DNA from: an uncultured Chloroflexia bacterium
GTDB lineage: Bacteria > Chloroflexota > Anaerolineae > JAAEKA01
Assembly: GCA_963707275.1 (NCBI GenBank)
Contig: CAVPPH010000010.1
Coordinates: 111,106 to 175,105, forward strand
Reading direction: 5' to 3'
Length of the DNA stretch: 64,000 bases
The notes under the pieces were generated by a model. That model had not been told where the DNA came from. It did not search any database and was given only the letters and a program-made list of their open reading frames with translations. How positions within the stretch are numbered: the stretch's first letter is position 1; the number at the start of each line of letters is the position of its first letter. Shown here one piece after another: positions 1-64,000 of this stretch. A program made the position numbers and the translations under genes.

Positions 1-575
1 GATGGTGGGGATGTAGGCCAGGTCCATCGGCTCGTTGGGCTTCGGCTCGATGGCGATGCGCAGCGCCGGGTCGTAGTCCAGCAGCGTGTTGACGGCCTCC
101 AGCAGCCGGTGCGTCGCCAGCACCGCGTCCTTGGCCTCGCGGATGTAGGTGCCCTCGCGCGCCAGCCACAGCACCATCAGGTTGCTGCCCAGCTCGCGGC
201 CGATGTCAGCCGCCTTCTTGGAGCGTTCGATGGCATAGGCGCGCGCCGCCGGGTCGTTGGCTGTGTACGCGCCGTCGATGAGTCAGGGATGCTCCCACAG
301 ACGCGGGCGCGACGAACTCGGCCACCAGGCCGTCGTCCGTCCAGCATCTGGCGCATGGCCCGCGCCTGGCGCAGCATCTCGCCGTGCGACACGTTGTCCA
401 GATCGGGCACCGCGTCGTCGTCGTGGAACTGCATCGCGTCGAATCCCAGACTGCTTGCAGCGTCGCCAGCTTTGTCGCCAAAGGCAACACTGGGCCGCAC
501 CGGCGGGCCGAAGGGATCAGCGCCTTCGTGGATGTTCCAGGGACCGAAAGAAAAGCGGTAGTCGTGTTTTTGCAT
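1..575 (-). CDS. xylA: Xylose isomerase (class I-like), 3' end outside window, frameshifted
   Basis: RFSFGPWNIHEGADPFGP and QFHDDD motifs; other frames give VLWLAREG and IAIEPKPNEP; next to xylulokinase. Confidence 0.8.
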
Positions 576-602
576 GGTCTGTGATTCGCGTGGTCGGGCA
601 AA

Positions 603-631
603 TGACAGTCACTTTCCGAAAATGACTGTCA
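603..631. repeat. REP-like palindrome
   Basis: TGACAGTCACTTT-CCG-AAAATGACTGTCA inverted repeat between xylB and xylA. Confidence 0.6.
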
Positions 632-716
632 CTGCGAGATCGATGTCATCCCGGCCCCTCCGCGGACGGAGAGGCCGGGAAACCCACAGGAGGAGACACC
701 GATGAGAAGATAGCAG

Positions 717-2226
717 TTACGAAGCGTCGCTCAAAGCACCCAGCGCGGCAAACGCGCCGGACAGCGACGGGTACAACGACTGGTAGATCGGATAATGCTC
801 GGCGTAGATCGCCGCCTGGTCGGAGGGTTGGGTACGGCCAGTGACCTGAATAGCTGCCTGGCAAGCCTCCGGCAGGCTGACGTACAGACCCGCGCCGACT
901 GCCGCACACAGCGCCGCGCCAAAGGCCGCGCCTTCGGTCGTGTTGACTGTGACCAGTTCGACGCCCAACACGTCGGCCATGATCTGCCGCCAGAGTGGGC
1001 TGCGCGCGCCGCCGCCGGAGATGCGCACCTGCTCGATGTTGCCCAGACCTGCGCCCTGGATCAGCGTGAAGCTGTCCTTGATGCCAAACGCGACGCCTTC
1101 CAGCACGGCACGCGTCATGTGGGCGCGGCTGTGGCGGATCGTCAGACCGACCCAGCCGGCGCGAGCCAGCGGATCGGGATGCGGCGTGCGCTCGCCGGTC
1201 AGGTAGGGCAGGAAAAGCAGCCCCTCGCTGCCGGGCGCAATGTCCGCGGCTTCGCTGGACAAGATCATCAAAAGACATGCCAGGGGCCAGCGTGTCGCGA
1301 TGCCATTGCAAGCTGCCGGCCGCGCTCAGCATCACGCCCATGAAGTGCCAGCGGTCGGGCACAGTGTGGCAGAAAGCGTGTAGCCGGCCCTGCGGTTCCA
1401 CCAACGCGGACGGGGTAGTTGCAAAGACCACGCCCGACGTGCCGAGGGTCAGCGCGATGATGCCCGGCTCGACCGCGCCGACGCCGGTGGCCTGCGCGGC
1501 CTGATCGCCGCCGCCGCCGACAACGGGCGTGCCGGCGCGCAATCCCGTTTCGCTGGCTGCGGCCGCGCTGACGACGCCTGTGACCTGCGGGCCTTCAAAG
1601 GTAGGCGGCAGCATACTCGCCGGAATGTCCAGCGCCGCCAGCATCTCAGCGGACCAGGTGCGTGTCTTTAGGTCGAACAGGATCGTGCCGGAGCCGCCCG
1701 CGCGGTCGGCAGCGTAGTCGCCGGTCAGCCGGTAGCGAATGTAGTCCTTGGGCAGCAGGATGTGCCGCGCCTGCGCCCAGACTTCGGGTTCGTTCTCCTG
1801 CACCCACAGAATTTTGGGAGCGGTAAACCCGGTCAGCGCGTCGTTGCCGGTGATCTGGATCAGTCGCTCGCGGCCGATGCGAGCGCGGATCTCGTCACAC
1901 TGGGCCTGGGTGCGCCCATCGTTCCACAGCATTGCGGGCCGCAGCACCTTGCCGGTGTCGTCCAGCAGGACCAGCCCGTGCATCTGGCCGGTCAGGCCAA
2001 TGGCGGCGATGTCGCCGGCTGCCGTGCCCGTTTCGGCCAGCACCTGGCGCACGCTGGCAGCCGCGCCTTCCCACCACTCGTAAGGGTCCTGCTCAGACCA
2101 GAGCGGGCGGGGCGTAGATAGCGTCAACGGCGTGTTGGCGACGCCAAGGACCGCGCCGGCAGCGTCGATCAGCAGCGCCTTCGCGCCGGTGGTAGAAACG
2201 TCGATACCAAGAAGAAGTTGAGACAT
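717..2226 (-). CDS. xylB: Xylulokinase (FGGY family), frameshift near 1265
   Basis: [44 protein letters not shown] motifs across ORFs 646-2232 and 717-1271. Confidence 0.9.
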
Positions 2227-2235
2227 GGGCAAATA

Positions 2236-2664
2236 TCAGACCGCAGCTTCCATGCTGACCGGAGTGTCAACAACGCGGGCGGGCCGGACGTGGCTCCACA
2301 GGATGTAGGAAAGCGTCGCGATGAAAAGCAACTGAAACCCGTGAGTGTAGAAGGGCATGGCGACCGCCTGGAACATGCCCAGCACGCCGATGATGATACT
2401 GACAATGATGATGCGCATAATCCAATTGTAGAGCCGCGGGTTCACCAGGTCGTTGATCGCGGTCGCCACGATGACGATCAACATGATGTACGTCAGCAGA
2501 ATGGCGACGAAAATCAGGATGAACGGGATCGCGCTCAGCAGGACGTTGCTGGAAAGCACCGCTTCCGGCACAACCGCCGGGATCAGATTCATGGCGAGGA
2601 TGCCAAGGATCAACAGCACTACGATTACGATTGGCAAAGCGATGGGCACATGTGGTCGTCGCAT
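2236..2664 (-). CDS. Hypothetical 4-TM membrane protein
   Basis: 142 aa ORF with four hydrophobic segments; GGAGG upstream; inside the sugar operon. Confidence 0.75.
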   Translation of the reverse strand: MRRPHVPIALPIVIVVLLILGILAMNLIPAVVPEAVLSSNVLLSAIPFILIFVAILLTYIMLIVIVATAINDLVNPRLYNWIMRIIIVSIIIGVLGMFQAVAMPFYTHGFQLLFIATLSYILWSHVRPARVVDTPVSMEAAV

Positions 2665-2827
2665 AACAGGTCCTCCAGTCAGAAACTGGCTGGTCGTACT
2701 GCCCGATTTCCTCGCCTTGCCTCCCCTTTGCGCCGCGCATGCGTCAGGGAACGCTGCGCCTCAGGGCAAAGGGGAGGCTGCCTGGTGGTGTCAGGCGGGG
2801 CGGGGGATGGGAGAGGCAGGTAGTTGG

Positions 2828-4029
2828 CTAATAGGTTACGTCCACGAAGCGGCGGCTGCGGCTGGACTCCACGATAGCATCGCAGATCACCGAGCAGCGG
2901 TAGCCGTCCTCGAAGGTCGCGCCGTGCGGACCGACCGGCTTGTCGTTGACGATCGCGTCCAGCAGATGGTTGATCTCGTGGACAAAGGTGTGCTCCCAGC
3001 CGATGATATGGCCGTGCGGCCACCAGTTGCCCCACCAGGGATGGTAGCCCTCGGACACCAGCACGTTGGTCCAGCCCTGCGTGCTCTTGCGGCTCGTCGA
3101 CCCGACCCAGAAGACTTCGATCTCGTTCAGCCGTTCCAGGTTGAAGCGCACCGAACCCTTCTCGCCGTTGATCTCGAAGCAGTTGGCAGTTCTTGCGGCC
3201 GGCGGCGAAGCGGGTCGCCTCGAAGGTGCCGATCGCACCGTTCTCGAATTCGACCGCCGCGGCGAACGCGTCATCCACATCGACGATGCCGGTGCCGCCG
3301 TCGTCCGTCGCGCGTTCCTTGATAAAGGTTTTGGTCAGCCCGGCCACGGTGCTTGATGCCGCCGACCAGATAGTGCGCCAGGTCGATGATGTGCGCGCCC
3401 AGGTCGCCCAGCGCGCCGCTGCCGGCCACATCCTTGTCCAGTCGCCAGATCATGGGCGTGCCGTAGTGCGGCATGATCCACTCTTGCAGGTAGATCGCGC
3501 GCCAGTGATAGATGCGGCCCAGCCGGCCCTCGTCGATCAGGTTGCGGATCAGGCGCACCGCGGGCACGAAGCGGTAGTTGAAGGCCACCATGTGCTTGAC
3601 GCCGGCCTTTTCGACCGCATCCCACATCATCTTCGACTCTTCGGCCGTGCGGCCCAGCGGCTTTTCGCACAGGACATGCTTGCCAAGCTGCGCCGCCAGT
3701 AGATCGACGGATCGGCGTGCAGGTTGTTGGGGCCGCCGTTGTCCAGCAGTTGGACGTCCGGGTCCTCGATCATCGCGCGCCAGTCGGTGTAGTACTTCTG
3801 GTAGCCGTAGCGGCGGGCGGCCTCAGCCACCGCCTCTTCGTTGCGGCCAGAGATAGCCGCCAGCTTGGGAATCGCCACCGGCGGATACATCATGTAGGGC
3901 AGTTTCTTCATGGCATTGCTGTGCGCCTTGCCCATGAAGGCATAGCCCAGCATGCCAACACCGATCTCAGGCGCGTCGCCCTCGGCTGGCGCCGGCAGCC
4001 ATGGTGGTGAAACCAGTTGTTTCGCTCAT
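2828..4029 (-). CDS. Gfo/Idh/MocA oxidoreductase, levoglucosan dehydrogenase-like (frameshifted)
   Basis: [52 protein letters not shown] motifs; AGGAGG RBS before ATG 4029. Confidence 0.85.
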
Positions 4030-4080
4030 GTGAACCTCCTTACGCTCGTTCGACGTACGCTTGAATGTCCTTAGTTGGCG

Positions 4081-5089
4081 TCATCGGACGGCAAACGCGG
4101 CATCGAACGCCAGCGCTGACGGCGTGAAAGTCCAGGCGCTTGACGAATGCACACGCTTCGGTCGCGCCGTGCTCGCGGTCCATCTTGCCATCTTCCCACT
4201 CCACCGAGAGCGGACCCGCAGTAGCCGATGTCGTTCAGCGCCCGGATAATCTCCTCGAAGTTCACGGAGCCGCGGCCCAGCGAGCGGAAGTCCCAGGCGC
4301 GCCGGTGGTCGCCGAAGTTGAGATGGCCGCCAAAGACGCCGGCCTCGGTCGGATGCGACGCCAGATAGGCGTCCTTCATGTGGACGTGGAAGATGCGGTC
4401 GGCAAACTTGCGGATGAAGCCCACGTAGTCGACGTTCTGGTAGACGAAGTGGCTGGGGTCATAGTTGAAGCCAAAGGCCGGATGCCCGCCGAGCGCGTTC
4501 AGCGCGTTCTGCGGCGCTGGCAACGTCGAAGGCGATCTCGGTGGGATGCACCTCGAGGCGCGAACTTGACGCCGACCTCCTGGAACACGTCGAGGATCGG
4601 TGTCCACATCTGCGGCGAAGAAGGCCAGTCCCTTCTCCAGGTAATCGGCCGGGTTGGGCGGGAAGGAATAGACCATGTGCCAGATGGGCGAGCCGGTGAA
4701 GCCGGGCACGACCTTGACACCGAACTTGGCCGCGGCGCGGGCGGTATTCTTCATTTCCTCGGCGCGCGCGGGCACGCACGCCATCCTGGGCACCTCGCCC
4801 CAGATGCGCGGCGGCAGGATGCTCTTGTGGCGCTCGTCGATGCGGTCGCAGACCGCCTGGCCAACCAGGTGGTTGCTGATGGCGTAAGCACTGCAGGCCA
4901 TGCTTGTTGAGGATGTCCCAACGGCGACTGGACGTAGCTGTCGTCTTCCAGGGCCTTGTCGACGTCGAAGTGGTCGCCCCAGCAGGCGATTTCCACGCCG
5001 TCGTAGCCGAACGACTTGGCTTTCTCGCAGAGGACATCAAAGGGCAGATCGGCCCACTGGCCGCTGAATAGTGTGACTGGTCGTGCCAT
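4081..5089 (-). CDS. Sugar phosphate isomerase/epimerase family TIM-barrel protein (frameshifted)
   Basis: [49 protein letters not shown] motifs. Confidence 0.85.
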
Positions 5090-5164
5090 GGTGAAATCTC
5101 CTTGGGAAAGTGGTACGTGTTTCTGGGCGTGCATTGCGTCGTGTACGTTTCACGCATCATTTCA

Positions 5165-6015
5165 CTACTGAAGCAAACCCTTCAGAAATACAACGCCGTC
5201 GCGCGCCAGGTCATCCTGGGTGGGGGCGAGCGCGCGCCAGATGGCGGCGGCGCGGGCGATGCTCTTGACCTTGGCAGTGAACGACTCGATGACCACCGGG
5301 CCGTCGTAGCCGATGTCGGTCAGGCCCTGCCGGACGCCGGCCCAGTCGACGTTGCCGCTGCCGGGCGCGCCGCGGTCGTTCTCGCAGGCGTGCAGATGCT
5401 TCAGCCGCGGCCCGACCGCGCGGATCGCATCGCCCAGCGACTTCTCCTCGATGTTCATGTGGAAGGTGTCCAGCATGATCTGGCAGTTGGGATGGTCGAC
5501 CCGATCCACGACCTCGATCGCCTGACTGGCCAGGTTGATGAAGCTGGTCTCGAAGCGGTTGAGCGGCTCAAGACAGAGCATGACGCCCTTGTCGCCGGCA
5601 TAAGCTGCCAGCTTGCCCAGGTTCTCCACCAGCAGGTCGAGATCCTTCGCCCGGTCATCAGCCGTCTGCTGCCAGGTGCGGCCCACGGCCGAGTAAAGCG
5701 GCCCGACCAGATTCGTGCCGCCCAACGCGGCCGTGGCGTCGATCGCGCCGCGCACATAGGCCATGCCGCTGTCGCGAATGGCAGGGTCAGGATGGATCAG
5801 GTCGCGATCCGGCCCCATCGCAGCGCAGCAACTCACGCCCAGGCCATGGTCGCCGGATGATGGCTGCGCCCTGCCGGTAGTCCAGGTCGTCCAGGCTCTC
5901 CAGCGGCATCTCGATCCAGTCGAAGCCCATGGCTGGCCACGTGCGGAGCCAGCTTTTCCAGTTCCTCCGTCGTCAACGGTGAGGTCCATACCCAGGTGTT
6001 AACACCGAAATGCAT
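5165..6015 (-). CDS. D-tagatose/D-psicose 3-epimerase family protein
   Basis: MHFGVNTWVW start, EPLNRFET, DTFHMNIEE, HACENDRGAPGSG, VIESF motifs. Confidence 0.85.
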
Positions 6016-6033
6016 GATTGTACTCCTTGCTCC

Positions 6034-6120
6034 AGACTTCGGAAGTCGCCAGGCCGAATGTGGAGCTAGTCTGAATGTTGGAGGCCGGTCATCACAACCG
6101 ATCGGCGACTTCTGAAGTCT
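6034..6120. repeat. REP-like inverted repeat pair
   Basis: AGACTTCGGAAGTCGCC ... GGCGACTTCTGAAGTCT in the intergenic gap. Confidence 0.6.
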
Positions 6121-6128
6121 TTCCGAAC

Positions 6129-7193
6129 TCATCCAATCCGCTTGCCGGTCAGGTCGAAGAAATGCAACCGGTCTGCAGGATGTTGAAGCGGACGGTGTCG
6201 CCGCGCTGCAAGTGGATCATGCCAGGAACCAGGCTCAGCAGCGTCTGCTCGCCGGATTGCATGTGCAGGATGGTCTCCACGCCCAGCGGTTCGGTCAGGA
6301 CGACCTGTGCCGCCGAACTGGCCCTCCGGATCGAGCTGAGATGTCTTCCGGGCGAATGCCCACCAGCAGCTTGTCGGGCAGCGGCACGTCCAGCGGGCAC
6401 CGGCATCTGCAGTCGACTGTCGTCAACGATAGATCGTGCCGTCCTCGCTGCTCGGCCTGCAGCAGGTTGATGCGCGGCGATGCCGACCAGTTGCGCCACA
6501 AAGGTGGTGGCCGGCCGGTCGTAGATATCGACCGGCGTGCCGACCTGGACGAGGCGCCCTTCGTTCAGCACGCCGATGCGGTCGGCCATGGTCAGCGCCT
6601 CGATCTGGTCGTGGGTGACGAAGAGGGTGGTGTTGCCCTGCGTCTTCTGCATGTGCTGCAGTTCGACCCGCAGCGCTTCGCGCAGCTTGGCGTCCAGGTT
6701 GGAGAGCGGCTCGTCCATCAGGAAGATGCGCGGCTGGCGCACGATGGCCCGGCCGATCGAGACGCGCTGCATCTCGCCGCCCGACAGCTTGGCCGTCTTG
6801 CGATCCAGCAGGTGGTTGATGCGCAGAATCTCGGCCACGTGCTGCACCTGCTGCTTGATCTCCGGCCTCCGGCGTCTTGCGCATGCGGCGAGCGCAGCGG
6901 AAAGGCCAGGTTGTCGTAGACCGTCATCGTCGGGTAGAGCGAGTACTGCTGGAAGACAAAGGCCACATCGCGGTCGGCCGGCGTCCAGCTCGTCCACCGG
7001 CTCGCCGTCGAAGAGCACGCTGCCCTCGTCCTGCTTGCAGCAACGCGGCGATGATGCGCAGGGTGGTGGTCTTGCCAGCGCCGGTCGGCCCCAGCAGCAC
7101 GAAGAACTCGCGGTCGCGTACCGTGAAGGAGACATCGTCCAGCGCCGTGACGTCCTTGAAGCGTTTGGTGATGTTGCTGAAGTTCGACGCTGC

Positions 7194-7197
<4 letters not shown>
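6129..7197 (-). CDS. Sugar ABC transporter ATP-binding protein (frameshifted)
   Basis: GPTGAGKTT Walker [10 protein letters not shown] signature, [20 protein letters not shown]. Confidence 0.9.
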
Positions 7198-8341
<1,144 letters not shown>

Positions 8342-8354
8342 GATTGCTGTCTCG

Positions 8355-9370
8355 CTAGCGGCGGATGGCGCCGAAGGTGACGCCGCGCAGCAGGTAGTTG
8401 CGCAGCAGGAAGACGACGATGACCACCGGGATCAGGAAGCCCAGGCTGCCGGCGGCGATGGCCGACCACTCGATGCCGCCGCGCCCCAGCATGGTGGCAA
8501 TGCTGGGCGGCGCGGTGCGCGCGGTGTCGCTGGTCAGCATCAGCGCGAAGGCATACTCGTTCCAGGCGAAGATCAGGCAGAAGACAGCCGTGGCGGCGAT
8601 GCCGGTCATCGCCTGCGGCAGCACGATCTTGAAGAAGGCCTGCATGCGGGTGTAGCCGTCCACCAGCGCCGCTTCCTCGTATTCCATGCGGTATCTCGTC
8701 GATGAAACCCTTGAGCAGCCAGACCGACAGCGACAGGTTGAAGACGGTGTATAAGCAGGATCATGCCGATGTGGGTGTCGTGCAAGCCGAACTGCCGGTA
8801 CATCAGGAAGAGCGGGAATGGTGACCACCACCGCCGGCAACATGCGCGTACTCAGGATGAAGAACATCAGGTCATCCTTGCCCGGCACGTTGAACCGGCT
8901 GAAGGCATAGGCCGCAAAGAAGCCCAGCACGACCGAGAGAATGGTCGAGACCCCGGCGATGATCAGCGAGTTCTTCAGGCGCCCGACATAGTCGCTGGGT
9001 CCGGTGATCTCCTGACCGCTCTTCAGGGCGATGCGATCGAACAGAGCTCAGTTCGCCGGTTTCGGCTGCTTCCTGCAACTCCTGTGATGCGGCTCGGCGG
9101 CAGCGATGGCCCGTTCGGTGAACAGGAAGACAAAACCTTCCAGCGTCGGTTCGAAGATCAACTTCGGCGGCACTGACACGACATCGGGACGCGTCTTGAA
9201 CGCGGTCATCGATCATGACCAAGATCGGAATCAGCACGAAGATGCGACCAGGACGATGACGATCAGCGCCCGCATGTTGTGCATCCCGGCGCGCCGTCGG
9301 GCTGACCTTGTCCACCCGGATCGATTCTGTGACCGGCTTTGCTGGGGCCTGTTTCGTAGAAATCTGACAT
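8355..9370 (-). CDS. Carbohydrate ABC transporter permease (MalG-like, frameshifted)
   Basis: EEAALVDGYT EAA loop, FAWNEYAFA motif, TM segments. Confidence 0.85.
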
Positions 9371-9375
9371 GGTTC

Positions 9376-10342
9376 TCAGCCCTCCTCGTTGGCTCTGTTG
9401 AGATAACGGATGTACAGGTTGCTGATGGCGATGATGATGATCAGGATGATGTAGGCCAGCGCGCTGGCCTGCCCGGTGCGCCACTGGCCCAGAAACGCCT
9501 GCCGATACAGATTGACCGCAATCAGCTCGGTCTGGTCGCCCGGCCCGCCGCCGGTCATGCCCATCACCAGGTCGAAGCCCTTGAAGGCTTCGATGGTGCG
9601 GAAGAGCACGGCGATCATCAGCAGCGGCATGACCTGCGGCACGGTGATGCGCCAGAACTGGAACCAGGAACTGGCCCGGTCAATGACGGCCGCCTCGTAG
9701 AGATAGTCGGGGATGGCCTTGAGACCGGACAGCACGAGCAGCATCACGAAGGGCGTCCACATCCAGATGTCCACCAGCACGACGGCCCAGAGCGCCAGGT
9801 TGGGCACCGGCGTACGTTGGCAAAGCGGCCGGCCAGCATGTCTGGCGCCTGACCGGGCTGTCGAAGCCGCAGACAGGTAGTTGAAGAAGCCAAAGGCTGG
9901 GTTGTACATCAGCTTCCAGAACAGCCCAACCACCACCGGCGAAAGCATCATCGGGATCAGGATCAGGGTGGTGACCAGAGCCGCTGCCCTTGAACTTCTC
10001 GCGCACCAGCATCGCCAGACCGAACCCCAGCAGCGTCTGCATGCCCACCGTAACCAGCGCGTAGCGACCGGTGGTGGCGAAGTACTTCCACATCTGCGGG
10101 TTGTTGAGGATGTCCTGCGTAGTTTTCAAGGCCAATCCAAACCGGTGGTTTGCGGGCAATGGCCGAGTAGTCGGTAAAGGACAGGAACAGGCTGTAGAAG
10201 AGCGGGAAGACGTTCCACGCGATCAGCAGGACCAGCGTTGGCCAGATGAAGAGGTTGACGATGGCCCTGTCGCTGAGTCCGCGCCGCCGCTTCTTCTGGT
10301 TGAACGTTGCTCGTGCGACGCCTGCGTCTGGACTGCGCTCAT
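9376..10342 (-). CDS. Carbohydrate ABC transporter permease (MalF-like, frameshifted)
   Basis: DIWMWTPF, LYEAAVIDRAS EAA loop, TGGGPG motif. Confidence 0.85.
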
Positions 10343-10455
10343 GGTGGTCGGGTTTCGCTCGTTGACGGTCGTGGCGGACAAACGTGGCGATCGCGGGCTG
10401 GCCCGGTCACGGAAGATGCGGACCAGCCCCCGGCATTCATCTGTGAAGCAGGCTG

Positions 10456-11885
10456 TTACTGAGTGATGTAGCCGCTTCTCGTGAGGATCTTGTCGTGCTC
10501 TGCAGCGATGTTGTCCATCGTCTCCTGAGCCGTGCCCTCACCCTCGACGATGAAGCTGCTGAACTCGCGCTGGGAAACCTCCAGCAGCTGGCCGAAGATC
10601 GGGATGTTCCAGAAGTCCTTGACGAAGGTCATCGTCTCGGCAAAGGCCCGGTTGTACGGCGTCGCATTCAGGAATTCCTCGGACTCGAACACCGCCTGGT
10701 TGCTGGTGTAGCCGCCGACCTCAGCCCACTTGGCCTGGACGTCGTCCTGGCCGAACCACTCGATGAAGTCCAGCGCCGCCTGCTGGCGCTCGGGGCTGAT
10801 GTAGCGAGACGACGCTGATGCCCTGACCACCCAAGGCCGCGCCGCGCTCGCCAGTCGGGCCGGCAGGATTGGCGAAGAAGCCCATCTTGTCGTAGTAGTC
10901 AGGATTGGTGCCCGGATTGACCAGCGCCGGGAAGAAGGCGAAGTAGTTCATGCCCATGGCGGCCTGGCCGCCGATCATCGCATCGTTGACTTCAGCGAAG
11001 AAGGCGTTGCTCAGGCCAGGCGCCTGGCAGCAGTCGTACAGATCCCTGTAGTACTGCAGCGCTGCGACGGCCTCGGGCGAGTTGACCACGCCCATGGACG
11101 TTGTTGTTCTGCGTCTTTCCAGTCGGCGCCCAAGGGGAACATGGTGTTCTCGACGCCCATGGTCATGGCATCGTAGTCCTTCTGGGTGTAGATGGCCACA
11201 CCGTAGAGACCGTCGTCCGGGCGGGTGAAGAACTTGGCGATGTCCATGAACTGCTCGTAGGTCTCGGGCACGGCCAGCGGATAGCCGTACTCGGCCTCGA
11301 AGGCCGCCATCTCGTCCGGATCCTCGAACAGGTCCTTGCGATAGGCCAAGCCGTCGGCGTCACCTTCGGTGGGATAGGCCCAGTAGGTGCCGGAGCCGGT
11401 GGGATATTCGCCGTAGTAGGTCAGGGTGGCCGGTACGACCGTGTCCTTCAGACCGGTTTCGGTCAGGAATTCGGTCATGTCCAGATAGTGGCCTTGGGTG
11501 GTCATCTGGCCCAGCCACTGGCTGTCGCCGACGACCATGTCCCAGGTGTCGCCCTGGGCGGCCATCTCGGTGACGAACAGGTCGCAGAAGGAGCCCCAGG
11601 GTTCCTGGATGATGTTGACCTTGATGCCGGTCTCTTCTTCGTACATGTTGCCGATCTGCTGCAGGTAGTCGGCCGGGTCCCACTGCGCCCAGAGGATGTT
11701 GAGTTCCTCGACACCCGACGCATCAGCGGCAGGCGCCTCGGCAGGCTGCTTCAGTAGTCAGCAGCGGGCTGTTCAGCCGGTGCAGCCGGTTCCGCCGGAG
11801 CAGGGGCCGGCGTAGCCGCAGGGCAGGCCGCCAGTACCAGCATAGCGGCGATCAACAGAAACGGCAGTAGCAATTTGCGAGACAT
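10456..11885 (-). CDS. Sugar ABC transporter substrate-binding lipoprotein (frameshifted)
   Basis: Signal MSRKLLLPFLLIAAMLVLAAC, Pro/Ala linker, GDSQWLG, YRKDLFED, ALGGQG motifs; AGGAGG RBS. Confidence 0.85.
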
Positions 11886-12001
11886 GTGTACTCCTCCTTG
11901 AGAGTAATTGAGGGTTTCGAACAAGCGATTTGTCGGGTCAGAAAGTGATTTGACGGGTGTTTGTTGACCACCTCCTTATCGGCTGTCACAGTGAATGGAA
12001 T

Positions 12002-12802
12002 TCACCGGCTAAAAGTACCAAACCGCCTCAGCGGCTGGATCCCAGCGCCTGAGGGCGCTGTATGCCTCAGCCAGAGATTTCGAATCCCTGGAGGCCTCAA
12101 CGGATGGCTCAACCTGCGGATGATGCTCTCACGATATGCCTCGATGTGCTGGCGCATCAGTCGAGCAGCTTCTTCGGAGTCATGGCGCGCGATAGCCTCG
12201 ACAACGTGCCGGTGTTCTGTCGTGCAGATCACCAGCCGTTGCCAGTTGCCTTGCGCGTCGATGGACAGATAAGAAACGCGGTTGCGCATTTGCAGCGCCA
12301 GATCGGCCAGCAACTGGTTCGAACAGGCGGCGCTGATCGTCTCGTGATAGATGTTGTCGGAGCGTGACCACGCGGGGCGATCACCGAGTTTCGATGGCAG
12401 TGTCAAGACCTTGCTGCGCTTGCAGCAGGCTTTCCAGCAGGCGAGTCGCTGATGTGCTTGGCAGCCAGCCGGGCAACTTCCGGCTCGATGAGGAAGCGAA
12501 CGTGAATGGCATCCATCACGTCGTGTAGCGACGGAGCGGCAACGGTAACGGCTCGACCGGGGATCACCTGGACGAGGCCCTCCTGGCAGAGGAGTTGTAA
12601 CGCCTCGCGGACCGGCGTCCGGCTGATACCCAGTTGTTTGGAAAGACGGGTTTCTGCAAGGGGTTGGCCGGCTGACACCTGACCAAGGCGAATAGCAGCC
12701 TTGATCTGATCATAGGCCAGGTCTCGAAGGAGTACAGCGGGAGTCAGCGGTGTCGAGATCGATAGTGGCAACGAGGGATGGCGTGCTTGACTGAACTTCC
12801 AT
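12002..12802 (-). CDS. GntR family (FCD-type) transcriptional regulator (frameshifted)
   Basis: LGISRTPVREAL HTH; C-terminal EHRHVVEAI...MRQHI FCD motif. Confidence 0.85.
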
Positions 12803-12925
12803 GTTCTTGTCTTGCGACTTTCCGATGCAACACTGCAACGATTGACACGGTCCAACTACTGCGGGGGACGAAGAATCCCGGCTGACTGGCGGGATATGCA
12901 ACCTGTATACTGATCGTATGGCGCT

Positions 12926-12953
12926 ATTATACCGAAGTCGATTTGGCTGTCAA
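12926..12953 (-). promoter_or_regulatory. Sigma70 promoter of the first sugar cluster
   Basis: Minus strand TTGACA (12953-12948), 16 bp spacer, TATAAT (12931-12926). Confidence 0.7.
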
Positions 12954-13002
12954 ATTGGAATCATGCCTTACACCGCTACCGAAGGATCCGCCTCCGCTGC
13001 CG

Positions 13003-13968
13003 CTACGCCCAGAACATTTCGCCGGCCGATTCGGAGATGCCTGCTTCCCTGAGCAGCGCCACGCCCTTGGCCAGCCCCTCGGCCTGCGACATCATGGCGT
13101 CCTCGTGCTCGATGGAGATGACGTAGTCATAGCCCACCAGCCGCAGCGCGCTGACGATGTCCTTCCAGGCCTTGGCGTCGTGGCCGTAGCCGATGCTGCG
13201 GAAGGTCCAGGCGCGCTGCGGCGATCTCGCCATAGGGCTTGTTGTCGTTGCAGCCGTTGACCGCCACGTTGAGGTGATCCACCATCACATCCTTGCCGTG
13301 AACGTGGAAGATGGCGTCGCCCAGCGCCCGGATGGCTGCCACGGGATCCACGCCGTTCCACCAGAGGTGGCTGGGATCGAAGTTGCAGCCCAGCACCGGA
13401 CCGACAGCGGCGCGCAGCTTAAGTAGCGTCTCGACGTTGTAGACCAGCATACCGGGGTGCATCTCGAACGCGACCTTGACGCCGTGCTCCGCCGCGAACG
13501 CACCTGCTTTGGTCCAGTACGGGATAGTCACCTGGTTCCACTGATAGTCCAGCATCTCCAGATTGTAGGGCGGCCAGGGGCAGGTCACCCAGTTGGGCAT
13601 AACATCGCCCGGCGCGCCGGCTGGCAGCCCGGAAAAGGCGTTGATCACCGGAACATCCAGCAGCGCGGCCAGTCGCACTGCCTTCTGGAAGGTGACATCC
13701 GCAGCCGCGGCCGACGGCGGAATCAGGATGCACCGGGTTGTCGTGGATGCTCAACGCGCTCAGCATCAGCCCGCGGCGATGGATCGCGTCCAGATACGCC
13801 GTGCGCGCCTGCTCGCTGGCCAGCAACGTCGTCCACCGGACAGTGCGGGCTGCCAGGATAGCCGCCCGCGCCGATCTCCACCGCCGTGACGCCGGCGGCC
13901 GCGGCCTTGTCCAGCGCCGCTTCAAAACTCAGATTGCCCCAAAGGGCAGTAAAGACACCGATTCGCAT
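13003..13968 (-). CDS. Sugar phosphate isomerase/epimerase family TIM-barrel protein (frameshifted)
   Basis: VEIGAGGYPG, PNWVTCPWPP, EMHPG, NFDPSHLWW, HVHGKD, WTFRSIGYGH, SIEHED motifs. Confidence 0.85.
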
Positions 13969-14081
13969 GAGAAGGACTCCTTTCTCAGAGAGGAATGGGA
14001 GGCGGAAGGGAAACAAGGGAAATGAGGGAAATAGAAAAGCTGCTCGTCAACTACACGGGCCGGCATTGTCGTCCGGCTTGC

Positions 14082-14159
14082 TCCGCAACGTGACAGCTCA
14101 CCTGCCGGGATCGAGTCCCCGATGCGAACTTTCCGAGAAGTGACTGGCACCTTGCGGAC
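14082..14159. repeat. REP-like inverted repeat related to 603-631
   Basis: TCCGCAACGTGACAGCTCAC ... GTGACTGGCACCTTGCGGA; contains ACTTTCCGAGAAGTGACTG. Confidence 0.5.
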
Positions 14160-14183
14160 ACGTCCTCGGTTAGGTTGCCCGGC

Positions 14184-15474
14184 TCACTCAAGTTCGTCCT
14201 GCATAGCGCCGCAGCCTGCACCACATCGCTGGCCTCGTCCAGCGCCACATCGTCCCAGCGGATGATCTCGCCGGCCGCAACCGGCTGCACGACGCGCGCG
14301 CCGGGAGCCAGACCGGTCGGCAGGGCGTTGAGGTCGCGGCGACCTCGGCCCGATCCATCACGCCGTAGAAGGTGTAGCCGCCGAAGTCGTCCAGCAGGTC
14401 GCCCGGCTTGCAGATCGCGCTTGGCCACGGCCATGCTCTCGGCCACGGGGCGATCCAGCGGCGCCAGCGTCACTTTGCGGTCGAAATAGGCCTCGGCGAA
14501 GCTGATGGGCGCCTCGATGAACCAGAGGTGGTAGGGCCGGAAGAAGGTCGAGTATTTGCCGTTGCCAACCTTGAGATACTTCAGGTCGTCGGCGATGCGC
14601 GGCGTCGTGCACGCGGCAGGTGACGAAGACGCCGCCGGCCATGGCCTTGCCCTGCACGAAGTCCACCGCGCCGGGGCTGCGGCACGATGCCGCCATCCTC
14701 GACCAGCGAGAAGATGCCGGTCACCGTGTCCAGCGTCGCGTCGGGGCCGACCATGCCGCGCCGCATCGGCAGGCAGCCGGTCGCGTTGGCCGCGCAGGTC
14801 ATCTCGAACATGGTCTTGCTGCCATCGACGTAGCTGGCGGTCTGGTAGGCGTCCTTGCCGGCTTTGCGGGCTGCTTCGGCTACCGTGTCAGGCGTGGCGC
14901 TGGGATCCAGCGGGTTGTTCTTGCCCTTGCCGATGACGATCGGCTCGAAGCCCAGCAGATGCACGTACTCCCACAGTTCCATCAGGCAGCCCGGCTCGTC
15001 GCCCGACGACACGCTGTACAGCACACCAGCGTCCCGAGCCAGCTTTTTGAGGATGCGCCCCACGGTGACGTCGGCCTCGATGTTGACCAGCACCACGTCC
15101 TTGCCGTGCTGGATGCCGGCCCATGCGACCGCCGCGCCGCTGGCCGGCGACGGCGTCACATCGGTCACGATGTCCACCGCGTCGACGCGCGCCAGCAGGC
15201 TGAGATCGTCCGTCACCACCCGCTTGCCGGCGCGGATGGCATCCATGGCCGGGCCAGGATCGCCGCATTCGACGATGGCATCGGCAGCCACGTTGGCCGC
15301 CTCAAACGCCTGGCGCGCCAGCACGATGTCAGCATCAGCCAGCACAGACACCTCCATGCCAGCCACGTGCTCAACCTGCGCCACGAACCCGCTGCCCATC
15401 CACCCCGCGCCATGAGCGCCGATGCGGATGGGAGCGCCGGACGCTTGACGTTGTTGGAGTTTTTCGAAGAGCAT
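14184..15474 (-). CDS. NAD(P)-dependent oxidoreductase with C-terminal SAF domain (homoserine dehydrogenase-like, frameshifted)
   Basis: GAGWMGSG, NIEADVTVG, GDEPG, GKGKNNPL, DGSKTMFEM, RPYHL, AVAKRDL motifs. Confidence 0.85.
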
Positions 15475-15588
15475 GATGCAACCTCGTTCGTCGACAGGGA
15501 AAGGAAGGAAATGAGGGAAAGAAGGGAAAGCCGGAAATCGTTGAGATGCTTCGGATTTCCCTCATTTCCTCCTTTTCCCTGCTTTCCC

Positions 15589-16562
15589 TCATCCTCGCTT
15601 CGCCGCCACCGCCGCACGCGCCGCTGCGGCGATGTCCTCAGCCGTGAGGTGATACTTGATCAGCAGGTCGGCGGGGTCGGCGGACTCGGTGTAGGTGTCG
15701 GCCAGGCCGACGAAACGCATCGGGCACGGGATGATGCTCGGCGATGACGCGCGCGACGTTGCTGCCCATGCCGCCGGTGAGCAGGTGTTCCTCGGCGGTG
15801 ACGACCGCGCCGGTGTCGCGCGCTGCGGCGACGATGGCCTCCTCGTCCAGCGGGCGCAGGCTGAGCAGGTCCACCACCCGCGCCTCGATTCCCTCGTCAG
15901 CCAGGTCGCAGCCGCGTCCAGCGCCGCCGCGACCATGATGCCGCAGGCGATGATGGCCAGATCGCTGCCCTGCCGGACGACCTTGGCCTTGCCGATCGCG
16001 AAGTCCTCGTCCTCAGCGTAGATGACGGGCAGCGCCACGCGGCTGGAGCGCAGCCACACCGGGCCGACGATAGTCGGTGGCCAGCTCGCACCAGCGCCCG
16101 CATCGACACCGGGTCGCTGGGCACCAGCATGGTGAAGGTCGGCAGACCGCCCACCAGCGCGAAATCCTCGATGCCCATCTGTGTCGGGCCGTCCTTGCCC
16201 AGCGTGATCCCGCCGTGACTGCCCAGCACCTTGGCGTTGATGTTGGACAGCGCGATGGCCAGACGGATCTGGTCGTAGGCGTTGCAGAGCAGGAACGAGG
16301 AGAAGCTGGTGATCCAGGGGATCAGCCCGCAGGCCGCCAGCCCGGCGCCTACGCCCACCAGGTTGCTCTCGGCGATGCCAAGGTTGAAAAAGCGCTCTGG
16401 ATACGCCTTGCGCACGGTCTCAGCCATGGTCGAGTTGCCCAGGTCGCCATCCAGCACGACGACGCGCGGGTTGTCGGTCGCGACATCCAGCAGCGCCTCG
16501 CCGAAGACGTTGCGCAGAGGCATGGTGGCTGGCGCGTAGCCTGCTTTGCTACCGAGTTGCAT
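15589..16562 (-). CDS. Transketolase C-terminal subunit (frameshifted)
   Basis: RFFNLGIAESNL, GKDGPTQMGIED, VVTAEEH motifs. Confidence 0.88.
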
Positions 16563-16625
16563 GGGAGACCTCCTGGAAAGCGTAATGCGTGTTGCGTATT
16601 GTGTGAACCGTGACTGGTATCCCTT

Positions 16626-17453
16626 TCATGACACCGGTGCTCCTTGCAGAATCTCAACCCGTGCCTGCTCAGCCAAAGCAGGCGGCAAGGCGCGGCCGTG
16701 CCAGGTGAAGTCGGTCTCGACAAAGGAGACGCCCTTGCCTTTGACCGTGTGGGCGATCAGGATCGATGGCTGGTCGGGCCGGGCCGGGAAGGTGCGCAGT
16801 TTGGCGATGATCGCGCCGATGTCGTGGCCGTCCACCTCGTCGACGTGCCAGCCGAAGCTGCGCCACTTGTCAGCCAGCGGCTCGAGGCCCATCTCGCGCG
16901 CGATCGGGCCGGTCTCCTGGAACTTGTTGTAGTCGAGGATCGCCGTCAGGTTGCCGGCGCCGAAATGCGCCGCGGCCATGGCAGCCTCCCAGATCTGACC
17001 CGCCTCGCATTCGCCGTCGCCCAGCAGCACGTAGACGCGGTAGGCCAGCCCGTTCAGCCGGCCGCCCAGCACGTGGCCGATGCCCAGCGACAGGCCCTGT
17101 CCCAGCGAGCCCGTGGTCGCCTCGACTCCCGGCAGCAGACCGTGGATCGGGTGACCCTGCACCGGACTGTCGATTTGGCGCAGCGTCCACAGCAGCTCGC
17201 GGTCGAAGTAGCCGGCGCGCGCCAGCACTGCGTAGAGCAGCGGCGCGGCGTGGCCCTTGCTCATGATGAAGCGGTCACGCGCCGGCCACCACGGTTCGTC
17301 AGCCCGGTAGCGCAGCACGCCGCCGAAGTAGAGCGCCGTGCAGATCTCGACGGCTGACCAGGAGCTGGAGGGATGGCCCGATCCGGCCTTGGTGGTGCTG
17401 TCGAGAATGTCCAGCCGAAGCTGGCGGGCGACCTCGCCAAGGTCGCTAGTCAT
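16626..17453 (-). CDS. Transketolase N-terminal subunit
   Basis: SGHPSSS, DRFIMSKGHAAP, TGSLGQGLS, GDGECEAGQIWEA TPP motif, TVKGKGV. Confidence 0.9.
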   Translation of the reverse strand: MTSDLGEVARQLRLDILDSTTKAGSGHPSSSWSAVEICTALYFGGVLRYRADEPWWPARDRFIMSKGHAAPLLYAVLARAGYFDRELLWTLRQIDSPVQGHPIHGLLPGVEATTGSLGQGLSLGIGHVLGGRLNGLAYRVYVLLGDGECEAGQIWEAAMAAAHFGAGNLTAILDYNKFQETGPIAREMGLEPLADKWRSFGWHVDEVDGHDIGAIIAKLRTFPARPDQPSILIAHTVKGKGVSFVETDFTWHGRALPPALAEQARVEILQGAPVS

Positions 17454-17507
17454 GCTCCAAAGAATTGTCAGTCATAAATCGTCCTCAACGTGATAGTTAG
17501 GATGCGT

Positions 17508-18528
17508 CTACGAAACGCCTATCGTGGTGGATTGCTCCACCAGAAACGCGTCAACTTCGGCAGCGATAGGCATGGCAGGAATGGCGCCCCGTTTGGTGGC
17601 GGTCAGTGCGCCGACGGCGTTGGCGTAGCGCAACGCGGCGCGCAGTTGCTCGACTGTGAGTTGGCTGCGCCAGTCGCCCACCGCCAGAAGCTGCGCCAGC
17701 ACACCGGCGACGAAGGCATCACCGCAGCCGACCGCGTCGACCGTCGCGACCTGGAATCCCGGCACCGTCTCCCCGCCCGCCGCGGATCGGAAGTAGCTGC
17801 CCTGCCGGCCCAGCGTCACCACTACCAGTGACGGACCGCTGCGCAGCAGTTCGTCAACCGCTTCTTCGATAGTCAGTTGACCGCCGGCAGTGGACCAGCG
17901 ACCACCCGCCAGCATCTCCAACTCGACTTCGTTGACCTTCAGCACATCAACCTGTGGGATCAGGACGTGGTACTGCGCCAGCGCCGCGGCTGGCGACTGC
18001 CAGAGGCTGGGCCGATAGTTGACATCGAAGGAGATCAGCGCTCCGCTGGCACGCGCGAGCCGCACAGCCTCGAAGGCTGCGCTGCGGCTGGGTTCGTCGG
18101 TCAGGCTCAGCGAGCCGACGTGCAACGCCCGCCCGGTTGCCAGCAGCTCGCGGTCCAGTTCCTCCGGCAGCAGCCGCTGATCCGCGCCGGGGTTGCGGTA
18201 GAAGACGAACTCGGCGTCGTGTTCGGTCGGCAGAGCGATGACTGCCATGGTCGTGCGGGCCTCGTCGATCCAGTCGGATGCCGCGCGTCTCGACCCCTTC
18301 GCCGCGCATCACATCGATGAGGTGATGCCCGAAGGCGTCGTCGCCCACCTTGCCGATGAACGCGGTCTCCACGCCCAGCCGCTGCGCTGCCACCGCGACG
18401 TTAGCCGACGCACCGCCCGGCTTGGGATAGAACGCGCTGACCTCGGCCAGCCGCCGCCCAATCTCGGCCGGGAACATGTCGATGAGTAGGTCGCTAAGGG
18501 TGATGTGCAGGTCTGCATGGTGTGTCAT
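17508..18528 (-). CDS. PfkB family carbohydrate kinase (frameshifted)
   Basis: GGASANVA, GKVGDDAFG, FDVNYRPSLW, DAVGCGDAF signatures. Confidence 0.9.
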
Positions 18529-19513
18529 CTACGACCCGCCCAGCATCTGCCGCATCAACTGCGAGATGCGGATCGCGTCGTAGTTGTGCATGCAGGCCCG
18601 CAACTCGTCGCGCGGCACCCGGTCCAAGCAGCTCGTAGCCGAACTTGAGGTTGCGGATCGTCTCGTTCGACGACCTGGGCCGGGATCCTCGCGGTAGGGG
18701 AAGAGGTCGAGACCGAACCAGCCGTCATAGCCCCATTCGTCCAGCCAGAAGAGCGCCTCCAGCGTCTCCCACAGGTTGACCGTGCCCACGATCAGGTCGT
18801 CGTCGAACAGCTTCCAGTTGTCGTTCCAGTGGGTGTGGAACAGCTTGCCGTAGCGGCTGCAGAGCGCGATCGACTCGGCCAGGTTTTCCTTCATGATGAA
18901 CGCGTGGCCGACGTCGATATTGACGCCGAAGTTGGGGCGGTTGATCTCGTTGACGATGGTCATGCAGTGGCCGATGGTCGGCAGCAGGATGCGCGAGCGC
19001 GGCTCCCAGGCCTTGTACTCGACCACGATCTTCTGCTGCGGGTTGTAGTCGCACCAGGCAGCCAGGTTCTCCACCAGCCAGTCCAGCGCCTTGCGATGGT
19101 CGATCTGGAAGGGATAGTCGTAGCCATCCTGCGCTGGCCAGTAGACCATGACGTGCGCTTCCATGTGCTGGGCGATGTCGGTGGTGCGCTTGGCACAGAT
19201 CGAGGGCCTGCTGGCGCAGCTTCGGATCGGAGTTGGTGAACTGGCCGAACTTGAACTTGGGATCGACCCACAGATGCGGACAGAACTGGACGATCTCCAT
19301 GCCCAGGTCGTTGGCCAGCGATTTCAGGTCGTGGTAGTTGGCGTCGGTGACCTCGGTGGGATAGTGCATCTCCAGCCCGCCGACACCTTCCACCGAAGCA
19401 GCCAGCTTGAAGCGATCAGGGATGCTCAGATCGGGCCGGTAGCCCTGCTTGACAAAGCGGTCGCTGGTCGCGCCCAGGAACCAGATGCCGCAGGAGACTT
19501 TGAGTTCGCGCAT
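18529..19513 (-). CDS. Xylose isomerase-like TIM-barrel sugar isomerase (apiose isomerase ApsI/rhamnose isomerase-like, frameshifted)
   Basis: GIWFLGATSDRFVKQGY, WPAQDGYDYPFQ, EYKAWEPR, DVGHA, HWNDNWKLFDDDL, LDLFPYRED motifs. Confidence 0.75.
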
Positions 19514-19694
19514 GGTGGGTTTCCTTTCGGATGACAAGATGACAGGGTGAGTGGGTGAGTGGGTGACAGGGTGACCAGATACGGTACTTGCCATTCCCGG
19601 TACTGCTGCCTGGCTTCCCTTCGCGACCTGCTGTCCTCTGACTTCTGATCTCTGACTTCCGGTTACTGCTCACCGTATCACCGTCTACCGTCCG

Positions 19695-20455
19695 CTACCC
19701 GCGCAGCTCGTTGTGCAGGACGTAGCGGTCGCCGCGGTGATAGATTTGCAGCAGCTCGATGGGTACTGCATATTGCGAATGCGAGACGCGCTCGATGAAC
19801 AGCAAGGCCGCGCCGCGCTTGACGCCCAGTACGTCGGCCATTTCACGGCTGGCGTTGATCGCTTGAATCGCCTGCGTCGCGCTGGTAATGCGGATGTCGT
19901 AATCCCGCTCCAGCATCTCACGCAGCGGCTGGGTCGGCGTAGTCGTGCTGCAGAATGCCGGGGCAGGCGCCATGCACGAGATGCGACACCTCGATGCTCA
20001 TCGGCTCGCCGTCGGCCAGCCGCAGCCGCTGGATGCGCGCCAGTTCCTCGCCTGGCTGCACGCTCAGCCGGTCGGCCAGTTCAGCGGATGCTGGCGTCAG
20101 TTCCGCCGACAGCACGCGTGTCCCCGGCGCAAAGCCGCGGCTGCGCATGTCCTCGGTGAAGCTGACCACGCGCGTCAGCGCCTGCTCGACCGCAGGATGG
20201 GCGACGAACGTGCCGCGGCCCTGCTCTCGGTAGATCAAGCCGTCGCGCTCCAGCGTGTCCAGCGCCTGCCGCACTGTGGCGCGGCTAACGCCGTACTGGT
20301 CTTTCAGGTCGAATTCAGTGGGCAAGGCGTCGCCCGGACGCAGGCTGCCGGCGACGAATTCTGGCACGCAGTTGTTCGGCGATCTGAAGATAGAACGGCA
20401 GACCGCTATGGCGATCGATCCGTGTGTTGGTTGACTCGGCGGTGGTGTAGTTCAC
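19695..20455 (-). CDS. GntR family (HutC/UTRA) transcriptional regulator (frameshifted)
   Basis: PFYLQIAE, LPTEFDL, VSRATVRQAL, QGRGTFV, C-terminal UTRA ending HRGDRY. Confidence 0.88.
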
Positions 20456-20487
20456 AAGAGGGCCGTCAGATTCATCAATTGGTACGG

Positions 20488-20536
20488 TTGTCCAGTTGTA
20501 CGGACAAATATTAACACAATAGACACCCTGTGTCAA
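20488..20536 (-). promoter_or_regulatory. Sigma70 promoter plus palindromic GntR operator candidate
   Basis: Minus strand TTGACA (20536-20531), 17 bp, TAATAT (20513-20508), then TTGTCC-N8-GGACAA (20488-20507). Confidence 0.7.
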
Positions 20537-20568
20537 CTCCCTGTGCGCGACAACATCATGGCGTTGAC

Positions 20569-20597
20569 TTGCCCCGCTATCCCCACGGCGCTACAAT
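20569..20597 (+). promoter_or_regulatory. Putative sigma70 promoter of the K+ channel gene
   Basis: TTGCCC-N17-TACAAT, followed by AAGGAGG RBS. Confidence 0.5.
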
Positions 20598-20635
20598 AGG
20601 CGGACCTGGCTAACGACTGGAATTAAGGAGGCTTG

Positions 20636-21484
20636 ATGACAACCGCACCGACGACACCTGCACCAGACAAAAGCACTTTCCAGTCCGAAGAAGAGGAACT
20701 GATCGTTGACACCAACTACCAGTTCTTCATCATCGGCTTGGCGCTGCTACAGATCGTCAACTCGCTGCTGATCGTCCTGCTTGAGGAACCGCAACGATCC
20801 GTAATCATCGTTTTCTTCCTGCTCATCAGCCTTGTACTGATTGCGGATGCGGTGCGGCGACTGGTGCGGTTCCGCAGACACCGCATCTTGGAACACCAGA
20901 TCGGCTTCTGGCTTATTCTGCTTGGAAGCCTGCCGATCCCCTTTATCATTCTTGTGCGTCTGGCAACAAGCTATCGGATGTTGAGGAACCTCCAGCGCCA
21001 AGATATTGAGGCAATGGGCAAGGTGGTCGTCATGCGCCGGGCACAGAGTACCCTGCTCATTGCCATATTCTTTGTCATTATCGTGCTGGAACTTGGCAGC
21101 ACGTTGATACTCGGCGCCGAAGCAAAGTCAACCAGCGCCAACATCGTCGATGCCAATGACGCCATCTGGTGGGCCTTGGTGACCGTGGCAACCGTTGGCT
21201 ACGGTGACCAGTATCCTGTCACAACCGCCGGGCGACTGATCGCTGTCCTGGTCATGGTAGCGGGGGTAGGCTTGTTCACAGTGCTGACCAGCTACTTCGC
21301 CCATTGGTTCCTGAGACCACAATCAAGCATCGACCAGCCGTCTGATCCTGGGATTTCCCACGCTGATTACGAAGCGCTGATGAACAAGCTGGAAAGGCTG
21401 ACAGCCCGCGTCGAACATCTGACAGCAGCGCAACCGGTCGCTAATGACGGCGCTGATGCGCCGCCTGGCGAGCCCGACACGTAG
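20636..21484 (+). CDS. Potassium channel family protein
   Basis: AIWWALVTVATVGYGD selectivity filter; several TM helices. Confidence 0.9.
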   Translation: MTTAPTTPAPDKSTFQSEEEELIVDTNYQFFIIGLALLQIVNSLLIVLLEEPQRSVIIVFFLLISLVLIADAVRRLVRFRRHRILEHQIGFWLILLGSLPIPFIILVRLATSYRMLRNLQRQDIEAMGKVVVMRRAQSTLLIAIFFVIIVLELGSTLILGAEAKSTSANIVDANDAIWWALVTVATVGYGDQYPVTTAGRLIAVLVMVAGVGLFTVLTSYFAHWFLRPQSSIDQPSDPGISHADYEALMNKLERLTARVEHLTAAQPVANDGADAPPGEPDT

Positions 21485-21503
21485 TCACAAACATCCGCGC
21501 GGC

Positions 21504-22653
21504 TTATAGGCCCAGCACCCGCCGCGCAATCACCAGCCGCTGGATCTCGCTGGTGCCCTCGCCGATAGCCATCAGGCGGTTGTCGCGATAGATCCGCTCC
21601 ACCGGATACTCGCGGCTGTAGCCATAGCCGCCATGGATCTGGATCGCTTCGTAGCAGACCCTTTCAGCGATCTCCGTGGCGAACAACTTGGCCTGCGCCG
21701 CTTCCAGCGTGTAAGGCTGACCCTGATCGCGCAGCCAGGCAGCCCGCCAGACCATCAGCCGCGCCGCGTCGATCTGCGTCGCCATGTCGGCAATCTTGAA
21801 CTGGATCGCCTGATGCTGCGTCAGCGGCGCGCCGAAGGTGGTGCGTTCCTGGGCGTAGCTCATGGCCGCCTCGTAGGCCGCCTGCGCCAGCCCGACGCTC
21901 AGCGCGCCGATGCCGATCCGCCCGCCGTCCAGCACCTCCAGCGTCTGTTGCAGGCCGCGACCTACCGCGCCCAGACACGTTCTCCTCCGGCACGCGCACA
22001 TCCTCCAGGCTGACCGCGTAGGTGTGGCTGCCGTTGAGCCCCATCTTGCGCTCCGGCTTGCCAAAGCTGATGCCCGGCGTTTTAGTAGGCGCGATGATCT
22101 GGCTCAGGCTGCGGCTGCCACCCGTGCGGTCAGTGCGGCAAAGCAGGATGGCCGTTTCAGCCTCCGCCCCGTTGGTCAGCCACATCTTGCTGCCGTTGAT
22201 GACCCATTCCCCGCCGCGCCGCTCGGCGAAAGTGCGCACGCCGCCAGCGAGATCCGACCCTGCGCCCGGCTCCGTCAGCGCCAGACAGCCAATCGCGTCG
22301 GCCGCTGGCCAGCGGCTCGAGAAAGCGATGCTTCTGCGCCTCGCTGCCAAAGGCGTTGAGCGGTCCGCAGGCCAGCCCCAGATGCGCCGCGACGATCAGC
22401 CCGGTGGAGCCGCAGCCGCGGCCGATCTCCTCGATCAGGATCGCCGCGCTCGATGTGGTCCGCGCCCGCGCCGCCGTACGCCTCAGGGATGTTCAGTCCC
22501 AGCAGCCCCAGCTCCGCCCATCTTGCGCAGCGTCTCCCAGGGAAATTCGCCGGTCTCATCGGTGTGCGCGGCGATGGGTTTGATCTCTTTTTCGACGAAA
22601 TCGCGCACCAGCCGGCGCAAGCCGGCCTGTTCTTCGGTCAGTTGAAAGTTCAT
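21504..22653 (-). CDS. Acyl-CoA dehydrogenase (frameshifted)
   Basis: ALTEPGAGSD, INGSKMWLTNG, GGRIGIGA, IQIHGGYGY, IGEGTSEIQR. Confidence 0.9.
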
Positions 22654-22727
22654 GGCAGTCTCCTTTGATTGCCGATATATCGTTCGTAGTGGGCGCTTCA
22701 GCGCTGTTCGGGGCGCTGAAGCGCTTT

Positions 22728-23570
22728 CTACGAACCAATTGTGATTTGCCTCGCTGTCGCGATGGCCGCCCATTCGTCCAGCGTGAGCGTTTCGGCGCGA
22801 CGAGTGGGATCGATGCCGGCGACGGTCAGCAGGTGATCGGCCGCCTCGCCACCGATGCTCAGCCCGCTGCCCAGCGAGTTGCGCAGTTGCTTGCGCCGCT
22901 GCCCAAAGCCGGCCTTGGCGACGGCGAAGAAGAGATCATCGGAAGGCGCGTCCACCGGCGGCGTCTGCCACCTGCGCAGGCGGATGATGGCTGAATCGAC
23001 TTTAGGAGGGGGGTAGAATGCGCCGGCGGGGATGCGAGCCACCATCTGCGGCTCGGCGTAGTACTGCACGCTGACAGCCAGCAGGCTCATATCCGGTGGT
23101 CGGGCGACGATGCGCTGAGCAACCTCGCGCTGGATGGTGAGCACGATCAGATCGGGCGGCTGGGCCGCGGTCAGCAGATGACGTATCGCCGCTGAGGTGA
23201 TGTAGTAGGGCAGATTGGCGACGACTTTGTAGGGTTCACCGTTCACCAGCGCGGCCGGGTCGAGTTGCAGGATGTCGCCTTGCACCACCGTGACGTTGGA
23301 CTGGCCGGCCAGCATTTCGGCCAACACCGGTAATAACGCGCCGTCCAGTTCCACCGCGACCACGCGACCGGCCTGCTGAGCCAGCCGCACCGTCAACGTG
23401 CCGACGCCCGGCCCGATCTCCAGCACCACGTCGTCAGGCGTCAACTCGGCGGCGGCTACGATGCGGTCGAGATGCACCGGGTCGGCCAGGAAGTTCTGGC
23501 CGAGGCCCTTCTTCAGACGCAGGTCGTGGCGGCGCAGCACCTCGCCCAGTCGCACAGCTTCGTTGCCCAT
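22728..23570 (-). CDS. rsmA: 16S rRNA adenine dimethyltransferase
   Basis: KKGLGQNFL, LEIGPGVG, VANLPYYIT, FYPPPKVDSA, RRAETL. Confidence 0.95.
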   Translation of the reverse strand: MGNEAVRLGEVLRRHDLRLKKGLGQNFLADPVHLDRIVAAAELTPDDVVLEIGPGVGTLTVRLAQQAGRVVAVELDGALLPVLAEMLAGQSNVTVVQGDILQLDPAALVNGEPYKVVANLPYYITSAAIRHLLTAAQPPDLIVLTIQREVAQRIVARPPDMSLLAVSVQYYAEPQMVARIPAGAFYPPPKVDSAIIRLRRWQTPPVDAPSDDLFFAVAKAGFGQRRKQLRNSLGSGLSIGGEAADHLLTVAGIDPTRRAETLTLDEWAAIATARQITIGS

Positions 23571-23580
23571 CGGTCAGCTT

Positions 23581-25393
23581 CTAGTCGTCGTCGTCCAGCC
23601 GCAGCACGGTCAGGAAGGCTTCCTGGGGAATTTCGACGCTGCCGACCATCTTCATGCGCCTCTTGCCCTTCTTCTGCTTCTCCAGCAGCTTGCGCTTGCG
23701 GGTGATGTCGCCGCCGTAGCACTTGGCCAGCACGTCCTTGCGCATCGCCTTGACATTGGCGCGGCTGATGATCTTGTTGCCCACCGCGGCCTGGATCGGC
23801 ACCACGAACATCTGGCGCGGGATCACTTCCTTCATCTTGCTGACCAGCTTCTGGCCCTTGCGGTAGGCGTCCTCGCGGTGCACGATGATGCTCAGCGCGT
23901 CCACCGGCTGCTCGTTGACCAGCACGTCCAGCTTGCACCATGTCGGCCGGGCGGTATTCGTCGAAATGGTAGTCCAGGCTGGCATAGCCGCGCGTGCGCG
24001 CCTTCAGCTCGTTGAAGAACTCGGTCAGGATCTCGGTCAGCGGGATCTTGTAGCTCAGCAGCACGCGGCGCTGGTCCAGATAGTCCTGCGCGATGAACTC
24101 GCCGCGCCGCCGTGGTCACCAGCTCCATGATCGCGCCGATGAACTCGGTGGGCGTGAAGACCTCGATCCGCACCCACGGCTCGCGGATCTCCTCGATGCG
24201 GCTGGGATCGGGCAGATCGGCCGGGCTGTCGATGACGATCTCTGTGCCGTCGGTCAGCGTGACCTGATATTCCACGCTGGGCGCGGTGAAGATGATGTCC
24301 AGATCGTACTCGCGCTCCAGCCGCTCCTGGATGATCTCCATGTGGAACAGACCCAGAAAGCCGCAGCGAAAGCCAAAGCCCAGCGCCTGGCTGGTCTCCG
24401 GCTGGTAGATCAGCGAGGCGTCGTTGAGTTGCAGCTTTTCCAGCGCGTCGCGCAGCAGGTTGTAGTCCTCGCTCTCGGTCGGATAGAGGCCGGCAAACAC
24501 CATCGGCTTCATGGGCCGGTAGCCGGGCAGCGGCTTGTCGGCCGGTTCGTCGTCCCAGGTCAGCGTGTCGCCCACCGCCAGATCGCGCACGGTCTTCAGG
24601 CCGGTGGCGACGTAGCCCACCTCGCCGGCCTCCAGCTCGCTCCACCGGCTTCATGCGCGGCGCAAAGACGCCGATCTCCAGCGGCTCGGCGCGGATGCCG
24701 GTGGACATCAGCCGCAGCGTGCGGTTAGGCTCGATGGCGCCATCCACCACCCGCACGTAGGCGATCACGCCCTTGTACGAGTCGTAGTGGCTGTCGAAGA
24801 TCAGCGCGCGCAGCGGCTGGTTCGAGGTCGCCCGCGGGCGGCGGCACATGCTGCGACGACCGCCTCCAGCACCTGCGGCAACGTTGGTGCCCTCCTTGGC
24901 CGAGACCCGCACCACATCCTCAGCCGCCGACACCGATCAGATCCTCGATCTCCTGGGCCACCTCGTCCGGCTGCGCCGAGACCAGATCGATCTTGTTGAT
25001 GACCGGGATGATCTCCAGATCGGCTTCCAGGGCCAGATAGAGGTTGGCCAGCGTCTGCGCCTCGATGCCCTGGGTGGCGTCCACCACCAGCACCGCGCCT
25101 TCGCAGGCCTGCAGCGCCCGGCTGACCTCGTAGGAAAAATCGACGTGGCCGGGCGTGTCGATCAGGTTGATCTCGTAGGTCTCGCCATCGCTGGCCGTGT
25201 ACGCCATGCGCACAGCCGAGGCCTTGATCGTGACGCCCTTCTCCCGCTCCAGGTCCATGTCGTCCAGCACCTGCTCCTTCATGTCGCGGTCGGAGATGGT
25301 GCCGGTGACCTGCAGCAGCCGGTCGGCCAGGGTGCTCTTGCCGTGGTCGATGTGGGCGATGATGCAGAAATTGCGGATTCGGTTGATTTCCAT
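23581..25393 (-). CDS. lepA: Elongation factor 4 (frameshifted in assembly)
   Basis: [58 protein letters not shown]. Confidence 0.97.
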
Positions 25394-25740
25394 GTGATAT
25401 CGTCAGGACGGTCGGACCTTCTGCCCTGCCATCTGCGATAAACCTGCTTTCTCGACTAGAATTCCTTAGTTGACAGCGATCTTGTGATGGACTAAAATTC
25501 AGCATGCCCGCGGCTCTGTCGCATCGCTGCGACAAGCCTACCGTCCCAAGTAACTGCCCAAGATAAGCCCGATTATACTGCAACCCGGACCAAACCAAAA
25601 GAAGCTTGGTCATCACGACTTGGCTTGGGTCTCTGATTGCGGGTTTGCAACTCAGCCAGCACGCCCGGTCTTTGTTGTCAAGACAGCCTTATGTTACAAT
25701 CCCATTACTTTTTCTGGTACCGCATGCGTAAGGAGCAATC

Positions 25741-26550
25741 ATGACCCGATCCAAGGATTCCATCGTCGACGCTACGACCCCCAGCGCCGGACGAATTTAT
25801 GACTATTTCTTGGGCGGTCATCATAATTTCGAGGTGGATCGACAGGCGGCTCAAGGAATTCTCGCAGCATGGCCGTTTATGAGCAAGGTCATGCGCTTGC
25901 AACGATGGTGCTTGCAAGATGTTGCCCACGAACTAACGATTGTCAAGGGAATGGATACGATCATTGATTTCGCGTCAGGGTTACCAACCCAGGATCACAT
26001 CCACCTCGTTGTTCCAGAAGGCACCACGGTAATCTACTCGGATTACGATCCGGTCGTTGTGGAATACGGCAAGCAAATCCTCGAGGATACGCCAAATGTA
26101 TATTTTTTTGAGGCGGATGCCCGACGCCCACTGGAGTTGCTTGAGAGTGCTGACGTGCAGCGAATTACGGGCGGCAAGCGGAATGTTGGCCTGGTATATT
26201 GGGGCGTCTCCATCTTTCTTAATGACGAGGAGTTGGAGGGTGCCGCACGCCAGTTGGACGAATGGGCTGGGCCCAAAAGTTGTTGGGCCTTCAATGCTCA
26301 GGCAATTGGGGCAGACGTCAACGATCCGACGGTTCGGAGTATGATTGACCTATACGCTCGAGTTGGTTCGACACTGAATATCCGCTCGGAAGAAAGTTAC
26401 CGTAATCTCCTCGCTCCTTGGGTTCCAGATGATAGGGGTTTCATATCATTCCTTGATTGGCATGGCCTGGATCAATCAATCATGACTCCAGAAGATGCAG
26501 TAACTGCTGGTCCTGCTGGATCAGGCGCCGGCGCATATCTGATCAAATAG
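25741..26550 (+). CDS. SAM-dependent methyltransferase (actinobacterial Methyltransf_19/DUF574-like)
   Basis: PSAGRIYDYFLGGHHNFEVDR, IDFASGLPTQDHIH, VIYSDYDPVV, ADARRP family motifs. Confidence 0.85.
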   Translation: MTRSKDSIVDATTPSAGRIYDYFLGGHHNFEVDRQAAQGILAAWPFMSKVMRLQRWCLQDVAHELTIVKGMDTIIDFASGLPTQDHIHLVVPEGTTVIYSDYDPVVVEYGKQILEDTPNVYFFEADARRPLELLESADVQRITGGKRNVGLVYWGVSIFLNDEELEGAARQLDEWAGPKSCWAFNAQAIGADVNDPTVRSMIDLYARVGSTLNIRSEESYRNLLAPWVPDDRGFISFLDWHGLDQSIMTPEDAVTAGPAGSGAGAYLIK

Positions 26551-26755
26551 ACCTTGCCAGTAAACGACGTTTGAGGGATCACGATTCGGTCGACAGGCGA
26601 ATTCAACTGAATGCGAGCCAATACTTCAGGCCGCAATACTACAGTTCTCTTGGTGCGGCAAAGCAGTTGCACTTCCTCTTTGGTGTTACTCCGCCCCAGA
26701 TCCGTTATCCATGAGCTTATGCAGTGATAAGCCGGCGGATCGGTATGTCTGATTC

Positions 26756-28457
26756 ATGACTGATCAACAACGACGCGTGGCAGAAACCTTGCTGGATAGC
26801 TATGAGATTTTGGCAAGCCACCGAGATGATCTGGTGGTTCGTTTAATCGATACTCTTCGCCAAGGCTTGTTCCTAAGCAGAGCCTTTATTCGGCCTTCGC
26901 AAATAGCAGGAATCGCAAACCGGGAAGCAGACGCATTCCTCTATTATTTTGAAAAGCAAGACAGCGCCTCAGCCGCTGTGTTTGGGGAAGAACTTGGAAG
27001 GTTAGGGGTTGGTGACGAAGCCGTCCTCCGTTACAGCCGGGTTTTGCGACATTTCTGTGGTAAATACCTTGACCCCGAAGTTTCCGATTCTTATTTGGAA
27101 ATGGTGGAAGATTACCATCGAACAGTGATCTTCAGGATTCTTCCGTGCTCGAGAAGATACGATACTGAAAGAGCAGGAACGAATTCGTTGGGCGCTGCAA
27201 CAGTCATTACATCGATACACCCTACAATTGGAAACAGCAGCCGAAGTGGCTCGTGTTGCAATCTCCACCCTCGACCTAACAACATTGTTGGGTGCAAGTG
27301 TGGACCTGATCTGCAAGCGATTGGACCTCGGCTACGTTGCCATCTATTTGGTTAACGACACAAGCATTTATCTTGAACTGCAGGATGCCACAGGTGAAGA
27401 AGGGAAACAAAGAGTTCTGTCTCGCCACAGATTAGCAATCAATGGAAAATCTACGGCAGCGCGCTGCCTGGCTTCCGGACAGAACGTTATTACCTTATTC
27501 CGTGACCTCAGCGAAAACAATACTGAGACCTCCTGGCTTCAAGATACCCAATCAGAGATTTGCGTGCCTCTGATCACTCATGGCAAAGTCATCGGAGTTC
27601 TGAGTGCCCAGAGCGTCAACAACGATATGTTCTCATCGCAGGACATTACTGGCTTTCAGATTATGGCCGACCAGCTGGCCAACGCCATTGAAAATGCTCG
27701 ATTGTACGCTGACGCCCGCCAGCGAGCTGATGATTTGGCTGTCGCTTACGAGCAACTCAAAGAACTGGAACACCTCAAAGACCAGTTCATGCAGAACATC
27801 TCGCACGAACTGCGCACGCCGTTGACCATGATCCGGGGCTACGCGGAGTTGATGGCTTCGAACCAATTGGGCGCGCTCGATGCCGACCAGCTCGACGCCA
27901 TCGACGTCATTCTGCGTTACTCCAACGCCCTCACCGTGCTGGTCGACGACATTATGGCCATCATGGATGTGAGCACGTCCAAAGTGACCTGTCAGCCCGT
28001 CGCGCTGGCGGAGTTGCTTAGCACCAGCCTGCTCGATTTCCAGGTGCTGGCCGCCGGCGCCGGCGTTATGCTGGACTCGGACATTGACGAGAACGACGAA
28101 CGCCCCGTCGTTTACGCCAATCCCGATCACATCCGGCGCATCGTCGAAAACCTCATCGGCAACGCGGTCAAGTTCACTCCAGCTGGCGGCAAGGTCTGGG
28201 TACAGCTAGACGTAGAGGACAGCCTGGCCATCGTCCGGGTCAGCGACACCGGCATCGGCATCCCCCCAGAGATGGTGCCGCACGTGTTCGACCGTTTCTT
28301 CCAGGTCGATGGTTCGCGCCGGCGACGCTATGGCGGTGCCGGGCTGGGTCTTGCGCTGGTAAAAGAACTGGCGGAGAGCTACGGCGGCTTGGTGGCAGCC
28401 GACAGCCTGGGTGTTGATTGCGGCGCGACCTTCCGCGTCGCCTTGCCGATCATGTGA
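26756..28457 (+). CDS. Soluble sensor histidine kinase: helical N-terminal domain, GAF, HisKA, HATPase (frameshift near 27135)
   Basis: SEICVPL..GVL..QLANAIENARLY GAF; ISHELRTPLT H-box; NLIGNAVKFT, DTGIGI, GAGLGL; no TM segments. Confidence 0.88.
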
Positions 28458-28464
28458 TCGATAA

Positions 28465-28527
28465 GGTGACAGTCACTTTCATCTCACCTCGTCGACCTAT
28501 TTGCAGCGCCCCAAGGTGACCGTCACC
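28465..28527. repeat. REP-like inverted repeat related to 603-631, between convergent genes
   Basis: GGTGACAGTCACTTT ... AAGGTGACCGTCACC. Confidence 0.55.
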
Positions 28528-28528
28528 G

Positions 28529-29145
28529 TTACCGCAGAAATGCCGGCCTGCCGTCATCCTCACCCGGCTTCCCCTTCCACAGGTTGCGAAAGCGCAGATC
28601 GTGGATCACCGTCCACAGTACCGGGCGTCCGCCCACATAGGGATTCCCCGTCAGCGCCTCCAGAAAAGTCTCCCAGCGTTGCTCGTAGAGCAACTGGTTG
28701 CTGATGATACGCCACTTGCCCTCGTGCTTGAAGAACAACATCACGTGCGCTGCATTGGCCAGCCCCATCTCGTACGGATTGATCAGCACCGTCACCAGAT
28801 AGCGATCCTCGGGCCGGTCACAAAATGGCTCCACATTGCGCGGCTGAGAAGAACGCCAGCCCGTCGCAGTCGTCCGCGAACTCACCCTTGGTGAACAGTT
28901 GCCAGGCCATGTAGCCCAGGCTGGGGAAGAAATCGATCACGCCGCCCAGCGGGTCCGATACCCAACGCACATGCTGCGGCAGCCACTGGGCATACTCCTC
29001 CAGCGACGCAAACTCCAGCGGCTGCCAGGGCAGGCTGGGCCGCAGGCGCATCACCACGGCGTGAAAACGGACGCTTGAACCGCGTCATCCAGATCGCCAG
29101 CCCCTGCTTCCAACCCCAGACGGCTGCTCGCTGTCGTCGTTTCAT
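28529..29145 (-). CDS. Hypothetical protein, possible transglutaminase-like Cys protease (frameshifted)
   Basis: Joined frames give WVSDPLGG..ADDCDGLA..AHVMLFFKHEGKW; coupled to the upstream gene. Confidence 0.55.
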
Positions 29146-29148
29146 CGC

Positions 29149-30092
<944 letters not shown>

Positions 30093-30196
30093 GAATAAGA
30101 ACTCCTTTGTTGGGGAGAGGGGCGGAAGGGAAATGAGGGAATAGAAGGGAAATGGCTACTGCGCATGTGGTACACCGTCAACTCTGGACTGCCCGG

Positions 30197-33100
30197 TCAG
30201 GTTTCCCGCATTTCCTTCCTTTCCCTCTTTTCCCTCCTTTTCTCTGGTTCCATCCGCTGCAACAGTCCCAGCGTCAGCATGAACAGCAGCATCAGATCGA
30301 CCAGGAACAGCGAGTTGTCGATCAGCCCGTGGGCCAGCGTTGCGACCAGCGACGCCAGCAGGCCGAGCACGATGGCCCGGCGATTGCCGCTGAGCTGACC
30401 AAGCGATCGCCAGCCGCTGCGAAAGGCTGCCACGAACAGCCACACGCCGACCACCAGACCGGGGATACCCAGCCGCGTCCAGAAGTCCAGCACGATGTTG
30501 TGCGGGTGGCTCAGATTGATCTCCTGCCAGGCGGTCGGCAGTACGTAGGTGGTGCGGTAGGCATACAGGAAGTTGTCCAGACCGACGCCCTGCCATGGAT
30601 GATCCTTGATCATATTCCACGCGCCCTGCCAGAGCTGCAAGCGGAAAAAGCTGGTGCCGCCTTGTAGGTCGAACAGGCCAGCGAAGCGCTCCGTTGCGAA
30701 AAACGGCGCCAACACCAGCAGGCCGACCGCCGCCGCACCCAGCGCGATCCAGCGCCAGCGACCGCCGGCCACGAAACCCATGAACAGCACTGCGGCCGGC
30801 ACGCCCAGCAACAGCCCGCCTTTGCTGAAGGTCAGCAGCAGCCCGGCCGCCATGACCAGAACTCAGCGCGCTGGCCAGCAACCGCTCGCGGCGGCGCTCG
30901 CCGAACGCCGCCACCGCCAGCATGACAGGCAGCGCGTGCGCCACGTACAGCGCCAGGTTGTTGGGCGACCCGTAAGGCCCGCGCACCCGCCACACGCCCT
31001 CGGCATCGATCAGGCCGACGCCGCTGAGCGCCTGGACGATACCCCAGGCGGCGACGATTGCCGCGCCTGCGCCGAGGCCCCAGACCACCGGCCAGGGATC
31101 GAAACGCCCATCCGCGCGTCGCCGGCGCGAGACGAACCGCCGCGTAGGTCAGCACGCCGGCCACGATCACCGTGCGAAACTCGCGCGCTGCCACGCCAAA
31201 ATTCTGCGCCGTGATCAACGACAGCGCGGCCACGACCAGCAGCGCCAGCACCGGCCAATCCAGCCCGCGGACGTTGAACCTCAATCGCCAGTGACTCGGC
31301 CGCGCCGGCGACGCAGCAACATGTCTGCCAGCAGCGCGAACCACCAGCGCCCCGACCAGCAGCCAGACGGTCAGCTCAGCCGGACTGACGGCCTGCCCAG
31401 CAACGAGACAGAGAGCAGAAACAGCGGCGCTGCGCACAGCCAGGCTGAACAGCCCTGTCTCCGGGAACGCGACGAACAGGAGAAAGAGCAAACCGAGCGC
31501 AAGCAGTTGCAGCCAGCCCGTCAGTGCGATGACGCCAATCCACACGACGACCAGCACGGCGTAGCGACCGGCCACCGGCGTCCTGTCGAGCACCGCGAAC
31601 AGCGACTGACCGCTTCTGGTTGCGATCGCGCCATCGTCCCTGCCGTCGCCAGTCCGGCCACGCCGGCGCCCGCCAGCAACAGACCCGGCGATGCCCAGAA
31701 TCCAGCCCAGCGGCACGGGCCAGCGCTGTGCCGTCTCTTTGGACACCACGAAGCCCTGCACCGGCCATTGCTCCCAGCCGCCCGTTGCGTGCAACTCGGC
31801 CCGGTGTGTGCCGTCGGCCAATCCATCAGCAATCGTGACCAACTCCTGCCCACCCAGCGGATCGTGTAGCACGAGGTAAGCTTTGCCGTCGGCATCCTGT
31901 GGCAGCGCATTGGCCGGCTCGCCATCGACCGTGACGTCGAGATAGCCCCAGTAAGGTCCGCGCTGCACCTGCAACGCCAGCCCGGTTCCCTCGAACTCAA
32001 CCGTCAGCGTGTTGCCTTCGCCCGCTGCGCCGTGAGGCGGGTCGGCGGCCTGGCCGGTCAGCCGCCAGCCGCCGCTTTCGTTGACCGCGGCATCGTCTGG
32101 CGGCCAGATGCCCGCGCCCAACGGGTGTGCGGTAGCGCTCCACGTCTCCAGACTGGCCAGCGCCGGCATTGCGTCCCCACTCGAATCGACCAGCGCAAAA
32201 CCCCAGTGCGGATCACCCACTGGCTGCGGCGGCTGCCACCACGCCCACGCCAGACCGGCGCTCCACGGCCAGTTGCGCCGCGCCCAGTCGGCTGCCTGCA
32301 TAGCCCAGCTAGCCTGCTGTTCGCGCGAAACGCTTTTCCAGGGGCTGTCAGCGGGGGCGTCGGACGTGCGTCGCGTGCCAGCCGTAGGCCGCTGTCAACA
32401 GCGTTGTACCAGCGTCGCCGTTGTCGTCCATCACCTGCCGCAGCAGCTCGGCGCGGCGGAAGTTGAGCCGCGCCGGATCGGGCGGATCGTCCGGTGGCAG
32501 ATCGAAACCGTAGGGCTGGGCCGCGGCCAGATCGAACCAGGGTGCAGCCGCCGGCCCGGTAGAGGTCGTCCAGAAACACGAGGTCGCTCTGGTTCAGCCC
32601 GCCTGCCTCGACGTTGGGCGCCAGCGCGGCAGCCACGACGACGGCATCGGGGTCAGCTTCGCGCACCTGAACAGCCGCCTCGCGCAGCAGTCCGGCGTAA
32701 TCAGCCGCGTCAACGGAACGGCTGCCCCAGTGCGGCGCGATGTTAGGCTCGTCCCAGACCTGATAGAAACGCAGCCGCTCGCCGTAGCGCTGGGCAACCG
32801 CGGCGGCGAAATTGCCAAAATCGGCGCGGCTGGCAGGCGGCGCCAGCGGGTTGGCAGCGTCTTCGGGTGAGCGCGCCCAGGCAGGCGAACCGTCCAATAC
32901 CGCGACAGACCTCCAGACCGCGCGCGGCCGCGCCGTCCACGATGGCATCCCAGGTCTGCCAGTCGCTATCGCCGGGCTGCGGTTCGATCAGGTTCCAGTC
33001 AAAGCGCTGGCGAATCCAGCCAATACCAGCTGCGGCGATGGCGTCCAACGCAGCCTCGCGGTCGCGAGGACTGTAGGTCTGGAGCGCAACGTTGACGCCG

Positions 33101-33238
33101 AAGGTGTCGGAGATGCGAGACGCAACGGGCTGTGCTGCTGCCGCGTTGCAGGCTGGATTGCCCGGCAGACGCCCAGACCACAGCGGCAGCCGCCAGCAGA
33201 ATCAGGCCAAGCAGCAGGGCGGCAAAATACCTCTTCAT
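30197..33238 (-). CDS. Clan GH-A (GH5/GH39-like) glycoside hydrolase fused to O-antigen ligase-like membrane domain (several frameshifts)
   Basis: Signal/TM, RQRFDWNLIEP, YQVWDEPN; later YGSPNNLALY, LTFSKGG, RLQLWQGA, GVGLDNF, SHPHNIVLDFW. Confidence 0.75.
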
Positions 33239-33270
33239 GGGGCCAAAATCCTACCACAACGCTCCGCGTT

Positions 33271-33299
33271 TTGACAAATCACCCGACTTCGGCTAGAAT
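33271..33299 (+). promoter_or_regulatory. Sigma70 promoter of rplY
   Basis: TTGACA-N17-TAGAAT. Confidence 0.8.
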
Positions 33300-33415
33300 G
33301 CCTCCAGTGGCCCGCACCCGGTCGAGTTTGGGAGCGGGCCAGCCGCGCTAGAAACAAAGAAAAATCGCCGAGAAGTTGACTGCGTCGAGCCGGCGGATTG
33401 AAAGGACAAAGCATT

Positions 33416-34064
33416 ATGGAAGACTATTCTCTTCAAGTAGCGATCCGCGATGCCAACGGCGTGAAGCCGGGCAAACTGCGCGCCGAGGGCTTTACGCCGG
33501 CGGTTGTGTACGGCGCTGAGATTGCGCCGCAAATCGTGCAGATCGAAAGCCGGGAACTGGACCGCCTGCTGGCCCGCGGCGGCGCCGCTCACCTGGTCAA
33601 CCTGGAGGGTGAGGAATTCGCCAAGACACGCGTGCTGATCCGCGAGGTCCAGCGCCACCCTGTCCGCCGCGAGGTGTTGCACATCGATTTCGTGCGCGTC
33701 TCGGCCGGCCAGAAAATTCGCATGGCTGTCGCATTGCACCTGGTCGGCGAAGCACCGGCCCTGGAAGAGGGCGCTATCCTCCTGCAGAATGTTCGACTCG
33801 ATCGAGATCGAGTGCCTTCCAGACAGCTTGCCATCGCACATTGAGGTCGATGTCTCCGGTTTGGTCCATCTCCACGACCGGATCTATGCCACGGATCTCA
33901 AGCTGCCGCCGGGCGTGGAACTGTACGGCGATTACAGCGACGAAGCGTTGATCAGCCTCAGCATCCCGCGCAGTGCCTCTACCGAGGAAGAGGTCGAAGA
34001 GGAAGAAGGCGTCGAAGAGCCGGAGATATTGTCCGACCGCCACGAAGAAGAAGACGAAGACTAG
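33416..34064 (+). CDS. rplY: 50S ribosomal protein L25/Ctc (frameshift near 33795)
   Basis: LRAEGFTPAVVYG, EVQRHPV, HIDFVRV, ECLPDSLPSHIEVDVS, acidic tail. Confidence 0.93.
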
Positions 34065-34086
34065 GCCAGTTTCGCCTGATACAATG

Positions 34087-34121
34087 CGAGCACCAACACC
34101 CGTTGGTGCTCGTTTTCTTTC
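34087..34121 (+). terminator. Intrinsic terminator after rplY
   Basis: CGAGCACCAAC-ACCC-GTTGGTGCTCG followed by TTTTCTTT. Confidence 0.85.
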
Positions 34122-34399
34122 TGGGGGTAACGACGAGCGAGTCGTTTCCAATAGGTTAGCTATTCAGTCTTCACTGTGACGCCACGCCCACGGAGGCGGG
34201 ATCCACTCTTCACGAGCGCCAAACTCCCACCTCCGGGGCTTGGGCGTGACGGGTGGGTTGTTACCCAAAATGAACAGTAAATGAGCAGGTGTTGATCTGG
34301 AGTCAGTTGTCGGTCGCTGGTACAATATGAACTGCCGATGTCGCCGTGCCAGAGGCAGCGGACCGGCACCTTCTCTCACAAGCCAAGAAATGAGGCTCG

Positions 34400-37087
34400 A
34401 TGGCAGTCAAGGCACAAACCACTCGCAGCATTTCGTTCACTGACCATTTGAAGCAGGCATTGGAACTGATCGACAATTCGGAAGCGCTGGGCGGCCAGTC
34501 GCCGCTGGCCGCGCCCTATTTTCTGGGCGATGCGCTGCGCGGCGTCGATGCGACCCCGGCGGCACGGGGCGCGGCCCTCCGCGCCGCTATCGACCGCTGT
34601 CTCGTGACCATGTGGGGCGGTCCGCTGCCGGACGACGGCCACGCCATGCTGGACGAGGCGCTGAGCGAGGAGGAGCAGGGCGGACGTTACGACTGCCTGA
34701 TCCTGGAGCTCAACTACCTCGGACAGCGCTACCGGCCCGTGCCGCGCAACCAGGCCGCGATCTACCACGACATCCTGCACATCTCACGGCCGACGCATGA
34801 CCGCCACCTGCGCAACGCGATCGGTCGTCTGGGCGCGCTGCTGCTGCAGCAACTGCGGCCCGCGGTGCGTCCGGAGCAGCCCATCGCCCCGCCCGCGCTG
34901 ATCGGCCGCGACCAGCTTCAGCAGCAGGCGCTGGACGACCTGGAAGCGCGGCAAGTCGGTCAGCCTCACCGGCCCGGGCGGGGTCGGCAAGACCTCTCTG
35001 GCCGCGACGCTGGCGGACGACTGGATTTCGCCGGCCGTCTTCTGGTACACCTTCCGCCCGACCTTCAACGACCAGTTGGAGAGCCTGCTTTTCGCCCTCG
35101 GCTATTTTCTGCACGGCCAGGGCGCGTCGGCGCTCTGGCATCAACTGGTGGCCGATGGCGGGCGCATCAAGGACAGCGGGCTGGCGCTGGGGTTGGCGCT
35201 GGCAGATCTGGCCAGCCTGCGGCATCGCCCGCTGCTCTGCTTCGACGAACTTGATTTCCTGCGCCCGCTGACCCAGGACCAGGCCAAACCAAACCATGTC
35301 CAGATCCTCGAATTCCTGGACAGCCTGCGCGGCCACACAGCCCTGCTGCTGATCGGCCAGCGCAGCTACTGGGAAAGCGACGCCATCTACCGGCTGGACG
35401 GGCTGACCGCCGAGCAGTTCGACGCCTGGCTGACATCGCTGTCGATCTCTCATTCACCCGCCGACGCAGCGCAGCTTCACGCCTACACGGCCGGCAATCC
35501 GCGTCTGGCGGAGCTTTGCATCGCCCTCTTCAGGCGGCCGGCGGCGAGTCGCTGGCCGCCGTGCTGGATCAGCTGCCGCGCTTCCAGGCGCTGCTTCCCC
35601 TCTGGCTGCGCCTGGAACGCCGGCTACCGCTGGCGGAACGGCAGGTATTGCAGGCGTTATCCGTCTTTCGCTCGCCCGCGCCCGCCGATGCGTGGCTGGG
35701 CGACGAGGAAGCGGCCGACGCGCTGGCGCAGTTGATCAGCCGGCGGCTGGTGCAGAGCGACGAGCAGGGCGGCGTCACGCTGCTGCCGGCGCTGGGCGAG
35801 GTCGTCTACGCCGAGCTGCCGGTGGAAACTCAGGAAGAGCTGCACGGGCAGGCCGCCCAGATCCGCGCCGAACGCGGTGAGTACACCGCGGCCGCGTACC
35901 ACCTCTACGCTGCCGGCCAGCCGGACGCAGCCGTCGAGCTGTGGTATCCGCAGCGCGCCCAGGAGATCAACCGCGGCCAGGCCGGCGCGGCGCTGGCGAT
36001 CTTCTCGCAGATTTCCCAGCGCCGCCTGACCACGCGATCGCCGCAAGGAACTGCTATCTGCTGCGCAGCGAGCTGCACGAACTGATCGGCGAACCGGCGC
36101 GCGTCATCGACGAGCTGTCGTCCACGGAACTGGACCCGTCGATGACCCGGCCACGCCGGAAGCCATGCTGCGCCTCGGCCACGCGCAGGAAGCCCAGGGA
36201 CAGGCCCGATGCGGCGCTGGACACCTATCAGGCCGGGCTGGAGACGGTCACCCATTTGTTGCGCCAGGGCGCGCAGCTGCACGTCCAGCGCAGCCTGACG
36301 CATCTGCGCCAGCGGGAGATGCAGCAGGCGTGGAAGGAGGCAAACCTGGCCCGCTTCCACGCTGAGACCATGCTGGGCGTGGTGCACGATCAGCGCGGCG
36401 ACTACGAGACCGCCCGCGCTCACTACGTCAGCGCGCTGGCGACGGCGGAGGAGGCGGACTACGAGGCGGGCATGGCGCAGAGCCATCACTATCTGGCGAT
36501 GCTGGCCGGACGTCACGGCAACATGGACGAGGCGCTGCCGCATTTCGAGCAGGCCATCGACTTCTACGAGCACATCGGCGACCGCGTCAACCGCGAGTAC
36601 GTGCGCAGCAACCTGGCCAGCGCCTACATCCAGACCGGCCAGTTCGCCGAGGCGCTGGCGCCGGCCGAGCAGGCGATGCGTTTCTTCGAGGCCATGGGCA
36701 ACCCCTTCCGCACCGCCCAGAACGCTTCGAACCTGGCGGAAGCGCACGCCGAGCTGGGCAACCTGGAGCCGGCGCAGCAGTACGCCGAGCTGGTGCTGGC
36801 ACAGGAGGAGCCGCACAGCCATCCCTACGCGCTCTACACGCTGGGCACAGTCTACAAGCAGCGCGGCGACTGGGAGCGTTCCTGGCTCTCCTACGATCAC
36901 TGCCGCAAGATGGCAGAGGCCAACGACGACACCTATCTGCTGGCATTTGCCTGGCGCGCGCTGGGTGAAGTACACGACAGCCAGACAAGAGCAGGCCAGC
37001 GCTGACGCCGCCTTTGCGCAGGCGTTGGAACTGTTCCAGCGCCTCAACATCGCCGAAGAAGTGCGCCGTACTGAGGAATTGATGTAA
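34400..37087 (+). CDS. HTH-STAND (NB-ARC-like) ATPase-TPR protein, putative transcriptional activator (frameshifted)
   Basis: N-terminal HTH-like QAAIYHDILHISRPTHDRHLRNAI; Walker A LTGPGGVGKTSLA; Walker B LLCFDELD; TAGNPRL; C-terminal TPR helices. Confidence 0.8.
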
Positions 37088-37091
37088 GAGC

Positions 37092-37147
37092 GTGATGCAA
37101 AACACCTACAACGTGATGCATTCCGCAGCCCTTTTGCGTTTTATACT
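37092..37147 (+). promoter_or_regulatory. Double-box promoter 1
   Basis: GTGATGCA (37092), GTGATGCA (37113), 21 bp, TATACT (37142). Confidence 0.75.
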
Positions 37148-37205
37148 GTGTGTGTCGAAACAACACCTGACGATCACTAAGCAAGGACAACAAGGAGCAA
37201 CTGAA

Positions 37206-37964
37206 ATGAAACTGGTTTGGAGAATTCTACTGGCGATCACCCTGGTTCTGGGCATGACCTCTTCCCTGGCAACGGCAACCCCTGCCGCCGCGGATGCAGA
37301 GTACGGCTATCTGTGGTCGCTGGACTTCGACTTTGAACATGACTTCAACGGCGTGCTGACCATCCGGGTCGGCCCGTGGGAGAACGGCAATCTGGTGTCG
37401 GTGGACGAGACCTCGACCGCGATCGTTGGCTGCCGGCCCATTGGGCCTGTGGCGCTGAACGCTGGCGACGCCGTCTTCGATGGCGGGCACCTGGAGTGTT
37501 ACCTGGACCTGGCGTCGGTGGTGCTCAACAACCACAAGCTGACCGTTGAGCCGGTGGACAACTACGGCAGCATCCTGCTGCGTACACGGGTCAAGAGCAC
37601 AGCCAACACGGTCGCTCCCATGTTCACGCACCCGGACGCGTCCTACAAGATCGACTTCACCAGCACGTTCGCAGTCACGCCGCAACAGGAGTTGTGGAAC
37701 AACGCCGGCCTGCTGCAGGCAACCTTCCCCGGCGTGACCATCAACACCTGGCAGCCGTACACCTACCAGTACACCTGCATCTGGGGCGGCCCGTGCGACG
37801 CGACCTTCCGGGTCGGCCCGCAGCTGCAGAACATGCCCACCGCGGGCGGGCGGGTGCGCTTCTCCACCGGGCCGACGGTCTTCGAGATCGGCCGCGACGG
37901 CGGCGACCTCTTCTACGGACGAATGTCCTCACTGCGCATCGATCCGGGGAACTCCGCCCACTGA
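37206..37964 (+). CDS. Secreted protein, possibly LamG/concanavalin-like beta-sandwich
   Basis: Signal peptide MKLVWRILLAITLVLG..A; AAGGAG RBS; AVFDGG and C-terminal FEIG...FYGRMSSLRID pattern. Confidence 0.7.
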   Translation: MKLVWRILLAITLVLGMTSSLATATPAAADAEYGYLWSLDFDFEHDFNGVLTIRVGPWENGNLVSVDETSTAIVGCRPIGPVALNAGDAVFDGGHLECYLDLASVVLNNHKLTVEPVDNYGSILLRTRVKSTANTVAPMFTHPDASYKIDFTSTFAVTPQQELWNNAGLLQATFPGVTINTWQPYTYQYTCIWGGPCDATFRVGPQLQNMPTAGGRVRFSTGPTVFEIGRDGGDLFYGRMSSLRIDPGNSAH

Positions 37965-37987
37965 TCACAACAAGCTAACCAGCTTTC

Positions 37988-38024
37988 AAAAGTCCGACTT
38001 CTTCCGTGAAGTCGGACTTTTTTT
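37988..38024 (+). terminator. Intrinsic terminator
   Basis: AAAAGTCCGACTTC-N6-GAAGTCGGACTTTT plus T tract. Confidence 0.85.
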
Positions 38025-38110
38025 GTGCTCTCGAGCGTTCGTAGCAGGCGACTCCAGCGCCGTGTCGAGCCCAACACGACGCTGAAGCGCCTGATACGAA
38101 CGGGCCAAGC

Positions 38111-38166
38111 ATGATGCATAGGCCCCGATCTGTGAGACATCCGCGACCCCGATCCGGTAGTATCCT
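38111..38166 (+). promoter_or_regulatory. Double-box promoter 2
   Basis: ATGATGCA (38111), GTGAGACA (38132), 21 bp, TATCCT (38161). Confidence 0.7.
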
Positions 38167-38224
38167 ATGGTTACACAGATGAATGTGGCAGCACATAACC
38201 GTACCAACCCAAGGAGAACCAACG

Positions 38225-38671
38225 ATGAACCAGCAGCAGATCGAGATTGTACAGCGCACCTTTGATATGGCCGCACCGATGGCCGACGAGTTGGCCGACC
38301 GCTTCTACACACGGCTTTTCGAGCTGGATCCGGCGTTGCGTCCCATGTTTCATGGCGACATGAAGCAGCAAGGTCAGAAGCTGATGACCGTGCTGGCGCT
38401 GGCCGTGCGTGGCCTCAGCAAGCCAGAGACCATTATCCAGGCCGTGCAGCGGCTGGGCCAGCGTCACGCCGGTTACGGCGTCCAGACGCACCACTACGCC
38501 ACCGTGGGCGAGGCGCTGCTCGCGACCCTGGCCGAGCTTTTCGGGCCGGCCTTCAACGATGAGGTCCGGGCAGCCTGGACCGCCGCCTACACGCTGCTGG
38601 CAACCATCATGCAGGAAGCGGCAGCCGAAGGTGATGCAAGAAGCCCCATCCGTGAGGCAATCGCGGCCTGA
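38225..38671 (+). CDS. Single-domain globin (flavohemoglobin-like globin domain)
   Basis: FYTRLFELDPALRPMF, QGQKL, LGQRHAGYGV proximal His, HYATVGEALLATL, AWTAAY. Confidence 0.92.
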   Translation: MNQQQIEIVQRTFDMAAPMADELADRFYTRLFELDPALRPMFHGDMKQQGQKLMTVLALAVRGLSKPETIIQAVQRLGQRHAGYGVQTHHYATVGEALLATLAELFGPAFNDEVRAAWTAAYTLLATIMQEAAAEGDARSPIREAIAA

Positions 38672-38686
38672 GAGCCGTGTCATAAT
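38631..38686 (+). promoter_or_regulatory. Double-box promoter 3, overlapping the globin 3' end
   Basis: GTGATGCA (38631), GTGAGGCA (38652), 21 bp, TGn-CATAAT (38681). Confidence 0.75.
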
Positions 38687-38738
38687 AACCATGTCACAGC
38701 AGTGACTACCAACCAACCGTTTCACAAGGAGCCCAACC

Positions 38739-40185
38739 ATGTTTCAACAAACAGCACACACACCCGAGACCGGTCACGCAATCGTCATCGGCGGCAGTAT
38801 CGCCGGCATGTTGACCGCCCGGATACTGACCAATCACTTCGCCCAGGTCACGGTCATCGAGCGCGATGAACTACCCGACGGCCCGGCCTTCCGCAAGGGC
38901 GCCCCGCATGCCCGCCACGCCCACGGCCTGCTGGTGCGCGGCCAGCAGATCATGGAAGACCTCTTCCCCGGCCTGACCGAAGACCTGTGGGCGCAGGGCG
39001 CGATCCCCACCAACATGGGCCGCGACCTGACCCTCTACATCGGCGGCGCCAGGGTCAAGCCCTTCGAGGCCGATCTGGTGATCACCGGCAGCAGCCGGCC
39101 GTTGCTGGAGAACGCGATCTACAGCCGTCTGCGCCAGATGCCGCAGGTCCGCTTCCTGACGGGACGCGACGTGACCGGGCTGTGCACCGACGAGGCCAAC
39201 CGGCACGTCACCGGCATCCGCCTGCAAGAGCGGAGCAAGCACGGCCAGGCCGAGCAGGAACTGGCAGCCGATCTGGTAGTGGACGCCAGCGGACGCGGCT
39301 CGAAGCTGCCGACATGGCTGGAAGCGCTGGGCTATCAGCCGCCGGCTGAGACTACCGTCGACTCGCAGACCAGCTACACCACCCGCGATCTATCGTCGCC
39401 CGCACAACGCGCTTCCCTGGAAGGTGCTTGTACAACATGCCCATGGCGCCTGACCACAGCCGCGGCTGCATTCTGATCCCGATTGAAGGGGACCGCATGC
39501 TGGTGACCCTGATCGGCCTCAACGGCGACCAGGCACCGACCGATGAAGCAGGTTTCCTGGCCTATGCCCGCAGCCTGCCGGTCCCCGGCTTCCACGACGC
39601 GATTGCCGCCGCCGAGCCGCTGACCGAACCTTACGGCTACCGGCGGGCAGCCAATCGGCTGCGCCACTACGAGAAGCTGCCGCGCTACCTGGAGGGCGTG
39701 CTGGCGTTGGGCGACTCGGTCTACGCCCTGAACCCGGTCTACGGCCAGGGGATGACCGTCGCAGCGCTGGGCGCGCTGACGCTGGACGAATGCCTGCGCA
39801 CCCAGCAGCGCCGACGGCATGGCCGGTCTTGCCAGCCGCTTCCAGAAGCAACTGGCCAAGGTCAACGCCGGCCCGTGGCAGTTGGCTACCGGCCAGGATT
39901 TGCAGTGGCCCTGCGCCGCGGCCGGTCACAAGACCGATCCGGTCACCCGGCTGGTGCAGCGTTACTTCGACCGGGTGCTGGCGGCCATGGTCGACAACGG
40001 CGAGGTTGCGCAGGCGTTTGCCCAGGTGCAGAACATGCTACAGCCGCCCACGATCCTCTTTCACCCGCGCATTGTCTGGCAGGTGCTGCGCGCCAGATCC
40101 AGCGCCAGACAGCGCAGGCTCGGCGCAGAAACTCAGCGGTCAAGGTGATGCACGACGCCCCATCCGTGAGGCATCGGCGGCGTAG
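38739..40185 (+). CDS. FAD-dependent monooxygenase/epoxidase-like oxidoreductase (frameshifted; end 40148 or 40185)
   Basis: IGGSIAG, VIERD, RHAHGLL, VVDASGRGS, LGDSVYALNPVYGQGMT motifs. Confidence 0.85.
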
Positions 40186-40201
40186 GAACCGTGTCGATAA
40201 T
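40145..40201 (+). promoter_or_regulatory. Double-box promoter 4, overlapping the monooxygenase 3' end
   Basis: GTGATGCA (40145), GTGAGGCA (40166), 22 bp, GATAAT (40196). Confidence 0.72.
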
Positions 40202-40256
40202 AAAGCGTGTCACAGCAGTGACGACAAACCAACCGTTTCAAAAGGAGAAACAAACC

Positions 40257-40748
40257 ATGAAGTTCGCAACGTTCGCAAAGATCGCAGCAGTCGCAGGAGT
40301 TATGATCGCCAGCATGTTCGGCCAGTCGCTTTCTGCTCAGGCCACCGAGCAGATCACCATGGGCTACACCAAGGCCGAATGGCAGACGGTCGATCCTCGC
40401 ACCCGCTTCGCCGCCGACCTGACGGTGATGGATGATGGCAGCGCCGCCGGCACCATCCAGATCCACAAGGCCAGCGATGTCACGCTGAAGCGCGGCGTCA
40501 TCAACGCCGCCAGCGGCCGGGTCATCTGCGACCGCGACGAGCCGGTGATGATCGTCGAAGGCACCTACTACGAGGAGATTGGCGGCACGCTGGTGGCCCG
40601 TGGACCGGCCAGCGCCGAGGTTCGCAAGGGCGGCAAGGCGGCGGCGGAGACATCGTCGTCTTCGACATCGATCGGTGTCACTTCCCAAAACAGCACGATT
40701 CGAAGCCCGTCGGGCGAGTTGACATTCCCGGTCAATCCCTGCCGATAG
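40257..40748 (+). CDS. Secreted hypothetical protein
   Basis: AAGGAG RBS, signal peptide MKFATFAKIAAVAGVMIASMFGQSLSAQA, beta-rich mature part. Confidence 0.7.
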   Translation: MKFATFAKIAAVAGVMIASMFGQSLSAQATEQITMGYTKAEWQTVDPRTRFAADLTVMDDGSAAGTIQIHKASDVTLKRGVINAASGRVICDRDEPVMIVEGTYYEEIGGTLVARGPASAEVRKGGKAAAETSSSSTSIGVTSQNSTIRSPSGELTFPVNPCR

Positions 40749-40768
40749 ACAAGCAACGCAAAACAAAG

Positions 40769-40801
40769 AAAAGCCGGTGCAGATGAACTGCGCCGGCTTT
40801 T
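40769..40801. terminator. Bidirectional intrinsic terminator
   Basis: AAAAGCCGGTGCAG-ATGAA-CTGCGCCGGCTTTT between convergent genes. Confidence 0.85.
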
Positions 40802-40834
40802 GTGATTCTCAGTTTGCGCGAGGTCACGCTCGTC

Positions 40835-41968
40835 CTATCCCAGCGAAATCCCCAGTTCGCGAGCCGTCTGTACAATGTCGCTGTCCAGCGGGACGGTGCG
40901 TGGCGTTCTGGCAACCCGCGAAAGCGGCAGGTCGGTCAGATACTCGCCGCGCAGCGCCACCATTCGCCCGGTCTTGCCGTCGGCGATGAGCCGCACCGCA
41001 GCCGCGCCGAAACGGGTTGCCAGCACCCGATCCGCGCCGCTGGGGGTGCCGCCGCGCTGGACGTGGCCCAGCACGGTCACCCGAATCTCGTAGCCAGCTT
41101 CTTCCGGTAGACTCTCCTGCTCGGCCAGCAGCCGCTCAGCCAGATAAAAGCCGATGCCGCCCAGCCGCGGCGCCTCCTGGCCCGCGATGCCCGCCCAGTA
41201 GATCTCCTGGCCATCCTTGGGCCGCGCGCCTTCGGCGACCACGATGATCGCCGAGCGCTGAACGTCCTGAAGCAGCGCTCCAGGCGCTCGCGGACCACGG
41301 CGACATCGAAGGGCTGTTCCGGGATCAGCACCACGTCCGCGCCGCCGCCAACGCCGGCATGCAGCGCGATCCAGCCCGCCTTGCGCCCCATGACCTCGAC
41401 GATCATCGCGCGGTGATGGCTCTCGGCGGTGGTGCGCAGGCGGTCGATGGCCTCGGTGGCGATGTTGACGGCGGTGTCGAAGCCGAAGCTGTACTCGGTG
41501 CCGTCCACGTCGTTGTCGATGGTTTTTGGGACGCCCACCAGCGGCGCGCCCATGTCGTGCAGCTCGCGCGCGATGCGCATGGTGCCGTCGCCGCCGATGA
41601 CCACGATCGCGTCCAGCCCCAGCTCCGCGATGCGCTCCATCACCCGCGGCGTCACGTCGATGACGATCTGGTCGCCCTTCAGTCGTTTGGTGTAGAGAAA
41701 GGGGTTGGTTCGGCTGGCAGCGCCGAGAATGGTGCCGCCACGCGCCAGATATGCCGTGCACCGAGTTGAGGGTCAGCGGAATGGCGGCGTTGGGGTCGTC
41801 GGTGACCAGTCCCTCGAACCCATCCTTGATGCCGACGACTTCCCAGCCGTGAACCGCGACCGCCGACTTGACGACAGCCCGGATCACTGCGTTCAGGCCG
41901 GGGCAGTCGCCGCCCGCTGTCAGAACGCCGATCCGCTCGATTCGCTTCTGCCGTCTGCGACTGTTCAT
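40835..41968 (-). CDS. pfkA: 6-phosphofructokinase (frameshifted)
   Basis: [41 protein letters not shown]. Confidence 0.93.
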
Positions 41969-41998
41969 GGGGACTCCGTTGTCGTCCCTCTACTTATG

Positions 41999-42083
41999 AT
42001 CTCGCTCTGGCCGGTCTCCTGACCGAGCCAGCGTCGGCGTAACTTTCGGTGCTGGCTCGGTCTGAGACCGGCCAGAGCGAGAT
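41999..42083. repeat. Long near-perfect inverted repeat (REP-like)
   Basis: ATCTCGCTCTGGCCGGTCTCCTGACCGAGCCAGC ... GCTGGCTCGGTCTGAGACCGGCCAGAGCGAGAT. Confidence 0.75.
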
Positions 42084-42096
42084 GTCAGGATTGCGC

Positions 42097-43374
42097 CTAC
42101 GGGAAGACCTTGCCCGTCCACTGCAACGGGATCGACAGCGATGCCGTGGACGCGCATTTCCCAGTGCAGGTGATTGCCGGTGCTGAGGCCGGTGGTTCCC
42201 ACCAGGCCCAGTTAGGTCGCCCGGTTTCACCTGCTGGCCGGCCTGGACGTCGATCCGCGACAGGTGCCAGTAACCGGTGAACACGCCGGCGCCGTGGTCG
42301 ATGACCACCGCGTTGCCGCGCACCACCAGCGGCTCGGCCAGCACCACCGTGCCCGCTGGCCGGGGCCAGCACCGGGACGCCCTCGGGCGCGGCGAAGTCC
42401 TGGCCGGTGTGATAGCCGCTGACCGGTCCGCTGTTGTAGGAGCGCCGCTGGCCAAAGGCGCGCTGGTGAGGTACTCGTCGCTGATGGGACGCAGGAAGCG
42501 GCCGCGCCAGACCGGCTGTGTCTCGCCGGCTTTCCAGAGCGCCATCAGCCGCTCCAGTCTCAGCCCGCACCAGATCAGGCGCCAGCAGATCCCCCTTGCC
42601 GGGCGGCAGCACGATGTCGTAGGTCGGGTAGCCGCCGTCCACCACCTGCACCGGCCATGTGAACGTCGTCTCCTGGCTGCTGATCGGATCCAACCAGCGC
42701 AGATCCAGCGGCCAGTAGACCGGCTCGGCCAGCGCGGCAATGGCCAGCAGCCCCCACCAACTGCCGTCGGCCGCCTGACGCAGCGGAACGACTTGCTGAT
42801 CCATCGCGACGGTCAAGCTGACCGGCTGGCTGGAGTCCAGCCAGACGCGCACGCCGGCTGTTTCTCCCTGTTCCAGCGGGCTGGGCGAGGTGGTCAGGCG
42901 CACGATCGGGCCGGGCGGCAGAGCGAGCGAGCGGCCGGTAGCCGGCGCCGGAACGAGCAAGTTCTGGCCGGGGATCAAGCGCACCGGCGTTCTCCAGCTC
43001 GTTGATGGCCAGCAGGTCGGCGGGTTTGACGCGATAGCGGCGCGCCAGCAGGAGAGGGTGTCGCCCGGCGCGACATCGACCGGGATCAGCGGATAGCCGG
43101 CGGGTGGCACGGTCAGCACCGCGCCCGCGGCGATCTGATCGGGGTCGGCCAGGAGGTTGGCAGCCACGATGGCGGGAACGGTGCTGCCGTACTGCGCGGC
43201 GATGGCGGCCAGCGTTTCGCCAGGCTGAACCGCGTGGCGGGCCGGCGGATCAGGCGCGGCCAGCGCGGCCGCCGGCAGCAAGACCAGTGACAGGACCAGA
43301 ACCAGCAGCACTGGCATTGCCGCCTGCCAGCCGTTCCTGTCACCAATAACGCCACGCCTGCTATCTGTTTTCAT
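42097..43374 (-). CDS. LysM domain M23 metallopeptidase (frameshifted)
   Basis: [13 protein letters not shown] LysM; [19 protein letters not shown]23 motifs. Confidence 0.88.
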
Positions 43375-43397
43375 GGATCGATCCAGAGCGGCTGCCG

Positions 43398-43960
43398 CTA
43401 CTGGTAGATCTCCGGCTTCAGCACGCCGATGAAAGGCAACTGCCGGTAGTACTCGGCGAAGTCCAGGCCATAGCCGACCACGAACTCGTCGGGCACCTCG
43501 AACCCGACGTAGTCGATAGGCACGTCGATCTCGCGGCGTTCGCGCTTGTCCAGCAGCGTGCAGACGTGCAGCGTCGCCGGGTGGCGCTGGCGCAACATGC
43601 GCAGCAGGTAGTCCAGCGTGCGGCCCGAAGTCGACGATGTCCTCGACGATGACCACGTTGCGGCCTTCGATCGGTTCGTCCAGGTCCTTGAGGATGCGCA
43701 CGACGCCGCTGCTGCTGGTGCCCGCGCCGTAGCTGGAGACGGCCAGGAAATCCATGGCGACCGGCAGATCGACGTGGCGCACCAGATCGGCCAGGAAGAG
43801 CAGTGCGCCTTTCAGCACCGCGATCGATCAGGACTTCTGACCCGGCAAAATCGGCGGTGATGCGCTGGCCCAGCTCCGCGATACGCTGCTGAATTGGCTC
43901 CTCGCTGATCAGTATCTCGGCAACGTCGTCGTACAGGGATGACGGCTGATGGGCAGGATC
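43398..43960 (-). CDS. hpt: Hypoxanthine phosphoribosyltransferase (start uncertain, frameshifted)
   Basis: [33 protein letters not shown]. Confidence 0.9.
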
Positions 43961-43989
43961 TCCAGTCGAGTTGATCCTCCTGGCGAATG

Positions 43990-45430
43990 GTCGAAGATTG
44001 GACGACAACGTATGGCAGGACGTGCCCGGGCTGACTGGCGGCAGATCCGCCGTCGAACGTAGCTGATCGCTGACGAGGCGGCGTTGCTCGACAGGCGGGA
44101 CCGACAACGGGCAGCGTCTTCCAGTGCTGCGGCGGGACCGATCGGCTGCACCCATTCGCCGCTGACCCAGGCGCTGGCGGCCATCGACGCAGCAGACCTG
44201 CCACCAGCTGTCGTTCGCCAGCTTGCCCACGGCCGCGCAGTCACACTGCCGCTGTCTGCCTGGCCAACGAGCGGCGACGCGACCGTGATGGCCGGCTGCG
44301 GAGGTTCAGCACGTCGGCCTGGACCTGCACGGCGGCATAGTCAGGGGTAGGCACAGGTGTGGGCGTAGGACGCGGCAGCGGCCGGCGGCGCAGCAGCTGG
44401 CGCGGCAGGAGCGGTGTACGCAATCGGCGCGCCGCTCTTGAAGCGGCCGGCCCATTCGGCGGTCAGCCCCAGGTACTGATCGCCGTAGGCCTGGCTGGGC
44501 TCGATGTAGGTGCCTTCCGGCCATTCGTTGAAGGAGTTGACGATCACCCAGTCGGGGTTGCTGGCGATGGCCGCTTCCCAGGTGCGGGCGTAGTAGGCGC
44601 CGCCCTCGCGGTCCTTGACGAAGGCGTTGCCGCGGCCGGTGCGGGTGTCGTTGTAGCCGGGCATGGCTGTGGCGACCCAGTAGCGGTAGCTGCCGTAGCG
44701 CGCACGGGCGTCGTTGACCCAGCGGCTGAACTTGCTGGCGGTGTAGCCGACATCGCTGGGCGGGTTCCAGGTCACGCGAGTAGAGGTGATGCCCGTCGAA
44801 CACCGACTGGTAGCTCATGTCGATGCCCTCGGCGATCCAGATGCTGTTGTGGTTCGGGATCGACCTGGTCGCGGATCGATTGCCAGGTGCCCACGCCCCA
44901 GCGCTGTTGTCGCCAGAAGAATAGCACCGGCTTGCCGTCGACCCGCAGATAGGCCGGGTGGTTGGCGTGGACGTTGAGCGCGTGGCGCAGCATCTCCACC
45001 ATGCTGCCGGTGCCGCCCACGAAGGGGCTGGTCGCCTTCGACGTCCAGCGCCAGCTTGAAGCCGCGGCCGGCGGCCACGTCCAGCATCCGGGCGAAGTTG
45101 CTCTCGGTCTGGTTGTTGACGCCGCCCCACGGGCCGTACCAACTGACCACGAAGGCGTCGATGCCCGCGCCCTGGGCCTGGGCGATGTGGCGGTCCATGG
45201 CGCCGGAATCGCGGCTGACGTAGGTCTCGCGCGGGGAAATCGGGCACCTTGGCCGACGTCCAGGTGTTCTCGTCGAACCAGGTGTAGTAGAAGGCCAGCA
45301 CCAGCCGCTGGCCTTGCGCATCGGTTTGTTTGGGCAACAAAGCAGGCAGCGTCAGAGCGATAGCGACCAGCAGCGCGATCCACGGCAGCACCCGCCGCTC
45401 CAGCGTGCAGCTTCCTGTACATGAAAACAT
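43990..45430 (-). CDS. Secreted GH99/GH71-like glycoside hydrolase with C-terminal SH3b domain (ends approximate)
   Basis: LAFYYTWF, GIDAFVVSWYG, AMPGYND, IVNSFNEWPEGTYIEPS; Pro/Thr linker; LNLR..WWQVCC..WVS SH3b. Confidence 0.75.
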
Positions 45431-45551
45431 GGCTCGGATTATACCAGAGAGCACAAACTCAGGCCAAAGACCCAGGTCAACAGAAAACCGCCAGACGCAT
45501 GAAACGCCTGGCGGTTTGGTTCTTGTCTCAGCGCGTGGCAGGTGGTTGTCG

Positions 45552-47179
45552 CTACCCCACGATCGTCACATCCATGCTGGGCGGCACGACCTGGAACCAG
45601 GTGTTGCCCGGCTTGAGCGGGATCGGATTGCCGGCCGCGTCCACCAGTTCCAGGCCGTTGAACTTGTCGGTCACCCGCCAGCGGCCCTCGACGGCGACGC
45701 CGTCGCGCACGATGGTGGCGGGGCCTTCCTTGCCGACGATGTAGGTGCGCACGCTGTAGCTGTTGACGACATCCTCCACCAGGTCGGTCAGGTCGTGCTG
45801 CACGTCCATGATCACCACGTTGGCAGCCGTGACCTGCTGGCCGTTGTTGCCGTCGATCAGCGGCTTGCGTCCCGAGCCGTAGAAGCGGGCATAGCGGCCC
45901 GTGGCCGGATCGTAGCGCCACTCGACCTCATAGAAGCCGCGATTGGGATAGGGGATCACCACCCGGTTGGCGGGCTGCCGCCGCCGGGCGGCGTGTCGCT
46001 GAAAGTCAAGGGCCTGACCGTGACGCCCTTGTTCAGCCCGTTGGCGGCCAGAAAGGCGCGCAGGTTGGCGCTGCTGGTCAGCACCCGGTTCTGATAGCCG
46101 CCGCCGTTGGGGTTGTTGAAGTAGGGCCGCGAAGTAGCAGCGCTCGTCCAGGTCCTCGATGCCGGCCTGGTAGGCAAAGACCTGGTTGGGGCCGACCGCG
46201 CCGCTGCTGGCCATGGGCGCATCGAACATCTGCGCCACCTGGATGGTGGTGCTGCGGAAGGAGCGCAGCGGACCGATCTGCGGCGCATCGCCGCCCAGCC
46301 AGACCGTGGTGAAGCGAGTGGTGTTGAGGTCTATCCATCAGTTCCTCGAACACCAGGTCGGGCGCCGAGATGCCAAAGTAGTCGTTGACGGCCGGCTCGT
46401 TGCCGTAGCGGGCCACGAAGATGCGCTCCTGCAGCCGCGCCGGGTCGATCGGCAGGCCGGTCAACGGGTTGGTGCTGCCGGTGAGGACGGGCCGTTGCCG
46501 GCGCGACCTCGCGCACGGGCCGGTTGACCCGCAGGCCACACAAGTCCGTAGTATCTTGCCGGGCGGCGGGTTGTCCACCGCCGGGACGACGTTGCCGATG
46601 GAGATGCGGCCAGGTGTACCACCGCCACCTCCACCGCCGCCGCCGGCCACAGCCACCGCGTCGTCGGCCTGCGTCTCATCGGTCAGCGCCGGCGGGGCGG
46701 CCACGGCGATCGCGGCTGTGTCGCCGCTCAGCACGGCAAACTGGCTGGCGATCCACGCCTCGCCGCCGTTGACGCAGCAGATCTTGTACCAGCGGCCGTC
46801 GGCGCTCTTGCCGAAGACGCCCAGCGTGTCAGCCTGCGTCACCATGACCGACCTTGCCGTAGTCGGTGCCCGGACCTTTGCGGGTGTTGACGTCGTCCTC
46901 GGTCGGCGTCAGGAACGCCACCGGCGCCGGCGTCGATGTCGGGAGTCGGCGTACCTTCGGGTGTTGGTACGGGCGTGTCCGTCGGCACGGCTGTGTCGGT
47001 CGGCGTCGCGGTCGGCGGAACGGGGCGTCGCGGTGGCAACCGGCGTGTTGGTCGCCGCGGGAATGGCTGTCTTGGTGGGCGTCGGCGGTTGGCAGCGGCT
47101 CTTCGCCGCCGCAGGCGGCCAGCAGCAAGCTGAGCGCCAGCACGCCTAAAATCATCAGGGGTTTACGTCGTTCGATCAT
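45552..47179 (-). CDS. Lipoprotein with SH3b and DUF3048-like domains (frameshifted)
   Basis: LLAACGG lipobox, PT repeats, NTRKGPGTDY SH3b, NPLTGLP, IGPLRS, LKPGNTWFQVV. Confidence 0.75.
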
Positions 47180-47255
47180 TGCAGTCCTCAAGAACGGATT
47201 TGTTTTTTCATGACAACGCCGTAGGATAGCCCCAAATCGACGCGGCAGCAAATCG

Positions 47256-48448
47256 CTACCACACCCGGCAAATCAGCCCAGTCAGATACTCGCCCTCCGG
47301 GAAGCTCAACAGCAGCGGATGATCACTTCCCTGGCTGAGCCGCTCGATCACCTGCACGTCCCGCCCCGCGTCCACCGACGCGCCGAAGACGATCTTCTGG
47401 AACAGGTCGGCGACACCAGGCCGGAGCAGGAGAAGGTGACCAGCGTGCCGCCCGGCCGCAGCAGGTGCATGGCCAGCATGTTGATGTCCTTGTAGGCGCG
47501 CGCTGCCCGGTCGATCTGGCCCTGCGACTGGGCGAACTTGGGCGGGTCCAGGATGACGACGTCGAACTGCCGCCCGCTGGCCCGCCAGTCGCGCAGCACC
47601 TGAAAGACGTCGCCGGCCACGCCCTCGGCCTGCGCGTCGGGGTCGAAGCCGTTCAGCGCCAGGTTGCGCTCGCAAAGCTGCAACGCCTCCAGCGACGTAT
47701 CGACATCGGTGACGTGGCGCGCGCCGGCGGCCAGCGCGTAGACCGCAAAAGAGCCGGTGTAGCTGAACGCGTTGAGCACCTCAGCGCCCGCGCAATAGGC
47801 CGCTGTCCGGCGGCGGTTCTCGCGCTGATCCAGGTAGAGGCCGGTCTTCTGCCCGCCGGGTAGATCGACCAGAAAGCGAAACCCATGTTCGCGCACCTCG
47901 ACCAGATCGTCGGGCGGCAGGACGCCAGTCAACAAGCCGGCCGCGGGCGACAGTCCTTCCTTGTTGCGCACGTCCACATCGGAGCGCTCGACGATGCCGG
48001 CCGGCGCGAGAATCTCCGTCAGCAGCTCGACCAGCAGCGGCTTGACACGCTCGATGCCCAGCGTCAGGCACTGGATCGCCAGCCAGTCGCCGTAGCGATC
48101 TACGATCAGACCGGGCAGACCGTCGCTTTCGGCGTAGACCAGGCGATAGCTGTCGGTGGCGGGATCAGCCGCCAGGCTGGCGCGCCCGGCCAGCGCGCGC
48201 TGCAACCGGCTGCGCCAGAACGTATCGTCGATCGGCTCGTTCTGGTCCCACGTCAGCAGCCGTACCTGGATCTGAGAGCGGCGGTTCAGGTAGCCGCGCG
48301 CCAGCCAGAGGCCGTCTGCGCTCTGCACGTCGACGATCTCGCCGTTCGGCGCGTCCGCGTCGATCTCCTTGATAGCGCCGGAGAAGATCCAGGGGTGGCG
48401 ATTGCGAACAGGTTTTTCCCGCCCGGATTTGAGGGTAACGGTTGGCAT
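47256..48448 (-). CDS. rlmI: 23S rRNA m5C1962 methyltransferase (RlmI family)
   Basis: [59 protein letters not shown]. Confidence 0.88.
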
Positions 48449-48451
48449 GGT

Positions 48452-48718
48452 TGGTGACAATGGCTTTCTGCGGCAGGCGTTTCGATCAGCTGCGCCGCGC
48501 GACGGGGCATCCTCTTGTTCGAACCCGTAGTCGTCCAGCAGTAAAATCCGCTCAGCACCGGGCTCACCGATAGTCAATCGCTGGAGCTTTTGGTCGTAGA
48601 CAAACGGACTTGTAAGGCCGTCCAGGTCAACCAGTTCCCCGTGAATTTCGGAGCCGCCGCGGGTGGCAATGCGTATCTTCTGCTGATTATGGATTGCCCA
48701 GTGCGCGAAGGGTTTCAT
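48452..48718 (-). CDS. Small hypothetical protein, in frame with rlmI in this assembly
   Basis: About 90 aa N-terminal part of ORF 47348-48718, unrelated to RlmI. Confidence 0.45.
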
Positions 48719-48936
48719 GTGGAAGAATATTTCTCAGTTGCGAAGGCGGGCTTCGGCGCAGCGCCGACACCGATTGAAATCGGCGTCTGATACACCGGGC
48801 AGAGTATGCTGAAGCAAACTCGTTCGTACGGACAAACCTGCTTTGAGCAGGTTTTGCCTGTATCAGCCTGTGGTTTCAACCATAGGCGTCGCTGCGACGA
48901 GGCGACCATGCGAATCAATTCCTTCACGACCTTTGT

Positions 48937-49356
48937 TCAGCCGGCCATGCTGCGCGCAATGCCGGCCACCGCATGCATCGCCTCGTCGCCATCGGCTGCG
49001 CCATCCGCGTGGAAGGCGCCCACCAGCACCCGAAAGCGTACGCCGTCCACCGCCTCGACGATGGCGCACAGGTCATCGAACTCGCGCGGCAGCGGCGGCT
49101 GGCGCGGCGCGGCGCGCACGTAGCTCATCGCCAGATTGGCCAGCGCATCGGTCAGCAGCGGCAAGTCGGCCTGAAACAGGATGACGCCGCCCGCCAGCCG
49201 GTGCGCCAGCAACGTCTCCAGCACGCCGCCGGCATGTTCCAACTGATTGGCCAGATTCAGGTGATGCACCGCACAGCGCTCGGCATCGCCTTCGGCGTAG
49301 GCGTTGCGCAGCGCGATTTCCTGGGTTTGGACGGGAGAAATGGGAAAACTACTCAT
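48937..49356 (-). CDS. Hypothetical helical protein (TPR-tail-like)
   Basis: 139 aa ORF with coding-like composition; HHLNLANQL, LAHRLAG, LCAIVEAVDGVRF. Confidence 0.65.
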   Translation of the reverse strand: MSSFPISPVQTQEIALRNAYAEGDAERCAVHHLNLANQLEHAGGVLETLLAHRLAGGVILFQADLPLLTDALANLAMSYVRAAPRQPPLPREFDDLCAIVEAVDGVRFRVLVGAFHADGAADGDEAMHAVAGIARSMAG

Positions 49357-49459
49357 GAAGGCTGGTTTCCTCAGTAACTACAGCTCGCTGCAGATCGCCG
49401 GTAAGCGATCGCCTGTTGATTGTAGCCACTGCTCGCCCTTCTCGCAAGGTTTCCCTGGT

Positions 49460-51985
49460 CTACGACAACCCATCGACAAACCGTTTCACCTCGGCCTTGA
49501 CCGCTGCGGCATCGGGGAGATCCAGCACGCGGCGCGCGAGAAGCTGCGTATCGGTTACGGTAAGTTGTGCCAGCAGCGCCTTGGCGGCCGGGACAGCCGT
49601 CGCGGACATGCTGAACTCGTCCAGACCCAGGCCCAGCAGCACGGGAATGCCCTCCGTCCGGCCAGCCAGTTCGCCGCACAGCCCGACCCATTTGCCGGCC
49701 GCGTGGGCCGCGTCGATCACGCCGGCGATCTGGCGCAGCACGGCCGGATGCAGCGGGTCGCCAATGCCTGCCACCTTCGCGTTGCCGCGGTCTGCGGCGA
49801 AGGTGTACTGCGTCAGATCGTTGGTGCCGATGCTGAAGAAGTCCACCAGCGGCGCCAGCTTGTCGGCGATGAGCGCGGCGCTGGGCACCTCGATCATGAT
49901 GCCGGTGGAGATCGAGGCGGCGTGAGGAATGCCCGCGCGCGCGCAGCTCGGCGGCCGCCTCGTCCAGCAGCGCGCGCGCCTGTGCCACCTCCTCACAGGT
50001 GGCGATCATCGGGAACATGACGTGGATCTTGCCGTGCAGCGCCGCTCGCAGGATCGCCCGCAGCTGCGCCTTGAAGAACTCCGGCATGGCCAGCGAGATG
50101 CGAATGGCACGCCAGCCCAGGAACGGATTGGCCTCGGTCGGCAGTTGCAGGTAGGGCGCTGGCTTGTCGCCGCCGATGTCCAGCGTGCGGATCACCACCG
50201 GCCGGCCGGCCATCGCTTCGGCCACGGCTCGGTAGACCTGATACTGCTCCTCCTCGGTGGGCGGCGCGAGACGATCCTGGAAGAGAAACTCGGTGCGCAA
50301 CAGGCCGACCCCTTCCGCGCCCGCCAGCAGCGCGCTTTCGGCCTCGGCGGCGGTGGCCAGGTTGGCGACCACTTCGACGCGGTGACCGTCAGCGGTGCGC
50401 GCCTCCGCCTGCGCGGTGGTGTAAGCGTGCCTGCCGGGCGGCCAGACTCGCCTGCCCGCTGCGCACGGAACGCTGCCACGGTTGTCGTCGTCGGGATCGA
50501 CGATGACCGCGCCGGCCGCGCCGTCAATGGCCAGTTGCATCCCGGTCGCGAGATGCGCCAGTCCTTCTACGCCGACGCCTACGACCGCGGGGATGCCCAT
50601 GCTGCGCGCCAGAATCGCACTGTGCGCCGTCGGCCCGCCCAGCGCGGTGCAGAACCCGACGACCTTGTCGCGATCCAGCGCGGCGGTCTGCGATGGCGCC
50701 AGATCGTCGGCGACGATAATGGCTTCGTCGGGCAGGTCGATACTGGCCGGCCGGTCGCCGCGCAGCACTCGCTGGACGCGCGCATCCACATCGCGCAGGT
50801 CGACGGCCGCGCTCCTGAAAGCGCTGGCCGGTCATGCCCTCGTAGCGCGTCGCCTCGGTCTCGAAGACGTCGGCCACCGCGGCTTCGGCGTTGAGTTGTT
50901 GCTGAGTGATCGTGTCGTGCAGCGTGCCTGCAGGTCGGGGTCATCCAGCACCAGCGCGTGGGCCTGGAAGATGCGCGCCTGTTGCTCGCCAAGCTCGCGC
51001 GCCATGCGTCCGGCCAACTCCAGCAATTCGCCGCGAGCCTGCTGCAACGCCGCCTGACAGCGCGCCCACTCGGCCGCCGGGTCGTCCACCGTCCGGCGCT
51101 CCACGATCGCATGGGTTCGTCCCAGGACGACTGCCGTCCCTACCGCCATGCCGGGCGAGGCCGGCAGCCCCGTCACGACCAGGCGGCCGCGGCCGGCGCT
51201 GTCCAGCCGGAGTAGCCGCATCCAGGCTGGGCGCTGCCGCCGGTTCGCGTCTCGCCGAAGCCGCCCGTGCCAGCGACACCAGCGCCTCCAGCGCGGCTTG
51301 CGCATCAACGCCGCTGGCGCTGATCTGCACGTCGTGGCTCTCGTTCCGCGCCCAGCGCCAGCACCTGATTGAAGCGTTTGACGTCGGCTGGACCGGCGCC
51401 GGTAGTCAAGTTGCGGGCTGAAATGTCGGCCTGAAAGCCGGCGGCGGTCTGGACGAAGAGCACGGCCGGTCCAAAATGCAGCCCGGCATGGTTGATCAGC
51501 GTGACGATCTCGCTGACCGCCGTGCTGCCCTCGTCGGTCTGAGCGACGGCGGGCACAGCAACGGGCAGATCAGCGTCTGCACCCAGGCTTTCGCGCTTCG
51601 GCCCCAGCGCGTCCAGCGCCTCGGCGGCCACGGCTTCCAGGCTCGCGCCGATGGATGCCTGCACCGCCGCCGCCATCGTGCCTTCGATGAAGGGTGCTGC
51701 GCTGAGCCGCACTCGGGCGGCCTGATCCGGCTCCATGAACTCCAGCGCCAGCTCTGCGCTCATCAGCGCGCTGCCCAGGTCCATCAGCACCAGCACGCCG
51801 TCGTCGTGGTAGACCGACTGGATGGCGTCGAGAATCGCCATCGCGTCGGTGCCGAAGGGGTGCTCGGGGTCGCCGGTGCCGCCGACTGCGGCAATTGCGG
51901 CGCGGCCCTGAGTTTGCTGCTCAGCCAGCGCCTTGACAGCGGCTGCCAACTCAGCGCTGTGGGAAACGAGAACAATGCCTACCAT
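49460..51985 (-). CDS. Multiphosphoryl transfer protein: DhaM-like EIIA, HPr and enzyme I (frameshifted)
   Basis: MVGIVLVSHS, MDLGSA; GLHFGPA HPr; GGPTAHSAIL, GVGLLRTEF, RTLDIGGDK, NPFLGWR, SIGTNDL, CGE. Confidence 0.9.
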
Positions 51986-52096
51986 GATGAGTTTACTTTC
52001 TGATTGGGAATTTGGGCTGGGGTGTAGGGTGTAAGGGTGTAGGGTGTGAAACGTTAACAGCTTGCCGTTTGCACTCGCGCTTTACGACTTCACGTT

Positions 52097-52630
52097 TCAC
52101 GTCTTCGTGGCCAGCGCCTTCACCAGTTCACGATTGAACGCTGGGATGTCCTCGACGACGCGGCCCCAGACGAGGTTGCCGTCACGGAAGGCGGGCTCGT
52201 CGACCCAGGTGGCGCCGGCGTTGATCAGGTCGTCTTTGATGCCCAGCGAGCCGGTCGCCCGACTGCCAGCGACGATCTTCGCGGAAATGCCCACCAGTCC
52301 GGCGTGGCAGATCATGCCGACGATCTTGCTCTGGTGCGTGGATGCCTTTGACGAGACCGGTGACTGCACTCGTAGCGGCGAATCTTGTCAGGCGCCCAGC
52401 CGCCTGGTATCAACGATCGCGTTGAACTGGTCGGGTGAGACGTCAGACGCCGCGACGTCAGCCGTGGCGAAGAGACCGCCGCTCTTGCTCGCGTGCCGCT
52501 CGCCTGCGGTGACGCCGACGATCGTCACCCGCGCGCCCTCCTCGACCAGCCGCATGTAGACAGCCCAGAACTCCAGGTCCTCAAACCCGGGTCCAACCAG
52601 GAACGCTATGTGTTGACCTTCAAGCAGCAT
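52097..52630 (-). CDS. PfpI/DJ-1 family protein (frameshifted)
   Basis: GFEDLE, PGGWAPD, ICHAG, NAGATWVD, DIPAF. Confidence 0.88.
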
Positions 52631-52663
52631 AGTTTTCTCCTTCTTGTACCCGTCCTCGTACTC

Positions 52664-53661
52664 CTACGCTTTCTCGTCCGCTTCGCTACCCGCCAACAGC
52701 CCATGCGCATGCTCCAGATCGTGCTCCAGCGCGATGTACGCCCAGCCGTACGCGCTGGCGACTCTCGGTATCCGGGGCGGGGTGACGCACATCCAGCGCG
52801 CCCTGTGAAATGCCGGCCAGCGCGGCCATCAACGCATCGCGCGCCGCACGGAAGTCGGACCACACCGCGCCCCACGGTTCGGCCTTCCTGGCTGCGGCGT
52901 GTTGCTGATTCCAGGCCTCGATGGTCTCGTACGGATTCGACCTGCGGCGCCTGGCCGACGCTGATGTAGCGCAGCGCGTCGGCGATCCACCATTCCCAGT
53001 CCACCACATGGCCGAGCACGTCCTTCAACGTCCAATCGCCCAGCACCAGCCGGGTCGCCCGCTCGTCCGGCGGCGTCAACTCGACCGCGGCCATTAGCGC
53101 GGCGCGCGAGGCGTCCAGCGACGCCAGCAGGATCGCCTTGGGGCCGGCGGACGGACGCAGGTCGGCAGTCAGTCGCCAGCGTTCGATGTCGGCCGCGTGC
53201 GCAGCGTCATGCTCGTAGCGCCGCTCGGCCCAGGCCAGCGCGGTCGGGTTACCCCACGTCAGTTGCAGTTCACGCAGCATATCTTCATCGGAGAAGCGGC
53301 CCAGCAGGTCCAGCACCTGGCTGCGCGCGTCGGCAGATTCGCTGACCAGTTGCTCGGTGCTCCAGGTACGACGCTCGCGGCGCAGCGCCTCGTTGTGCTC
53401 CGCCAGGGTTTCCACGTCCACGCCCGCTATTTCGGCGTCGCGGCCGGCCAAAGCAAGGGCGAAACGCTGGACGTAGACCGCATCCCACGCCTGCACGTGC
53501 CCCAACAGATCGGACGGCGACCAGTCGTCGAATACAACGCCGTTCGCCAGGGAATCCGCGTCCAGTCCGACAAGCTGGATCAACAAGCTGGCGCGTTCAA
53601 CAGCCAGCCTGGCTACAAGCTGACGACGGTCGAAAGGCAACGTTGCCGGGTGGTTTGTCAT
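52664..53661 (-). CDS. Tandem DinB-family protein (frameshifted)
   Basis: Two repeats of W(S/T)xxD(L/V)LGH(V)xxW and EHDxxH metal motifs. Confidence 0.8.
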
Positions 53662-53743
53662 GGGAGAGTCTCCTGATCAGGGTACGGTTGAAGATGTTGC
53701 GAGGATTATGCCACAAGGCCCGTGAACCGGGCAAGCACGCGGA

Positions 53744-54541
53744 CTACAGATCGAGGGTTAGCGCGCGCGGCGCGGCGGCCTGGCTGCCAACCAGTTGCAC
53801 GTCGATGGGACCGTGGGCGCCGGGGACAGTCCAGCGGCCGCGGTGGTGGATGTGACCGCTGACGACGTGTGTCACCTTGGGCGTGTTGCGCACGATCTCG
53901 CCGACGGTGAAGTTGCCCATGTAGGCGCGCAGCAGACTCCAGATCTCGCTGGCCGGGTACTCCGGGACGCATTCGGGGAAGATGGGCACGTGGGTCGCGA
54001 CGAGGATCTGATCGACTGACGGCTCGCTGGCCAGGCTGTTCAGCCGTGCGGCAAAGCGTCGCGCCAGAAAACGCGCCATGGCGACGTCGCTCCACGGCCA
54101 GTCGATGAAGTCGGCGTCGTGGTTGACCACTGCCTTCAGCAGCCGCAACTCCGCGTCCCCCTGCGGCACTTGGCCCGAGCGCGAGGAGTAGTCGTACCAC
54201 GCCATGCTGCCGGCGATGCCCAGCGCGCCCAGCCGCACCACAGTCTCCTCCAGCCAGATGAAGCCGGCATCGCGTGTCGCCCGTGGCAGGAGGGTCTCCC
54301 ACAGGTTGCGGCTGTCATGCTCGCCGCGGTAGACGTCATGGTTGCCGGCCAGCAGCAGCTTCGGGCAGATCAGCCTGTCGAACAGTTGCAGCGCCCGCTC
54401 AAAGAGGCGTAACGGGTGGCCCGTGTCGCCAGCGACGATGAAGCAGTCCGGCTGCTGCGCCTCCACCCAGCGCGCGAATGCCAGATATGTCTCGCGCTGC
54501 GATGGCCGGTAGTGGAGGTCTGCTGTGATGACGATGCGCAC
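53744..54541 (-). CDS. Metallophosphoesterase
   Basis: ADLH, AGD, AGNHD, THVP, SGHIH motifs. Confidence 0.9.
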   Translation of the reverse strand: MRIVITADLHYRPSQRETYLAFARWVEAQQPDCFIVAGDTGHPLRLFERALQLFDRLICPKLLLAGNHDVYRGEHDSRNLWETLLPRATRDAGFIWLEETVVRLGALGIAGSMAWYDYSSRSGQVPQGDAELRLLKAVVNHDADFIDWPWSDVAMARFLARRFAARLNSLASEPSVDQILVATHVPIFPECVPEYPASEIWSLLRAYMGNFTVGEIVRNTPKVTHVVSGHIHHRGRWTVPGAHGPIDVQLVGSQAAAPRALTLDL

Positions 54542-54636
54542 GAGGATGGCTTTCGGGCGAAGTCCGGTTTTCGGGACAGCGTTATGAAGCGGGCCGCAGA
54601 CGTTCAGCTTTGCGGAAAAAGCTGAACGTCACGGAG

Positions 54637-56862
54637 TCACGGGAGAGCGGTGTTGAAGAGGCGCGTTTGGCCCGGCTGCGGCAGGCGACCGGTCCCGTTG
54701 CAGGCGACCGGCAGACCCATGCTGGCATCCCAGCTTTCGAGGCCCACAGTGCTGCCGGCTGGATCGCCCACCGCAGCATAGGTGATCCGCACCGTCCCAT
54801 CGGCCCAAAGCACGATCTGGAAGCTGTTGAGCTGGCCGTTGGACTTCGCGGGCACGTCTTTCCATTCAGCCACGAACTGGCTGTTGCCGATCAGTGCGTA
54901 ACGAACCAGCCCTCCCTGGCTGGGATCCAGGTCGTCCCACAGCGCAAAGATCGCGCCGTTGGGACTGAGGATGCTCGGCAGGCAGTGGTTTTGCGCGTAT
55001 TCGCTGCCCTGGTACCCTTCGTCGAAGCTCAGGAAGCCGTTGGCGTTGACCCAGACCTGACCGTAGCTGCGGCCATAGAAGGGAAACGCGAAGGGCAGCG
55101 GCGCAGCCTGCGAGCCATCGTCGCCAAGACCCAGGCCCAGGCCGTCAGAGGTGTCGATCCACTGCGACGCCAGCTGACCCGACCCGGTCGCTGGCAGAAA
55201 GGCCTTGTAAATCTGTGACGCGACGACGACCCGCACCGAAAGAAAGGTGGTGCTCTGCTGATTGAAGGGGTCGGTGGCGCGCAGTTGGATCGACGCGTTG
55301 TATGTGCCGGCCGGCGGCACGCTGGACATGCCGATGCGCAGGGTGGCGGTGCGACGAAACGTCAGATCCAGCCCGCTGGCAGGAGTCGCGGTCAACCAGG
55401 CGGGCGACGTGCTGACTACCTCCCAGCGCAGCGACTGCGCGCTATCGTTGGAAAGCACCACGTTGGTCGAAGCCCCGGCGCTTGCTGCCTGCACCAACAG
55501 GGTGGGGTCGGCGGGCGTGACTGTCAGCCGCGGCGGCACGGTCCAGCGCAGCGCGGCGTTGACATTGACGCGCCCGTAGCCGAGACGGTCATTGCGCCCA
55601 GCGCTGTAGGCATACGATCCGACCTTGTCCGCTGTGTTGCGCAGCACATCCTTGACCGCGTTGTTGCTGAGTTGCGGCGCATAGGCGCGCAGCAGCGCTG
55701 CTGCGCCTGAGACCTGCGCGGCAGCCATGGAGGTGCCGTAGAGATACGCATATCCACCGCCCAGGCTGGCGCTGAGGATCGGTTCGACATTGTCGCCGCC
55801 CGGCGCTGCCAGGTCGACCTGTGGCCCGCCGTTGCTGTAGTCGGCCCAGTTCTCCCAGTGCGTGGTAGAGGCAACCGCCAGCACCTCGGAGTAGGCAGCC
55901 GGGTAGCGCACCGGCGCCAGAGGCTGGCCGGGCAACGTATCGTTGCCGGTCGCGCCAACCACCAGCGCGCCGTTGCCGTGAGCGTAGGCGATCGCGCTGT
56001 ACAGGGTCGTGGACGGCGCTGTCAACGCCAGGCTGAGGTTGATCACGGCGCTGCCGCGCGTCGATGCCTGGGTGACGGCCGATGCCACATCACTGACCCG
56101 GCCCAGCCCATTGCCATCCAGCACCCGCAGCGGCAGGATGCGCGCATACCACGACAGGCCGGCGACGCCCTGGGCATTGCTGCCGCGGGCGGCGATGATG
56201 CCCGCCGCGTGCGTGCCATGCCCGTAGGTGTCCTGCGGCACACCGTCCAAATCCACGTAGTCGTAGCCCGGCTCCAGCCGGCCGGCGAACTCCGGATGCG
56301 CCAGATCTATGCCGGAATCGATCACGGCCACCAGCACGCTGGCGCTTCCGGTGGTCAGCTCCCACGCCCTGGGCGCCTGCATACGGCGCGGTCCCCACTG
56401 GTCGGCCCAGTAGCGGTCGTTGGGCTGGACGCCTTGTGCGCTGAGGGCGGGCTGAGACGTCTCCTCCAGCGCGTAGGCCACGAAGTCCGGCTCGGCAATC
56501 TTGACCAGCGGGTCGGCGCGCAACGCACCCACCGCGGCCAGCTCGGTCCCGGCCGGGACGCGCACCACGGCCGCGTCGATCGCGTCAATAGTGCGCAAGA
56601 GCTGCCAACCGTTCCGATCAAGCAAGGCAGCAGCGGCGCGGCGATCAGCAGTCTCAACCCACTGAACCAGCACCTGACCGGGCGCGAAGGCTCCATCGGG
56701 AGGAACGGCTGCCGGATTCAACACCGGTGGATCGACGGCAGGATCAGCGGCAGCCGGGCCGGCAGCCACGAACAACAAGGAAATCACGGCCAGCAGCCGT
56801 GCCAGGCGAACGGCATACGATCTGCCGCGCCGGCGACGGTGCTGGGGAAGCTGGCTCAACAT
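54637..56862 (-). CDS. Secreted S8 subtilisin-like serine protease with C-terminal beta domains
   Basis: VIDSGID, HGTHAAGII, GTSMA catalytic motifs; signal peptide. Confidence 0.92.
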   Translation of the reverse strand: MLSQLPQHRRRRGRSYAVRLARLLAVISLLFVAAGPAAADPAVDPPVLNPAAVPPDGAFAPGQVLVQWVETADRRAAAALLDRNGWQLLRTIDAIDAAVVRVPAGTELAAVGALRADPLVKIAEPDFVAYALEETSQPALSAQGVQPNDRYWADQWGPRRMQAPRAWELTTGSASVLVAVIDSGIDLAHPEFAGRLEPGYDYVDLDGVPQDTYGHGTHAAGIIAARGSNAQGVAGLSWYARILPLRVLDGNGLGRVSDVASAVTQASTRGSAVINLSLALTAPSTTLYSAIAYAHGNGALVVGATGNDTLPGQPLAPVRYPAAYSEVLAVASTTHWENWADYSNGGPQVDLAAPGGDNVEPILSASLGGGYAYLYGTSMAAAQVSGAAALLRAYAPQLSNNAVKDVLRNTADKVGSYAYSAGRNDRLGYGRVNVNAALRWTVPPRLTVTPADPTLLVQAASAGASTNVVLSNDSAQSLRWEVVSTSPAWLTATPASGLDLTFRRTATLRIGMSSVPPAGTYNASIQLRATDPFNQQSTTFLSVRVVVASQIYKAFLPATGSGQLASQWIDTSDGLGLGLGDDGSQAAPLPFAFPFYGRSYGQVWVNANGFLSFDEGYQGSEYAQNHCLPSILSPNGAIFALWDDLDPSQGGLVRYALIGNSQFVAEWKDVPAKSNGQLNSFQIVLWADGTVRITYAAVGDPAGSTVGLESWDASMGLPVACNGTGRLPQPGQTRLFNTALP

Positions 56863-57058
56863 GTCACACTCTCCGCAGCGGCGACATCACGTCAGGGCCG
56901 CTGCTGTGTTGACACCCCGATCTCGCTGCGGTAAACTCACCTGGCAGCGCGATCTGCGCAGACGCTGGCAAATTAGCCGCCGCGCATCGATGTCAAAAGA
57001 AAGCCGGCCTGCCGCGAACTGTCGTTCGCCGGGTCGCCGGCAAAGGAGCAATCTGGAA

Positions 57059-57337
57059 ATGGTAAATGCAATCGTTCTGATCAACGTCGACCGCGGTCAC
57101 GTCAACCATGTCGCCGAGCACCTGGTCAGCCTGGATGGCGTCACCGAGGTGTTTTCCGTGGCGGGCCGACACGACCTGGTGGCAGTCCTGCGGACGCCCA
57201 CCAACGAGCGGATCGCCGATCTTGTGACCCGCGAGATCATGGATATCGACCACATCGCCGACACTGAGACGCTGCTGGCGTTCAAAGTGTTCTCCAATTT
57301 CGATCTGGAGCGGATGTTTTCCATCGGACTGGACTGA
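57059..57337 (+). CDS. Lrp/AsnC ligand-binding-domain-only protein
   Basis: MVNAIVLINV..VFSVAGRHDLVAV..TETL, no HTH; AAGGAG RBS. Confidence 0.85.
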   Translation: MVNAIVLINVDRGHVNHVAEHLVSLDGVTEVFSVAGRHDLVAVLRTPTNERIADLVTREIMDIDHIADTETLLAFKVFSNFDLERMFSIGLD

Positions 57338-57344
57338 GGAGCCG

Positions 57345-57457
57345 GTGAGCAGTGATCAGTGATCAGTATTCAGTGATCGGTAATCGGTAATCGGTGATTG
57401 CTGATACGGAACATTCCTGTTTACTGACTACTGTTGACTGATAACTGATGACCGACG
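57345..57457. repeat. Short tandem heptamer repeats with inverted counterpart
   Basis: CAGTGAT/CGGTAAT units, then TACTGAC-like units, between convergent genes. Confidence 0.7.
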
Positions 57458-57458
57458 A

Positions 57459-58835
57459 CTACGAAGAAAGCAGCTTATCCACCGCGTAGGTCAACTGCGC
57501 CAGGTTGCCGGCTTCGAAGACGCTGTCCACCACCGGCAGGTAGCGGATCATGTCGCTGTCGCCGGTGCCCCACATGGTTGGCGGTTCCGGGTTGAGCCAG
57601 ATGATGCGCCGTGAGCGCCGCTTGATCTCCTCCAGCAGGTCAGTGCGCGGGTCGTTGTAGTTGTTGCGCCCGTCGCCCAGCACGATCACGGTGGTGCGGT
57701 GATCGATGGCATCCATGAAACGCTTGCTGAAGGTGTCGAGGCTGTTGCCCAGGTCGGTGCTGTAATAGCCGGGCGGCAACTGCGTCAACACTTGCTCCAC
57801 GGCCCGTTGCGTTGGCAGCTCCGAAAACGGGCCGCTGATCTCCTCCATGTCGCCGATGAACGCGAAGCTGCGCGCCCGCCCGACCTGATCCTGCAAATCG
57901 TAGATCAACGTCAGCATGAACTCGGCGCAGTGGCGCATCGAGGTGCTGACATCACAGATCAGGGCCAGCTTCGGCTTGAGGCGACGCTGCTTATGGCGCA
58001 ATTCCAGCGGCACGCCGCCGTAGCGCAGGCTGGCGCGGATGGTCGCCTTGGCGTCAAGAACACCAGTCTTGCCGCGCTTCTGGCGCAGCGCCAGCCGGCT
58101 GCGCAACTGCGCCGCCAGCCGCCGCATCTGCTTGCGCAACTCCTCGGCCTCGGCGTCGGTCAAGTGACGGAAAGGGCGATTCATCAAGTCCGGTCCGGCC
58201 TCGGGCCGCCCCTCCTGCGCCAGATTGCGCGCGATGCTCGACCCGGCGAAGCGTTCCAACTGCTCCTCCAGCGCGTCCATGTTGCCCTGCACCAGATCCT
58301 GCAGCCGGTCCAGCGTCTGGCGATTCATCCCCAGCTTGTTTAGCATCTCCCACAGATCTTCCAGCGCATCGCGCACCTTGGGCACGCCCAGCGCGCGCAT
58401 CATCCGCTGCGCCATCCACTGGCTGAGCGCAGGGTGATCGGCGCGCTGCAGGCCGACCAACTGGGCCAGTTGCTCCAGCTCCTCGCGCGTGAGCTGTTCG
58501 CCGTTCAGCAGCCGCTGCATCATCTCCCGCAATTTGCCGGTGAACTGGCGAATCGCCTCGGCCAGCATGTCCATCTCGTCTGGGCTGAGTTCGTCAGCCG
58601 CGCTGGCCATGGGCGGCGGGCTGTCGTTGCCGAAGTAGAGCGGGAAAAGCTGCTCGAAGGTCGGCACGTCTTCCGGCTCCTTGACGAGCGTCGTTCGCAG
58701 GCTGACGCGAAACCGGTCGCGGTCCTGCGCGCCCAGCAGCCCGACCGCGCGGAACGCGTCAGCGCTCTCGGCGATGGAAATGCGCACGCCCGCGGCCCGC
58801 AGCCCGGCGATGAAGTCGATGATGCGTTGTTCCAT
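57459..58835 (-). CDS. CoxE-like VWA domain protein
   Basis: LRAAGVRIS, CDVSTSM MIDAS, LGDGRNNY, WLNPE. Confidence 0.88.
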   Translation of the reverse strand: MEQRIIDFIAGLRAAGVRISIAESADAFRAVGLLGAQDRDRFRVSLRTTLVKEPEDVPTFEQLFPLYFGNDSPPPMASAADELSPDEMDMLAEAIRQFTGKLREMMQRLLNGEQLTREELEQLAQLVGLQRADHPALSQWMAQRMMRALGVPKVRDALEDLWEMLNKLGMNRQTLDRLQDLVQGNMDALEEQLERFAGSSIARNLAQEGRPEAGPDLMNRPFRHLTDAEAEELRKQMRRLAAQLRSRLALRQKRGKTGVLDAKATIRASLRYGGVPLELRHKQRRLKPKLALICDVSTSMRHCAEFMLTLIYDLQDQVGRARSFAFIGDMEEISGPFSELPTQRAVEQVLTQLPPGYYSTDLGNSLDTFSKRFMDAIDHRTTVIVLGDGRNNYNDPRTDLLEEIKRRSRRIIWLNPEPPTMWGTGDSDMIRYLPVVDSVFEAGNLAQLTYAVDKLLSS

Positions 58836-58844
58836 GGGAGTCTT

Positions 58845-58945
58845 CGTGTTGCGTGTTGCGTGAAACGTGATGCGTGATGCGTGATGCGTGAAAGCTATCG
58901 TGCAGGCGCACGCTTCCGATTACTGATTACCGGTTACCGAATCAG
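58845..58945. repeat. Short tandem heptamer repeats
   Basis: CGTGTTG and CGTGATG tandem units, then CCGATTA-like units. Confidence 0.7.
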
Positions 58946-58949
58946 CGGC

Positions 58950-59906
58950 TCAATTCAGCCCGCGGTAGACCATGCCCGAACGCCCGCCGGACTCGTCATT
59001 GCCCAGGCGGCCAGAGGAGAGGGCGCGGCGGGCGCGCAGGATGTCGGCTTCGTGTTTCAGCAGCACCGTCAGCGTGTTCTCGACCGTGGCCGCATCCAGG
59101 CTGTCGGCGTTGAGCATCACCAGCGCCTTGGCCCAGTCCAGCGTCTCGCTGATGCTGGGCCGCTTCTTCATGTCCAGCTCGCGCAGCCGCTGCACCAGGG
59201 CGACGGCATCCCTGGCCAGCTTGGGCGCCAGGTCGGGCACCTTGAGACGCACGATCTGTAGCTCGGCCTCGGCGTCGGGGTAGTCGATGTACAGGTAGAG
59301 GCAGCGGCGCTTGAGCGCCTCGCTCAGCTCGCGGGTGTTGTTGGAGGTCAGGATTACGCCCGGCACGTGGCGTGCCTTCAACGTGCCCAGCTCGGGGATG
59401 CTGACCTGGAAGTCGCTCAGTACTTCCAGCAGAAACGCCTCGAACTCCGGGTCGGTGCGGTCGATCTCGTCGATCAGCAGCACCACCGGCTGCTCGCTAC
59501 GCACCGCCTTCAGCAGCGGTCGCGCCAGCAGGAAACGCTCCGAGAAGAACACGTCTTCTTCCGAAGCCAGCCGATCCGCCGCCTCGGTTAGTGACTGCGA
59601 GTCGGCCAGCACCTGCGACAGCTTGTCGCGCAGCAACTGTGTGTAGAGCATCTGCTTGGCGTATTCCCACTCGTAGAGCGCCTTGGTCTCGTCCAGCCCC
59701 TCGTAACACTGCATGCGGATCAGTTCCTGACCGACCGCGGCGGCCCAGGCCTTGCCCAGCTCGGTCTTGCCGACGCCGGCAGGCCCCTCAGCCAGGATCG
59801 GTTTGCCCAGCTTGTGCGCCAGGAAGAGGACCGTGGCGATCTCGTCGGAGGCGATGTATTCTTGCGCGGTCAGGGCCGCTTTGACATCTTCAATGGTGTT
59901 GAACAT
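58950..59906 (-). CDS. MoxR/CoxD-like AAA+ ATPase
   Basis: EGPAGVGKTEL, QCYEGLD, LLIDEID, TSNNTRELSEALKRRC. Confidence 0.92.
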   Translation of the reverse strand: MFNTIEDVKAALTAQEYIASDEIATVLFLAHKLGKPILAEGPAGVGKTELGKAWAAAVGQELIRMQCYEGLDETKALYEWEYAKQMLYTQLLRDKLSQVLADSQSLTEAADRLASEEDVFFSERFLLARPLLKAVRSEQPVVLLIDEIDRTDPEFEAFLLEVLSDFQVSIPELGTLKARHVPGVILTSNNTRELSEALKRRCLYLYIDYPDAEAELQIVRLKVPDLAPKLARDAVALVQRLRELDMKKRPSISETLDWAKALVMLNADSLDAATVENTLTVLLKHEADILRARRALSSGRLGNDESGGRSGMVYRGLN

Positions 59907-60009
59907 GGAGAATCCTTTCCATGGATGTTAAACGCAATTATCCACGATTCCGTTCGCGCGCGCCGTGAGACGCGATACTGTTCAACAAGGCTGTCGTGGC
60001 AACAGTCGG

Positions 60010-60390
60010 TTATCGGATTGCCAGATTAAACTTCAGCGCAGCATCGACTTCGGCCATGATTGTAGTGGACACTTGCCCCACGGGTTTGACAGTGATCTCG
60101 CCCCGGGGCGGGCGAAGACGGCTAGCCGGGCCAGATTGCTGGATAGTTACCATCTGGCTACAGTTGACGGCGCTGCGCACTGGTAGGCCGCTTTCTTCTG
60201 GTTCGACAACCACGATAAACGGATAAGATTGCGGTGGAATCGTGCGTGTAATTGCCACCACGACCGTGGTCGGACTGACACGATTGCCGATGTCGTTCTG
60301 CACCACCAGAGCTGGCCGCAGCCCTCCTTGCTCGCTTCCCTTCACAGGGTCAAATTCCACCCAATAGATCTCACCACGTTTCACTGTCAT
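60010..60390 (-). CDS. mazF: MazF/PemK family toxin
   Basis: KRGEIYWVEFDPVKGSEQGGLRPALVVQND. Confidence 0.92.
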   Translation of the reverse strand: MTVKRGEIYWVEFDPVKGSEQGGLRPALVVQNDIGNRVSPTTVVVAITRTIPPQSYPFIVVVEPEESGLPVRSAVNCSQMVTIQQSGPASRLRPPRGEITVKPVGQVSTTIMAEVDAALKFNLAIR

Positions 60391-60652
60391 CCTCGCCCTC
60401 CCCAACCACATAGATGACACTTGCTTCCGCGACTGCATGCGCACTCGCCTGAGCAAATTCGACCAACTCGCTGGCATAGAAACGGTAGCCCTCCTCGGCC
60501 AAACGTCTCTCATCGCGCGCCTTGGCCTCCGCCAATGCCTGGCTGATCACCTTGCTTCGGCTGCTGTCAGCCTGGTGGGCTGTGTAGTCTGCGAACTCAA
60601 CAAGATCCTGCGGTAATGTGATGGTAATCTTGCGCATGGATGTGCTTTGCAT
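60371..60652 (-). CDS. Ribbon-helix-helix antitoxin (MazE/NdoAI-like)
   Basis: KITITLP..SRSKVI..LAEEGY; overlaps the toxin start. Confidence 0.82.
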   Translation of the reverse strand: MQSTSMRKITITLPQDLVEFADYTAHQADSSRSKVISQALAEAKARDERRLAEEGYRFYASELVEFAQASAHAVAEASVIYVVGEGEDDSETW

Positions 60653-60785
60653 GGGTACCTCCAAGAAGTTGGTTACTGCCTCAATTAGATGGAGAGATTG
60701 TACCATATCAAGTTCCTTCTTGAAACTCCTACCAATCGGTAAGCATCTCAGTAGGATGACTTGACCCACCGAGTTTCAGTCGCAG

Positions 60786-61247
60786 TCAACGTCGATTCAG
60801 TTTTCCGGATACATATGCATCTGGCGCGTTCTGCACGGTCTTATAGATTACATCACGGGTCACGTCCAGCATCGGCAACTCATCCAGCGCATCGAGGCTG
60901 ACCCAGCGCGCATCGGCTGCGTCGTCGCCGGGCCGCACCTCACCGCTGACGTAGCTGGCCACATGGTCCAGCACCACGAAGTGGAAGCGCACGCGTCCGT
61001 CGTTGTCCCGCTCCAGCGGCTCGAACACCGCGACCAGCGGCCCGACCTCAACGACCACGCCGCACTCCTCCAGTACCTCGCGGCGCACGCCAGCCTCGAC
61101 CGCCTCACCTAACTCCAGCAGGCCGCCGGGCAGCCCCCAGCTACCTTTCGCAGGTTCGCGGCCGCGTTGGACAAGCAACACCTCGTCGCCGCACAACACA
61201 ATCGCCGCCACACCAACCATGGGATGTTCAGGATATTCTCGCGCCAC
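60786..61247 (-). CDS. Nudix hydrolase
   Basis: PGGLLELGEAVEAGVRREVLEECG Nudix box. Confidence 0.92.
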   Translation of the reverse strand: MAREYPEHPMVGVAAIVLCGDEVLLVQRGREPAKGSWGLPGGLLELGEAVEAGVRREVLEECGVVVEVGPLVAVFEPLERDNDGRVRFHFVVLDHVASYVSGEVRPGDDAADARWVSLDALDELPMLDVTRDVIYKTVQNAPDAYVSGKLNRR

Positions 61248-61544
61248 GGGTTAACCAGGTTTCCTTTCAGGTCGCCAAGTGAGACGATTTGGAAATTCGT
61301 CGTACGCAACGCACAGATTACCGCATCCCGCTGATCCGCGCCAACAACGCCGCCACCCCCAGACGCGCAGAGACCGCCTCTTGCGAGACGGCCTCTACCC
61401 CATTCACCCACGTTCGTCCACAATCCTCAAGGAGGTTCCAACCATTCAACTCTTACCGTCCCCAGTATACGCGGCAAGTGTAACCGCTTCAGTACGCGGG
61501 ATTCCCAAGTCTTACACGCCATGAGACTTGGGCGAACACAGGGT

Positions 61545-61573
61545 TTGAATGGCCAGAGCCACGGTGTTATAAT
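61545..61573 (+). promoter_or_regulatory. Sigma70 promoter
   Basis: TTGAAT-N17-TATAAT with extended TGn. Confidence 0.7.
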
Positions 61574-61617
61574 GGCTGCAGGCGCTTTGCACAGCGCCTT
61601 CCAACCCGAAACCTGCT

Positions 61618-64000
61618 ATGAACACCCGCCTCGCCCTTGCAATTCTTGCGACCATGGCGCTGATCTGCGCCGCCCTTGGCGTCAACGCCAGTTCCAGCGC
61701 CGCCAGCCAGCCTCCGGCCGCGCCTGCGCAACCGCCCTCCGGCGCGGCGCTGGACCGTGCATTGCGTACGACGCTGACAGAGCACGGTATCACTCCCCTT
61801 GATCCCGGCCCGACGCCTGACTCCGCCAAGGTGGAGTTGGGCCGGGCGCTCTACTTCGATAAACTACTGAGTGGCAACCGCGACATCTCGTGCGCGACCT
61901 GCCATCTGCCGCAGCAGGCGACAGGAGACGGCCTGTCGCTGTCCATCGGCACCGGTGGATTCGGCGAAGCGCCCGACCGGCTGCGCGGTGCGATGCGCAT
62001 GCTGATCCCGCGCAACGCGCCCGATGTGTTCAACCGCGGCTCGAGCGAGTGGCACAGCATGTTCTGGGATGGCCGGGTAGTTGGCAACTATGACGACGGC
62101 TTCACCCAGCCGCACGAGTTCGTTCAGAAACTGCCCGACGGGCTGGACAGCGTGCTGGCGGCGCAGGCCATGTTCCCCGTGACCTCGCGCGCCGAGATGC
62201 GCGGCGACCCGAAAGACGTGGACGTGTTCGGCCAGGTCAACGAGATCGCCGCCACGGGCGAAAAGGACCTGGCGGCTGTCTGGCAGCGGCTGACCGAACG
62301 ACTGATGGCGACGCTGGAGTACCGCGAGCTTTTCGCAGCGGCATATCCTGACGTAGCTGCCGAAGCGCTTGGTTTCCAGCACGCCGCGAACGCGCTGGCA
62401 GCGTTCGAGATCGATGCGTTCACCCTGTTGGACAGCCCGTGGGATCGCTTTGTGGCTGGTGACGACACCGCTCTTTCGACCGATGCCAAACAGGGCGCGC
62501 TGCTTTTCTACGGCCAAGCGGGCTGTGCGCGCTGCCACAGCGGCAATCTGCTGACCGATCAGGAGTTTCACAACGCGGCAATCCCGCAGATCGGTCCCGG
62601 CAAGGGGCGGCAGAACCCGTACATCGACGTGGGCCGAGCGCGTGAGACGGGCAATCCTGACGACCGCTTTGCGTTCCGCACGCCGCCGCTGCGCAACGTG
62701 GCCCTCACTGGCCCGTGGATGCATAACGGCGCCTTCGTTACGCTGGAAGATGCGGTTCGACACATGGCTAACCCGGTTCAGTCGTTTGACAGCTACGACT
62801 ACGACCACTCGCCGGTCGAGGTGCAGGCTGAGACACGCCGCAGCCCCGCCATCGATGCGGAGATCGTCCAGCGGCTGGACCCGTTGCTGGCCGCGCCGGT
62901 TGAGTTGAGCGAGGCCGAACTGACGCAACTGCTGGCCTTTCTCGATGCGCTGACCGATCCGCGGGCTGCGACGCTGGCGGAGATCGTGCCGGAGCGCGTG
63001 CCCAGCGGCCTGCCGGTATCCGACAGCGCACCGCAGCCGACCGCGTTTGCGCACGTTTCGGGCGAGGCCGGCATCACCGCCCGCCACACCGAGGGCTACC
63101 AGGTGACCGGCCAGGCCTGGGCGGACGTGGACAGCGACGGCTGGCTGGACCTGTACGTGACCAACAGCGTCGGCCCGAACACGCTTTACCACAACGATGG
63201 CGATGGCACGTTCAGCGTCTCGCCGTTCAACCAGCAGGTCGCGCTGCCTGACCATTACAGCGGCGGCGCGAGCTTTGCCGACTACGACAACGACGGCTGG
63301 CCTGATCTGCTGGTGCTGGGAAGGGAAGCTGACGTGCTGCTGCACAACGAGCAGGGAAGCGGCTTCCGCGATGTGACCGCGGAGGCGGGCGTCAGCGACA
63401 GCTTTGCCAGCAAGACTGCTTCGTGGGCCGACTACGACAACGACGGCTGGCTGGATCTCTACGTCGCCAACTGGGGCTGTGTGCCGCGCTGCGCCCGTAC
63501 TGCCGGCGTCAGCGGCGAGCCGGACCGGCTGTACCACAACAACGGCGACGGCACGTTCAGCGACGTGACCGACCTGCTGGGCGGAGAGACATACGGCGGC
63601 GGCTTCGTGGCTCGCTGGCTGGATTTCGACAACGACGGCGACCAGGACATCTATCTGGTCAACGACGAGTTCATCTTACCGCCGGGCAACAAGCTGTTTC
63701 GCAACGATGGGCCGGGCTGCGCGGGCGGCTGGTGCTTCACCGAGGTGTCAGCCGAGCAGGGCGCGGATACTCGTGTCATGGGAATGGGAATTGCAGCCGA
63801 TGACTGGAACGGCGACGGCTGGCTGGACCTGTTCTTCACCAACGCCGGGCGGGCGGTGCTGCTGCAAAAGCAAGGGAACGGGCCGTTCGAAAACGTCGCC
63901 GGCGAAGCTGGCGTAGCGATGGACGCCCGCACGATAGCCTGGGGAGCGACCTCGCTGGACTACGATAACGACGGCCTGCGCGACCTGTATGTGGCGACGA
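61618..64000 (+). CDS. Secreted di-heme cytochrome c peroxidase/MauG-family domain fused to FG-GAP (CRTAC1/UnbV-like) repeats; runs off window
   Basis: Hand translation from ATG 61618: signal peptide, LSGNRDISCATCH, FWDGR, GCARCH, FRTPPLRNV, PSGLP, then repeated ADxDxDGWLD motifs in the same frame. Confidence 0.88.
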   Translation, partial: MNTRLALAILATMALICAALGVNASSSAASQPPAAPAQPPSGAALDRALRTTLTEHGITPLDPGPTPDSAKVELGRALYFDKLLSGNRDISCATCHLPQQATGDGLSLSIGTGGFGEAPDRLRGAMRMLIPRNAPDVFNRGSSEWHSMFWDGRVVGNYDDGFTQPHEFVQKLPDGLDSVLAAQAMFPVTSRAEMRGDPKDVDVFGQVNEIAATGEKDLAAVWQRLTERLMATLEYRELFAAAYPDVAAEALGFQHAANALAAFEIDAFTLLDSPWDRFVAGDDTALSTDAKQGALLFYGQAGCARCHSGNLLTDQEFHNAAIPQIGPGKGRQNPYIDVGRARETGNPDDRFAFRTPPLRNVALTGPWMHNGAFVTLEDAVRHMANPVQSFDSYDYDHSPVEVQAETRRSPAIDAEIVQRLDPLLAAPVELSEAELTQLLAFLDALTDPRAATLAEIVPERVPSGLPVSDSAPQPTAFAHVSGEAGITARHTEGYQVTGQAWADVDSDGWLDLYVTNSVGPNTLYHNDGDGTFSVSPFNQQVALPDHYSGGASFADYDNDGWPDLLVLGREADVLLHNEQGSGFRDVTAEAGVSDSFASKTASWADYDNDGWLDLYVANWGCVPRCARTAGVSGEPDRLYHNNGDGTFSDVTDLLGGETYGGGFVARWLDFDNDGDQDIYLVNDEFILPPGNKLFRNDGPGCAGGWCFTEVSAEQGADTRVMGMGIAADDWNGDGWLDLFFTNAGRAVLLQKQGNGPFENVAGEAGVAMDARTIAWGATSLDYDNDGLRDLYVAT

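What the first reader, a model, noticed from the sequence alone, without database searches (positions are those of the whole stretch)
34400..40801. Candidate new system: STAND-TPR activator with a local four-promoter regulon
Seen: each of the four genes downstream of the HTH-STAND-TPR gene has the same upstream layout. Two 8-bp direct repeats start 21 bp apart (37092/37113 GTGATGCA/GTGATGCA; 38111/38132 ATGATGCA/GTGAGACA; 38631/38652 and 40145/40166 GTGATGCA/GTGAGGCA). A -10-like hexamer follows 21, 21, 21 and 22 bp later (TATACT, TATCCT, CATAAT, GATAAT), with no canonical -35. Known: MalT, a STAND activator, oligomerises on direct-repeat boxes with the proximal box near -37.5/-38.5, which is where the proximal box falls here. 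Inference: the adjacent STAND protein senses a ligand through its TPRs and activates these four promoters. I recognise no described regulon with this motif.
Basis: partly seen in the sequence, partly recalled or inferred. Interest (0 to 1): 0.92.

Follow-up and report, generated by a model that had tools for sequence, protein, structure and literature searches.

The report
STAND activator with conserved direct-repeat promoters
A large signal-sensing regulator gene in a Chloroflexota genome sits beside four promoters (a fifth lies elsewhere in the genome) that share a paired 8-bp box, and related genomes suggest that this unstudied regulator family switches on small sets of mostly secreted proteins.

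Summary
Four box pairs, RTGATGCA-N13-GTGAKRCA, lie at the stated coordinates (0.03 expected by chance). Each is followed 21-22 bp later by a -10-like hexamer, with no -35.

The whole genome holds only one more such site. It lies on another contig, upstream of a secreted protease-like gene.

The adjacent gene belongs to a conserved ~900-aa Chloroflexota family: a novel helical N-domain with a sigma-region-4-like HTH, then a P-loop NOD, then TPR. In this assembly the gene is broken by nine 1-bp insertions. These look like assembly errors, because similar insertions are spread over all the neighbouring genes.

- **Co-occurrence.** The boxes track the regulator. In the order, 3 of 18 genomes have both and none has the paired motif alone. 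Of 15 regulator-bearing genomes, 14 carry boxes (28 hits against 1 control), mostly just downstream of the regulator gene.
- **Paralogue-specific boxes.** Paralogue groups with a different putative recognition helix have different boxes (TTGAGACA, CAGGACA) in the same 21-bp-period layout. Each type occurs only in its own genomes.

I conclude that this is a MalT/AfsR-like (in mechanism, not membership) STAND activator with a local regulon. There is no TSS, binding or ligand evidence. It is a new variant of a known kind.

The parts
34400..37087 (+). Regulator gene. Residues ~1-165 form a helical N-domain with a sigma-region-4-like HTH. Then come a P-loop NOD (Walker A GPGGVGKTS, Walker B LLCFDELD) and C-terminal TPRs. 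In this assembly the gene is split by nine 1-bp insertions.
   Evidence: Frame map. Intact ~900-aa homologues. TPR_12 E 3.2e-25. On the intact orthologue, AAA_16, NACHT and nSTAND3 hit below threshold. Insertions at 34950, 35532, 35536, 36034, 36056, 36130, 36139, 36203 and 36979 relative to L002. Folds.
37092..37147 (+). Promoter 1: boxes GTGATGCA (37092-37099) and GTGATGCA (37113-37120), hexamer TATACT (37142-37147).
   Evidence: 36.4 bits. Orthologous sites in L002, L003, L023 and others.
37206..37964 (+). Target 1: 252-aa secreted protein (signal-peptide-like N-terminus, YGYLWSLDFDF motif), possibly a LamG-like jelly roll.
   Evidence: No Pfam or NCBIfam family. Atlas lead of 0.90 to Laminin_G_3 clusters. 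It is the only gene besides the regulator conserved in 15 of 15 group-A loci.
37988..38021 (+). Terminator-like hairpin followed by a T-run, after target 1.
38111..38166 (+). Promoter 2: boxes ATGATGCA (38111-38118) and GTGAGACA (38132-38139), hexamer TATCCT (38161-38166).
   Evidence: 47.7 bits.
38225..38671 (+). Target 2: single-domain globin (148 aa).
   Evidence: Pfam Globin E 1.3e-17. The orthologue matches the globin domain of the flavohaemoprotein model, E 3e-26.
38631..38686 (+). Promoter 3: boxes GTGATGCA (38631-38638) and GTGAGGCA (38652-38659), both inside the 3' end of the globin ORF. Hexamer CATAAT (38681-38686) is preceded by TGT.
   Evidence: 38.3 bits.
38739..40185 (+). Target 3: FAD-dependent monooxygenase-like gene. 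It is 480 aa in the intact orthologue and is frameshifted here by 1-bp insertions at 39388, 39426, 39806 and 40105.
   Evidence: FAD_binding_3 and DAO hits. Indels.
40145..40201 (+). Promoter 4: boxes GTGATGCA (40145-40152) and GTGAGGCA (40166-40173), hexamer GATAAT (40196-40201). The hexamer is probably CATAAT at 21 bp once an assembly insertion is discounted.
   Evidence: 42.7 bits.
40257..40748 (+). Target 4: 163-aa secreted protein of no known family (MKFATFAK... signal-like N-terminus). Paralogues lie in related loci.
40773..40802 (+). Hairpin GCCGG...CCGGC followed by TTTTG: the likely terminator of the cluster.
   Evidence: Read directly. The scan did not list it.

Best explanation
The gene at 34400-37087 encodes a STAND-type (NLR-like) transcription activator of an uncharacterised Chloroflexota family. 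Its N-terminal domain carries a sigma-region-4-like helix-turn-helix that recognises the 8-bp box RTGAKGCA.

Inferred by analogy with MalT and AfsR: an unknown signal acts on the C-terminal TPR sensor, the P-loop NOD exchanges nucleotide, and the protein oligomerises head to tail. Two neighbouring protomers would then sit on two boxes one 21-bp period (two helical turns) apart. If transcription starts about 7 nt after the hexamer, the proximal box is centred near -37.5. From there the protein would recruit RNA polymerase to promoters that have a good, often TGn-extended, -10 but no -35.

In this genome that would switch on five transcription units. Four lie directly downstream of the regulator: a LamG-like secreted protein, a globin, an FAD monooxygenase and a small secreted protein. 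The fifth is a remote secreted protease-like gene.

Shown here:
- the motif, its layout, its conservation and its rarity in the genome;
- its co-occurrence with the regulator;
- paralogue-specific boxes.

Inferred only: binding by this protein, activation rather than repression, oligomerisation, the ligand, and the TSS.
For: **Motif in this genome**
- There are 4 sites in the window against 0.03 expected.
- A PWM scan of the whole 5.69-Mb genome gives 5 sites at 31.7-47.7 bits. The next best scores 20.3, and no site in the reversed-sequence control exceeds 18 (these five sites were among the 32 used to build the PWM).

**Promoter layout**
- Of 33 unique sites from this and related genomes, 30 have a hexamer with at least 4 of 6 matches to TATAAT at 20-22 bp after the second box, against 3.65% of shuffles. 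Of the 33, 19 have TGn in front.
- Information content peaks on the two boxes and is low in the spacer.

**Regulator family**
- 92 homologues were found, mostly ~880-960 aa (five are shorter, 362-804 aa), with mean column identity 56-58% and conserved Walker A and B motifs.
- At least 263 clusters were found with the N-domain profile.

**Co-occurrence**
- In the order, the regulator is in G000, G412 and G413 only (3 of 18). The same three are the only genomes with 2 or more motif hits.
- Of 15 genomes with a group-A regulator, 14 have hits: 28 hits against 1 reversed-pattern control. Of these, 23 are on the regulator's contig within about 20 kb and 5 are on other contigs.
- Within the fetched loci all 22 hits are on the regulator's strand and downstream of its start.

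**No other candidate regulator**
- Besides the regulator, only the secreted LamG-like gene is conserved in 15 of 15 loci.

**Specificity co-variation**
- Group A has helix SRPTHDRH and box RTGAKGCA. Group B has ARATYDRH and TTGAGACA-N13-TTGAGACA-N21-TATGCT (6 of 7 loci). Group D has GRGPYFNH and CAGGACA boxes with the same period (6 of 8 loci).
- Whole-genome scans: B boxes give 8 hits in 5 B genomes, 5 of them beside the regulator, and 0 in 5 A-only genomes. D boxes give 10 hits in 5 D genomes, all on the regulator's contig. A boxes give 1 chance-like hit in 5 D genomes and 0 in 5 B genomes.
- One 14.3-Mb genome holds both an A and a B regulator, each beside its own box type (L016, L022).

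**HTH**
- The model of residues 88-160 (pLDDT 80.8) has 13 Foldseek hits. Twelve are entries of sigma factors or sigma region 4, for example SigL region 4 in 3hug with TM 0.55-0.60.
- Atlas neighbours are Chloroflexota clusters in which 15% of members carry Sigma70_r4.
Against: - There is no experimental evidence of any kind. No RNA run was available, so no TSS is known, and binding and activation are untested.
- The HTH assignment is weak. All Foldseek E-values are 4-9. No Pfam family passes for the N-domain: HTH_10 appears in only 2 of 10 members at E 0.03-0.12. The whole 181-aa domain has no PDB fold match better than E 0.9.
- Co-occurrence is largely physical linkage, since 23 of 28 sites are on the regulator's contig. 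It would also arise if the cassette were inherited as a unit and read by another factor.
- The box motifs of groups B and D were found post hoc in the same loci. No shared box was found for the smaller group C.
- One regulator-bearing genome (G427) has no strict hit, although its locus has a one-mismatch pair.
- No box pair was seen in the 330 bp after the regulator in L011.
- The copy in this window is frameshifted nine times. Assembly error is the likely cause, but decay of this particular copy cannot be excluded from one assembly.
- Kin genomes are not independent, so the counts overstate the number of independent events.
Confidence: 0.78

Rival explanations
1. The box pairs are real cis-regulatory sites, but another trans-factor reads them (an unlinked transcription factor or a specialised sigma factor). 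On this view the STAND protein is a co-inherited member or an upstream signalling partner, not the DNA binder.
For: The DNA-binding assignment of the N-domain rests on non-significant fold matches and no Pfam family. Most co-occurrence is linkage within one cassette. In group B the first gene after the boxes looks, by my reading, like an ECF-sigma-like protein, so sigma factors do occur in such cassettes.
Against: No other candidate regulator is conserved in the 15 group-A loci. Sites on other contigs occur in regulator-bearing genomes, whereas genomes without the regulator show only single, chance-like hits. Box sequence changes together with the regulator's putative recognition helix. A 21-22-bp gap between the proximal box and the -10 is too long for a sigma-70-family -35/-10 pair (established knowledge).
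Confidence: 0.1
2. The STAND protein binds the boxes but acts mainly as a repressor or dual regulator. It would occlude the -35 region of promoters that RNA polymerase can use unaided through their extended -10.
For: Of 33 sites, 19 have a TGn-extended -10. Such promoters can work without a -35 (established knowledge). The proximal box abuts the position where sigma region 4 would sit.
Against: Fourteen of 33 sites lack TGn, and many hexamers are weak (TATCCT, TATGCT, CACAAT). Direct repeats centred near -37.5 and -58.5 on one DNA face are the class II activator layout. The characterised STAND regulators I read about, MalT and AfsR, are described as activators (PMC4381067 and PMC10936776, passages read).
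Confidence: 0.08
3. The repeats are not regulatory. They would be remnants of duplication or recombination, or part of a transcribed RNA element in the 5' leaders.
For: Promoters 3 and 4 resemble each other over about 110 nt, including the leader. The cluster has lost one gene relative to L002 between two such repeats.
Against: Across genomes only the boxes and the hexamer are conserved, while spacers and leaders diverge. No Rfam family reaches its threshold in 33900-41000. The boxes lie upstream of the -10-like hexamer and so would not be transcribed from it. Paralogue groups keep the architecture with different box sequences.
Confidence: 0.02

Closest known systems
MalT of Escherichia coli (STAND / LAL-type activator)
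   Same: Both have a P-loop NOD plus a helical-repeat sensor. Inducer-driven multimerisation lets MalT bind cooperatively to several short, repeated boxes in -35-less target promoters (PMC4381067 and PMC10427625, passages read). The TPR_MalT model hits below threshold (E 2.8e-4).
   Different: MalT's DNA-binding domain is C-terminal and of LuxR type (recalled). Here it is N-terminal and sigma-4-like, and no GerE/LuxR hit was found. The box sequence differs. The strict 21-bp period is not established for MalT. The -37.5/-38.5 position of the proximal MalT box is recalled and was not checked here.
AfsR of Streptomyces coelicolor (SARP-NOD-TPR)
   Same: Domain order is the same: N-terminal DNA-binding module, NOD, C-terminal TPR. 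Two protomers bind two direct repeats next to or over the -35 region of promoters with a poor -35 (PMC10936776, abstract and passages read). The TPR region here is most like AfsR's among NCBIfam models (E 6.7e-12), and AfsR chains hit in the PDB profile search (8k60_I, E 1.1e-12).
   Different: AfsR's DNA binder is an OmpR-type winged helix plus BTAD. Its afs box is two adjacent 11-bp repeats centred at -29.5 (PMC10936776). Here the boxes are 8 bp, 21 bp apart, and centred near -37.5 and -58.5. No SARP or BTAD domain was found. The AfsR model score is 44 bits against a cut-off of 1430.
GutR of Bacillus subtilis (HTH-NOD-TPR activator of glucitol genes)
   Same: Architecture as I recall it: N-terminal HTH, NTPase, TPR. 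It is cited as a STAND transcription regulator in PMC13581612 (reference list read).
   Different: No GutR sequence or paper was examined here. No relationship beyond architecture can be claimed.
Cyanobacterial 'Sigma70_r4_2 - NB-ARC - TPR_MalT' proteins (labelled SigR in a domain-architecture survey)
   Same: The three-part architecture is the same, with a sigma-region-4-type HTH at the N-terminus (PMC11119718, passages read).
   Different: The passages I read present them only as a domain pattern among sigma-like proteins; I saw no binding site, regulon or mechanism. In the Chloroflexota family no Pfam r4 model hits, and about 90 further helical residues precede the HTH. Homology between the two groups was not tested.

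Membership tests
STAND NTPases (NOD + repeat sensor) | P-loop NTPase with Walker A GxxxxGK[ST] and Walker B hhhhD[DE] | tested here: met
   GPGGVGKTS and LLCFDELD are nearly invariant in 28 and 93 aligned homologues. They can be read in frame 2 of the window.
STAND NTPases (NOD + repeat sensor) | Match to a STAND NTPase model (NB-ARC, NACHT, AAA_16, nSTAND) | tested here: inconclusive
   On the intact orthologue: AAA_16 E 9.6e-5, NACHT 4.2e-4, nSTAND3 2.2e-3. All are below the curated cut-offs. The precomputed Pfam lists of homologues show PF13191, PF13401 and PF05729.
STAND NTPases (NOD + repeat sensor) | C-terminal repeat sensor domain | tested here: met
   TPR_12 E 3.2e-25 (window fragment) and 5.9e-23 (orthologue). 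Profile hits to the AfsR and PH0952 TPR sensors.
STAND NTPases (NOD + repeat sensor) | Signal-dependent oligomerisation and ATP/ADP switch | not testable with these tools
   Needs biochemistry.
MalT / LAL regulators | C-terminal LuxR-type (GerE) HTH | tested here: not met
   No GerE or LuxR hit in any fragment or in the intact orthologue. The C-terminus is TPR to the end.
SARP / AfsR regulators | N-terminal OmpR-type winged helix plus BTAD | tested here: not met
   No Trans_reg_C or BTAD hit, even at E up to 10. The N-domain model is all-helical. The AfsR NCBIfam model matches only the TPR part, at 44 bits against a cut-off of 1430.
Sigma-70 family / ECF sigma factors | Region 2 (-10 recognition) together with region 4 | tested here: not met
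   No Sigma70_r2, r4 or ECF Pfam hit. The whole 181-aa domain has no sigma-factor fold match.
Sigma-70 family / ECF sigma factors | Region-4-like three-helix HTH fold | tested here: inconclusive
   For the model of residues 88-160, 12 of 13 Foldseek hits are sigma-factor or region-4 entries (TM 0.43-0.60), but all E-values are 4-9. The Atlas lead is 15% Sigma70_r4 in the nearest cluster.
Class II-type activator-dependent promoter | Activator site abutting or overlapping the -35 position, a recognisable -10, and no -35 | tested here: met
   The layout is seen in 30 of 33 sites, and the consensus scan finds no -35/-10 promoter. Positions relative to +1 assume a TSS about 7 nt after the hexamer, which is untested.

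The most novel reading that the evidence does not exclude
This would be a large, paralogue-diversified family of NLR-like transcription factors in Chloroflexota. A sigma-region-4-like module fused to a STAND switch would act as a detachable, signal-gated substitute for the missing -35 contact. Its recognition helix and box would co-evolve: SRPTHDRH with RTGAKGCA, ARATYDRH with TTGAGACA, GRGPYFNH with CAGGACA. Each paralogue would then insulate its own small cassette, in group A mostly secreted proteins. The invariably adjacent LamG-like secreted protein could be part of the sensing loop. That would give a natural, readable specificity code for a new kind of DNA-binding domain.
Probability: 0.2. 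Interest if true: 0.8.

Novelty: new variant of a known kind. Interest (0 to 1): 0.62.

Why it matters
The STAND transcription factors named in the papers I read here are MalT, AfsR and GutR. This finding adds a family of at least 263 sequence clusters that sources label only as 'tetratricopeptide repeat protein', or leave unnamed. For this family the DNA site, the promoter architecture, the target genes and three paralogue-specific box variants can already be read from genomes.

That makes several things directly testable. How does an NLR-like switch position DNA-binding modules at a fixed two-turn spacing? How does it replace -35 recognition? Which residues set box specificity? The family also gives a rare handle on gene regulation in the poorly studied, mostly uncultured Caldilineae and Anaerolineae, and it points to a set of co-regulated secreted proteins of unknown function.

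Tried and rejected
**Alternatives examined and set aside**
- RNA-element reading. The Rfam scan of 33900-41000 at E up to 1 gave only three sub-threshold chance-like hits.
- Pseudogene reading of the regulator. The frameshifts are 1-bp insertions of the same kind found in all neighbouring genes relative to L002, so I treat them as assembly errors.
- ECF-sigma reading of the N-domain. Rejected because there is no region 2 and no whole-domain fold match.
- Autoregulation. No box pair lies upstream of the regulator in the PWM scan.

**Searches that gave little**
- Whole N-domain fold search: no PDB hit better than E 0.9.
- Phylum-wide sample of 401 genomes: too few carriers to be informative beyond showing that the motif is rare. 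G002's five hits are (ATGATGC)n tandem repeats, and four other genomes have single hits.
- Group C paralogues (L018, L019, L021, L025): no shared box found with the simple 8-mer method.
- Group B sites: my ORF rule found no gene within 350 nt. In L024 the first ORF lies about 300 nt downstream.
- Expression: no RNA holder was listed for window:36900-40900.
- Literature: searches found no paper on this Chloroflexota family or motif. Only passages, not whole texts, were read of PMC10936776, PMC4381067, PMC10427625, PMC13581612 and PMC11119718. Their supplements were not seen and might list related architectures.

**Correction to my notes:** my second notebook entry says 34 hits. The correct count from the outputs is 28.

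Full report
**Observation**

| Site | Distal box | Proximal box | -10-like hexamer | Gap to hexamer |
|---|---|---|---|---|
| 1 | 37092 GTGATGCA | 37113 GTGATGCA | 37142 TATACT | 21 bp |
| 2 | 38111 ATGATGCA | 38132 GTGAGACA | 38161 TATCCT | 21 bp |
| 3 | 38631 GTGATGCA | 38652 GTGAGGCA | 38681 CATAAT | 21 bp |
| 4 | 40145 GTGATGCA | 40166 GTGAGGCA | 40196 GATAAT | 22 bp |

With one mismatch allowed, the 29-nt pattern occurs 4 times in the window. The mean in 100 dinucleotide-preserving shuffles is 0.03, and no shuffle reaches 4.

The odd 22-bp spacing and the G of GATAAT coincide with a 1-bp insertion at 40196 relative to the nearest relative, which reads GTGTC-ATAAT. The fourth site is therefore probably CATAAT at 21 bp, like the third.

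**The motif is rare in the genome, and there is a fifth site**

The window lies in a 5.69-Mb, 15-contig assembly, at C10:111106-175105. A relaxed regular expression finds five pairs in the whole genome: the four local ones and one at C12:7212-7240 on the minus strand. The single box GTGAKGCA alone occurs 252 times.

A weight matrix built from 32 sites of this and related genomes scores these five at 31.7-47.7 bits. The next best position scores 20.3 and has no hexamer after it. The reversed-sequence control has nothing above 18. The five own sites were among the 32 used to build the matrix. The gap below them is the informative part.

The fifth site has the same layout (TATCCT 21 bp after the proximal box, preceded by TGG). 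It precedes a 454-aa ORF with a signal-peptide-like N-terminus and a weak trypsin match (E 0.0067, below cut-off).

**The regulator gene and its frameshifts**

In the window the gene is not one ORF. Its sequence runs through at least seven frame segments between 34400 and 37087.

The first 181 residues find 92 proteins, mostly about 880-960 aa (five are shorter, 362-804 aa), from Caldilineales, Caldilineaceae, Litorilinea, Oscillochloris and Roseiflexaceae records. These are named 'tetratricopeptide repeat protein' or left unnamed. A profile of the N-domain finds at least 263 clusters. The family is conserved over its whole length, with mean column identity of 56-58%. Walker A (GPGGVGKTS) and Walker B (LLCFDELD) are nearly invariant.

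I aligned 22 kb of the window with the closest relative, L002, which is 87% identical in the N-domain and has an intact 892-aa gene. The alignment shows single-base insertions in the window scattered through every gene of the region, mostly outside homopolymers. Nine fall in the regulator and four in the FAD-monooxygenase gene. I read this as an uncorrected long-read assembly, not as decay of this gene. One assembly cannot prove it.

**Domains**

- **C-terminus.** It is TPR (TPR_12 E 3.2e-25). It is most like the TPR sensor of AfsR among NCBIfam models (E 6.7e-12, far below the model's cut-off). PDB chains of AfsR also hit (8k60_I, E 1.1e-12).
- **NTPase.** It hits AAA_16, NACHT, AAA_22 and nSTAND3, all below their cut-offs.
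- **N-terminal 181 residues.** They match no Pfam family. The AlphaFold model is confident (pLDDT 90.6) and all-helical, but has no PDB fold match better than E 0.9.
- **Residues 88-160 alone.** This stretch holds the most conserved block, RYDCLILELNY...IYxDILHISRPTHDRHLRxAVERLG. Modelled alone (pLDDT 80.8), it gives 13 Foldseek hits, 12 of which are sigma-factor or sigma-region-4 entries. These include SigL region 4 (3hug, TM 0.55-0.60, rmsd 2.7-3.3 over about 58-60 columns), 6dv9_F, 3n97 and 8jzt. I did not check chain identities for the last two. All E-values are 4-9.
- **ESM Atlas.** The nearest clusters are Chloroflexota proteins: 15% of members of one cluster carry Sigma70_r4, and another is auto-named 'ECF sigma factor domain-containing' with NB-ARC in 25% (a lead only).

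So the N-domain is a new helical domain whose second half is probably a sigma-4-like HTH. This is the weakest link of the argument.

**Comparative test 1: co-occurrence**

- **Fetched loci.** Scanning one genome per species (GTDB set) gave 36 loci that encode the N-domain. Box pairs occur in 12 of them, 22 pairs in all. Every pair is on the regulator's strand and downstream of its start. Eleven of the 12 loci are close orthologues, and the twelfth is L023, whose N-domain identity is 45%. The other 24 loci have none.
- **The window's order (18 genomes).** The regulator is found in G000, G412 and G413 only. These are the only genomes with 2 or more motif hits. G405 and G408 have one hit each, inside repetitive GTGATGC/ATGATG runs.
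- **An even sample of 401 genomes of the phylum.** Only G000 has a true multi-hit. G002's five hits are (ATGATGC)n repeats, and four genomes have single hits. By my rough count, the reversed-pattern control hits more often than that. Two genomes in the sample have distant regulators (32-34% identity) and no motif.
- **Whole-genome scans of 15 genomes with a group-A regulator.** These give 28 hits in 14 genomes, against one control hit. Twenty-three hits are on the regulator's contig within about 20 kb, and five are on other contigs. The genome without a strict hit (G427) has a one-mismatch pair (CTGATGCA-N13-GTGATGCA, then TACTCT at 21 bp) right after the regulator. L005 and L016 have similar one-mismatch pairs.

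**Comparative test 2: promoter layout**

- Of 33 unique sites, 30 have a hexamer with at least 4 of 6 matches to TATAAT (A2 and T6 required) at 20-22 bp after the proximal box. The figure for shuffled flanks is 3.65%.
- The best hexamer starts at 20 bp in 11 sites, at 21 bp in 21, and at 22 bp in 1. Nineteen sites have TGn in front.
- Information content is about 2 bits at the box positions and 0.1-0.8 bits in most of the spacer.
- If transcription starts about 7 nt after the hexamer, the boxes are centred near -37.5 and -58.5. That places them on one face of the helix, two turns apart.

**Comparative test 3: box specificity follows the regulator**

The 36 N-domains fall into groups that differ in the putative recognition helix. 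A blind search for 8-mers repeated at 20-22 bp found a different box for two of the other groups.

| Group | Putative helix | Box pair | Then | Loci | Position |
|---|---|---|---|---|---|
| A | SRPTHDRH | RTGATGCA-N13-RTGAKGCA | N20-22, TATNNT-like hexamer | see above | downstream of the regulator, same strand |
| B | ARATYDRH | TTGAGACA-N13-TTGAGACA | N21, TATGCT | 6 of 7 | divergent, about 0.6-1.3 kb upstream |
| D | GRGPYFNH | CAGGACA pairs, same 21-bp period | 19-20 bp, TATNNT | 6 of 8 (11 sites) | upstream side, divergent strand |

Genome-wide results:
- B boxes give 8 hits in five B genomes, five of them beside the regulator, against one control hit. They give none in five A-only genomes.
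- D boxes give 10 hits in five D genomes, all on the regulator's contig, with no control hit.
- A boxes give one chance-like hit in five D genomes and none in five B genomes.
- One 14.3-Mb genome has both an A-type (L016) and a B-type (L022) regulator, each beside its own boxes.

The B and D motifs were derived from the same loci in which I then counted them. The whole-genome and cross-group scans are the more independent part.

**Targets**

- The only gene besides the regulator that is conserved in all 15 group-A loci is the one immediately downstream. It encodes a 250-275-aa protein with a signal-peptide-like start and a YGYLWSLDFDF / YAYYWSLTFDF motif. It has no Pfam or NCBIfam family and an Atlas lead to LamG-like jelly rolls (0.90).
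- Other box-preceded genes:
  - a single-domain globin (window, L002, L003, L004, L014; Pfam Globin 1.3e-17; flavohaemoprotein globin domain 3e-26);
  - small secreted proteins of no family;
  - an FAD monooxygenase (window, L051/L052);
  - a cytochrome P450 (L057, E 4.9e-94);
  - large secreted proteins with weak, sub-threshold PKD, BACON or plastocyanin-like matches (L016, L017);
  - the protease-like gene on C12.
- What the regulon does, and what signal it answers, cannot be told from this.

**Local history of the cluster**

L002 and L003 have an extra small secreted gene between the globin and the monooxygenase. L002 also has a fifth, slightly degenerate pair (TTGATGCA...GTGAGACA) in front of the monooxygenase. 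In the window the stretch L002 14560-15143 is missing, and window 38618-38736 aligns to both L002 promoters. This looks like a deletion between two paralogous promoters. It explains why promoters 3 and 4 of the window are alike over about 110 nt, including the leader.

**Mechanism**

- **Shown:** a conserved, genome-rare, paired box at a fixed distance from a -10-like element, tied in occurrence, position and sequence type to one family of P-loop-TPR proteins.
- **Inferred from the families involved:** MalT multimerises on inducer binding and then binds its boxes cooperatively (PMC4381067 and PMC10427625, passages read). In AfsR, two N-terminal DNA-binding protomers sit side by side on two direct repeats at a poor -35 and contact RNA polymerase (PMC10936776, abstract and passages read). 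By analogy, the protein here would oligomerise through its NOD when its TPR sensor is triggered. It would place two HTH modules on the two boxes and recruit polymerase to -35-less promoters.

I put 0.78 on this explanation as a whole. I am more confident that the sites are promoters than that this protein is the binder, and I have no evidence at all about the ligand.

**Comparison with what is known, and novelty**

It works like MalT or AfsR but is a member of neither. It has no C-terminal LuxR HTH and no SARP/BTAD. It is also not a sigma factor, having no region 2.

A three-part architecture 'Sigma70_r4_2 - NB-ARC - TPR_MalT' has been catalogued in cyanobacteria. The passages I read describe it only as a domain pattern; I saw no site or regulon (PMC11119718, passages read). 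A 2026 survey of prokaryotic STANDs cites only three transcription-regulator papers (its references 26-28): the MalT, GutR and AfsR studies (PMC13581612, passages and reference list read). Four full-text searches found nothing on this Chloroflexota family or motif. Supplements were not available and might list the architecture.

I rate it a new variant of a known kind: a new DNA-binding module, a new box, a strict two-turn spacing, and paralogue-specific boxes.

**Limits**

Related genomes are kin, so the counts are not independent events.

Noticed in passing
window 24000-44000 (for example 28838, 29058, 31119, 33794, 39388, 41750): Single-base insertions relative to the closest relative (L002) are scattered through essentially every gene and split many ORFs, including the ribosomal protein L25-like gene at 33398-34064. 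The assembly looks like unpolished long-read data, so ORF-based annotation of this genome will under-call genes (completeness is given as 85%).
   Followed up: partly
window 38693-38706 and 40209-40222: An identical perfect hairpin, GTCAC-AGCA-GTGAC, sits at the predicted start of the transcripts from promoters 3 and 4. It is also present after one L002 site (GTCACAACAGTGAC). It could be a 5' stabiliser or a second operator.
   Followed up: no
window 38618-38736 compared with L002:14459-15260: The window lacks the small secreted gene that L002 and L003 carry between the globin and the FAD monooxygenase. The junction aligns to both flanking box-pair promoters of L002, which suggests a deletion by recombination between paralogous promoters.
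   Followed up: partly
G000:C12:5757-7240 (locus L001, minus strand): The remote fifth target is a 454-aa secreted protein with a TAAHC motif (my reading) and a sub-threshold trypsin match. It is followed by further secreted ORFs with repeated segments.
   Followed up: partly
L024:6221-9330 (minus strand): In group-B loci the divergent box-pair promoter leads first to a 182-aa ORF that looks like an ECF-type sigma factor (my reading of its C-terminal HTH). Next come two ORFs resembling a molybdopterin oxidoreductase or formate dehydrogenase, split at 7804/7853. No family search was run on them.
   Followed up: no
L031:6312-7016, L034:3331-4035, L035:547-1248, L037:1602-2306 (minus strand): Group-D box pairs repeatedly precede a conserved ~235-aa protein (MKLPYLGAHNPML...) of unknown function. 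Their leaders contain a long perfect palindrome (ACCCTAAGGGTTT...AAACCCTTAGGGT).
   Followed up: no
G002 contigs C61, C224, C233 (phylum sample): Tandem (ATGATGC)n arrays give false matches to the box-pair pattern. Any automated scan for this motif should mask 7-bp tandem repeats.
   Followed up: no

Follow-up and report, generated by a model that had tools for sequence, protein, structure and literature searches.

We consider it probable that each copy of a duplicated module of about 105 bp is an activator-dependent promoter whose boxes are bound by the neighbouring STAND-TPR protein (a predicted regulator), and that the C-terminal tail shared by two unrelated proteins of this locus arose from two genes reading through these boxes. 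It would thus provide an example in bacteria, with a history that can be traced, of a regulatory motif in DNA dictating the C-terminus of a protein and putting the same tail on two unrelated proteins, and it cautions against taking such shared tails for degrons. The analysis concerns a 64,000-nucleotide stretch of DNA (the window) from a genome of 5.69 Mb, labeled G000. The other members of the genus are G001, G002 (75% complete), and G003.

The two copies, at 38628-38731 and 40142-40247 on the plus strand, match in 90 of the 106 columns of a global alignment (85%), and their 100-nt flanks match in only 53/106 and 57/107 columns, about 50%. Blastn identified two copies in the whole genome, 1.5 kb apart (E 4.9e-26, the next best match being no better than E 0.13), and nhmmer likewise found these two only. 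The similarity begins 4 nt before the first box and ends at the start codon. Module 1 contains boxes at 38632-38638 and 38653-38659, the globin stop codon (38669-38671), an extended -10 CATAAT (38681-38686), a 5-bp leader hairpin (38693-38706), and AAGGAG (38726-38731). Module 2 has the same elements: boxes at 40146-40152 and 40167-40173, the monooxygenase stop codon (40183-40185), a -10 GATAAT (40196-40201), a leader hairpin (40209-40222), and AAGGAG (40242-40247). A preliminary description, made from the sequence, had proposed this duplication at about 85% identity, with boxes, -10, leader, and AAGGAG in both copies. All of this is confirmed, as is the view of the module as promoter-like DNA overlapping a gene tail.

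It is extremely improbable that the duplication, or the junction between module 1 and the monooxygenase gene, is an artefact of assembly. This assembly is full of frameshifts, none of the contigs listed spans module 1 into the monooxygenase, and we found no sequencing run of this very strain (the best word share was 0.20, with none reaching half). However, the copies differ at 16 of the 106 columns, G003 is collinear with the window at module 2, and four studies yielded contigs in which module 1 follows the globin, the junction being the one part without outside support. Single-base frameshifts are frequent in the regulator, the monooxygenase, a pfk-like gene, and clpX (window 34400-42000 and G000:C1:170382-171596). 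Their density suggests an unpolished long-read assembly, in which apparent pseudogenes are not to be trusted.

All the genes of the locus are on the plus strand. The first encodes the likely cognate activator (34400-37087), with a sigma-4-like HTH at its N-terminus, a STAND NTPase, and a TPR sensor; it is split here into four frameshifted pieces and is 892 aa long in G003. A non-coding box pair with a -10 TATACT (37093-37147, boxes at 37093-37099 and 37114-37120) precedes the gene of a secreted-type protein, Y (37206-37964), which is followed by an intrinsic-terminator-like hairpin (37988-38021). Homologs of Y lie beside the regulator in many loci, where it is the most constant neighbour, and it may be tied to the inducing signal. 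A second non-coding box pair, with a -10 TATCCT (38112-38166, boxes at 38112-38118 and 38133-38139), precedes a single-domain globin of 148 aa (38225-38671; Pfam Globin, 1.3e-17), whose last 14 codons traverse module 1. Next come a FAD-dependent monooxygenase-like gene (38739-40185; 480 aa in G003) and the gene of X2 (40257-40748), a secreted-type protein of no known family that is 77% identical to X2 of G003 and 43% to its paralog X1. The monooxygenase gene carries four single extra bases relative to the contigs of a relative (39388, 39426, 39806, and about 40106), which are probably sequencing errors. Neither Y nor X matched a family in Pfam or NCBIfam, Y had no match in PADLOC, and X had none in the ESM Atlas at 0.9 or above.

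Each module reads TGATGCA, 14 nt, TGAGGCA, 21-22 nt, an extended -10, a leader containing a 5-bp hairpin, and AAGGAG. The box pair can be written TGA(T/G)(G/A)CA, with a period of 21 bp from box to box. A consensus -35 is lacking, and a scan for sigma-70 consensus promoters accordingly found none on the plus strand. We interpret this layout as that of a likely activator-dependent promoter. The pattern TGATGCA-N13-KTGAKRCA occurs exactly five times in the genome, each time before a ribosome site and a start codon: in front of Y (37093), the globin (38112), the monooxygenase (38632), X (40146), and a protease-like gene on contig C12. Four of the five sites are thus beside the sigma-4-like HTH-STAND-TPR gene. 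The pattern is found five times in G003, four times in G001, and once in G002, and the other 397 of the 401 genomes of the class have 24 matches, against 17 for the reversed control. The fifth member of the putative regulon (G000:C12:7114-7239; L019:5754-7239, minus strand) is a gene for a 454-aa secreted trypsin-like serine protease, divergent from a uvrA-like gene, and its box pair is kept in G001 and G002. A weaker pair, TGACGCA/TGAGGAA, is found with CACAAT at G000:C2:400406 (plus strand) before a ribosome site and ATG, and is possibly a sixth target.

The regulator has a P-loop (GPGGVGKT) and matches the STAND profiles AAA_16 (9.6e-5), NACHT (4.2e-4), and nSTAND3 (2.2e-3), all under the curated cut-offs; AAA_16 was matched in 15 of 16 family members. 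Its sensor region matches TPR_12 (5.9e-23) and TPR_MalT (2.8e-4). The structural model of the N-terminal part (pLDDT 83) has sigma region 4 as its best match (Z 6.8, rmsd 3.6, 78 aligned residues), and nearly all the top structural matches are to sigma region 4, at middling Z of 5.5-6.8. Foldseek against the PDB gave nothing at E<=0.001 for this model, the best that a sequence profile gave was E 0.096 to the DeoR HTH, and neither the regulator nor 16 N-terminal homologs matched the Trans_reg_C or BTAD families. The N-terminal part was found in 14 of the 401 genomes of the class. In G002, where the motif occurs once and which is incomplete as mentioned above, the regulator was not found with this query. 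Searches of the open literature, outside subscription journals and supplements, turned up no description of this regulator family or of the locus.

A genome collection provided 64 regulator loci, whose titles are almost all those of Chloroflexota or of bacteria without taxon. Excluding the two from the genus itself (L083 and L084) left 62 loci (0.85 Mb), a few of which had already been inspected before the boxes were scanned. The scan for a box pair plus -10 found 43 sites in 27 of these related, and thus not independent, loci; reversed sequences gave 0 and shuffled ones 2, 4, and 5, and 35 of the 62 loci have no consensus site. The last box ends 19-22 nt upstream of the -10 in the scanned sites. 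The period of the box pair was 21 in 39 cases, and the other periods had 0-4 cases each, save for 9 at 26 (periods of 14-29 were counted, and 11 lies outside that range). We could group 55 loci by the recognition helix of their regulator, with seven unassigned. The group with the RPTHDRH helix has a site in all of its 13 loci. When boxes were searched de novo, three groups gave GATGCA (10/13 loci), TGAGAC (10/16), and CAGGAC (6/10), counts that are again not independent, with at most 2 in the controls. The other two groups had no clear box (best 2/10 and 1/6 loci). This change of box with helix, at fixed spacing, is at the level of sequence comparison the best evidence that the regulator may read the boxes. 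Genes downstream of the sites mostly have signal-peptide-like starts, and globins are also found among them. The sister regulators with helix GRGPYF (L111, L115, L116, L117, L119, and L122) have CAGGAC repeats with the same 21-bp period and spacing, and a third box, CGGGA, may be present in L121 and L127. We thus propose a family of HTH-STAND-TPR regulators in Chloroflexota whose promoters keep the same geometry (boxes every 21 bp, the -10 about 21 nt further on) while the boxes vary with the recognition helix. The fixed geometry allows the prediction of regulons in uncultured sludge bacteria, and the pairs of helix and box suggest orthogonal activator-promoter pairs.

The system may work like MalT or AfsR, but with a predicted N-terminal sigma-4-like domain and a 21-bp period. 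MalT is a STAND-TPR activator of Escherichia coli with a C-terminal LuxR HTH. It resembles the present regulator in its STAND and TPR sensor parts and in being a cluster-linked activator with repeated boxes near -35, but here the predicted HTH is N-terminal and the protein ends in TPRs. AfsR of Streptomyces coelicolor is a SARP-NOD-TPR protein with an OmpR-type wHTH and a BTA domain, acting on 11-bp repeats centred at -29.5 (PMC10936776). Both systems combine an N-terminal DNA-binding domain (predicted here), a STAND core, and a TPR sensor, and in both, direct repeats accompany a promoter whose -35 is poor (PMC10936776). The TPR region of the regulator matches the AfsR model at 6.7e-12, a match that is far below the model's cut-off and covers the TPRs only. 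In contrast to AfsR, no SARP or BTAD family was matched, the N-terminal model is closest to sigma region 4, the repeats have a period of 21 bp instead of 11 bp (PMC10936776), and the boxes would lie near -61 to -55 and -40 to -34, judging from the -10. We do not assign the regulator to the SARP class, which has 11-bp-period repeats over the -35/-10 spacer: the boxes here recur every 21 bp, with 19-22 nt between the end of the second one and the -10. An inducer bound by the TPR region might lead the STAND part to oligomerise. Two HTH domains would then occupy the same face of the DNA helix, separated by two turns, and the downstream one, at the -35 position, would recruit RNA polymerase.

The globin ends with EGDARSPIREAIAA followed by TGA at 38671, which places its C-terminus inside the first module copy, as had been claimed. 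The monooxygenase as assembled stops at 40148, and GDARRPIREASAA followed by TAG is found one frame over. The window has one extra base near 40104-40106 relative to G003, and comparison with a relative's contigs likewise shows an extra base near 40106 in three of the four runs (X1, X5, and X6; run X3 has no coverage there). Intact orthologs of the monooxygenase end with QGDAQHRIRETSAA in G003 and QGDTRRAVREASAA in G001, and the globins of these two genomes end with ERDAHLPIREAVAA. The earlier suggestion that the monooxygenase would reach this tail with one indel was right, because of the extra base relative to relatives and the in-frame ends of the intact orthologs. The tail common to two unrelated proteins is real: intact monooxygenases in two genomes of the genus use that very frame.

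The sequence of the boxes explains much of this tail. It contains TGA, and genes can cross the boxes in two frames only, one of which spells D-A, five residues, and E-A. In the same frame, non-coding copies from other genera read YDA*PPIREAS, SDA*PPIYEAS, and HDAYPPICEAS. Since the conceptual translation of non-coding copies gives the same DA..PI.EAS peptide, most residues of the tail are dictated by the DNA motif. Regulator genes of other genera also end inside boxes (CDAKHIKDEA, CDAKHNKDEA, MDDA) or stop at the TGA of the box, and none of them ends with Ala-Ala. The motif does not explain the terminal Ala-Ala, as none of 25 copies outside the genus has Ala-Ala-stop. In five regulator loci, outgroup globins have their stop codon upstream of the boxes, in one case by just 10 nt, and the tail is absent from 111 of 120 globin homologs. 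Hence, the tail is an extension through regulatory DNA at the level of the genus. We take the shared tail for a likely by-product of the predicted binding site, and not for a tag that leads to degradation. C-terminal extension by loss of a stop codon is known in yeast and fly, and in both situations non-coding DNA was co-opted as a protein C-terminus (PMC4494051). The present case differs in that the DNA taken up is probably an activator site that still serves as such, and in that the extension reached two unrelated proteins. The globin P0005, from another assembly, ends with EGDARRPIREASAA, the same 13 residues as the tail of the window's monooxygenase, which suggests exchange between module copies.

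The preliminary description had likened the Ala-Ala ends (IAA and SAA in the window) to SsrA/ClpXP degrons. That the tail was taken over as a ClpXP-like C-terminal degron, such that both induced enzymes are rapidly cleared once the signal ends, is compatible with a promoter role of the module and seems to us rather doubtful. Across the six coding copies in the genomes, variation in the two Ala codons is confined to third positions, and the stop codon alternates between TAG and TGA without moving. Of 15 clusters of tail-bearing proteins, 13 preserve the stop position and 14 have a non-polar last residue, and Ala-Ala ends are found in 6/9 tailed globins vs 14/111 tail-less ones. In addition, clpX is present in G000 (frameshifted) and G001, the tmRNA tag ends with FALAA, and natural Ala-Ala degrons exist (PMC7142297). 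However, Ala-Ala is kept in only 8 of the 15 clusters (6/9 globins and 2/6 monooxygenases), the other seven having SAV, WPSH, SAVAQA, SAI, STA, or, twice, PAL, whereas of 71 orthologs in a proven natural case 67 have it (PMC7142297). The tail is missing altogether from two close monooxygenases (P0124 and P0127). In E. coli, Ala-Ala alone is insufficient, and a polar residue at position 1 and a short polar one at position 3, as in EASAA, are disfavoured (PMC10862746). Moreover, Ala-Ala is the commonest ending in this genome (65/2932 ORFs), 57 of the 111 tail-less globins already end in Ala, and the tail copies share ancestry and are not independent. The resemblance to SsrA-type and natural di-alanine degrons (sigma-AntA) lies in a short Ala-Ala tail past the folded domain, in a host with clpX (PMC7142297, PMC10862746). 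Here there is no Leu or aromatic context, Ala-Ala is kept in about half of the homologs, and the upstream residues are fixed by the DNA motif. We find some selection towards short, non-polar endings plausible; a dedicated degron may exist but lacks support. In an unlikely, more far-reaching version, read-through of the site would have given birth to a working degron, the dual-use 105-bp unit would have spread by duplication and conversion, and STAND activators would replace sigma region 4 at the -35. If true, one piece of DNA would induce the next gene and mark the previous, unrelated protein for destruction. Aside from the tail, a Gly-Asp end is found in 17 of 114 tail-less monooxygenase homologs (within P0179-P0238), and is thus a recurring C-terminal motif.

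The promoter reading of the module, with the tail as its by-product, leaves the question of which unit was copied. In G003 the order is globin, module, X1, a non-coding box pair, monooxygenase, module, and X2. The module in the globin tail thus fronts the secreted gene X1, as it does in G001, and the one in the monooxygenase tail fronts X2, a paralog of X1. In G001, X2 and the -10 and leader are gone, and the coding half of the module is kept with one mismatch per box. In a related strain, sampled by four studies, the globin and module 1 (13 differences in 204 nt) lead to the start of X in all 4 runs. Two outgroup loci have the globin, a non-coding box pair, a small X-like secreted gene, and the monooxygenase. 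Since modules front X1 and X2 in relatives and the start of X in the related strain, the copied unit was probably the promoter plus an X gene, one of which this genome has lost.

The preliminary description had instead seen a promoter cassette copied in front of unrelated cargo genes, and had proposed to check by BLASTN whether it fronts variable cargo. This turned out to be mostly wrong, and a free cassette copied alone appears to us quite improbable. The two copies of this genome do front a monooxygenase and a secreted protein, and their similarity stops at the start codon. They are closer to each other (83% identity) than those of G003 (66%), and with P0005, a globin carrying the monooxygenase tail, this indicates that module sequence moves from gene to gene. 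However, every complete copy in G001, G003, and the related strain fronts an X gene, there are two copies per genome searched and no hallmarks of a mobile element, and the three other promoters of the regulon share little with the modules beyond the boxes (59-67% overall). We also rejected a mobile promoter cassette or repeat element, as there are two copies 1.5 kb apart instead of many dispersed ones before varied genes.

We infer the order of events, because none of the contigs listed confirms the junction and the tree of globins shows no clear branching order (0 of 17 branches starred). The ancestral arrangement would have been globin, promoter, X-like gene, and monooxygenase, with the boxes outside the globin gene. 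In this genus the globin would have lost its stop codon and been extended through the boxes. The promoter and X would then have been duplicated behind the monooxygenase, which acquired the same tail, and the module copies would later have been homogenised. Finally, a deletion joining two AAGGAG sites may have removed the first X from this genome. One short contig has a monooxygenase start like that of the window behind a different leader, joined at CAAGGAG.

Three other readings of the locus were rejected. PADLOC gave a generic TPR match only, which does not make a defence system, and Rfam gave six weak matches, all under gathering scores and none on the module, which disfavours a riboswitch or sRNA. 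The leader hairpin is a poor candidate for an operator, as the genome contains 20 instances of GTCAC-N4-GTGAC, most of them in GC-rich sequence that resembles coding DNA. Downstream of X2, a hairpin resembling a terminator (40770-40801) was seen by eye and is absent from the list of the terminator scan. Palindromic repeats of REP-like type, with core CGCTGAAGCGCCTACTACGAAC, form inverted pairs at dozens of sites of the genome, including window positions 38025-38105. Finally, a homologous monooxygenase in G002 (L018:5401-9185) lies directly behind a different STAND protein with a C-terminal HTH-like motif, and this monooxygenase family is thus paired with more than one type of STAND regulator.
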